Shown here: positions 1 through 32,000 of the stretch, piece after piece
How positions within the stretch are numbered: the stretch's first letter is position 1
Layout: every line of letters starts with the position of its first letter
DNA from: Ruminococcus albus 7 = DSM 20455
GTDB lineage: Bacteria > Bacillota > Clostridia > Oscillospirales > Ruminococcaceae
Length of the DNA: 32,000 bases
NCBI RefSeq assembly: GCF_000179635.2
Contig: NC_014833.1
Span: forward strand, 2,190,001 to 2,222,000
Direction: 5' to 3'
The notes under the pieces: generated by a model
The model's input: the letters and a program-made list of their open reading frames with translations, nothing else
Database searches by the model: none
Told to the model about the DNA's origin: nothing
Translations under genes and position numbers: made by a program

Positions 1-396
1 TCCATGAGATGTGCTCTTGAAGATGCCGGTATAACTCCCGATGAAGTGGGTTATATCAATGCCCATGGCACTTCTACTACGTTAAATGATCTCTATGAGA
101 CTATGGCGATAAAGCAGATCTTTGGTGAAAAAGCCTATGACATCCCGGTTTCTTCCATAAAGGCAGCTATCGGTCATACCCTTGCCGGATGCGGCGTAAT
201 TGAGGCTATCGCATGCGTCAAAGCTATCGAGGAAGGCATATTACCGCCTACAGTTCATTTCGATGAACCTGATCCGGAGCTTGATCTGAACTACATACCC
301 AATTCAGCACTTAAAAAGGATATCAATGTTGCTGTATCTAATGCTTTTGGCTTTGGCGGGCATGATGCGACACTAGTTTTCAGAAAATATAACTGA
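1..396 (+). CDS. beta-ketoacyl-ACP synthase (KAS I/II-type condensing enzyme), C-terminal fragment; 5' end lies outside the window
   Basis: Frame 1 is open from the window edge to TGA at 394-396. YINAHGTSTxLND (first catalytic His), SIKAAIGHTLAGCG (Lys plus second catalytic His) and NAFGFGGHDATLVF are hallmarks of the C-terminal half of thiolase-fold elongating ketosynthases. Confidence 0.9.
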   Translation, partial: SMRCALEDAGITPDEVGYINAHGTSTTLNDLYETMAIKQIFGEKAYDIPVSSIKAAIGHTLAGCGVIEAIACVKAIEEGILPPTVHFDEPDPELDLNYIPNSALKKDINVAVSNAFGFGGHDATLVFRKYN

Positions 397-412
397 GAGA
401 GGAATGGAAAAA

Positions 413-766
413 ATGCCTATCGCACAGATGAAAACCAACTTCAAAATGAACGACGTTTCTAAAAAGGAATTTCTGGATGATATTGCAGGGGAAATGGCAA
501 AGCTTCTGAAAAAGCCCATTCCGGCTGTAATGGTCATGCTGGACAACTGCTATATGGACATGAATAGATCTGAGGATACCGTTTTTTTCTCTGAATTCCG
601 CTACGTTATGCCACAGGAATTTGACGGCGATAAAAGTGGATTTATGAAAAAGTTTGCAGATACAATGCTGGCAGTCATCCAAAAACACACAAAAGTTGAT
701 CCCTACCGCATATATATGCAGTTTACAGAGATGGACAGACAGAGCGCTTGGCACTATACAGAATGA
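413..766 (+). CDS. MIF / D-dopachrome tautomerase family protein (tautomerase superfamily, Pro-1 type)
   Basis: By eye it aligns to MIF over its full length: MPIAQMKTN..., FLDDIAGEMAKLLKKP vs FLSELTQQLAQATGKP, PYRIYMQFTEM vs PDRVYINYYDM, and a C-terminal W. The GAGAGAGG Shine-Dalgarno at 395-402 lies 10 nt before ATG 413 but only 1 nt before the longer-ORF ATG at 404. ATG 413 gives the Met-Pro N-terminus this family needs. Confidence 0.75.
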   Translation: MPIAQMKTNFKMNDVSKKEFLDDIAGEMAKLLKKPIPAVMVMLDNCYMDMNRSEDTVFFSEFRYVMPQEFDGDKSGFMKKFADTMLAVIQKHTKVDPYRIYMQFTEMDRQSAWHYTE

Positions 767-781
767 GAAAGGAATGATAAT

Positions 782-1906
782 ATGAAATGGTCAATAAGAG
801 AACTTCTTAACCCGGTGGTCACCAGATCAATGCTTTACGGAAGTGATCCATTTGATACAGAATACGTTTTGAAAAGAGTAGACGAGATAGACGTCATGAG
901 CGGTAAGAAAATACAGGCTGTATGGCTTGGTGAATGGGGCAAGAAGATCGCTCATTACGCAGAACTTCGTGATCAGAACGAGGCTAAGGAAAACCGTATC
1001 TCTGCAAGAGCATACGCTAAAATGGTCGCTCAGTGCTGGTACGCTTGCTATATGGTTAATATTCAGGACTTGGAGCAGAAGGTCTCCATTTATAATAACC
1101 TGGCTGAAAGCTACAGAAAGTATACTGAACTATGCGATAACAAGATAGAGTACGTTGAGATAGATACAGCTTTCGGAAAGCTTCCTGCTTATATCCACTA
1201 TCCCGATGACGGCAGCAAGGAAAGCTATCCTATCGCTATAACCTACTCGGGCATCGGTAGCTGTAAAGAGGAACTTGATATGCTGGCAATGCCACTTAAT
1301 GAGCGTGGAGTTGCAGTTATAACCCCTGATATGCCCGGAACAGGCGGCGCTGTTATATGGAATAACGTGAAGTGCGGCGGTGACGAACTGGAAGCCGCTT
1401 TCGATGGTATTTACAAGTTCATTGACAGCCGCAGTGAACTGGACAGCACCCGTATAGCTAACTTTGGTCTGTGCATGGGCGGCGGTTATGCTATCAGAGC
1501 AACAGCAAAGAATCCTGCTGTTAAATGCTGCGTAGCACTTTTCCCGCTTATGATATGCTATTGCAAGCTTGATTCCGTACCGATATGGATGAAGAAGGGC
1601 AAGTGGACTTCCTACCAGACAAATGATGACTATATGGAAACGATGAATGTTCTCTCCGAGGGTACTCTCAGCTCCGATTTCTTCCTTGTTCACAGCGATT
1701 ACGATAACTGGATGACCCACGAGGCAAATGATATCCTCTACAGCAAGGCTACAGGTTACAAGGAGAGACTTGAAGTTACTGAAAGACCTGCCTATGTTTC
1801 CGAGGAAACTATCATGCACGCAATGCCGGTAGGTGAGCAGTTCCATTGGGTAAAGCATATAACTGCTGATTTCATTGCACAGAGACTTACAGGAGAAACC
1901 AAATGA
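782..1906 (+). CDS. alpha/beta-fold hydrolase, dienelactone hydrolase / FrsA-like, with a Cys nucleophile elbow
   Basis: 374-aa ORF with an N-terminal helical region followed by an alpha/beta core (PIAITYSGIGS...VAVITPDMPGTGG). The nucleophile elbow is G-L-C-M-G at 1466-1480, with the Cys231 codon at 1472-1474. The stop overlaps the next gene's start (ATGA at 1903-1906). Confidence 0.7.
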   Translation: MKWSIRELLNPVVTRSMLYGSDPFDTEYVLKRVDEIDVMSGKKIQAVWLGEWGKKIAHYAELRDQNEAKENRISARAYAKMVAQCWYACYMVNIQDLEQKVSIYNNLAESYRKYTELCDNKIEYVEIDTAFGKLPAYIHYPDDGSKESYPIAITYSGIGSCKEELDMLAMPLNERGVAVITPDMPGTGGAVIWNNVKCGGDELEAAFDGIYKFIDSRSELDSTRIANFGLCMGGGYAIRATAKNPAVKCCVALFPLMICYCKLDSVPIWMKKGKWTSYQTNDDYMETMNVLSEGTLSSDFFLVHSDYDNWMTHEANDILYSKATGYKERLEVTERPAYVSEETIMHAMPVGEQFHWVKHITADFIAQRLTGETK

Positions 1907-3462
1907 GCATGAATTTCTTTGATTATTACAGCAAATACGCTCAGGAGACACCTGACAAGATCCTTCTGAGAATAGATGAGAATACACTGACATACAGTCA
2001 GTTCATGGAGAAAACCGCCATATTCGGTTCTGCACTTAAAAAGTTGGGCATCGGTGTGAACGATAAGGTAGGTCTGGTAATGCCTAACAGCATTGAATGG
2101 TATATTGCTTTCTGGTCAGCTGTAAGAATAGGCGCTCAACCTGTTCCGATTGATCCTCAAAGCGGTTCGCTGGAACTTTCCAGACTTATCCCTGCAACTA
2201 CAGTCAAGATGCTTTTCGTCGCTGAAAAATACAGAACAAATCATATTATAAAAGCAGTGGAGCAGATCGTTCCCGGTGAATTCAAGCTTACAAAGGTCGT
2301 ATGCTTTGCGCCTGAAAGCGCAGTACCTGAGAACGAGTGTTACACAACTGCCGATAAATTTACTGCTGAATTAGGTGAGGCTGACTGCGAGATCTATCAG
2401 CCTGAGTATCTTCACACTATGTCACTCGCCTGCACTTCAGGCAGTACCGGCACACCAAAGATTCTGGCTATCCCAACAGGCGGATTTCTCTCCACACAGA
2501 AAGATATGGGCGATTATCTGGAATTCAAGTCCGACGATGTAATGATGCTGGGCATGACCCTCTATCACCAGGGCGGATTCGGAATGGGTCTGCAAATGGC
2601 ACTCAAGGGCGGATGCGTAATGTATCAGCCGCAGTTCAATCCCATTTCTTTCCTTGAAACTGTTCAGAAATACAAAGTAAATATAATTCAGCTCACCTCT
2701 ACACTTGCAAAGGTCCTGCTTTCAACTCCCGATTTTGATAAGTATGACCTTTCATCTGTTCGTATATGCTACTTTGCAGGAGAAGTTCTGCCCAAGGAGA
2801 TCGCTGATGCATTTGTTAAGAAACTGAATATCCGTGTTATAAATATAATCGGTTCGTCCGAGACCTGTACTATGGTAGTATGGGATTCTGCTAAGGACGG
2901 TGACACTGACCCCAGCGACTTCAAGAAGCTTTACTTCACTGATTATCGTGTTATTGATGCTGAAAAGAATGACGTTGCCGAGGGTGAAACAGGAGAGTTA
3001 TGTGTATACACAGACGGTGTAATCACGGAGTATTTTGGCAATCCAGAACTTTCTGCCGAAAAGATACTTACCGATGAGCAGGGCAGAAGATGGTTCTGTA
3101 CAGGCGATCTTGTAAATAAACTGCCCGGAGGTATAGTTCGTTTTGCGGGACGCAGCAAGCGTATTATCAAACGTGGCGGAAACCTTGTCCACGCAGAAGA
3201 AGTTGAAGCCTGCCTGCTCACTCATCCCAAAATTGCTGCCGCAGCTGTAACTGATGAGCCGCACCCGGTTATCGGTCAGCAAATAGTTGCCTACATTCAG
3301 CCAAAGGGCGATGAAAAGATAACAAGAGGCGAACTGGCACGCTATTTTGACGGAAAACTCTCTGCATACAAAGTACCCGACAAAGTAGTTCTCGTAGAGG
3401 AGATCCCAAAGGACATCGGTAAGATACAGTTTAAATATCTCAGAAAAAAGGAGTATAAATAA
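1903..3462 (+). CDS. AMP-dependent synthetase/ligase (ANL superfamily acyl/aryl adenylating enzyme)
   Basis: Core motifs are TSGSTGTPK (P-loop/A3), GSSET (A5), CTGDL (A7), GRSKRIIKRGG (A8) and PKDIGKIQ (A10 Lys). The 4-nt ATGA overlap with the upstream gene indicates translational coupling. Confidence 0.9.
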   Translation: MSMNFFDYYSKYAQETPDKILLRIDENTLTYSQFMEKTAIFGSALKKLGIGVNDKVGLVMPNSIEWYIAFWSAVRIGAQPVPIDPQSGSLELSRLIPATTVKMLFVAEKYRTNHIIKAVEQIVPGEFKLTKVVCFAPESAVPENECYTTADKFTAELGEADCEIYQPEYLHTMSLACTSGSTGTPKILAIPTGGFLSTQKDMGDYLEFKSDDVMMLGMTLYHQGGFGMGLQMALKGGCVMYQPQFNPISFLETVQKYKVNIIQLTSTLAKVLLSTPDFDKYDLSSVRICYFAGEVLPKEIADAFVKKLNIRVINIIGSSETCTMVVWDSAKDGDTDPSDFKKLYFTDYRVIDAEKNDVAEGETGELCVYTDGVITEYFGNPELSAEKILTDEQGRRWFCTGDLVNKLPGGIVRFAGRSKRIIKRGGNLVHAEEVEACLLTHPKIAAAAVTDEPHPVIGQQIVAYIQPKGDEKITRGELARYFDGKLSAYKVPDKVVLVEEIPKDIGKIQFKYLRKKEYK

Positions 3463-3464
3463 TT

Positions 3465-3716
3465 ATGAATAATCTCGATTGGAACGAATTCAGACAGGTA
3501 GTTTCTGACTATGTAGGTGTTGATGCTGATGAGATCACAAGGGATACTGATGTTTTTGATGACCTGTATCTTGATTCTCTCGGACTGTTCGGCCTTGGTT
3601 CACACATTACAGATACATACAAGCTGAATGTTGCGCTGTCATTGGTAGCATCTATCAGCAGAGTAGGGGAGTTCTTCGATCTTCTTAACGAAAAGGGTAC
3701 ACCGATAGAGGGATAA
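3465..3716 (+). CDS. acyl/peptidyl carrier protein (phosphopantetheine attachment site)
   Basis: 83 aa. The LYLDSLGLFGL motif has the DSL serine (Ser38, codon 3576-3578). The gene starts 2 nt after the ligase stop. Confidence 0.85.
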   Translation: MNNLDWNEFRQVVSDYVGVDADEITRDTDVFDDLYLDSLGLFGLGSHITDTYKLNVALSLVASISRVGEFFDLLNEKGTPIEG

Positions 3717-3717
3717 T

Positions 3718-4428
3718 ATGACACTTTTCTTTTTCCCACACGCAGGAGGTTCAGCAAAGAGTTACGCATCATTTAAACGCTTTCTCCCAAAAGATCTGAA
3801 CGTTGTCACAATGGAACTTTCAGGGCGTTTTACCCGTTCTGACAAACCACTGATGCACGATATCGAGTCGTGTATCAGTGAACTTTTTGACAGCAACGAA
3901 AAGCTTCCGGACTTTCTTAAGGATGGCGATTACGCAATATTTGGTCATAGCATGGGAACAATCCTTGCCTCCGAATTTGTAAAACAGATAAGGGAAAAGG
4001 GTCATCCTGCGCCGATACACATCTTTCTGTCAGGTAAAAACGCTCCTGATGAAAACCTTCATTGTTTCGATGATATCAACAAGGTCACCGATCAGGAGAT
4101 AATTGATTTTTTTAACAATAACAGTATGAATTCCTCTCCGGTGATCCCCGATGCGGAGCTTGTAGCACAGCTTAACCGTATCCTCTGTAATGATGTTAGA
4201 ATGGCTGAAAAGTACTGCACCACTCCGAATCAGGTGCAGTTTGGCTGTGATATCACGGCGATATACGGCACAGATGATACAATGCTAAAAAATGCTAACA
4301 TGAGCAGCTGGAAACGATATACCGATAAAAACTGTGAAGTAGTATCATTTAGCGGCGGACATTTCTACTATACTCAGCACAAGGAGGAAGTCTGCAAGCT
4401 TATCTGTAATAAACTTGGACTTAATTAG
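3718..4428 (+). CDS. type II (editing) thioesterase
   Basis: FFFPHAGGSAKSY N-terminal motif, GHSMGT nucleophile elbow and C-terminal GGHFY catalytic His motif, in 236 aa. This is the classic GrsT/TEII layout. The gene starts 1 nt after the carrier-protein stop. Confidence 0.9.
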   Translation: MTLFFFPHAGGSAKSYASFKRFLPKDLNVVTMELSGRFTRSDKPLMHDIESCISELFDSNEKLPDFLKDGDYAIFGHSMGTILASEFVKQIREKGHPAPIHIFLSGKNAPDENLHCFDDINKVTDQEIIDFFNNNSMNSSPVIPDAELVAQLNRILCNDVRMAEKYCTTPNQVQFGCDITAIYGTDDTMLKNANMSSWKRYTDKNCEVVSFSGGHFYYTQHKEEVCKLICNKLGLN

Positions 4429-4463
4429 AATGTTATGTAATAGTCCGTATAAATAGATCAACA

Positions 4464-4505
4464 AACAAAACAGACAGAGCCCAAAATGACTCTGTCTGTT
4501 TTGTT
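4464..4505 (+). terminator. intrinsic terminator-like hairpin after the biosynthetic operon (possibly bidirectional)
   Basis: Perfect 16-bp inverted repeat AACAAAACAGACAGAG ... CTCTGTCTGTTTTGTT with a ~10-nt loop. It has a T-rich 3' arm and lies 36 nt downstream of the TEII stop. Confidence 0.7.
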
Positions 4506-4587
4506 ACGTGATTCTTTCAGTTATCGAGATTTGATAGATGATATGAGATAGAAATTCAACAGCAGGAAGTACAGAAGCACTTATAGA

Positions 4588-4623
4588 CTTAACCGCACTA
4601 AATGAAAATTTAGTGCGGTTAAG
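4588..4623 (-). terminator. hairpin downstream of the minus-strand ABC transporter genes
   Basis: 13-bp inverted repeat CTTAACCGCACTA ... TAGTGCGGTTAAG with a 10-nt loop, 23 nt beyond the permease stop. No clean U-tract follows on the minus strand, so terminator function is uncertain. Confidence 0.35.
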
Positions 4624-4645
4624 GGAAGGGCTCACTTAGTTGCAT

Positions 4646-5556
4646 TTATATTGGCTTCCATTTTATAAGTTTTTTCTCTGCTATATCCAGCACAACATTC
4701 AATATGGTTATCACAGTTCCTACAACGAATATTCCTGCAAGTACTCTGGCATAATCGGCATAGTCTGAATATTTTTTTATGAAAAATCCAAGTCCGCTTG
4801 TTGCACCGATCATCTCTGCCATTATTAGGATCATAAATATGGTGGAGATCTGTATTTTAAGATTACCGACAATTGATGGGATACTGTAAGGCAGTATCAC
4901 CTTAAAAAGCATTGTTGGTGTACTTACATTCATTGCCTTGGCAGAATCTATCAGTCTTCCGTTTATGCTGCCGACCCTGTTTATCATTCCAAGGAATATC
5001 GGCCAGAACATACCTATGCCTATTACAGCTATCGATGCAGATGTAAATGTGGGCATCAGCGCGATGAGATATGGGGTATATACCATGGGCGGTATAGGGC
5101 TGAGTACTTTAGCAATTGGTGTAAAATCATTATTGAGCCGTTTTACCCATCCCACTATCATGCCCAGTATATTTCCCGATATGAGTGCTATTGAAAATCC
5201 TGTCACCAGTATCATCAGAGAATGACCTATGCCCTCTGCTATAAATTCGCTGTCCTTCAGGAACACCTCGAATACATTCTCCATTGGTGGATTAAGTACA
5301 GGATTGCCCTTGCCAAGTATACGGAAAGTTATATCCCATATAAGAAAAAGACAGTATGGTAGAACCAGATAAGTCCCATGATAGCAACATAGACGGTGTT
5401 TTTCGGTGCGCTGACCTTTCCTTTTATAAACGAAAGTGTTATCACTGTTCCGGCAAAAAGTGTAACAACAGCTATGTTCAGTATTATTTTGCCGACAGAG
5501 TAAGTTTTCTCACTATCGCGTGATTCCAATGTATTTATTGTTCGTGTATCTGTCAT
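4646..5556 (-). pseudogene. ABC transporter permease (NitT/TauT / SsuC-type), split by a 1-nt frameshift
   Basis: Two ORFs cover it: 5556->5329 (75 aa, two TM helices) and 5284->4646 (212 aa, BPD-type permease core). The 75-aa ORF start overlaps the ATPase stop (ATGA at 5553-5556), which is typical operon coupling. The downstream frame stays open upstream of its ATG and reads LIWDITFRILGKGNPVLNPPMENVF. Adding one base to the A5 run at 5345-5349 fuses both parts into one 303-aa protein. Confidence 0.75.
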
Positions 5557-6332
5557 GCAGTTCTCACCTTCACTTCTGTAAACAGGTCGAGCAGCTCATG
5601 GCGAAGCTGATCGTATCTGTTTAGTCGAATCAGTTCCTCTCTTGGGGTATTTGCGGGAAGACCTACATTTACTTCTGTCCTTATCTTATGGGGCTCCATG
5701 AAATATACCTTGTCAGCCAGGACCAGTGCTTCGTCGATATCATGGGTAATGAATACCACTGTCTTTTTCTCCCCGCGTTTTTTGCAAAGCTCAATGCTGA
5801 GTTCCTGTAATTCTATACGCTTCTGTGGGTCGATAGCTCCGAATGGTTCGTCCATGAGAAGTATGTCCGTATCCATCGCAAAAGCTCTTGCCAGAGCCAC
5901 ACGCTGCTGCATTCCGCCCGAAAGCTCGTGTGGATATTTATTAGCACTGTCAGCAAGTCCGACCAATTCAAGATACTCCTCTGCTCTCTTTGCTATCTCT
6001 TTTCTGTTTTTTAGTATACCGGCTTCTTTGATTCCGAACATGATATTCTTTTTTGCAGTAAGCCACGGGAAAAGTGAATAGTGCTGAAATACCATACCTC
6101 TGTTTACATCGGGACCTGTAACAGGCTTGTCGTTTATCAGTATCTCACCTTTTGTTGGGAACTGAAGACCTAACAGCAAAGATACAAGCGTGCTTTTTCC
6201 GCAGCCCGAAGGACCGATAAGGCAAGCGAACTCCCCCTCTTCTACCTTAAAATTCAGACCATCAAGGATATTTACTGCTTTGTTATCAGTTTCATAGCTG
6301 AATGAAACATTACGAAATTCTATTTTACTCAT
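5553..6332 (-). CDS. ABC transporter ATP-binding protein (NitT/TauT family, SsuB/TauB-like)
   Basis: Walker A GPSGCGKST, ABC signature LSGGMQQR, Walker B ILLMDEPF and an H-loop ITHD. The 259-aa size is typical of this family. Confidence 0.9.
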   Translation of the reverse strand: MSKIEFRNVSFSYETDNKAVNILDGLNFKVEEGEFACLIGPSGCGKSTLVSLLLGLQFPTKGEILINDKPVTGPDVNRGMVFQHYSLFPWLTAKKNIMFGIKEAGILKNRKEIAKRAEEYLELVGLADSANKYPHELSGGMQQRVALARAFAMDTDILLMDEPFGAIDPQKRIELQELSIELCKKRGEKKTVVFITHDIDEALVLADKVYFMEPHKIRTEVNVGLPANTPREELIRLNRYDQLRHELLDLFTEVKVRTA

Positions 6333-6363
6333 TATCGGTTCCTCCTTAAAATAATATCATCTT

Positions 6364-7446
6364 TTATACATCGTATTTGTCCGAGAACTCTTTAAGAGCA
6401 ATATAATCGGGATCATCAGGATATTCTTTAAGTATCTGATCAAGCGCTTCGCGGAAGATCTCTGTATTGACATTTCCGCTTATGTCAGCGTCCTTGATTA
6501 TTCCCTCGCCTATTAGATATGCTGCATAATCAACTACTCTGTTCCTTGCAGGATCTGGGTTATAGCGCGAAGCATAATCACCGTAAAGCGCTTCTGTAAC
6601 ATACTCCTCTGTCTGACCCGTTTGTCTGACCATAATATCTATGGCATTGTCATGATCGTTGAGTATCAGTTTGTATGCTCTTATCAAACCTCTCTGATAA
6701 GCTACAAGTTCATCATGTTTTTCTTGGACTACCTTTGAAGTAGTAGTCTGACGGCAGCATGGATAGCACGGATCTATATCACCTACCTTTATTCCCAGAT
6801 CAAGTCCGAAATTTTTTGCAGTCTGTACTCCGTCGGCGGTGATATATCCAACATCGACCTGCCCCTTTGATACCGCCTGAACAATGGAAGTATCATCATT
6901 GAGGTAATCTATCTCGATATCCTGTTCAGGAACTATGCCGATCTCACGCAGCTTTGCACGTATGATGTTATCGCCCGTGTAGCTTCTGGCTGATGCCCAT
7001 TTCTTTCCAGCCCAGCCGGATAATTCAGCAAACTGTTCAGTGTTTTCAGGCTTTGTGATGATAGCACCTCCCTCCTGTGCCGATCCGCCGAAGAATATAA
7101 GATCCTGTCCCTCAGCCATGAATTGTAACTGTAATGTGATACCTACGGGAACTACATCGACTTTGCCTGTTGAAAGCGCTGTTAAACTGTCAGCTGTGGA
7201 GAGAAGAACATCGGAGTTTACCGTCACGCCTTCCTCTTCAAAATATCCCTGATCGTAGGCAACCGTAGTCAGCGCGGACTTTATAGATGAAGGGAACCAC
7301 GCGACTTCAAGTGTACCGACATTCGCTTTGTTTACTCCGCTTCCCGATGTTTTTTTATGCGATGAACTTCCGCAGGCTGTCAGGGTGCTGACAAGAAGTG
7401 AAGTTGCGATCAATACTTCAATAGCTTTCCTTACTCTTTTCTTCAT
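6364..7446 (-). CDS. ABC transporter substrate-binding lipoprotein (NMT1/THI5 - SsuA/TauA-like)
   Basis: Signal peptide with lipobox LTAC (MKKRVRKAIEVLIATSLLVSTLTAC-GSS). I prefer the start at ATG 7446 because a GAGGAAG RBS lies 7 nt upstream. The longer ORF to 7497 adds a non-signal-like extension. Confidence 0.8.
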   Translation of the reverse strand: MKKRVRKAIEVLIATSLLVSTLTACGSSSHKKTSGSGVNKANVGTLEVAWFPSSIKSALTTVAYDQGYFEEEGVTVNSDVLLSTADSLTALSTGKVDVVPVGITLQLQFMAEGQDLIFFGGSAQEGGAIITKPENTEQFAELSGWAGKKWASARSYTGDNIIRAKLREIGIVPEQDIEIDYLNDDTSIVQAVSKGQVDVGYITADGVQTAKNFGLDLGIKVGDIDPCYPCCRQTTTSKVVQEKHDELVAYQRGLIRAYKLILNDHDNAIDIMVRQTGQTEEYVTEALYGDYASRYNPDPARNRVVDYAAYLIGEGIIKDADISGNVNTEIFREALDQILKEYPDDPDYIALKEFSDKYDV

Positions 7447-7503
7447 AAATATCTTCCTCGTATAATAAAAGTAGTAGTTTTTAGAGTTCCTCTCCAAGAA
7501 CTA

Positions 7504-7512
7504 TGGTATAAT
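7504..7512 (+). promoter_or_regulatory. extended -10 promoter element TGGTATAAT
   Basis: Exact TGnTATAAT at 7504-7512 on the + strand, pointing into the IS110 leader and transposase. No good -35 is present. Confidence 0.35.
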
Positions 7513-7699
7513 ATTGTTTAGATGCTGTGGATTGGTTTGATCTTCCTACCGTATGACGGTTTACGAAAGGCTCCGACCGCAGTCTCTATGCAATTTGTTG
7601 ATCAGTTAGATACCGCCCGACGGTTTATTTAGAACGAGGTTACATTAGCGTAGAGTCTCTGTGGATCTAAACAGCATCAATAATTTTGGAGGTATCATT
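7513..7699 (+). ncRNA. candidate IS110 bridge (guide) RNA in the left non-coding end
   Basis: Elements of the IS110 subgroup are known to encode a structured bridge RNA upstream of the recombinase. Here an extended -10 box precedes a ~190-nt non-coding leader. The leader has a long-range complementary pair GATGCTGT (7521-7528) / ACAGCATC (7671-7678). It also has direct repeats CTGTGGAT (7525-7532, 7659-7666) and GACGGTTTA (7555-7563, 7619-7627). I did no structure or homology computation. Confidence 0.3.
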
Positions 7700-8875
7700 A
7701 TGATCGTTGTTGGTATTGATGTGGCAAAGGACAAGCATGACTGCTTTATTGTTGATTCTGAAGGTACAGTACTCTTTGATGTGTTCACTATCCCAAACAC
7801 TCTTGACGGCTTTAATATCCTGCTTGATAACATCAAGTCCGTTACCGAAAATTTTGACATAATAAAAGTAGGACTCGAGGCTACGGGACATTACAGCTAC
7901 AATCTGTTGGGATTTCTGTTGAACAACGGCCTGCCAACCTACGTTCTGAACCCTTTGCACACTAATCTTTACCGAAAAAGCCTTACACTTCGTAAAACGA
8001 AGACAGACAAGGCAGATGCGCGCGTGATTGCTTCTATGCTAATGTCTTGCGTAGACCTAAAGCCCTACACAAATACATTATATCAGAGCGAAGAGCTAAA
8101 GTCAATGACCAGATACAGATTTGACAAGGTTTCCGAGCGTGCAAAGCTCAAGACCTCCGTATCAAGGCTTGTGACTATTCTCTTTCCCGAACTTGAAGCG
8201 CTCGTGCCTTCGCTGCACATGAAGTCTGTCTATACTCTTTTGAGCGAGTTTCCTTCAGCGCAGCATATCGCAAATGCTCACCTTACAAGGCTTGCCAATC
8301 TGCTTTCAGAGACTTCCAAAGGTCACTACGGCAAGGACAAAGCTATTCAGATCAGAGGTGCCGCAAGACGCTCTGTCGGCTCTGTAATGCCTGCAAAGTC
8401 GCTGGAACTCAGGCACACCATAAAGCTCATTGCTGACCTGACCGAGCAGATAGATGAGATAGAAACCGAGATAAAGAAGCTGGTCGATGCAACCGACACT
8501 ACACTTCTGACCGTTCCCGGTCTCAGCTATTCAACTGTCGCTATGATCCTCGCAGAGGTCGGTGACTTTTCAAACTTCGCAACACCCGACAAAGTACTTG
8601 CATTTGCGGGAATGTCGCCCTCTACATACCAATCGGGACAGCTGACGAATTGTTATGCCAAGATGGAAAAGCGCGGCTCAAAGTATCTTCGCTATGCTCT
8701 CTACAACGCTGCCAAATTCGTCTGCACCTGGGACAAGACATTCAAAGATTATCTCGCCAAGAAGCGAGCCGAGGGCAAGCATTACAATGTTGCATTATCT
8801 CACGCTGTCAAGAAACTCGTCAGACTCATTTTTGCTCTTGAAAAGTCTCATTCGCCATATCAGCCTGTTGTTTGA
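7700..8875 (+). CDS. IS110-family transposase/recombinase (DEDD_Tnp_IS110 + Transposase_20 domains)
   Basis: N-terminus MIVVGIDVAKDKHD and GLEATGHY (RuvC-like DEDD fold). The C-terminal motif is VPGLSYSTVAMILAEVGDFSNFATPDKVLAFAGMSPSTYQSGQ. A GGAGG RBS lies 7 nt before ATG 7700, so the longer ORF from 7661 is unlikely. Confidence 0.9.
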   Translation: MIVVGIDVAKDKHDCFIVDSEGTVLFDVFTIPNTLDGFNILLDNIKSVTENFDIIKVGLEATGHYSYNLLGFLLNNGLPTYVLNPLHTNLYRKSLTLRKTKTDKADARVIASMLMSCVDLKPYTNTLYQSEELKSMTRYRFDKVSERAKLKTSVSRLVTILFPELEALVPSLHMKSVYTLLSEFPSAQHIANAHLTRLANLLSETSKGHYGKDKAIQIRGAARRSVGSVMPAKSLELRHTIKLIADLTEQIDEIETEIKKLVDATDTTLLTVPGLSYSTVAMILAEVGDFSNFATPDKVLAFAGMSPSTYQSGQLTNCYAKMEKRGSKYLRYALYNAAKFVCTWDKTFKDYLAKKRAEGKHYNVALSHAVKKLVRLIFALEKSHSPYQPVV

Positions 8876-8934
8876 AATTTTTGTTAATCTTCATTTTTAG
8901 GGGTTGACTTTTGATAGTTAGTCTTTCGCATATA

Positions 8935-10488
8935 TCAGATAGTGGGCTTATCCGTTTCGGGCAGACCGGTTATATAATGGTATGGGCTCTTGCCATACCA
9001 CTGTTCCTGATACGGAAGTTTGGTATGTGCTGAAATATTCCGCGCATAGGCTGTGTTTTTCAGAGTTCTCTCTATCCTCTTTGCAAGGGAGTATGCTCCC
9101 GTAAAACCGAAATATGTAAATCTCTGTGCAAACAATGTGAGCGAAGGTACGCCTGCCTTTACAAGCCATACACCTACTGAGGGGTGAGATATGGCAATAT
9201 CCGGTTTAAGCTTGTATACCATGTTAACTAGCTCGTTTGCCTGAGTTGAAACAGCATTCTGAACATCACCTATCTTTTCCTGGACCTCGCTGAACAGCTG
9301 ATCTCCGAATTCATCATAGTTGAAGTTTCTGAAACCCACAACTTTAAGTCCTATCTCATCTGCCAGAAGTCCCGTTGCACCAATACGTAGAAAACCGCCG
9401 CTTATCAGAACGCTCTTTCCCTCTACATTTTTTCTTATTGGTACCAGCGCCTTTTTCAGCTTTTCAGTTTCCTTTTTCAGCAGAAAATCTGCTTCTTTTT
9501 CAAGGCCGAAAAATTCAGCTATGGCTTTTATGAACTTTACTGTCTGATCTGTACCTATAGGGATTGTGGGGAGTATATATGGTATACCGAATTCCCTTTT
9601 CAGATACTCAAGGAAATATACATCATGTACATGACAAAAGCTTACATTCAGTGCAGTCTCGGTAATAAACCTCCAGTCATCGGGCTCTTTGTATTCAACG
9701 AATATATTGACATTGATCCCCAAAGCATTCAAAAGTCTCTTGATCTCCTTTTCATCTCCGGGACCAATGGACCATGCGTTATACAGGGTCACAGTGCGGC
9801 TCTTTTTGTATTCGTAGCGCTGCTTTTTGATCTCGTAGTCGGGATCGCTCTTGTCAAATGGGGTATAGTCGATATATTTTTTAGGCTCAAAGCCAAACCT
9901 GTGCATTATGCCGTGGTACACAACATCATACGCCGAAGAAAATACCTTCGCACCGAAACCGGGACAATGGAGCGGTACAACTGTTGCTGTTACCTGCTCC
10001 TGAGCATGGTTAACAACGCTTTCTATATCATCTCCGATAACTCCGGGGGCGCAGGTATTGCAGACAAATATAGCTGTGGGACGGAAGCGTCTGTCGGCTT
10101 CGATAATGGTATCGTAAAGCTTTTCATTTCCGCCGCTGATAACGTCAGTCTCTGTCAGATTTGTACTCAGCCATCTTACACCTTCCATCTTCACTCCGCG
10201 TGCAGCACCGTACTGCTTTATGCTGAAATCAATACCATGGGACTGTGAACCGCAGCCAACAGGACCATGCATTATTACGACGGAATCCTTTGTCGAGAAT
10301 GAAATCAGTGTCGAAACACCCATCTGGCAGAACATAGCCTGCGTAAAGCTGCGGTCGCATCTACCAAGACATCCTGCGCATGAACCGCTCCTGAGATCAC
10401 TTGTACATCCGCCGAAAGCATAGGCTGTGGCTCTCTGCCTTTCTCTGGGATTTGGTACCTGCACATCAAAATTTACATCGAATTTCAT
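8935..10488 (-). CDS. nitrogenase component-1 family (Oxidored_nitro) protein, alpha-type (NifD/NifE-like)
   Basis: HGPVGCG (10252-10269), STNLTETDVISGGNEKL, CNTCAPGVIGDDIE, LHCPGFG and FCHVHDVYFLEYLKREFGIPY align by eye with NifD segments HGPVGC, CPVGLIGDDI, RCEGFRG and [21 protein letters not shown]. A GGAGG RBS lies 9 nt upstream, and the gene starts 6 nt after the preceding gene's stop. Confidence 0.8.
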   Translation of the reverse strand: MKFDVNFDVQVPNPRERQRATAYAFGGCTSDLRSGSCAGCLGRCDRSFTQAMFCQMGVSTLISFSTKDSVVIMHGPVGCGSQSHGIDFSIKQYGAARGVKMEGVRWLSTNLTETDVISGGNEKLYDTIIEADRRFRPTAIFVCNTCAPGVIGDDIESVVNHAQEQVTATVVPLHCPGFGAKVFSSAYDVVYHGIMHRFGFEPKKYIDYTPFDKSDPDYEIKKQRYEYKKSRTVTLYNAWSIGPGDEKEIKRLLNALGINVNIFVEYKEPDDWRFITETALNVSFCHVHDVYFLEYLKREFGIPYILPTIPIGTDQTVKFIKAIAEFFGLEKEADFLLKKETEKLKKALVPIRKNVEGKSVLISGGFLRIGATGLLADEIGLKVVGFRNFNYDEFGDQLFSEVQEKIGDVQNAVSTQANELVNMVYKLKPDIAISHPSVGVWLVKAGVPSLTLFAQRFTYFGFTGAYSLAKRIERTLKNTAYARNISAHTKLPYQEQWYGKSPYHYITGLPETDKPTI

Positions 10489-10494
10489 ATATCT

Positions 10495-11829
10495 TTACCT
10501 CCCCGATACCTGTGCTGTTATCAGATCTTCCAGCAGTGCAAGTCCGCCGTTGAAGCCTGCGTATGTTTTATTGAGTATGATACGGCTCATTGCAGGAAAG
10601 CTTATATTCAGGAAATTTCCGTTCAGTACCTGTGAAAGCTTTCTGTCGATGGAACTGCCAAGAACGAATGCAGGCTCAAGTTTTTCATAATAGGTATCCG
10701 ACAAAAACTGAGGGTCATTCTGTGTGATGTACTGCTGTATCTTTGAGGTATCCGTTTCAAATACAAGCTTCGGACGATATTCAAAAGGCAGTTCTTCAAA
10801 ATGTTGGCGAATGATCTCCTTATTTTTCTCCCTAAGCTCATCGGTTATAAATACATACTCGGGAAGCCAGCCTATCTCGTTATCAAGATATTGTGCATAA
10901 GAGAGTGCCTGTGTCGCATTGTTGACTACCACTGCATAGTTCTGGAAATCCGTATCTGCAATAACGTCGGTTGCTCTGTCAACATAGCTGTAATAACGCT
11001 CAACTTCTTTTTCAAGAGCTTTTTCAGCAAATTCCCTGTCAATGCCAAGCTTTTCTGCTATTTCAATTGCAAACTTAACTGAAGCATTGCTGCCGATAGG
11101 AAGATCGGTAACTATATAATCTATACCGTGCTTTTCCTTAGCCGCCTTTGCAGCTCTTATTCCGTTTACAGGTGAAAGAACGATATTCAAAGCTGCTTTA
11201 CCGGCATTTCTGATATCCTCGATTGTCTGGTCGAGTGTTACAAAGGTAGTTGCTTTAACACCGATAAGTGAGAGTATTCTCCTTATCTCTTCAAGGTCGC
11301 CCCTGAAAAACGGATCGTATGCAGGTACAAGTCCAAGCAGATTAACAAGCTTTTCATCTTTTTCTTTTGTTACGGGTATGTACTGTTCAAAAAAGCTCTT
11401 TATCACGATATCATAACCATAGTAAGAATTGCCCTTGAATCCGCCTGTATCAACGAATATCAGAGGATACTCGGGTCTTTCTACCTCGCTGATGACCGCT
11501 TCAACATCATCACCGATAAGATCGGTCATACAGCTTGTAACTACTACAAAAAGATCGCCGTCCATTACATCGTAGGCCGCAAGTATCTCTTTTCTGAGCT
11601 TCTCAGCACCACCAAAGATGATCTCCTTTTCACTTACATTTGAACTGGGAAGTGAAGCACCGCCGCAATAACCAACTCCCAGATATCCGCCGTAAGCAAA
11701 TGAATTTGTCAGCTGACCGCCGCAGCCCTGTGCTCCGTGTATTATAGGTATTACTCTCGGAAGAGAGGTGAGAGTTGCTAGTGCGCCTCCCAGCATACAT
11801 GAAAACCTTGGTCTTTCAATAAATGACAT
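10495..11829 (-). CDS. nitrogenase component-1 family (Oxidored_nitro) protein, beta-type (NifK/NifN-like)
   Basis: FSCMLGGALA, HGAQGCGG and VVVTSCMTDLIGDDVEAV match the three NifK/NifN cluster-Cys motifs (aCqPlGA, HGSQGC, TTCmxExIGDD). I prefer the start at ATG 11829 (MSFIERPRF) because a GGAGGG RBS lies 5 nt upstream. The GTG at 11847 would overlap the cysK stop. Confidence 0.8.
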   Translation of the reverse strand: MSFIERPRFSCMLGGALATLTSLPRVIPIIHGAQGCGGQLTNSFAYGGYLGVGYCGGASLPSSNVSEKEIIFGGAEKLRKEILAAYDVMDGDLFVVVTSCMTDLIGDDVEAVISEVERPEYPLIFVDTGGFKGNSYYGYDIVIKSFFEQYIPVTKEKDEKLVNLLGLVPAYDPFFRGDLEEIRRILSLIGVKATTFVTLDQTIEDIRNAGKAALNIVLSPVNGIRAAKAAKEKHGIDYIVTDLPIGSNASVKFAIEIAEKLGIDREFAEKALEKEVERYYSYVDRATDVIADTDFQNYAVVVNNATQALSYAQYLDNEIGWLPEYVFITDELREKNKEIIRQHFEELPFEYRPKLVFETDTSKIQQYITQNDPQFLSDTYYEKLEPAFVLGSSIDRKLSQVLNGNFLNISFPAMSRIILNKTYAGFNGGLALLEDLITAQVSGR

Positions 11830-11843
11830 GATATCCCTCCTTA

Positions 11844-12791
11844 TCACGCAAGTTCCGCAGGCTGATCGAAAAGTGCGGTACTAAGGTAACGTTCTCCCGT
11901 ATCAGGCAGAAGCACAACTATGCGCTTGCCTTTATTCTCTTTGCGTTTAGCAAGTTCGATAGCGGCAAACAATGCTGCACCCGATGAGATACCCACCAGC
12001 AGTCCCTCAAGTCTTGCCGCTGTTCGTGCAGTTTCCAGAGCTTCCTTGTTCTTCACCCTGAATATCTCATCAATTACTTCTCTGTCAAAGATATGCGGAA
12101 CAAATCCGGCACCTATACCCTGTATCGCATGAGGTCCGGGAGCTTCACCCGAAAGAACAGAGGAATCATAGGGTTCAACTGCTATAACTTTTGTATCGGG
12201 ATCATTCTGTTTAAGAGCTCTGCCTGTACCTGTTACAGTTCCGCCGGTACCCACTCCTGCAACGAAGTAATCCACCTTACCATCGGTATCTCTTATGATC
12301 TCCTGTGCAGTAGTTTTTGTATGTATTTCCGGATTTACAGGGTTATCGAACTGCTGTGGGATAAATGAATCCTCTATCACCGCATTGAGTTCTTCCGCCT
12401 TGCGGATAGCACCCTTCATACCCTCTGCCGCAGGAGTAAGAATAACCTTTGCCCCAAGCTGAGTTACCAGCCTGCGTCTTTCTACCGACATACTCTCGGG
12501 CATTGTAAGTATAACTTTATATCCCTTGACTGCCCCGACAAATGCAAGCCCGATGCCTGTATTTCCGCTTGTGGGTTCAATTATGGTATAACCTTCTTTT
12601 AAAAGTCCTTTTTCCTCTGCATCTTCTATCATCGCCAGAGCTATCCTGTCCTTTACGCTTCCCAGAGGATTGAAGTATTCAAGCTTTGCATACACCTCTG
12701 CATATAGTTCGTCATCTCCTGCCAGCCTGCTTATTTTCAAAAGCGGCGTATTGCCTATAAGCTCTGTCAGATTTTCTGCTGTCTTTGACAT
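11844..12791 (-). CDS. cysK: cysteine synthase A (O-acetylserine sulfhydrylase, PLP-dependent)
   Basis: [11 protein letters not shown] (PLP lysine), [12 protein letters not shown] and [11 protein letters not shown] motifs in ~315 aa. The start is ATG 12791, or GTG 12797 two codons upstream. Confidence 0.9.
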
Positions 12792-12808
12792 GATCACATC
12801 ACCTTTCC

Positions 12809-13150
12809 TTACTTGCTGCGTTTTCTGTACTCTACGATCTTTTCGATCACATAATCAGTATCAGAACCGGGCATTTCAAAATATTTCTTTCTTTGGGTCT
12901 CAAAATATCTCTGTATCCTGCTCCCGATGCGTGCGGCGATAACATACTGGCAGTTTTCCACAAGTTCAAGTCTTGCTTCTGCACCTCTGTGATCTCCGCT
13001 GCATCCTTCCTGATTTCCAAAGGATATTGTTTTTTCCTTGGCGGAAACATCATCTTCGATACGATAGATATCAAAACGTGAAGCAGAACCGAAGTGCTGG
13101 TCTACTTTATGTCCGTCCGCCGTAGCAACTGCTATTCGATATTGGCTCAT
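12809..13150 (-). CDS. NifX/NifB-C-terminal-like dinitrogenase FeMo-cofactor-binding family protein (Nitro_FeMo-Co)
   Basis: [31 protein letters not shown] is the signature N-terminus of this small-protein family, and [14 protein letters not shown] fits the family's C-terminal half. An AAGGAGAG RBS lies 8 nt before ATG 13150. The annotated longer ORF start at 13177 lacks an RBS. Confidence 0.8.
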
Positions 13151-13196
13151 AAAATTTACTCTCCTTATCAAATTCATTTATAGTTATTGTTAAAAT

Positions 13197-13233
13197 TCAT
13201 ATCTTATAGATTTGATTAATATATCATATCTTA
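13197..13233 (-). promoter_or_regulatory. 10-bp direct repeat in the operon leader (candidate operator)
   Basis: TCATATCTTA occurs at 13197-13206 and 13224-13233 (minus-strand TAAGATATGA), 27 bp apart. Both copies sit between the predicted -10 and the RBS. Confidence 0.3.
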
Positions 13234-13247
13234 CTTTATTGATTTTA

Positions 13248-13275
13248 ATTATATCATAAAAATTCCTTCCGTCAA
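13248..13275 (-). promoter_or_regulatory. sigma-A type promoter for the nifX-like/cysK/nitrogenase-like operon
   Basis: On the minus strand: TTGACG (13275-13270), a 16-nt spacer, then extended -10 TGATATAAT (13256-13248). It lies about 100 nt upstream of ATG 13150. Confidence 0.55.
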
Positions 13276-13846
13276 CTAAAATATAGAGCAACGTTATTAT
13301 AACATTTGACTTTCAATAACTAATATGCCTAAATTTGTTAATAAGGTATGAGTAAAATATCTCTTTGTAGTAAAATTCCTTGGATTTACAGGTTTTGCTG
13401 TAAAAGGAAATGCGTTAAATACTAAATACGTGATAACGTTACATCTCTTGAAACAGAGCTTTTCTAGTCATTAAGCTGATCAACACTTTTTGGATCATTC
13501 CATTTAACTACTGATCTGTGATAATTGATATCACCAAGCCTAAAAAACACAACATAATACGGCTTTGTTCGCAGTCCGAAATGCACCAATAAAAACGTAA
13601 AATGACAACAAAGACTCCTTATGATCTATTTCTTTTTGAATTTACATGGTACTTCCCTTCTATATTTTAGTTTTACTCATGAAACTAAAATAGTACTGCT
13701 ACAGAGTGTGAGATTTGAAGATGATTGTGCAGGATATGTAATAAAAAAAGCAGGATAATCTATTGTTAAAATTATTAAATTGAAGTACAATTATAATCGC
13801 AGCGGAAGGATTCTGCATTAACTATCCATAATAAGGAGGAATATCC

Positions 13847-16174
13847 ATGAAATTCAAACATATCATCGCTTCTGTAATTGCATCAGTAATGGTAAGCACG
13901 ACAGCGCTTTCCATTACAACAAGTGCAGGAAATTACACCAGGGTATCTGTTCATGATCCATCGATCGTCAAACTGAAAGACGGAAGTTATTTCATTATCG
14001 GTTCACACCTCGGGGCTGCGCGCTCATCTGATCTTATGAACTGGACATCGGCAGCAAATTCATATCTTGGTTCTACGAGGACTACTTTTTTTAATAATAT
14101 ATATACTGATCTTGCCATTCCTGAAAAATGGTCGAACACCAGCGCGAACTATGATCTTTCGGGAAATTTGTGGGCACCTGATATAATCTATAATCCATTG
14201 ATGAAGAAATATTGTATGTACCTTTCAGTAAACGGGGTAGACTGGCATTCATCTATTGTGCTGTGTACATCAGACAATATTGAAGGTCCATATTCATACA
14301 GTGGAACTATCGTATATTCCGGTTTTGAAACAAAACCTGCTAATTCTGCCAACAACTACAAAAATACAGATGTTCAAAAAGTTCTTGGAAGCAACCCCGA
14401 TCTCAGCCGTTACCTGAACAGCAGCGGAAGATGGAATGCCGAATACGGCACAAATGCAATCGACCCATGCACCTTTTATGACGAAGACGGTAAACTGTGG
14501 ATGGTATACGGCTCGTGGTTCGGTGGTATATATATGCTGGAACTGGATGAAAAAACAGGTCTGCGAGATTATAACGTAAAATATAAAACGACGTCAAGTG
14601 GAGGAGCCGTACAGTCTGATGCCTATATGGGTATCCACGTAGCAGGAGGTCACTGGGTATCAGGTGAGGGTCCTTACATTGAATATATGAAAGATCCCGC
14701 AACCAATAAGGGATATTACTATCTTTTCTTATCCTACGGCTATTTCAACAACAAGGGCGGATACAACATGCGTATCTTCCGCAGTGATAAACCACAGGGT
14801 CCATACATTGACCAGAATGGTAATTCTGCTATATTTGCACAAGGCGGAGACAATATAGCGGGCAATGTCGGTGAGCGTTTGATGAGTAACTACCAGTGGA
14901 GCTGCAATTCAAAACCAAATACAGCTCAGGGACACAACTCCGTCCTCATGGATGATGACGGTAAGCTATTTTGTATCTATCACAACAAATTTGATGATAA
15001 CTATGGCGGACACGAAGTACGTGTTCATCAAATGATTATGAACGAAGATGGCTGGCCGACAGCTACATCGTATGAATACTCAGGCGAAACATTGTCTGCC
15101 AACGGTCATACAATGGAAGCTATAGTTGGTGATTATGAGCTTATCTGGCATAATCCGAACCAGAAATTTGTTAATGAGAAATCAGCTGATGTAGAAAAGC
15201 CTATCAATATCACATTAAAAGCAGACGGTACTGTCACGGGTGATATCAGCGCAACATGGAAAATAACGAAGAACGGTACACCTTACATGAGTTTTACATG
15301 GGGAGGAGTGACCTACAAAGGCGCATTTATCGTACAGAATGATGAATCGGCTCAGGAAGTCAAGAAAATGACATTTACTGCCACAGGCATAAACATCTGC
15401 ATTTGGGGTAGTAAGAAAACTGCTTATGTTCCTTCGGAAGATATAGTTAATAAAACACCGATAAGTAACGGTTCGTATACCATAAAGAATTTGAACAGTG
15501 GTCTATACCTTAATGCTGATACTTCTAAAAACAGTGGCAGTGCTGAACAGAATACTGGTGAACAGGTTTGGAAAGTTATCGCGGACAGCGAGGGTTGGTA
15601 CACTCTTAGAACTTCTGACGGCAAGGCACTGACTGTTGCAAACAGCAGTACTGAAAACGGCGCTGATATACTTATTGCTGATTATAACGGCAGCAATTCT
15701 CAGAAATTCCGTATACTCGATGACGGAAACGGAAATATGGCTGTGCTATCAGCTGTGTCTGGCTGCAAGGCAGGACTTGACGTATACAATATAAGCAAGG
15801 ACGCAGGTGCGAATATCTGCCAGTGGGAATACTGGGGCGGTGACGGTCAGAAGTTTATATTCAAAGCTGCAGAGAATACAATTTCAAAGCCTGTTTATCC
15901 TTATGTATATCTTGTAGAGTACAACGAAAAATATCACCAGATAAGGTTTAACTGGCAACCTGTAGCCGGTGCACAAAATTACGGTATCGCAGTATATATT
16001 GCCGGTAAGTGGAGGATACAGACCCAGAGTATCGCGGGTTCAGCAACAAGCTATATCACTCCAAAGAATCTCACAGCCGGTAAAACCTATAAGGTTGCGG
16101 TGGCTGCGAAAGTAAACGGTGTATGGGGCGTTGCGGAAGCTATCAAGCACGCAGTTACAGTGACTGTAAGATAA
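13847..16174 (+). CDS. secreted GH43 glycoside hydrolase (arabinanase/xylosidase-type) with CBM13 ricin-type lectin domain and C-terminal FN3-like module
   Basis: Signal peptide MKFKHIIASVIASVMVSTTALS. GH43 catalytic motifs are VHDPSIV, NAIDPCTFYDEDGKLWMVYGSW and SGEGPYIEY. A beta-trefoil region has QxW-like repeats (EQVWKV, SQKFRI, CQWEYWGGDGQKFIF). The conserved terminal module spans 15890-16171. An AAGGAGGA RBS lies upstream. Confidence 0.85.
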   Translation: MKFKHIIASVIASVMVSTTALSITTSAGNYTRVSVHDPSIVKLKDGSYFIIGSHLGAARSSDLMNWTSAANSYLGSTRTTFFNNIYTDLAIPEKWSNTSANYDLSGNLWAPDIIYNPLMKKYCMYLSVNGVDWHSSIVLCTSDNIEGPYSYSGTIVYSGFETKPANSANNYKNTDVQKVLGSNPDLSRYLNSSGRWNAEYGTNAIDPCTFYDEDGKLWMVYGSWFGGIYMLELDEKTGLRDYNVKYKTTSSGGAVQSDAYMGIHVAGGHWVSGEGPYIEYMKDPATNKGYYYLFLSYGYFNNKGGYNMRIFRSDKPQGPYIDQNGNSAIFAQGGDNIAGNVGERLMSNYQWSCNSKPNTAQGHNSVLMDDDGKLFCIYHNKFDDNYGGHEVRVHQMIMNEDGWPTATSYEYSGETLSANGHTMEAIVGDYELIWHNPNQKFVNEKSADVEKPINITLKADGTVTGDISATWKITKNGTPYMSFTWGGVTYKGAFIVQNDESAQEVKKMTFTATGINICIWGSKKTAYVPSEDIVNKTPISNGSYTIKNLNSGLYLNADTSKNSGSAEQNTGEQVWKVIADSEGWYTLRTSDGKALTVANSSTENGADILIADYNGSNSQKFRILDDGNGNMAVLSAVSGCKAGLDVYNISKDAGANICQWEYWGGDGQKFIFKAAENTISKPVYPYVYLVEYNEKYHQIRFNWQPVAGAQNYGIAVYIAGKWRIQTQSIAGSATSYITPKNLTAGKTYKVAVAAKVNGVWGVAEAIKHAVTVTVR

Positions 16175-16189
16175 TAGAATACCAGAAAA

Positions 16190-16234
16190 AAAGGGAGCTG
16201 CTGCAAATACGCATCAGTTCCCTTTAATTATTTT
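16190..16234 (+). terminator. intrinsic terminator after the GH43 gene
   Basis: AAAGGGAGCTG (16190-16200) pairs with CAGTTCCCTTT (16215-16225) with one mismatch, followed by the T-rich AATTATTTT. Confidence 0.6.
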
Positions 16235-16276
16235 CAGTTATTCATTAAGCGGAGGAATACATTGATTATTTTGAAT

Positions 16277-16302
16277 TATGGTTATCCCCTTAACACACCA
16301 CA
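16277..16302. repeat. IS1595 terminal inverted repeat (GH43-proximal end)
   Basis: TATGGTTATCCCCTTAACACACCACA. The reverse complement of 17274-17299 is CATGGTTATCCCTTTAACACACCACA, with 2 mismatches. Confidence 0.9.
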
Positions 16303-16309
16303 AGTAAGA

Positions 16310-17185
16310 TTACTGCACCAAAGCAGCCAAAAGCCTTAAATACGCACTGTTTCCCAGCTTACGACGGTTGAATTTGTAGCAGTATTCGGCAGCATATAAC
16401 GCTGTGTGGATCTTTTCGTTTCCGTGGTAAGTTCCCATGATCATTGCTTTGAAGTTTGATATAACTTTATGCATCCAGTTCAGCTGACCGCTTGTCGGAT
16501 CATATGTTTCAAAAACATGGAAGTATTTCTGTGCCAACGGTTTCTTGTAACTTCGAGCATTATCACTCTCGATCTTCGAGCCTGCGCGGATATTATCCCT
16601 GGCAAATCTACCAACAGTTATACCCTTTAAATTCGGCACATCGCTCATTTTAACGTACTCGGGATTTCCTGCTGAGTTCTTTGATAAAGCTACGATCATT
16701 TTGACTTTTTCAGTACCTCTACCACGCTTTTTACCGTGAGTCGGAGCACCGAGATACGTGTCATCAAGTTCAACGATCCCGTCAAGCAAATAGCGTTCTT
16801 CACGGCATTTCATAGCTTTTCTGATGCGATGAAGGATGTACCATGCAGTCTTGTAGGTCACCCCCAAAGACCTCATCAGCGTAACAGCAGAAACACTGCA
16901 TTTGTTGCTCATAATGAGGAATGCGGTGACTATCCACAGTCTGAGCGGAATATGTGTTCTGTGCATAAAAGTTCCGTTTGTGGCGGATATATCTGCTTTA
17001 CAGAACTTGCAGCGCAGCTGATGGCGTGACCTTATCCTGCGGTACTCAGAGCCACCGCAAAACGGACAGGCAAAGCCCTTTTCAAAGCGGATATCAAGCA
17101 GAAAATCCTTGCAAAAGCTTTCATCTGCGAACTTTGAGTATATCCCATCAAGTGTGATCTCAGGTTTCGGAAATCTTTTTGACAT
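16310..17185 (-). CDS. IS1595-family transposase (Zn-ribbon + DDE domain)
   Basis: N-terminal zinc ribbon CPFCGG...CKFCK, an HTH-like segment SVSAVTLMRSLGVTYKTAWYILHRIR, and a DDE core beginning VELDDTYLG. The 291-aa length fits ISXO2-like transposases. Confidence 0.85.
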   Translation of the reverse strand: MSKRFPKPEITLDGIYSKFADESFCKDFLLDIRFEKGFACPFCGGSEYRRIRSRHQLRCKFCKADISATNGTFMHRTHIPLRLWIVTAFLIMSNKCSVSAVTLMRSLGVTYKTAWYILHRIRKAMKCREERYLLDGIVELDDTYLGAPTHGKKRGRGTEKVKMIVALSKNSAGNPEYVKMSDVPNLKGITVGRFARDNIRAGSKIESDNARSYKKPLAQKYFHVFETYDPTSGQLNWMHKVISNFKAMIMGTYHGNEKIHTALYAAEYCYKFNRRKLGNSAYLRLLAALVQ

Positions 17186-17215
17186 AGCGACAGCTCCCTT
17201 CGGTTTCTGTCACTA

Positions 17216-19513
17216 TTATACAATATTTTTCGGTTTTTGAGGTCTGTTTATTTGGACAGCATTGTAAATTATCTGTGGTGTGTTAAAGGGATAACCATGT
17301 TTTGAATTATGTTTTCTGTATCCCATTGCAGTCATCCCCACTCTATCACGAAACTGTCGCATAAAGTGGCTTGGTTCATGATAACCGCATTGTTCAGCGA
17401 TCTCATTTACAGATAAACCTGATGACACAAGCAATTGTTTTGCTTTTTCGATGCGTGCAAGTATCACATCTTCTTTTGCACTTATACCGAACTCTTTCTT
17501 GTAAATTCGGTGTAAATAGGTTGGGCTGATATGAAGTTCCTGCGCCATATCTTCAACAGAAAGATCTGTTTCAGGATGAAGCCATACTCGTATCTTTAAC
17601 CATAACAGATCAGATTTCAACGATTCATGATCTCCCGAACTCAGCCGCTGCTTTGCTAATTCAGCTATTTCTGCAGCTTTCAGCTGCTTTTGTTCAGCTG
17701 TTCCGTCAAGTAGTGTACTGATAGACAGCACACATGGTAATCTGCTGTACTTATCTAATGGCTGAAGCCGTTCTGCTTCATACATACAGCGGAGCAATCG
17801 CTGGAATTTCCAACTTTCTGCTGAAATAGCGCTCTTTTTGAATACAACAGCAAAAAGATGATTTCCCAGCGCAGCTATAATTTCATCCTTTTCAGATGAA
17901 AGCCTGAGTGCAGTTGAAAAAAAGTGATAGTCATTCTGATCTGTAAGTATATCATTATCATCGTATAACCCGAAAAGCCATAAGATACATTCGCCCTTAT
18001 CTATTGCAGCCAGCAGTTCAAAAAAGCCTCGCTGGTTGTAGAATCCTGTTGCCGGATCGATCGTGGAAATCACGTTATTTTTTCTTTGCTTATATTCCTG
18101 ATAGAGTTTTTGCTGTATCAAACGAAATCCGATCGCTGCTGTATTGTTCCAGTTCATAAACTGCGCATCGTAATTGATACTGTCAACATCATAATAGTAA
18201 AAAGCTGTATATCCTAAAATCTGATCTCCGTTATTCAGTGCAGATATGGTAACAAGAACAGGAGAATGATCCTGCTCAAGCATCGGCAGAAGATGTGTTA
18301 TTGGGAAACTCTGAGAATCCACATTCTGTGCATATCTGTTATAATCCATTACAAGCTGCATTGTATCAGAAAATCCTTCTCTTCTGTAAATATCGGGCCT
18401 TTCAAAATCAAATCTCCAATCACTGCAGAGACAGATGGAGATACGGTACCATCCTTGCAATGATTCCGCGCTGTCATGTATCCTTTGTATCAAACTGTCA
18501 AATGTATCCGCTCGGCTGACATGATCTGATATATCATTATTCAGGTACCTACCGCTTGTCAGATGTTTGTCTATGATATTGAGAAGTTCTCGCTCTATCC
18601 AGTTTTTTTTATTTACAGTTTTGCTTGAATATTTTAAATCAGACTTGCAGCCGCAGCTTGTACCAAAGCAGAGCCTGCTTGCAATATCAGCTTCATGGGA
18701 AATTGTTCCGGTCATATAATAATACAGTTCTGTAACAGCACGCTGTCCTTCATCGAATTTGCAACCTGACACGGTAGTGATCGAAGGTGTGTGCAACACA
18801 GCATACCATTCCCCGTCATACCCTGTGATCTTTATATCTTCAGGCACCCGGATACCTGAGGCAATAAGTCCTTCACTAAGATATATAGCCATAAGATCGC
18901 TTGCACACACGATCGCATCAGGAAGACTTTCTCTCCCGGCAGCTATCTCTCTGCCGATCAGTTCTGAGGGCTGCTTCCAAAATTCTCCAAAGTAAAGATC
19001 TTTTTCCTCGCAAAAGTCAAGTCCTGCATCGGCTAATGCTTCCAGAAATCCCGCATAACGTTCTTCTGAATTGAATTCTCCTTTAAATCCGCTCACAAAG
19101 GCAAAGTGTCTGCAATTATGTTGTTCTATCAGATGCTCTGTAAGCCGACGTATGTCCGAACGCTGATCGGAGCGTATAGTATTAAAACCTTCCTGTTTTC
19201 TTCCTATCACAACAATTGGAACAGAGATCTGACGAAGCATAGAGAAGATCATTTGTTCAGTATTATTACTGTAAAAGCTCTCAGCTATAAATATGATCCC
19301 ATCAAATTTCGTTGAATTTATCAGGGTATATACATTATCCATTTTATCTGAAACAACATGGTTATTATTTGAGAGCCGCACATCTCTTATGCCCGTAAGA
19401 CATATTGTGTCATAGCCAAGTGAGCTTGCCTTTGCATGAATGCCGTTGAGCAGTTCATAATCAAGAGGATCAAAAATCTCTGAGATTATAACAGCAATAC
19501 GTCCGATCGCCAT
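17216..19513 (-). CDS. XylR-like hybrid regulator: LacI/PBP1-type sugar-binding domain + middle domain + degenerate GGDEF-like domain + AraC-type HTH. The C-terminus is extended into the IS1595 end
   Basis: The N-terminus MAIGRIAVIISEIFDP... resembles a periplasmic-binding-protein fold with no LacI HTH. DPATGFYNQRGFFELL is a GGDEF-domain start, but the GGDEF site reads LGNHLF. The C-terminal AraC HTH is ISPTYLHRIYKKEFG...NEIAEQCGYHEPSHFMRQFRD. An AAAGGGGAG RBS lies 7 nt before ATG 19513. The last 27 codons (17297-17219) are IS sequence. Confidence 0.8.
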   Translation of the reverse strand: MAIGRIAVIISEIFDPLDYELLNGIHAKASSLGYDTICLTGIRDVRLSNNNHVVSDKMDNVYTLINSTKFDGIIFIAESFYSNNTEQMIFSMLRQISVPIVVIGRKQEGFNTIRSDQRSDIRRLTEHLIEQHNCRHFAFVSGFKGEFNSEERYAGFLEALADAGLDFCEEKDLYFGEFWKQPSELIGREIAAGRESLPDAIVCASDLMAIYLSEGLIASGIRVPEDIKITGYDGEWYAVLHTPSITTVSGCKFDEGQRAVTELYYYMTGTISHEADIASRLCFGTSCGCKSDLKYSSKTVNKKNWIERELLNIIDKHLTSGRYLNNDISDHVSRADTFDSLIQRIHDSAESLQGWYRISICLCSDWRFDFERPDIYRREGFSDTMQLVMDYNRYAQNVDSQSFPITHLLPMLEQDHSPVLVTISALNNGDQILGYTAFYYYDVDSINYDAQFMNWNNTAAIGFRLIQQKLYQEYKQRKNNVISTIDPATGFYNQRGFFELLAAIDKGECILWLFGLYDDNDILTDQNDYHFFSTALRLSSEKDEIIAALGNHLFAVVFKKSAISAESWKFQRLLRCMYEAERLQPLDKYSRLPCVLSISTLLDGTAEQKQLKAAEIAELAKQRLSSGDHESLKSDLLWLKIRVWLHPETDLSVEDMAQELHISPTYLHRIYKKEFGISAKEDVILARIEKAKQLLVSSGLSVNEIAEQCGYHEPSHFMRQFRDRVGMTAMGYRKHNSKHGYPFNTPQIIYNAVQINRPQKPKNIV
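17274..17299. repeat. IS1595 terminal inverted repeat (regulator-proximal end)
   Basis: TGTGGTGTGTTAAAGGGATAACCATG, the partner of 16277-16302, immediately followed by the TSD copy TTTTGAAT. Confidence 0.9.
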
Positions 19514-19820
19514 AAAATTACTCCCCTTTCGTCGTGATCTGTCTGAATGCCAAGATTTATAATTATTATAACGCAATTTAACGGATCTGGCAATACCTTT
19601 TATAATTATTTTAGTACTCAATAAGCTTTAATTATCGTTGATGAAATTGTATATTCAACCATTTAGCATGGTACGAATAGAGCACTCACCGTAAAAAAAT
19701 TCATAGAATTCACTGGAATTTACAGATATTTTATGTTACAATTCATAATATAAATACTGATATTAACTTTTCGGTATATCGCATGATATTGTGAAATATA
19801 TCAAAGTGAGGTGAATAAGG

Positions 19821-22016
19821 TTGGCACGCAAGAAAAGAATAGCCATTATAATGGGCAGAATATACAATAATATAAACAAAAGTCTGATCCATGGTATGCT
19901 TGTACAGGCAAATGCTCTGGGTTACAGTGCTTTTGTATTTGCTCTTAATGAAGAATGTGACAACGAACGTATAACTCATGGTGAGAAAAACCTTTTTCAC
20001 GCACTTGATTTTTCTGTAATTGACGGTGTGGTGTATGCGCCATATACCTTTTGTTCCTCGGATTATTACGGATACATAGATAATTATCTCACCGAACACT
20101 GTACTGTACCTGTAGTTCGCATCGGACTTGAGGTCGGTGATTATATACCTTTCTGGTATGATGACAGAAATGAGATATCTGATATCACTATGCATCTGAT
20201 ATACGGACACAATTGTAAAAAACTTCTGTGTCTGACAGGTCCTGCTGATATGCCTGTGGCTCAAAACAGAGCAAAAGGGTTTATTGATGCTATGCAAAAA
20301 GCAGGACTGGAATACTCTGACAAAACAATTGTATTTGGTGATTTCTGGATAAATGCCGCCAAAGATCTTGCCACCGAGATAGCAGACCATGTGAGGGAAA
20401 AGCCGGATGCAGTTGTGTGTACAAATGATAATATGGCGATATCTCTCTGTGACGCGCTGACAGAACGTGGTTATTCAGTCCCAAATGATATCCGAGTGAC
20501 AGGGTATGACGGTTCGGCTGAATCAAGAATGCACGTTCCTGCGATCACTACCTATCGGACATCACAGGAGAAGCTTGGAAAAGGGTCAGTGTGCCTGCTA
20601 TATGAAAAAATAACAGGAATACATTGTGAAACTGACAATACAGATACAGGCACAATACTCTGCCGCGAAAGCTGCGGTTGCAGTAACTGCCATGAACGTG
20701 ATGAAGCTTTTGATGCTGAACACAGATTGACAGAAGAAGGATATATGGACTCAATGGTATCTGCAGCATTCCATGACGCAGATACATTGGATGAACTTGT
20801 AAATGAGATGTTCGCCATGCGCTACAAGTTCATATACAACAAAGATTTCACTGACAGCCGTTTGTTGCTGTGCCTTTGCAGCGACTGGGATAATGTCAGC
20901 AATGAGTACAGGCGTGACGGATATTCGGATACGATGTACCTTATAAGTTCAGACGGGAGCAGATGCAGTTTCCGTCAAAGCGAAATTCTGCCTGAGATAC
21001 TTGACAGAGAAGGATTTTCATCCACATTTTTTCTTCCTGTTCATTTTCAAGATCAGTGCTACGGATATATTGCACTTGACTTAGACGAGAATATCGATAA
21101 CTTCAATATGGAATATATTAAATATTGCAGAGAGGTCAACAATGCACTGAAATACCTGAGTACGAAAAACGAGCTTAAACGCCTGCAGCATCGACAGTCC
21201 GTCAGCCTTTCAAGAGATCAGCTGACAGGATTATATGTTTTTCAGAATTGCAAAGATGTATGGGCTGAGATCCGTGATTCTTCAGCAGAAAACAATGAGC
21301 AACTCTATATGGCTGTTGTTTCCGCGGGAGGTATAAGGCATATTGAAAACAAATTCGGCTCGGTCGAAAGTGATAAGTGTATCATGACCATAGCCGAAAT
21401 TCTATCAAAATGCTGCCGAAGCCGTGAATGGCTTTTCAAAGCGACAGACAGAAGCTTTGTAATGATAGGTTCAGGCAACAATCCAGACAAGCATTTAGAT
21501 GAATATATAAAGAAGATCGAAGAAAAGATGTGGAGATATACGATCACAAGCAGTGAGGATCATATCATCTATATCAGATCCGAATCAAAGGTAGTTAAAG
21601 ATCCGACAACTCTCAGTAAAGAAGATGTTTTAGATATGTTCACAAGAATGCTGGAGATGATCGACGAAAGAGCAGAAAAACAACTTTCCAGCCATATCCA
21701 CTATTCAGAACTACTCAAACTCCGAAGAGATATCTTTGTACACCCTGAGTTCAGCTGGAGTGGTGATATGTGCAGTCAGAAACTGAATATCAGCAAATCC
21801 TATTTTTATAAGATCTATCTGCAAACATTTGGCATAAACTTTATTCATGATCTGAAAAAAAGCAGAATGAACTGTGCAAAAGACCTTCTGACCTCTACTT
21901 CCCTTCTGCTGCCCGATATTGCTGAACGGTGCGGGTATGATTATTATAACTTCATGCGCGTTTTCAAAAGAGAGTATGGAATCACACCGACACAGTACCG
22001 CAAAAACGATCATTAA
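19821..22016 (+). CDS. XylR-like hybrid regulator (paralogue of 17216-19513): PBP1 sugar-binding + middle domain + degenerate GGDEF-like + AraC HTH
   Basis: TTG start at 19821 with a GAGGTG RBS 8 nt upstream. The N-terminus KRIAIIMGRIYNN... is PBP1-like. DQLTGLY and IRHIENKFGSVESDKCIMTIAEIL are GGDEF-like, with the active site degenerated to ATDRSF. The C-terminal AraC HTH is ISKSYFYKIYLQTFG...DIAERCGYDYYNFMRVFKREYG. It shares LCLCSDW...YRRDGYSDTM with its paralogue. Confidence 0.8.
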   Translation: MARKKRIAIIMGRIYNNINKSLIHGMLVQANALGYSAFVFALNEECDNERITHGEKNLFHALDFSVIDGVVYAPYTFCSSDYYGYIDNYLTEHCTVPVVRIGLEVGDYIPFWYDDRNEISDITMHLIYGHNCKKLLCLTGPADMPVAQNRAKGFIDAMQKAGLEYSDKTIVFGDFWINAAKDLATEIADHVREKPDAVVCTNDNMAISLCDALTERGYSVPNDIRVTGYDGSAESRMHVPAITTYRTSQEKLGKGSVCLLYEKITGIHCETDNTDTGTILCRESCGCSNCHERDEAFDAEHRLTEEGYMDSMVSAAFHDADTLDELVNEMFAMRYKFIYNKDFTDSRLLLCLCSDWDNVSNEYRRDGYSDTMYLISSDGSRCSFRQSEILPEILDREGFSSTFFLPVHFQDQCYGYIALDLDENIDNFNMEYIKYCREVNNALKYLSTKNELKRLQHRQSVSLSRDQLTGLYVFQNCKDVWAEIRDSSAENNEQLYMAVVSAGGIRHIENKFGSVESDKCIMTIAEILSKCCRSREWLFKATDRSFVMIGSGNNPDKHLDEYIKKIEEKMWRYTITSSEDHIIYIRSESKVVKDPTTLSKEDVLDMFTRMLEMIDERAEKQLSSHIHYSELLKLRRDIFVHPEFSWSGDMCSQKLNISKSYFYKIYLQTFGINFIHDLKKSRMNCAKDLLTSTSLLLPDIAERCGYDYYNFMRVFKREYGITPTQYRKNDH

Positions 22017-22065
22017 AAACAATCAAGTCCGTGATAACATTTTGGATCATCACGGACTTGATATT

Positions 22066-23565
22066 TTATTTCACAGTGACAGTCACAGCGTGCTTGATAG
22101 ATTCGCTGACAGTCCATTCTCCTTTGACCTTTGCTGCTATCGCTACCTTATAAGTCATGCCTGCAGTAAGGTTTTTGGGCGTGGTATAAGAATTTACCGA
22201 AGCAGCGATCGACTGTGTCTGAATCCTCCACTTGCCTGCAAGATATACAGCAACACCGTAATTTGAAGCACCATCAACAGTCTTCCAGGTAAATCTGATC
22301 TGATGATAGCGTTCGCTGTACCCGATATTAGTTATCACAGGATATACAGGTGATGTAATAAGATCAATATACTCAATTTCCTTGATCTCGCCGTCTGCCG
22401 AATTGAACTTAAACCCTATGTTGACCTTATCACCAACCTCATAGAATGCGAGATTTTCATTTTCGCTGTCATAATAACCATTAGCGCGGAAACGATAAGT
22501 GCCGTTGTTATCAAATGTTATTGTAGAATAACCATTGGGTTTTATATCAATTGCGCTTATCTTGTCAGCAAACTCAGCAGATACAGTTGAAGGTTGTGCG
22601 TTTTTCAGATCAAATCTTCCTGATTCATCTTTGATCTTGCTCCATGTATAGCGCATGAACCAGCCATCAAAATCTGTTATAATGCTTGAAGAACCTGCCA
22701 TCATAATTGAACCTTTGCCCGAAACAGGGAAACCTCCGGGGGGATACCCGTCCGCTTCACCCTCACCGCCGTAGAAATCGGTAAATCCGAAACCATGCCC
22801 TAATTCATGGATCTGAACGTGGGGTGTGGTCGTACCATCAGCAAGACCAAGGTAATATTTATCGCTGAGTCTTTGTCCCCAGTCACCGCCGCATCCTCCG
22901 ATATCCGGGAATCCTTGAGTTGCCCATATATACATATCAAACCGCTTGTCTAATCCACCGGGATACTGATAGTTCTTATCTGAAAAATGATCGAATCTCG
23001 AAAGTGAGGACGGCGCACTTGCCATTACTGTGGGTATGTTTTTGCTTTCACCGGGCTGTATCGTATAATTCTGAACATCGGTGTAAACGACCTCGTCCGA
23101 ATGAAGATCCAGAAGAAGCGATCTGTCCGCAACTGCCCATCCGACAATATTTACATCTACGTGCTGATACGGCCAGTTTTCATAGCCCACCAGCCAATCT
23201 GTCCATGCATTCAGGCAATCATCCAGTACAACTTCAAGTTTCTGACGCTGTTCGTATGTGATAGCTCTTTCAGAATGCCATCGCACCACATAGTTCAATG
23301 TACCCTTACCATCAATGATTTGATCAAAAAGGGAGTTCCAGCGGCGTGTCTGTGATCCAAGTGAATTCTCACGTACTACACGGTTTTGCCATATCCAGTC
23401 TGCTGCACTCTGATATTTGTCCGGCATATCATTTATGGAGCCGGCAGCGGCGCGTATATGCCCCGTTTGTCCGATCGAAGAAGGTACGTTTCCAACGATC
23501 ATTGATCCACACATCAGCAGTGTCATTGTTGATGCTGCGATGCGTCTTAATATTTTACTAGCCAT
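22066..23565 (-). CDS. secreted HExxH zinc-metallohydrolase-like protein of unknown family with C-terminal FN3-like module
   Basis: Signal peptide MASKILRRIAASTMTLLMCGSMIV. A single HELGH motif (22795-22809) is followed by GFGFTDFYGG. The conserved terminal module spans 22069-22344. I could not assign the family by eye. Confidence 0.55.
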   Translation of the reverse strand: MASKILRRIAASTMTLLMCGSMIVGNVPSSIGQTGHIRAAAGSINDMPDKYQSAADWIWQNRVVRENSLGSQTRRWNSLFDQIIDGKGTLNYVVRWHSERAITYEQRQKLEVVLDDCLNAWTDWLVGYENWPYQHVDVNIVGWAVADRSLLLDLHSDEVVYTDVQNYTIQPGESKNIPTVMASAPSSLSRFDHFSDKNYQYPGGLDKRFDMYIWATQGFPDIGGCGGDWGQRLSDKYYLGLADGTTTPHVQIHELGHGFGFTDFYGGEGEADGYPPGGFPVSGKGSIMMAGSSSIITDFDGWFMRYTWSKIKDESGRFDLKNAQPSTVSAEFADKISAIDIKPNGYSTITFDNNGTYRFRANGYYDSENENLAFYEVGDKVNIGFKFNSADGEIKEIEYIDLITSPVYPVITNIGYSERYHQIRFTWKTVDGASNYGVAVYLAGKWRIQTQSIAASVNSYTTPKNLTAGMTYKVAIAAKVKGEWTVSESIKHAVTVTVK

Positions 23566-24014
23566 TCATGTTCCGCCTTTCAAAGCATATTTACCTGTAC
23601 AAGACCTATCGATATTATCAATAAGAGACTTGATATATCCTCATGCATAATAATCAGTCATTATTTTCTCTGACTGTTATATTGCTGAAAATATACCATA
23701 ATATCTGCATTTTATCAATGATTATTTCGTATCAAAAGATTGCAATTTCAATCATAATATTATTGCTGAGTGATTTAGAAAACTATGTCATACATCACAT
23801 TTATACATCGTATAGATCGAGAGTTTCAAATTATAATCAGTCGATGATCACATATTGACAAAAATGCAAGGTTTTCGACCGAATCAACCATTTCAACCTT
23901 AATAAAACAGTGGTATCATGCTATTATAGGTCATTTTTTTATCGTGCAGTTATACTCAGTTCATCTCGAACAGTAGTGCTGACGGTAATGATTATTATGA
24001 TCGGAGGTAATATT

Positions 24015-26507
24015 ATGAAGAAAAAATACAAACGTATTGCAGCTTTTCTTTGCACTATGCTGACTGTGGCTTCAGTTACTTTAACAGAAATTCCCTCGGG
24101 AACTTTCACAGTTTCAGCTTCTTCATCGAAACTGGTTGCTTTTCCCGGTGCTGTTGGCGGAGGTAAATATGCAACAGGCGGACGAGGCGGTGAGGTCTAT
24201 CATGTCACGAATCTAAATGACAGCGGTACAGGTTCGCTGCGTGATGCTGTCAGCAAGTCAGGACGCATAGTTGTGTTTGATGTCAGCGGAACAATAAATC
24301 TCAACAGTAATATCGTATGCAGCAGCAACATCACTATTGCAGGACAGACTGCACCGGGCGGATCGGGTGTTACACTAAAGAATTACAAGTTTGGTATGGG
24401 CGGCGATAACATCATTGTACGTTATCTGAGTTCGCGTCCCGGACCCGATAAGGCAACGAGTTCAGGCAACGATGCATGGGGAGGCGCAAAGGGCTCGAAT
24501 TCCGTTGTTGACCACTGTTCTCTCGGTTGGACAACAGACGAACAATGGGGACTTTACTCCAATAACGATCACTATACTGTGCAGTACTCGGTCATAGGTC
24601 CTGCAAATTCCTGGGGAGGTCATGTTAAAGGAGTTCATGGTTTCGGACTTATGATGGGAAGAAGCAACCTTACTTTCGATCACAATCTGATCTGTCACAA
24701 TGTATCGCGAAACTTTCGCGGAAAAGTAGTAGGTACCGAAACTGCTGATTTTACAAACAATATCATCTACGACTGGGGATATCAGACAGCATACGGCACG
24801 ATAGGGCATGTAAATTATGTGAATAACACCCTCAAAGCCGGAAACTCAACAGCAAGTGGTTATCATTACGTGCAGGTATCATCAGATGATAAATTCAAGC
24901 TGTATCTTAACGGAAACCGAATACTCAATAAAGATGGTTCATACCGTAACAGAGAGGATAATAACTGGGCTGCCATATCTTACAATCACAGCGATAAAAA
25001 TCGAAGCAACACTGAATCGATAACACCGTTCACTATATTATCAGACAATGAGAATATTTCAACTGCACTGACCTGCGAAAGTGCTGCATCATCGTATGAC
25101 CACGTTATCAAATTTGCAGGAAACGGCATAACGCCTGACAAGCGTACAGCTATAGACAAACAGTGTGCTGAAGAAACCCAAAACGGCACAGGATCATGCA
25201 GCGGCACCGATCCATACAGTTCATCACAATCTGAACTCAATACCTATAAGATCCAGTGCGGAGTTAAATATGAATACCCTTCTGCTGTCTACAGCAAAGA
25301 GATAACCGATAATGACAACGATGGTATGGATGACAGCTGGGAACTGGCGAGAGGGCTTGATCCGACTGATCACGAAGACTATAAGGGCGACTATTGCGGT
25401 CAGGGCTACATGAATATTGAGTATTATATAAATGATCTTACTGTTGATTCATTTCCTGATGGTGTTGTTGAACTATCACCTTCTTCTAGTGATACAAAAT
25501 ACGGAGCTGTTATGGATACCACCGCTAAGTATGAGATCACAGATAATACCAACAGTTCACTTCTCGCAAACACAAAGACCTGGAGACTGGAAGACTGTGG
25601 AAACAGTTATTACAGGATCATTTCAGCTGATGACGGCAGAGAACTTTCAAGCGGAAAACAATATAAGTTCGTCAAACATGGCTCAGGATATATCATATAC
25701 ACAAAGTCATCTGATGATATACAGTGTGTAGACGGTAATGGTACAGTATGGAAATTAACTGTCAAAGCCGAACTTGTCAGCAGCGAACTATTCACGGAAT
25801 TTACTGTGCTTGATTCCGCTCACAGTTCCGGATGGAGTATAGCAAAAGATCTTTCAGCCGGTGCATTGGTTTTTGGTGACCGTGATGTAGTGTATACTTC
25901 GATACCAGATAGTCTTACAGGTGCTGAATACCTTATAACTGCCTGCGATTCCAAACTCTATGATTCTGACCTTGCAACGTTCAGGGCAGGAAAAGATATG
26001 ACAGTTTATATAGCGCTCGACAACAGAGTGTCGGCAAGACCGGTATGGCTTTCTAACTATACTAAAACAGGCATGACTATACAAAATAACAATTCTGTGA
26101 CCTTTGACATTTATCAGAGAGACATAAAAAGCGGAACGATCGTCACTCTCGGAACAAACGGACAGAGTTCAAGCTGTGTAAATTATACAGTATTTGCAAA
26201 AGCATCTGTGGTTCCTGAGGAACCAGAATATCCTGAGATAATCAACATTGAATACAGTGAACAGTATCACCAGATAAGATTTACCTGGAAACCTGTGAAT
26301 GGTGCCACAAACTACGCGATTGCAGTATATCTCGCGGGCAAATGGAGGATCCAGACACAGAACATACCTTCATCATCACTCAACTATACAACTCCAAAGA
26401 ACCTGACTCCGGGCAAGACATACAAGGTAGCAGTTGCTGCCAAGGTTAACGGAGAATGGACAGTCAACGAATCTGTAAAGCACGCCATAACAGTAACTGT
26501 AAGATAG
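24015..26507 (+). CDS. secreted PL1-family pectate lyase, multidomain, with C-terminal FN3-like module
   Basis: GGAGG RBS 7 nt before ATG 24015 and signal peptide MKKKYKRIAAFLCTMLTVASV. The PL1 N-terminal signature is AFPGAVGGGKYATGGRGGEVYHVTNLNDSGTGSLRDAV...IVVFDVSGTINL...ITIAGQTAPG. A Ca-binding Asp-rich motif DNDNDGMDDSWELARGLDP lies at about 25300-25380. Two beta-sandwich-like regions follow. The terminal module spans 26229-26504. Confidence 0.85.
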   Translation: MKKKYKRIAAFLCTMLTVASVTLTEIPSGTFTVSASSSKLVAFPGAVGGGKYATGGRGGEVYHVTNLNDSGTGSLRDAVSKSGRIVVFDVSGTINLNSNIVCSSNITIAGQTAPGGSGVTLKNYKFGMGGDNIIVRYLSSRPGPDKATSSGNDAWGGAKGSNSVVDHCSLGWTTDEQWGLYSNNDHYTVQYSVIGPANSWGGHVKGVHGFGLMMGRSNLTFDHNLICHNVSRNFRGKVVGTETADFTNNIIYDWGYQTAYGTIGHVNYVNNTLKAGNSTASGYHYVQVSSDDKFKLYLNGNRILNKDGSYRNREDNNWAAISYNHSDKNRSNTESITPFTILSDNENISTALTCESAASSYDHVIKFAGNGITPDKRTAIDKQCAEETQNGTGSCSGTDPYSSSQSELNTYKIQCGVKYEYPSAVYSKEITDNDNDGMDDSWELARGLDPTDHEDYKGDYCGQGYMNIEYYINDLTVDSFPDGVVELSPSSSDTKYGAVMDTTAKYEITDNTNSSLLANTKTWRLEDCGNSYYRIISADDGRELSSGKQYKFVKHGSGYIIYTKSSDDIQCVDGNGTVWKLTVKAELVSSELFTEFTVLDSAHSSGWSIAKDLSAGALVFGDRDVVYTSIPDSLTGAEYLITACDSKLYDSDLATFRAGKDMTVYIALDNRVSARPVWLSNYTKTGMTIQNNNSVTFDIYQRDIKSGTIVTLGTNGQSSSCVNYTVFAKASVVPEEPEYPEIINIEYSEQYHQIRFTWKPVNGATNYAIAVYLAGKWRIQTQNIPSSSLNYTTPKNLTPGKTYKVAVAAKVNGEWTVNESVKHAITVTVR

Positions 26508-26555
26508 TTTTTCAAATAAATACAATTCTTCTGCAATTACCAAAACATAAACAAT

Positions 26556-26594
26556 AAAAAGCCTGCATAACATATTATTGCTATGCAGGCTTTT
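26556..26594. terminator. bidirectional intrinsic terminator between convergent PL1 and U32 genes
   Basis: AAAAA-GCCTGCATA (26561-26569), a 12-nt loop, then TATGCAGGC (26582-26590)-TTTT. The A-run and T-run flanks allow termination in both directions. Confidence 0.75.
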
Positions 26595-26603
26595 AGTTTT
26601 GGT

Positions 26604-27821
26604 TCATTTTTTGATACGCACTATTGAATTCTTAGGGAAAATCAGATCAGATTTCATAGAGAACTTCATGGCTGCATGATTAGCAGTATCGATCGGCTCC
26701 CCTTTTTCATCAAACAGTTCAGATGCGATAAGAGTCACTGGTTCACCCTCAGGTGAAAGGATCTCAACCTCGTCACCTTTATTAAATTTATTTCGTTGTT
26801 CAGCGTATATCATTCCATTTTCACAGTGTTCGATAACAGCTACAACATCATATTCGCGGACGTATCCACTATTCTCATAGTACTGACTCTCACGAGGATT
26901 ACCGAAAATAAATCCGGGGCAATATGCACGATGGCTTACCTTGTATACCTCGTCTTTAAGCCACTGAGGAAGCTTATAATCATCAGGTGCAGACTTATAG
27001 ATATCCATTGCCTTACGGTAAGCATTAGTAATTACAGAAACGTAGTAGGAGGATTTAGCACGTCCTTCTATCTTGAAACTGTTGACACCAGCCTTAGCAA
27101 GTTTATCGATATGTTCTATAAGACACATATCCTTGGCATTAAGGATGAAGGTTCCTCGTTCATCTTCAAATATCGGATAAAACTCATCAGTTCGCTTCTC
27201 TTCCATAAGGTGATAGCCCCAGCGACATGGCTGAGCACACTCCCCTCTGTTGGCATCACGGGAAGTCAGGTACTGAGAAAGCAGACATCTTCCCGAAAAG
27301 CTGACACACATAGCACCATGAACAAAACATTCGATGTCAAGTTCATCAGGAGTCTTATCACGTATTTCTGATATTTCCTCTAGGGTAAGCTCTCTGGCAA
27401 GCACTACCCTTTTAGCGCCCATATTATAGAACTCATTAGCTGTAACATAATTAACGATACCTGCCTGAGTTGAGATATGTATCTCAGTATCAGGCGCATA
27501 TTTTTTCGCAAGTGAAAGCAGACCGATGTCGGTTACTATAAGTGCATCTACACCTGCATCAACTGCATTTTTAACAAAGCCCTCAAAATGTGGTATCTCG
27601 TTGTTATGAGGCAGAGTGTTACAAGTCAGGAACACTCGTTTTCCTCTGGAATGAGTTATTTCACAAGCCTGAGCAAGAAGCTCGGGAGTAAATTTAGCAG
27701 AAGCTGCCCTCATTCCAAAAGCAGTTCCACCAAGATAGACTGCATCTGCGCCAAAATCCAGCGCAGCATGAAGTCTTTCCATATCGCCCACGGGCGAAAG
27801 TATCTCAAGAAGATCGGACAT
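26604..27821 (-). CDS. peptidase U32 family protein (PrtC/YrrO/TrhP-like)
   Basis: ELLSPVGDMERLHAALDFGADAVYLGG, EIHISTQ and ECFVHGAMCVSFSGRCLLS...CAQPCRW (Cys cluster) are typical of U32. Its position next to mltG matches the Bacillus yrrL-yrrO arrangement. Confidence 0.85.
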   Translation of the reverse strand: MSDLLEILSPVGDMERLHAALDFGADAVYLGGTAFGMRAASAKFTPELLAQACEITHSRGKRVFLTCNTLPHNNEIPHFEGFVKNAVDAGVDALIVTDIGLLSLAKKYAPDTEIHISTQAGIVNYVTANEFYNMGAKRVVLARELTLEEISEIRDKTPDELDIECFVHGAMCVSFSGRCLLSQYLTSRDANRGECAQPCRWGYHLMEEKRTDEFYPIFEDERGTFILNAKDMCLIEHIDKLAKAGVNSFKIEGRAKSSYYVSVITNAYRKAMDIYKSAPDDYKLPQWLKDEVYKVSHRAYCPGFIFGNPRESQYYENSGYVREYDVVAVIEHCENGMIYAEQRNKFNKGDEVEILSPEGEPVTLIASELFDEKGEPIDTANHAAMKFSMKSDLIFPKNSIVRIKK

Positions 27822-27858
27822 TATCTATCCCTACCAATTCTTATCATTTTATTATAGC

Positions 27859-29460
27859 TTATTCATTATTATCTTCGACGTTATCATCAACGACCTGGTC
27901 ACTTCTGCCTGCTTTTACAAGATTCTTTTCATGCTCATCAAGTGTTTCAGCATAGAAAGTTTCGCCAGTTTCAAGATCATTACAGAAATAATAATAATTA
28001 GTTTCAGCAGGATCAAGTACAGCTTTGATAGCATCCATACCTGGATTACATATAGGTCCGGCAGGCAGACCATCAATAGCATAAGTATCATAATACTCGA
28101 TGTAATGATCTATCGTAGCTTCATTTGATTCCTGAGTCTTGATGACTTTTTCTATATAGTTGTAAGTAGTATCAGACTGAAGCATCGGGAACGTATCCGA
28201 ATCTTTCAGACGGTTAAGGAAAACAGATGCGACTTTTGGCATCTCTTGAACGTTGGCAGCCTCCTGCTGAACAATGGAAGCAAGAGTAATAGTCTGATTA
28301 AGACTGAGTCCACGATCATTCATCTTTTTATACAATGCATCATTGATCTTAGAATCATAGTGATCACGGAGTATCTTAGTGATATTATAAGGAGTATCAT
28401 CAACATAGAACTCATAAGTATCAGGGAAAAGATATCCTTCTCTGGGGAATAGTGTGTTCTTTGAATCTGTCAGATATCCCTCAAACTTATAGCCCATATC
28501 CTTGTTGAATTCAAACAGGAAATCACCCGCAGGACATACCTTATTTTCTTCGAGCTTTTTAGCAATATCTATAAGGTATTCACCTTCAGTAAAGGTGACA
28601 GTTACCGTTTTAAAACTCTCTCTCTGCTCTGCAAGTTTATCAATAATATCAGAATATGAATCCGAAGGCTTTAACTGAATATCTCCGGGATAAATGGTAT
28701 TAGCCTTCATTAACTTGACAGTATAAATAAACAGTTTTTTGTTTTTTATGATGCCGTTTTCTACAAGCAAGTCAGCAATATCATCATTGTCTGAGCCTTT
28801 AGGTATATTAAACGTGATCACATCATCACTTTTACCGATGCCATAAAACTCCATTCCAAGAGTTAATCCACTGACAGCAAGAAGAAGTGATAAAGTAAGG
28901 ATAATGGTTACAAGAATTATACCGCCAAAGATAGAGCCGTTGAATCTCACACGGGACTTTTTCTTCTTTTTATTGCCTGATCTCGAATTACCTTTTTTCT
29001 TATTAGTATCAGCGCGACGTTCTTTTGAAGGATGAGATCTGTTATTTGATGACTTTCTGACTGGAATTTCATCCTCGTCATCTTCATCATCTTCTTCATC
29101 AAATCCATCGTCTGGATCTTTTCCAAAATGTTTTTTCAGATCTTCATTTACGGAAGAGATAACAGGATCATCGGTAACATCATTATTGTCTTCTGCTGAT
29201 CCATCAGATACCTTCTCGGTCTCCTCCTTGGCATCAGACGATGCAGGCACTTCATTATTACTGCTTTCTGTTTTTTCTTCTTCAATAATAACAGAAGAAG
29301 TTCTTCTCCTTCTGTTATTATTTTTAAGTGAAGCTAAAAGCTCATCTATCTCGTCGATATCTGTATTCTTTTTAGTTTTTTTGTCATTGACGGAAATATC
29401 ATCGGTATTATTTTTGTTGTCGCCGAGTATATCGTCGATATCGAATTTTTTGTCACTCAT
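27859..29460 (-). CDS. mltG: endolytic murein transglycosylase MltG (YceG-like) with a long charged N-terminal cytoplasmic tail
   Basis: One TM helix (FGGIILVTIILTLSLLLAV). The YceG domain shows LASIVQQEAANVQEMPKVASVFLNRL, MLQSDTTYNY and YDTYAIDGLPAGPICNPG. The first ~175 residues are D/E/K/N-rich low complexity. Confidence 0.85.
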   Translation of the reverse strand: MSDKKFDIDDILGDNKNNTDDISVNDKKTKKNTDIDEIDELLASLKNNNRRRRTSSVIIEEEKTESSNNEVPASSDAKEETEKVSDGSAEDNNDVTDDPVISSVNEDLKKHFGKDPDDGFDEEDDEDDEDEIPVRKSSNNRSHPSKERRADTNKKKGNSRSGNKKKKKSRVRFNGSIFGGIILVTIILTLSLLLAVSGLTLGMEFYGIGKSDDVITFNIPKGSDNDDIADLLVENGIIKNKKLFIYTVKLMKANTIYPGDIQLKPSDSYSDIIDKLAEQRESFKTVTVTFTEGEYLIDIAKKLEENKVCPAGDFLFEFNKDMGYKFEGYLTDSKNTLFPREGYLFPDTYEFYVDDTPYNITKILRDHYDSKINDALYKKMNDRGLSLNQTITLASIVQQEAANVQEMPKVASVFLNRLKDSDTFPMLQSDTTYNYIEKVIKTQESNEATIDHYIEYYDTYAIDGLPAGPICNPGMDAIKAVLDPAETNYYYFCNDLETGETFYAETLDEHEKNLVKAGRSDQVVDDNVEDNNE

Positions 29461-29482
29461 TCATTTTGACTTCCTTTCATTA

Positions 29483-30076
29483 TTATTCCTTACCTTTAAG
29501 TTTGAACCAACCTTTTTCAGTAACAATATGATCAACGCTGATATCATACTTGTCCCTGGGAAGTTCACCGTCAGTCATGCAGCTCTCACAGCAAAGTCCT
29601 ACAGTAATACCACTGAAGTCTGTAAGAAACCTGTCATAAAAACCTTTGCCGAATCCCAGTCTGTAACCAAGCCTGTCAAAGCTTAGCCCGGGAACAAGGC
29701 ACACAGATTCCGTGAAACTGTCAATGCGTTCACAGCTGTTCTTAGGTTCCAGTATACCGAAATGACCACACTCAAGGTCATCGAAACTATCGATCCTGTA
29801 AAAATGCATGATATTGCCGTTTTCACATCTTGGACAAAGAATGCGTTTTTTTTCACCATTCATTATCCTACCGAGGATATGATCTATTATCTTCCTGGTA
29901 CCGATCTCGATATCACCTGAGACATATACAAGTATATCACTGCAATTATCCAGTATGCCGTTCTGAACAAAACAGTCAAATACTTTCTGATCTATCACAC
30001 TTTTTTCCTCCGTTGTGAATGAAGATCTGATATCCTTGAAGTACTTTCTCAGCTGTTGCTTGGTCAATTCTGACAT
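29483..30076 (-). CDS. 5-formyltetrahydrofolate cyclo-ligase
   Basis: The C-terminal signature VPGLSFDRLGYRLGFGKGFYDRFL and an N-terminal LRKxxxxxR motif, in 197 aa. Confidence 0.8.
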   Translation of the reverse strand: MSELTKQQLRKYFKDIRSSFTTEEKSVIDQKVFDCFVQNGILDNCSDILVYVSGDIEIGTRKIIDHILGRIMNGEKKRILCPRCENGNIMHFYRIDSFDDLECGHFGILEPKNSCERIDSFTESVCLVPGLSFDRLGYRLGFGKGFYDRFLTDFSGITVGLCCESCMTDGELPRDKYDISVDHIVTEKGWFKLKGKE

Positions 30077-30609
30077 TGGATACCCTTTCTGATATTTTCT
30101 GCTTTAGCAGCGGAAACAAGTTCAGATACAAGTGTAAGTGCAAAATCAACTGCAACACCCGCACCTTTTGCAGTTATGAACTTTCCATCGACCTCAACGC
30201 TCTTTTCAGAGATAACAGCTCCTTCAAGGTCTTTTTCAAATCCGGGAAAACAAATAGCTTTTTTACCTTTCAGCAGTCCCTTGTGACCGAGTATACTTGG
30301 AGCTGCACAAATAGATGCTATATATTTATCGTTCTTAACGCAATAATCTATGGCAGCCTGAACATAGTCATTGTTTTCAAGGTTGATCGTACCAGGCATA
30401 CCACCCGGTAGAACTATCATATCCACATTTTCATCAAGTACGACTTTGTCCACGGTGATATCTGCAGCAAATGTAACCTTATGCGCAGCAGTAATATACT
30501 CATCTTCTACTCCCACCGTTACAAGTTCAACTCCTGCACGCCTTAAAATATCTATGGGGGCTAGAGCCTCAATTTCTTCAAAGCCGTGTGCCAGAAATAC
30601 GTATACCAT
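30064..30609 (-). CDS. DJ-1/PfpI family protein (ThiJ/YajL-like)
   Basis: MVYVFLAHGFEEIEALAPIDILRRAG, LPGGMPG and a nucleophile elbow ASICAAPSILG. A GGAGG RBS lies 8 nt before ATG 30609, and the TTG at 30624 sits inside that RBS. The 3' end overlaps the next gene by 13 nt. Confidence 0.85.
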   Translation of the reverse strand: MVYVFLAHGFEEIEALAPIDILRRAGVELVTVGVEDEYITAAHKVTFAADITVDKVVLDENVDMIVLPGGMPGTINLENNDYVQAAIDYCVKNDKYIASICAAPSILGHKGLLKGKKAICFPGFEKDLEGAVISEKSVEVDGKFITAKGAGVAVDFALTLVSELVSAAKAENIRKGIQCQN

Positions 30610-30624
30610 AGGATTTTCCTCCAA

Positions 30625-31527
30625 TTATTTAAAACTTACTGTATATTTATGTAAAAGATATTCGGGATGATAGGATAATTTTGAACGACGAAGGCCTTCA
30701 ATTCCGAGATCCTCTTCCCTGTTGATATATTTAAGATGCGACGCATATTTTTTTGCAAACTGATTGCAAATCATAGGATAAGCTCCGTTAATATCACTTC
30801 TTGCTTTTTCGATATGCACAACAAAAGTATCGCTGTTTAACTGTTCTCCCACTGTCATACCGACTATTTCATCACCGCATCGGAGTATCCCGCCTTTCAG
30901 TCCAAGATAGTCCATATTCATCAGAAAACGATGGATAGCATACTGTTCTATAGCTGCTGAGCCATTATAATCACTGCCCGAGTTATACAAGTCAGCTGCG
31001 AAAAGTATACAGTCATCGATATCATCGGAAGTGATCTCATCGAAAGACCAGTCATTATCCATGAATCTTTTTATATGATTTCTTTTGCCGTGATACTTTT
31101 TTCCCTCCAAAGCGATAAGGTTATCAGACAAATATATATAATCCGAGCTTCCGCGGTCATAGTAATATGTTATCCTATCTCCGTAAAACTCTTTCATCCA
31201 TTCAAGATCACATTCCGTTACTGAACAAACTTTAAATGGATGTCCGTTATTTGTTATATATTTTTCAAGCTCGTCCAATAGCGATATCATCTGCTCTATA
31301 CCCTCAGTATCACTGCGGGAACCGGCAGGTAATACAATAACAGGTTCTCCTGCGATAAAACTCATCAGTATATAATGGTCTTTACTCAGACAAATAAGGG
31401 AATCACTGAGCCTGTGCCATGCGTAATTATTTGCAAAACTGTATTCGCAGCCGCGTCTGTCAGATACCGCCAATCTTGAATTGATCTCGTCGCGGTCAGT
31501 AAGCTCGATCTTTCTGAAATCAAACAT
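30625..31527 (-). CDS. DUF2156 / LPG-synthase-C-like (GNAT-fold) protein
   Basis: 300 aa. I recognise N-terminal CEYSFANNYAWH, central DYIYLSDNLIALEGKKYHGKRNHIKRF and C-terminal REEDLGIEGLRRSKLSYHP as the DUF2156 pattern related to the MprF C-terminal domain. This is by-eye recognition only. Confidence 0.6.
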   Translation of the reverse strand: MFDFRKIELTDRDEINSRLAVSDRRGCEYSFANNYAWHRLSDSLICLSKDHYILMSFIAGEPVIVLPAGSRSDTEGIEQMISLLDELEKYITNNGHPFKVCSVTECDLEWMKEFYGDRITYYYDRGSSDYIYLSDNLIALEGKKYHGKRNHIKRFMDNDWSFDEITSDDIDDCILFAADLYNSGSDYNGSAAIEQYAIHRFLMNMDYLGLKGGILRCGDEIVGMTVGEQLNSDTFVVHIEKARSDINGAYPMICNQFAKKYASHLKYINREEDLGIEGLRRSKLSYHPEYLLHKYTVSFK

Positions 31528-31530
31528 TTA

Positions 31531-32000
31531 TTACTCTATGATCTCCGTCAGCTTATTAAATATTGCTTCAATGCTGAGAGGCTCATTTCCACAGCTGCAT
31601 TCAACAATATCCCATCCTTGTTTTTCAGCAGTGAAGAGTGCCGCCTTACGGCACATATGCAAAAATTCTATGTTTTTTTCATGTATATCTTTTTTACTCT
31701 CATCTCCGCCATACCTTGCTGAAAGCAGGCGCTGAGAGATCTCGATCGGCATATCAAGGAAAATTACTTTATCCGGTTTCGGAAGACTGAGTTTACAATA
31801 TTCATAATCCTCAAGCCATGCAAGATAGTTTTCCCATTCATCTTCGGGAAGTTTGGTCATCTGATAAATGCAATTGGATGTTACATACCTTGCAGCCAGA
31901 ATAAGACAGCCATCATTATAGTCTTTTTCCCAGTATTTTTTGTAACTTATATATCTGTCAGAGGCATAAAAGCTTGAAGCTGCATAAGCATTGACTGCCT
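31531..32000 (-). CDS. thymidylate kinase-like (dTMP kinase family) protein, N-terminus outside the window
   Basis: The frame is open from the window edge, reading ...SDRYISYKKYWEKDYNDGCLILAARYVTSNCIYQMTKLPEDEW.... The (D/A)RYxxSxxxYQ segment and a lid-like region LSARYGGDESKKDIHE resemble Tmk. The listed 109-aa ORF is only its C-terminal part. Confidence 0.5.
   Translation of the reverse strand, partial: AVNAYAASSFYASDRYISYKKYWEKDYNDGCLILAARYVTSNCIYQMTKLPEDEWENYLAWLEDYEYCKLSLPKPDKVIFLDMPIEISQRLLSARYGGDESKKDIHEKNIEFLHMCRKAALFTAEKQGWDIVECSCGNEPLSIEAIFNKLTEIIE

Follow-up and report, generated by a model that had tools for sequence, protein, structure and literature searches.

The window analyzed here, a stretch of 32,000 nucleotides from Ruminococcus albus 7 (Rumal_1936-1950), contains a single minus-strand operon encoding a NifX-like protein, the cysteine synthase CysK, a K-like and a D-like nitrogenase-like subunit and, beyond an IS110 insertion, the binding lipoprotein, ATPase and permease of an ABC importer. 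All gene calls and coordinates of an earlier note on this DNA were reproduced, including the gaps of 14 nt between the cysK and K-like genes and of 6 nt between the K-like and D-like genes. The features of the locus are as follows.

13290..13445, minus strand: conserved upstream elements, candidate operator sites found by alignment of Ruminococcus leaders
13248..13275, minus strand: operon promoter (TTGACG, 16-nt spacer, TG-extended TATAAT), sigma-70 match of 11/12 plus TG
12809..13150, minus strand: NifX-like small protein, 113 aa (PF02579, 57 bits)
11844..12791, minus strand: CysK, cysteine synthase A paralog, 315 aa (TIGR01139, 444.6 bits against a cutoff of 350.95)
10495..11829, minus strand: K-like subunit, 444 aa (PF00148); P-cluster ligands C11, C36 and C100
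8935..10488, minus strand: D-like subunit, 517 aa (PF00148); P-cluster ligands C54, C79 and C146, cofactor ligands C285 and H435
7459..8922, plus strand: IS110-family insertion sequence, 1,464 bp (NF033542, 214 bits), with its transposase at 7661-8875(+)
6364..7446, minus strand: binding lipoprotein of a NitT/TauT-family ABC importer, 360 aa (NMT1 and NMT1_2 domains, LTAC lipobox)
5553..6332, minus strand: ABC transporter ATPase, 259 aa (PF00005, 120 bits)
4646..5556, minus strand: ABC permease pseudogene in two ORF pieces (5329-5556 and 4646-5284)

The promoter, which the earlier note had placed at the same position, is the top sigma-70 match of the region, and five of the seven Ruminococcus leaders that were aligned keep both of its hexamers; the overall count of promoter-like sites in the region was at chance level. 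Conserved blocks in the leader alignment included ATAACGTT (13290-13297), immediately upstream of the -35 hexamer, and the GTAACGTTATC palindrome at about 13428-13445, and two of the three copies of the 8-mer ATAACGTT in the window fall within the upstream region 13290-13445. These blocks may represent operator sites for a putative regulator.

The NifX-like protein, which gave a weak match to NifX (9ian_E), is probably a carrier for the iron-sulfur-carbide cluster made by NifB. The identity of CysK as a cysteine synthase A was indicated by the TIGR01139 equivalog cutoff, which it passed, and by a score of 386 bits against solved CysK structures. Strain 7 carries further cysK genes (Rumal_0078 and Rumal_1884), and the CysK of the operon is a dedicated paralog.

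Comparison with strain AR67 yielded dN/dS values of 0.08 for the NifX-like gene, 0.034 for cysK, 0.009 for the D-like gene and 0.011 for the ABC ATPase gene. Over the Ruminococcus lineages the values were 0.009-0.16, with dS up to >1, showing that purifying selection on the Ruminococcus operon is strong and extends to each of its genes.

The importer genes

The IS110 borders were placed by reference to strain AR67, whose operon is uninterrupted. The element (Rumal_1942 in the strain 7 gene table) lies in the 22-nt spacer between the D-like and binding-protein genes and is antisense to the operon. A second lesion, overlooked in the earlier note, affects the permease gene, which is frameshifted by a 58-bp deletion near 5352-5357 and appears in the strain 7 table as Rumal_1939 with the product 'none'. 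An intact permease of 322 aa is encoded in strains AR67 and 8 and in the MAG loci L015 and L016, and the copies at L018 and L019 match over 315-322 aa. Among the other Ruminococcus genomes the operon region is complete in AR67, strain 8, L015 and L016, and neither lesion was found there. The importer of R. albus 7 is broken, its half of the operon being disabled or uncoupled by the two lesions.

The earlier note had described an importer of the sulfonate/taurine type. The binding lipoprotein and ATPase that it reported are present as described, and the assignment holds at the level of the NitT/TauT family; the more specific type does not, since the scores for the SsuA family (66 bits, cutoff 164), TauC (76 bits, cutoff 342) and SsuC (60 bits, cutoff 347) all fell below the cutoffs, and SsuABC and TauABC were rejected as identities for the binding protein and permease. 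No informative solved relative of the binding protein was found. The NitT/TauT binding-protein family also includes carriers for sulfur-free compounds.

The K-like and D-like subunits

Both subunits have the nitrogenase component 1 fold (PF00148; 234 bits for the K-like and 236 bits for the D-like protein), and both are most similar to the methylthio-alkane reductase subunits MarD and MarK. In HMMER comparisons the K-like protein scored 258 bits with MarK (9d9u_C; 34% identity) and the D-like protein 191 bits with MarD (27% identity), as against about 90 bits for NifD and 67 bits for NifK. Foldseek analysis of the D-like AlphaFold model (pLDDT 90.9) also returned MarD as the top match, with TM scores of 0.82/0.90, and NifD next; bona fide nitrogenase alpha subunits scored 0.61-0.70 (query-normalised).

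The residues that hold the P-cluster and the [Fe8S9C]-type cofactor of MarDK, as listed in PMC12552129, are conserved in full (8 of 8). C11, C36 and C100 of the K-like protein align with MarK C32, C56 and C121, C54, C79 and C146 of the D-like protein align with MarD C66, C91 and C158, and C285 and H435 are the counterparts of the MarD cofactor ligands C270 and H429. The five D ligands were invariant in all 110 D homologs, and the K ligands were present in 12-14 of 14 K homologs, with truncated gene calls accounting for both exceptions. The active-site lining of the D-like protein (L61, I62, F183 and Y187) differs from that of MarD (C73, Q74, W195 and F199), suggesting that the substrate is probably different from that of MarD; the tyrosine Y187 is invariant across the family.

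In the phylogenetic tree all 200 replicates recovered the Mar clade, from which the CysK-linked clade was separate (191 of 200 bootstraps). Three more specific identities were rejected. Methylthio-alkane reductase proper (Group IV-C) was rejected on the separate clade, the replaced MarD active-site residues and the low identities, which lie below about 43%, true Mar-clade proteins being 43-57% identical. NifDK and NifEN were rejected because the best NCBIfam equivalog scores were 174 bits (cutoff 486) and 159 bits (cutoff 505), and because the histidine ligand is of the MarD type and not His442 of the nitrogenase loop. Isethionate reductase (Group IV-F), which is marked by a reduced cysteine set (four of six) without the Cys/His ligands, was rejected on the full ligand set.

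CysK linkage and iron protein genes among relatives

The arrangement CysK-K-D was kept in all seven independent contexts sampled from the clade (loci L008, L010, L020, L021, L024 and L025, and all Ruminococcus loci); within Ruminococcus it extends over seven species-level genomes. An accidental juxtaposition unique to this strain, which the earlier note had offered as a test of its proposal, is therefore excluded. Most relatives also encode a NitT/TauT-family importer, a MarH-like iron protein, a NifB-core radical-SAM protein and NifX.

Pfam scans and tblastn searches (E <= 0.01) detected no NifH, NifB or other nif genes in the window, in agreement with the earlier note, and no NifH was found in the flanks of the seven Ruminococcus loci or of the Treponema locus L020 (about 1.4-10 kb upstream of the D-like gene and 1.2-10 kb downstream). 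The lack of a cognate iron protein, which that note took as a defining trait, holds for the Ruminococcus operon only: a MarH-like iron protein gene (483 bits to MarH versus 278 bits to NifH) is part of the operon in five of the six sampled relatives outside Ruminococcus, and four of these relatives (L010, L021, L024 and L025) also have a NifB-core radical-SAM gene. At L010 and L024, a MetY-linked D-K pair that belongs to the Mar clade proper (MarD identity 43%) adjoins the CysK-linked operon, and the sole NifH gene in the 10-kb flank downstream of the CysK-K-D operon is that operon's own, so that one iron protein may plausibly be shared by the two pairs.

One NifH homolog was reported for each screened R. 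albus genome, Rumal_2437 in the case of strain 7 (Greening et al. 2019, Table S2), and D/K pairs located apart from H and B genes have been described in R. rubrum and R. palustris. The iron-protein partner of the operon is probably encoded elsewhere in the R. albus genome, with Rumal_2437 as the candidate. No R. albus entries occurred among the best 120 NifH homologs or the best 120 NifB homologs listed, both lists being filled by closer sequences.

Proposed function and comparison with known systems

The locus belongs with the nitrogenase-like Group IV systems already known for sulfur acquisition, as a variant not yet characterised, and is not a new kind of system. The earlier note's proposal of reductive sulfur acquisition on a nitrogenase-like enzyme is supported by MarDK as nearest relative and by the conserved CysK linkage, and its statement that the system had not been characterised applies to the subfamily, which is without experimental characterisation. 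The general idea is not new: Group IV enzymes have already been tied to sulfur assimilation, including in a 2026 review, and the association of nitrogenase-like genes with ABC transporters and with cysteine synthase or O-acetylhomoserine sulfhydrylase had been pointed out in 2012 (PMC3464626) and was taken up again in that review.

On balance, it appears likely that the K-like and D-like proteins form a Group IV two-subunit reductase, sister to MarDK, that feeds CysK with imported sulfur. The operon would probably free sulfide for cysteine synthesis. The ABC system would import an organosulfur compound, the carbon-sulfur bond of which would be broken reductively by the K/D enzyme. Electrons would be supplied, with ATP hydrolysis, by a MarH-like iron protein, for which Rumal_2437 is the Ruminococcus candidate, and the cofactor would be built by a putative NifB-type enzyme and passed on by the NifX-like protein. 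The operon's own CysK would then form cysteine from O-acetylserine and the sulfur product, most likely sulfide, a step paralleling the conversion of Mar-derived methanethiol to methionine by MetY.

Four other explanations were considered. The K/D enzyme might be a sulfonate reductase of the isethionate reductase type, releasing sulfite from taurine, isethionate or plant-derived sulfonates, as suggested by the NitT/TauT family of the importer, with its weak SsuA and TauC matches, and by the fact that isethionate reductase itself belongs to Group IV and has tauABC, cysE and cysK in its regulon. This is unlikely, however, because the enzyme described here keeps the two P-cluster cysteines and the Cys270/His429 pair that are missing from isethionate reductase, because CysK takes sulfide and not sulfite, and because no DsrA or AsrA sulfite reductase was found in R. 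albus in the screen of Greening et al. 2019, which bears on those two enzymes only.

It is less likely still that the R. albus 7 locus is a decaying remnant without present function. The IS110 insertion, the frameshifted permease and the very low level of strain 7 operon transcripts in rich medium (2-19 counts) would be consistent with decay, but the damage is limited to the import half, other Ruminococcus genomes are free of both lesions, and the NifX-like, CysK, K-like and D-like genes are intact and show no surplus of amino-acid changes relative to strain 8 (dN/dS 0.02-0.16).

The Ruminococcus enzyme might alternatively work without a NifH-type iron protein, being reduced directly by ferredoxin or flavodoxin, or by the Flavin_Reduct protein whose gene closes the operon in some R. 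albus strains, and would then be the first ATP-independent nitrogenase-like reductase. The flanks without NifH at the seven Ruminococcus loci and at the Treponema locus, the strong purifying selection that nonetheless acts on the operon, and a 185-aa Flavin_Reduct gene after the permease gene in AR67, strain 8 and L015 agree with such a mechanism. [quoted passage not shown]

A NifEN-like scaffold that builds or stores a metal cluster for another enzyme, a role raised for nitrogenase-like pairs by Dos Santos et al. (PMC3464626) and in keeping with the NifX-like carrier in the operon and the partial NifE model matches, is the least probable explanation, given Cys/His ligands in the same places as those of MarD, whose catalytic cofactor is buried, scores for MarDK far above those for NifEN, assembly of the R. 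rubrum Mar cofactor without NifEN, and a conserved CysK and importer linkage that points to a metabolic pathway.

The Group IV reductase reading was further compared with known systems. NifDK and NifEN share with the window pair the PF00148 fold, the P-cluster cysteines and the cofactor cysteine equivalent to alpha-Cys275, but the window pair falls below every NCBIfam equivalog cutoff, carries its histidine ligand in a MarD-type loop, has Phe and Tyr in place of the catalytic Gln191 and His195, and lies in a window without a nif regulon. The isethionate reductase IsrBHDK of Rhodobacter capsulatus is likewise nitrogenase-like and serves to assimilate sulfur anaerobically, sharing its regulation with a TauABC-type importer and with genes for cysteine synthesis; it differs in the four of six P-cluster cysteines and absent Cys/His cofactor ligands of IsrDK and in its proposed product, sulfite.

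Closer parallels are provided by R. palustris MarKD2 with marHB2 and by the orphan NflDK3 (bioRxiv 10.64898/2026.08.20.746119), in which D/K genes are located apart from H and B, a NifX homolog is nearby and all cluster ligands are kept. These genes are induced under sulfur limitation, and MarKD2 is required for growth on ethanedithiol (same preprint). Unlike the window pair, the R. palustris proteins belong to the Mar clade, because they are 52-65% identical among themselves and MarDK1 is nearest to R. rubrum MarDK, and these alphaproteobacterial systems have MetY and MetC as neighbours in place of CysK.

MarBHDK of Rhodospirillum rubrum (Group IV-C; PDB 9FMG and 9D9U), a methylthio-alkane reductase that forms methanethiol from dimethyl sulfide, ethyl methyl sulfide or methylthioethanol, has the fold, the six P-cluster cysteines and the Cys/His pair of the [Fe8S9C] cofactor in common with the window enzyme. 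In relatives of the window enzyme, too, the iron protein is MarH-like and the NifB core lacks a NifX domain, and both systems are accompanied by genes for a sulfhydrylase and for ABC importers, following the same sulfur-scavenging logic. The window system differs in its gene order (K then D), its separate clade, the absence of an H or B gene from the Ruminococcus operon, and its partner enzyme, which is MetY in the Mar system (methanethiol to methionine) and CysK here, and which therefore points to sulfide and cysteine.

Genes of the operon and identity of the nitrogenase-like pair

Genes of the window were called from an ORF listing and from Pfam and NCBIfam scans. The minus-strand gene calls of an earlier note, made from the sequence alone, were reproduced, as were the gaps of 14 nt (CysK to K-like gene) and 6 nt (K-like to D-like gene). 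The domain searches proposed in that note assigned PF02579 to the NifX-like protein and PF00148 to both the K-like and D-like subunits, and its report of no NifH, NifB or other nif gene in the window was confirmed.

Genes of the operon and of the inserted element (window positions, strand, description)
12809-13150, minus, NifX-like protein (PF02579)
11844-12791, minus, CysK (TIGR01139, 445 bits, passing the cutoff of 351)
10495-11829, minus, K-like subunit (PF00148)
8935-10488, minus, D-like subunit (PF00148)
7661-8875, plus, IS110-family transposase gene
6364-7446, minus, NMT1-type binding protein with an LTAC lipobox
5553-6332, minus, ABC ATPase

In the RNA-seq table published by Greening et al. 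2019 (PMC6776011), genes Rumal_1936-1950 of R. albus 7 stand in the same order as the genes of the window. An identical D-like protein is encoded in GCA_000621285.1, as it is in several sequencing-run assemblies.

The promoter at 13275-13248, described in the earlier note as strong, was the best sigma-70 match of the region, and an alignment of seven Ruminococcus leaders showed it conserved in five; the total count of promoter-like sites in the region was no higher than chance. Sequence blocks conserved among the Ruminococcus operon leaders were located at 13178-13560. These blocks are the palindrome GTAACGTTATC, which precedes the -35 hexamer by about 150-170 nt and the -10 element by about 190 nt; ATAACGTT, directly against the -35 hexamer; and AGATATGA, a direct repeat within the 5' leader. 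They may be operator sites of some regulator. Control of the operon by a riboswitch or T-box was dropped because the Rfam scans gave no match, either in the window at the gathering threshold or in 7300-13900 at E <= 1. A link to the Sao selenoprotein/organometallic transporter, an unrelated system, was also rejected, as the matches to NCBIfam SaoA, SaoP and SaoX scored far under cutoff.

Both sequence and structure comparisons indicated that the pair is closer to MarDK, the methylthio-alkane reductase of Rhodospirillum rubrum (structures 9FMG and 9D9U; PMC12552129, PMC13474568), than to nitrogenase. The D-like protein scored 191 bits to MarD versus about 90 to NifD, and the K-like protein 258 bits to MarK versus about 67 to NifK. 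The first structural match of the D-like AlphaFold model (pLDDT 90.9) was MarD (TM 0.82/0.90, rmsd 2.8 Å), whereas bona fide nitrogenase alpha subunits reached TM values of 0.61-0.70 (query-normalised). The P-cluster and cofactor ligands of MarDK were taken from PMC12552129. P-cluster cysteines C54, C79 and C146 of the D-like protein correspond to MarD C66, C91 and C158, and C11, C36 and C100 of the K-like protein to MarK C32, C56 and C121; the cofactor ligands C285 and H435 correspond to MarD C270 and H429. The five D-subunit ligands were unchanged in all 110 full-length homologs.

The possibility that the proteins are MarDK orthologs was rejected on the basis of low identity (27% for D, 34% for K), a different active-site lining (L61, I62, F183 and Y187, compared with C73, Q74, W195 and F199 in MarD) and a separate clade. 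True Mar-clade proteins encoded beside CysK-K-D loci of relatives share 43-57% identity with MarD. In a neighbour-joining tree with 200 bootstrap replicates, the Mar clade was recovered in every replicate, and the CysK-linked proteins formed a clade of their own in 191. An isethionate-reductase-type enzyme was excluded by the full ligand set, most of which isethionate reductase does not have. Bona fide NifDK or NifEN was excluded, as no equivalog cutoff was reached and Phe/Tyr replace the catalytic Gln/His. The locus belongs to a sister clade to Mar that is so far without experimental characterisation.

Gene context in relatives and the iron protein

The wider distribution was assessed on contigs encoding D-like homologs; hosts of the clade include the cultivable rumen strains R. 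albus 8 and AR67 and gut- or metagenome-derived Treponema, Spirochaetaceae and Clostridia.

Gene content of homologous loci (contig, identity to the window D-like protein, genes)
L008, 69%, NifX, NifH, CysK, K, D, ABC
L020 (Treponema), 66%, CysK, K, D only
L024, 65%, DUF2292, NifB, NifX, NifH, CysK, K, D, ABC
L010, 61%, DUF2292, NifB, NifH, CysK, K, D
L021, 60%, ABC, CysK, K, D, NifH, NifX-NifB fusion
L025, 60%, DUF2292, NifH, NifB, ABC, CysK, K, D, NifX
L012, L022 and L023, 42-53%, LysR, K, D, with or without ABC; no CysK

CysK-K-D was kept in L008, L010, L020, L021, L024 and L025 and is therefore a conserved triad, so that the linkage, whose conservation the earlier note had proposed to check, is real. 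The iron protein encoded in the operons of relatives scored 483 bits to MarH versus 278 to NifH, and their radical-SAM protein is a NifB core that, like MarB, has no NifX domain. The ancestral form of the system is one with the complete set of Mar-type accessory parts. Ahead of the NifB and NifH genes, L010 (5597-5776), L024 (5213-5395) and L025 (1874-2056) have a gene for a 60-aa DUF2292 protein, which looks like a conserved accessory. Downstream of the D gene, L020 and L024 have small ORFs that are not homologous between the two contigs.

A second nitrogenase-like locus was observed a few kb from the CysK-K-D operon in L010 (14795-21533) and L024 (15033-21536). The locus encodes MetY, a binding protein, a permease, an ATPase, D and K; with 43% identity to MarD, it falls in the true Mar clade. 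In the 10 kb examined downstream of the CysK-K-D operon, no NifH was found besides that operon's own, which suggests that one iron protein serves two enzymes.

The scan of species-representative genomes with the D-like protein returned only seven loci, all from Ruminococcus (86-99% identity). The five that reach upstream contain NifX, CysK, K, D, binding protein, (ATPase) and permease; no ATPase was found in L018 or L019, and the short contig L017 contains K, D and binding protein only. NifH and NifB were absent from the flanks of all seven loci, indicating that their loss from the operon is a genus trait. The low dN/dS values (0.009-0.08 against AR67; less than 0.17 in comparisons with three further lineages; dS ranging up to saturation) indicate that the Ruminococcus operon is not decaying.

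The earlier note had treated the system as one that has no cognate iron protein. The analysis did not support this: relatives carry the MarH-like gene in the operon, and Greening et al. 2019 (PMC6776011, Table S2) record exactly one NifH homolog for each of R. albus 7 (Rumal_2437), 8, SY3, AD2013, AR67 and KH2T6. The entry for R. flavefaciens 007c is zero. Going by that table, the simplest reading is that the iron protein is supplied from elsewhere in the genome. The second nitrogenase-like locus of R. albus 7, Rumal_0520-0523, also has no adjacent NifH. Split arrangements are known in R. palustris, where marKD2 lies 4.5 kb from marHB2 and NflDK3 is an orphan (bioRxiv 10.64898/2026.08.20.746119), and in R. 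rubrum (nflDK). No Ruminococcus was named among the best 120 homologs listed for NifH (all at least 82% identity) or for NifB (all at least 64% identity), closer sequences filling both lists.

Lesions and surroundings of the operon in strain 7

Lesions were mapped by comparison with R. albus AR67 (L007/L013; 87-88% nucleotide identity), whose operon is uninterrupted. The IS110 element, with borders at 7459-8922, separates the D-like gene from the binding-protein gene, having inserted into the 22 nt that lie between the stop codon of the former and the start codon of the latter. The permease, intact homologs of which have 322 aa, is frameshifted by the loss of 58 bp near 5352-5357; its gene, Rumal_1939, is entered with product 'none' in the published RNA-seq table (PMC6776011). 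The binding-protein, ATPase and permease genes that the earlier note had placed after the element are present, but neither lesion had been resolved there. The insertion and the frameshift thus leave the enzyme half of the operon intact and the import half damaged.

A strong promoter-like site on the minus strand of IS110 (8105-8077, 11/12 plus TG) faces the binding-protein gene downstream of it and could give the transporter genes independent transcription. IS110 elements encode bridge RNAs in a non-coding end region. A bridge-RNA-like structure in the 200-nt non-coding left end was dropped (no Rfam match, fold z-score -0.75). IS110 and an IS1595 element account for the breaks on either side of the enzyme genes in draft assemblies of the strain (L001).

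Other genes in the window (positions, strand where assigned, description)
4-4428, biosynthetic set: ketosynthase C-terminal part, MIF-like tautomerase, hydrolase, AMP-dependent ligase, carrier protein, thioesterase
13847-16174, GH43 arabinanase with ricin-type lectin domains, adjoining the divergent regulators
16310-17185, IS1595-family transposase gene
17216-19621, minus, and 19821-22016, plus, divergent large regulators with a periplasmic-binding-protein domain and an AraC DNA-binding domain, one also with a weak GGDEF match
22066-23565, minus, 499-aa ORF, no Pfam match
23910-26507, plus, 865-aa ORF, weak fibronectin type III match only

The biosynthetic genes Rumal_1935-1938 were well expressed in the published RNA-seq (PMC6776011). 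In AR67 the operon lies among other sulfur genes (L007, 359-6858 and 14488-18341), including a rhodanese-TusA-DsrE fusion, ThiF-like enzymes, a cysteine desulfurase and a MetNIQ-type transporter, with a Flavin_Reduct gene at the operon end, whereas its neighbours in strain 7 are the GH43 arabinanase on one side and the small polyketide/NRPS-like gene set on the other. These different surroundings indicate that the operon moved as a unit.

Proposed reaction and comparison with known systems

Homology, ligands, linkage and selection were observed; the mechanism beyond them is one that we infer. The NitT/TauT-family ABC importer would take up an organosulfur compound, and the K/D enzyme would cleave a carbon-sulfur bond reductively with electrons from a MarH-like iron protein. 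Its cofactor would come from a NifB-type enzyme via the NifX-like carrier, and the product would be captured by the dedicated CysK paralog. CysK uses sulfide, and Mar systems pair with MetY, which uses methanethiol; because the partner here is CysK and not MetY, sulfide is, by analogy, most likely the product. The predicted active-site lining, unlike that of MarD, implies that the substrate is not one of those known for Mar, and no solved structure hinting at the ligand of the binding protein was found, so that the latter gave no further substrate clue.

It is possible rather than probable that the CysK-linked clade performs a C-S or S-O reduction new to nitrogenase-like enzymes. An imported thiol, sulfide or sulfonate would then yield sulfide directly, and Ruminococcus might use an unlinked shared iron protein for this or none. 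Examples of such compounds are coenzyme M and sulfoquinovose-derived sulfonates, which are abundant in the rumen and in termite guts. The sulfur logic and CysK linkage of the earlier sulfur-acquisition reading were retained, without the missing iron protein as a feature of the system.

In the published RNA-seq (PMC6776011), three gene sets differ in the same direction between two pure-culture replicates, compared one sample against one: Rumal_1943-1946 by 4-5 fold, Rumal_0520-0523 by about 33 fold and the main cysK, Rumal_0078, by 2.3 fold. This is a weak hint of co-regulation.

Group IV nitrogenase-like genes beside cysteine synthase or O-acetylhomoserine sulfhydrylase and ABC transporters have been noted since 2012 (PMC3464626), and a 2026 review still calls this association tantalising. 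That review assigns sulfur functions to Mar (IV-C, methylthio-alkane cleavage) and Isr (IV-F, isethionate cleavage) only; working out what the other clades do is, in its view, the main challenge of the field. A literature search found nothing on these Rumal locus tags or on Group IV-D/E descriptions. The genomic signature of the clade, CysK-K-D plus a dedicated importer, is clean, and the clade offers a concrete route to a third anaerobic organosulfur-scavenging reaction, which may explain the sulfur supply of fibre-degrading anaerobes. In the metagenome contigs L010 and L024, the position of CysK-K-D next to a MetY-linked Mar locus suggests that the two systems divide the work, one leading from sulfide to cysteine and the other from methanethiol to methionine. 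In conclusion, the system is of a known kind in a new sister-clade form, and the copy in the window is partly disabled.

What the first reader, a model, noticed from the sequence alone, without database searches (positions are those of the whole stretch)
8935..11829. Cluster-ligand cysteines look conserved in both subunits, including the NifD Cys275-equivalent position, and the gene order is beta-then-alpha
Seen in the sequence, beta-like protein: Cys residues sit in SCMLGGA, HGAQGCG and TSCMTDLIGDD.

Seen in the sequence, alpha-like protein:
- Cys54 lies in MFCQMG, Cys79 in HGPVGCG, and another Cys in NTCAPGVIGDD.
- Cys285 (codon 9634-9636) lies in FCHVHDVYFLEYLKREFGIPY.
- There is an extra N-terminal Cys cluster, C28-x8-C37-x2-C40-x3-C44.

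Established knowledge: in Mo-nitrogenase three Cys from each subunit ligate the P-cluster. NifD Cys275, in [21 protein letters not shown], ligates FeMo-co.

Inference: a 3+3 Cys bridging-cluster site and a cofactor-type pocket may both be retained. That points to a complex-cluster reductase rather than a DPOR-like 4Fe-4S enzyme. I could not decide the His442-equivalent by eye. The gene order, with the HGxQGC-type subunit first and the HGPVGC-type second, is the reverse of nifDK and nifEN.
Basis: partly seen in the sequence, partly recalled or inferred. Interest (0 to 1): 0.62.

Follow-up and report, generated by a model that had tools for sequence, protein, structure and literature searches.

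The report
Nitrogenase-like sulfur enzyme, subunit genes swapped
These two Ruminococcus albus genes encode the catalytic core of a nitrogenase-like enzyme that keeps every residue needed to hold nitrogenase-type iron-sulfur clusters. It sits in a cysteine-synthesis operon, so it most likely salvages sulfur and does not fix nitrogen; it belongs to a large branch of a known family whose substrate is still unknown.

Summary
Window 10495-11829(-) encodes a NifK/MarK-like beta subunit and 8935-10488(-) a NifD/MarD-like alpha subunit. The assignment holds by sequence (PDB 9FMG/9D9U, E 1e-75 and 2e-55) and by predicted fold (TM 0.81-0.90).

All six P-cluster cysteines are present. So is the cofactor cysteine (C285 = MarD C270 = NifD C275). 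The undecided histidine is H435 (= MarD H429); the NifD H442 position is Phe. These residues are invariant in 83 alpha and 25 beta homologues. Of the extra N-terminal Cys cluster, only C40 is conserved.

The beta-then-alpha order is not a local accident. It is shared by 71 of 82 related gene pairs and marks a single ancient inversion on the tree. A cysK gene lies just upstream in 41 of these.

The pair is not a methylthio-alkane reductase. It lies outside the Mar clade and lacks MarD Arg428 and Trp195. R. albus has no NifH or NifB gene at this locus and must borrow the single set 540 kb away.

Most likely this is a Group IV nitrogenase-like carbon-sulfur reductase feeding CysK, substrate unknown: a new member of a known, uncharacterised kind. 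The scan had already noted this stretch and the genome's two other pairs.

The parts
13248..13275 (-). Promoter-like site (TTGACG, 16 nt, TG-TATAAT) about 70 nt upstream of the NifX-like gene; candidate operon promoter
   Evidence: 11 of 12 consensus matches. This is a consensus match only, not a tested promoter.
12809..13177 (-). NifX/NafY-type cofactor-carrier protein (122 aa), first gene of the operon
   Evidence: PF02579, E 1.8e-15. TIGR02663 nifX, 42.8 bits, below its cut-off. 28% identical to the two NifX-like proteins of the genome's BHDK cluster.
11844..12797 (-). Cysteine synthase A (CysK, 317 aa), one of four CysK-type paralogues in the genome
   Evidence: TIGR01139, 444.6 bits against a cut-off of 351. 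Paralogue count. A cysK lies directly upstream of the beta gene in 41 related loci.
10495..11829 (-). Beta (NifK/MarK-like) subunit, 444 aa from the ATG at 11829. P-cluster cysteines C17, C42 and C106 (450-aa ORF numbering) have codons 11797-11799, 11722-11724 and 11530-11532
   Evidence: PF00148. PDB 9d9u_C MarK, E 1.3e-75. AF2 model matches 9fmg_B at TM 0.87/0.88. The three Cys are invariant in 25 homologues. Codons checked.
8935..10488 (-). Alpha (NifD/MarD-like) subunit, 517 aa. P-cluster cysteines C54 (10327-10329), C79 (10252-10254) and C146 (10051-10053). Cofactor ligands C285 (9634-9636) and H435 (9184-9186). Conserved N-terminal C40 (10369-10371)
   Evidence: PF00148. PDB 9fmg_A MarD, E 2.3e-55. 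AF2 model (pLDDT 85.7) matches 9fmg_A at TM 0.81/0.90. Ligand columns are invariant in 83 homologues. Codons checked.
7498..8934 (+). IS110-family insertion (transposase 7661-8875), in the spacer between the alpha gene and the binding-protein gene. Specific to this strain
   Evidence: PF01548 and PF02371. Other R. albus strains have alpha and the binding-protein gene about 20 nt apart.
6364..7446 (-). SsuA/NMT1-type ABC substrate-binding protein
   Evidence: PF09084. TIGR01728 SsuA_fam, 65.6 bits, below its cut-off. The start at 7446 is taken from the junction with other strains.
5553..6332 (-). ABC transporter ATPase (NitT/TauT type)
   Evidence: PF00005. Best NCBIfam hits are SaoA and ntrCD, both below their cut-offs.
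4646..5556 (-). ABC permease, disrupted in this strain. Residues 1-67 and 78-322 of the intact R. albus 8 orthologue lie in different reading frames
   Evidence: tblastn of the L021 permease against the window.

Best explanation
The two genes encode the catalytic (component 1) heterotetramer of a Group IV nitrogenase-like enzyme, here called NflKD.

Cluster content. By homology with the solved methylthio-alkane reductase MarDK, it should hold two clusters. One is an [8Fe-7S] P-type cluster at the alpha/beta interface, on three cysteines from each subunit. The other is an [Fe8S9C] L-type cofactor buried in the alpha subunit, between C285 and H435.

How it is supplied. Electrons would come from an ATP-dependent NifH-like protein, and the cofactor from a NifB-like radical-SAM enzyme. 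R. albus has neither gene at this locus. Both must be supplied in trans by the single nflB-nflH pair in the BHDK cluster about 540 kb away, with the operon's own NifX-like protein probably ferrying the cofactor.

What it does. The operon (nifX-like, cysK, nflK, nflD, then an SsuABC-type importer) and the lack of any sulfite reductase or ATP sulfurylase in the genome point to sulfur salvage. An imported organosulfur compound would be cleaved reductively at a C-S bond, and the reduced sulfur product (sulfide or a small thiol) would be captured by the co-translated CysK to make cysteine.

What it is not. It is not a nitrogenase and not a methylthio-alkane reductase. It belongs to a separate, widely distributed clade whose hallmark is a single ancient inversion to beta-then-alpha order.

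Shown: fold, subunit identity, ligand conservation, clade membership, conserved gene order and neighbours, purifying selection. Inferred: cluster content, the trans-acting partners, the substrate class and the product.
For: - Sequence and fold: the best solved relatives are MarD and MarK.
- Ligands: all eight MarDK cluster ligands named in the structure papers are conserved and invariant across the clade.
- Partners in the genome: 10 PF00148 genes, one true NifH-type gene (426 bits) and one NifB-like gene, both in C1:2.740-2.746 Mb.
- Partner co-occurrence: five other Ruminococcus genomes that carry this operon all keep that NifH at 88-100% identity.
- Partner compatibility: in several Lachnospiraceae and Butyrivibrio loci (L045, L073, L083) the only H gene next to a K>D pair is of this same type, 80-83% identical.
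- Selection: dN/dS is 0.01-0.07 for alpha, beta and cysK among Ruminococcus strains that all lack a local H or B gene.
- Context in 80 related loci: K>D in 71 of 82 pairs, cysK in 62 loci, an ABC transporter in 63, a NifH-like gene in 43, NifB-like in 35 and NifX-like in 38. These are floor values because many contigs are short.
- Sulfur metabolism: no PF01077 sulfite reductase and no ATP sulfurylase in a 99.99% complete genome.
- Operon structure: tight spacers and ribosome-binding sites join nifX-like, cysK, nflK and nflD.
- Phylogeny: the K>D clade has 100/99 support. It is nested in a D>K grade and is sister to the Mar plus A-type clade.
Against:
- Non-IV-C Group IV systems showed no activity on DMS, EMS or MT-EtOH when expressed in R. 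rubrum, so the substrate is open.
- MarD Arg428 and the essential Trp195 are missing, so the cofactor environment differs and the cluster could be bound or used differently.
- The nearest non-Ruminococcus relatives carry their own NifH, only about 50% identical to the R. albus one, so cross-reaction with the remote NifH is assumed, not shown.
- In this strain the importer is cut off by an IS110 element and its permease is frameshifted, so the pathway may be impaired here.
- CysK linkage does not prove that sulfide is the product: CysK also accepts other nucleophiles, and R. albus has four CysK paralogues.
Confidence: 0.72

Rival explanations
1. It is a methylthio-alkane reductase isozyme (Group IV-C Mar) that cleaves DMS, EMS or methylthio-ethanol to methanethiol. 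It would be like R. palustris marKD2, which also has beta-then-alpha order.
For: The closest solved structures are MarD and MarK. All Mar cluster ligands are kept. The context is sulfur metabolism. A K-then-D Mar is known.
Against: - It lies outside the clade that holds R. rubrum MarD: 23-30% identity and a sister clade with 96-100 support. The genome's pair B, in contrast, scores E 8e-196 to MarD.
- Trp195, whose loss inactivates Mar, is Phe here and M/F/V/Q across the clade. Arg428 is absent.
- Group IV clades other than IV-C showed no Mar activity.
- The linkage here is to cysK, whereas Mar's product methanethiol is used by O-acetylhomoserine sulfhydrylase.
Confidence: 0.1
2. It is a cofactor scaffold or maturase (NifEN-like) that processes the NifB product for the genome's other two DK pairs, and is not itself a catalyst.
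For: A NifX-like carrier is the first gene of the operon. There is no local H or B gene. The alpha subunit scores nearly as well on the NifE model as on the NifD model. A flexible Cys-bearing N-terminus recalls the NifE Cys15/Cys25 cluster-docking residues.
Against: - Both subunits keep all three interface cysteines (the P-cluster pattern), and an internal Cys/His pair is invariant.
- The R. rubrum Mar system needs no NifEN-type scaffold.
- The clade travels with cysK and importers, often without any other DK pair: only 18 of 80 loci have one.
- NifE and NifN model scores are far below their cut-offs.
Confidence: 0.06
3. It is a Group IV-A (Nfa)-type enzyme acting on nitrogen compounds or N2.
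For: The superfamily, the P-type plus L-type ligand set and the absence of NifEN resemble the NfaBHDK system of Endomicrobium proavitum.
Against: - Positions equivalent to NifD Gln191, His195 and His442 are Phe183, Tyr187 and Phe453.
- Its neighbours are sulfur genes, and nothing nitrogen-related is nearby.
Confidence: 0.04
4. In this strain the locus is a decaying remnant: the catalytic genes are intact but no longer used.
For: An IS110 element separates the importer from the operon and the permease is frameshifted. There is no local H or B gene.
Against: dN/dS is 0.01-0.07 across Ruminococcus strains. The nifX-like, cysK, nflK and nflD genes are all intact, with ribosome-binding sites and a promoter-like site. 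The damage to the importer is specific to this strain.
Confidence: 0.08

Closest known systems
Methylthio-alkane reductase MarDK of Rhodospirillum rubrum (Group IV-C NFL; PDB 9FMG, 9D9U)
   Same: - Same fold and subunit pairing.
- All six P-cluster cysteines, plus the Cys270 and His429 L-cluster ligands.
- No His at the NifD His442 position.
- No NifEN in the genome, and no sign of a homocitrate or heterometal site: the NifD Gln191 and His442 positions are Phe.
- Dependence on a NifH-like reductase and a NifB-like maturase.
- Sulfur-salvage gene context.
   Different: - Only 24-31% identity, and a separate sister clade on the tree.
- Beta-then-alpha order.
- Arg428 is absent (Loop I is one residue shorter).
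- Trp195 is Phe, His194 is Val, Phe199 is Tyr and His375 is Asn.
- MarK's seventh cysteine (Cys52) is Gly.
- No H or B gene in the locus.
- Linked to cysK.
R. palustris marKD2 / nflDK3 (bioRxiv 10.64898/2026.08.20.746119)
   Same: Several Mar-like pairs in one genome share fewer H/B sets. One pair is written K-then-D, and one pair is an orphan with no known activity. A NifX homologue is needed. All are induced by sulfur limitation.
   Different: Those pairs are close Mar relatives: 52-65% identical to Mar1, with close homologues reported only in Rhodopseudomonas (Mar2) or other Alphaproteobacteria (NflDK3). Because the Mar/A-type clade is D>K on the tree, the marKD2 order most likely arose independently of the ancient inversion seen here.
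Uncharacterised Group IV NFL clades (IV-D, IV-E, non-ISR IV-F) of North et al. 2020 and mBio 2026
   Same: Predicted P-type and L-type clusters, co-location with cysteine synthase and transporters, occurrence in Clostridia, Negativicutes, Bacilli and gut anaerobes, and no Mar activity.
   Different: I could not assign the letter, because no reference sequences for these clades were obtainable with the tools. The review states that Arg428 is conserved in nearly all Group IV systems; this clade lacks it.
Mo-nitrogenase NifDK and the scaffold NifEN
   Same: Superfamily, the 3+3 Cys P-cluster site (NifDK), and the Cys275-equivalent cofactor ligand.
   Different: No His442, Gln191 or His195 equivalents. 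TIGR01282 scores 136 bits against a cut-off of 654. Gene order is reversed. No nifEN in the genome.

Membership tests
Nitrogenase component 1 superfamily (PF00148) | Full-length match to the Oxidored_nitro model in both subunits | tested here: met
   236.4 and 233.6 bits against a cut-off of 28.6.
Group IV NFL with MarDK-type clusters | Six P-cluster cysteines (MarD C66/C91/C158 and MarK C32/C56/C121) | tested here: met
   Alpha C54/C79/C146 and beta C17/C42/C106. Invariant in 83 alpha and 25 beta homologues.
Group IV NFL with MarDK-type clusters | L-cluster ligands MarD Cys270 and His429 | tested here: met
   C285 and H435, invariant in all 83 homologues of this clade.
Group IV NFL with MarDK-type clusters | Arg428 next to the His ligand (reported as conserved in nearly all Group IV systems) | tested here: not met
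   Ser434 in the pairwise alignment, a gap in the multiple alignment. No Arg in any of the 83 homologues.
Group IV NFL with MarDK-type clusters | A NifH-like reductase and a NifB-like maturase are available | tested here: met
   Absent from the locus. One of each is present at C1:2.743-2.745 Mb. Whether they serve this pair is inferred.
Group IV NFL with MarDK-type clusters | Actual metal-cluster content (about 32 Fe per tetramer, P-type and L-type EPR signals) | not testable with these tools
   Needs purified protein.
Methylthio-alkane reductase (Group IV-C) | Falls in the clade with R. rubrum MarD | tested here: not met
   Sister clade, with 96/95 and 100/100 support. Window alpha against MarD gives E 2e-55, whereas paralogue B gives 8e-196.
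Methylthio-alkane reductase (Group IV-C) | Trp195, required for activity | tested here: not met
   Phe183 here. Trp is present in all 21 Mar/A-type sequences but in only 2 of the 83 sequences of this clade.
Methylthio-alkane reductase (Group IV-C) | Cleaves DMS, EMS or MT-EtOH to methanethiol | not testable with these tools
   Published screens found no such activity outside IV-C.
Mo-nitrogenase NifDK | His442, Gln191 and His195; NifD model above its cut-off; nifEN present | tested here: not met
   F453, F183 and Y187 at those positions. TIGR01282 scores 135.7 against 653.55. No further PF00148 genes beyond the five known sets.
DPOR/COR-type [4Fe-4S] reductases | Three Cys from N/Y plus an Asp or a single ligand from B/Z, with no Cys275-type ligand; family model above its cut-off | tested here: not met
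   Beta keeps all three Cys and alpha keeps the Cys275 equivalent. BchB and BchN models score 85-102 bits against cut-offs of 420-490.
Isethionate reductase IsrBHDK (Group IV-F) | Diverged P-cluster cysteines, a BciD-like (non-NifB) radical-SAM partner, and placement in the IsrD clade | tested here: inconclusive
   The cysteines are retained, and relatives carry NifB-like partners 40-60% identical to the R. albus NifB-like protein. Both argue against membership. No IsrD sequence was available for a tree.

The most novel reading that the evidence does not exclude
The beta-then-alpha clade may be a distinct enzyme class: an ATP-driven, L-cluster-based reductase that releases sulfide, not methanethiol, from an organosulfur compound. 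Candidate substrates are a thiol such as methanethiol or coenzyme M, or a sulfonate. The sulfide would be handed directly to a dedicated CysK. This would give gut and soil anaerobes that lack sulfite reductase a route to cysteine. In R. albus, one NifH/NifB set would then drive three different catalytic cores.
Probability: 0.25. Interest if true: 0.72.

Novelty: new member of a known kind. Interest (0 to 1): 0.45.

Why it matters
Group IV nitrogenase-like enzymes are the only known anaerobic route for cutting some carbon-sulfur bonds, and they carry the same clusters as nitrogenase. Most of their clades still have no known reaction.

This locus gives a clean handle on one large clade:
- It is found in rumen, termite-gut and anoxic-soil bacteria of at least six phyla.
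- It can be recognised by an inverted subunit order, by cysK linkage, and by an altered cofactor environment (no Arg428, no Trp195).
- R. albus is culturable and lacks sulfate and sulfite reduction, so it is a practical organism for finding the substrate.
- It also allows a test of whether one NifH/NifB pair can serve three different catalytic partners.

Tried and rejected
- Assigning the lettered Group IV clade (A/D/E/F) failed. The North 2020 paper is not held, the mBio supplements are not held, and no Nfa or Isr reference sequences could be fetched.
Upstream of this operon there is only one weak site, with 3 mismatches, at 13431-13444. True triplet operator clusters lie elsewhere in the genome. 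Co-regulation is therefore not shown.
- There is no riboswitch or other Rfam element anywhere in the window.
- The N-terminal four-Cys motif is rejected as an extra cluster site. Only C40 is conserved, and the segment is predicted disordered (pLDDT below 50 for residues 39-47).
- Model coordinates are not exposed, so Cys-His distances could not be measured.
- No multimer prediction was available.
Full report
**What is there**

The window is chromosome position 2,190,001-2,222,000 of a 4.48-Mb, five-replicon genome. Its closest public relatives are Ruminococcus albus strains.

On the minus strand lie four tightly packed genes:
- a NifX-type cofactor carrier (12809-13177);
- cysteine synthase CysK (11844-12797; TIGR01139, 444.6 bits, above its cut-off);
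- a 444-aa beta-like protein (10495-11829);
- a 517-aa alpha-like protein (8935-10488).

Spacers between these genes are 6-14 nt, and the beta and alpha genes have good ribosome-binding sites. The real beta start is the ATG at 11829, behind an AAGGAGG site, not the GTG at 11847. A promoter-like site with 11 of 12 consensus matches sits about 70 nt upstream of the first gene.

Downstream come an IS110 element on the opposite strand and then an SsuA-type binding protein, an ABC ATPase and a permease.

**Checking the observation**

The decisive comparison is with the solved methylthio-alkane reductase of R. rubrum. The alpha protein's best PDB hits are 9FMG and 9D9U chain A (MarD, E 2e-55). The beta protein's best hit is 9D9U chain C (MarK, E 1e-75).

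The structure papers name the ligands:
- P-cluster: MarD C66, C91, C158 and MarK C32, C56, C121.
- [Fe8S9C] cluster: MarD C270 (= NifD C275) and His429, the latter on a Mar-specific loop.

The printed alignments map these ligands as follows:
- MarD C66, C91, C158 correspond to alpha C54, C79, C146.
- MarK C32, C56, C121 correspond to beta C17, C42, C106.
- MarD C270 corresponds to alpha C285.
- MarD His429 corresponds to alpha H435.

The column of NifD His442 holds F453, and it is Phe or Tyr in all 83 homologues.

AlphaFold models built from 25-26-sequence alignments (pLDDT 85.7 and 82.4) match MarD (TM 0.81/0.90) and MarK (TM 0.87/0.88) ahead of NifD and NifK. The alpha/beta assignment therefore stands.

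Across 83 alpha homologues at 38-99% identity, and across 25 beta homologues, all eight ligand columns are invariant.

The 'extra' N-terminal Cys cluster is not a motif. Only C40 (in G-C-L) is invariant, and the segment is predicted disordered. NifE uses N-terminal Cys15 and Cys25 to dock the L-cluster, and the MarD N-terminus is flexible. A similar docking role for C40 is possible but untested.

**What it is not**

It is not a nitrogenase:
- The NifD model scores 136 bits against a cut-off of 654.
- The Gln191, His195 and His442 positions are Phe, Tyr and Phe.
- There is no nifEN in the genome.

It is not DPOR-like: both subunits keep three interface cysteines, and the Cys275 equivalent is present.

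It is not a Mar enzyme. The genome has three Mar-like pairs:
- Pair B (C1:593985-596890) scores E 8e-196 to MarD.
- Pair A (in an nflB-H-D-K cluster at 2.740-2.746 Mb) scores E 8e-133.
- The window pair scores only E 2e-55 and shares 23-31% identity with A and B.

In a tree rooted on NifD, the window protein's clade (83 rows) is sister to the clade that holds MarD and all A-type and B-type proteins. Support is 99-100 in the quick tree and 96/95 and 100/100 in the careful mixture-model tree.

The clade lacks Arg428, which is said to be conserved in nearly all Group IV systems, because the loop is one residue shorter. It also replaces Trp195, whose loss inactivates Mar, with Phe here and with M, F, V or Q elsewhere.

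Published screens found no Mar activity in Group IV clades other than IV-C.

**Gene order**

I annotated 80 related loci from named genomes. They come from Bacillota, Spirochaetota, Thermodesulfobacteriota, Planctomycetota, Ignavibacteriota and Synergistaceae.
- The beta gene lies directly upstream of the alpha gene in 71 of 82 pairs.
- Seven pairs are at contig edges or are rearranged.
- Four pairs are alpha-then-beta.

On the careful tree those four form the basal grade of the clade. All beta-then-alpha members form one clade (100/99, and present in 100% of bootstrap trees). Mar, the A-types and NifDK are all alpha-then-beta. The simplest reading is one ancient inversion that has been inherited since.

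R. palustris marKD2, the one published K-then-D case, is a close Mar relative. Because the Mar/A-type clade is otherwise alpha-then-beta, its order most likely arose independently.

**Neighbours and function**

In the same loci:
- cysK lies directly upstream of the beta gene in 41 cases, and somewhere within 8 kb in 62 of 80 loci;
- an ABC importer is present in 63 loci;
- a NifH-like gene is present in 43, a NifB-like gene in 35 and a NifX-like gene in 38;
- another DK pair is present in 18.

A typical layout is B-X-H-cysK-K-D-importer.

All Ruminococcus versions lack the H and B genes. The window genome has just one true NifH-type gene and one NifB-like gene, both in cluster A. Five other Ruminococcus genomes with this operon keep that NifH at 88-100% identity. 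In several Lachnospiraceae and Butyrivibrio loci, an H gene of the same type (80-83% identical) is the only one beside a K>D pair.

The alpha, beta and cysK genes are under strong purifying selection in Ruminococcus (dN/dS 0.01-0.07), so the pair is in use without a local H or B gene.

The genome, 99.99% complete, has no sulfite-reductase domain and no ATP sulfurylase. It has four CysK paralogues.

Together this supports an ATP-driven reductive C-S cleavage of an imported organosulfur compound, with a reduced sulfur product passed to the dedicated CysK. The link between Cys275-bearing nitrogenase-like proteins and cysteine synthase was already noted in 2012. The substrate remains unknown.

**Strain-specific damage**

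In this strain an IS110 element sits in the roughly 20-nt spacer between the alpha gene and the binding-protein gene. Other R. albus strains have no element there. The permease gene is also frameshifted. The catalytic genes are untouched.

**Limits**

- The lettered clade could not be assigned.
- Cluster content and the trans-acting partners are inferences from homology and gene distribution.

**Verdict**

The finding is an intact member of a large, uncharacterised branch of a known family. Ligand retention is the family norm. The inverted order is a useful clade marker and not a local oddity.

Noticed in passing
window 7498-8934: An IS110-family element is inserted antisense in the roughly 20-nt spacer between the alpha gene's stop and the binding-protein start, within its ribosome-binding region. 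R. albus AR67, R. albus 8 and related MAGs have no element there.
   Followed up: yes
window 4646-5556: The ABC permease is disrupted. Residues 1-67 and 78-322 of the intact R. albus 8 orthologue map to different frames, with about 10 residues lost. The listed 212-aa ORF is a remnant.
   Followed up: yes
window 8077-8105 (-): A strong promoter-like site (TTGACT, 17 nt, TG-TATAAT; 11 of 12 matches) lies inside the IS110 transposase gene and points toward the stranded importer genes. It could drive them after the insertion.
   Followed up: no
window 13431-13444: A single degenerate copy (ATGTAACGTTATCA on the operon strand) of the TGATAACGTTATCA palindrome. That palindrome forms triplet operator clusters at five other places in the genome, including upstream of the BHDK operon. 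It is too weak to call a site.
   Followed up: partly
genome C1:591979-596890 and C1:2740282-2747843: There are two further Mar-like pairs. Pair B (binding protein, permease, D, K) scores E 8e-196 to MarD. Pair A sits in a metY-like, cysK-like, nifX, nflB, nflH, D, K, nifX cluster that holds the genome's only NifH-type and NifB-like genes.
   Followed up: partly
whole genome: There is no siroheme sulfite-reductase domain (PF01077) and no ATP sulfurylase (PF01747) in a 99.99% complete genome. There are four CysK-type paralogues and one cysE.
   Followed up: partly
L085 (Candidatus Clostridium eludens); L077, L074, L099 (Pelosinus): Some genomes stack three or four different DK/KD pairs within 17 kb. 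Pelosinus propionicus carries both an alpha-then-beta and a beta-then-alpha copy of this clade in one locus.
   Followed up: no
alpha residues F183 and N390: The gut subclade (Ruminococcus, Treponema, Family XIII, Adiutrix, Planctomycetota MAGs) sits on a long stem (0.5-0.66). Phe (21 rows) at the MarD Trp195 position and Asn (23 rows) at the His375 position probably mark it, where other K>D members mostly have M/V/Q and His. The per-subclade split was not tabulated. This hints at a further change in specificity and at transfer among gut bacteria.
   Followed up: partly
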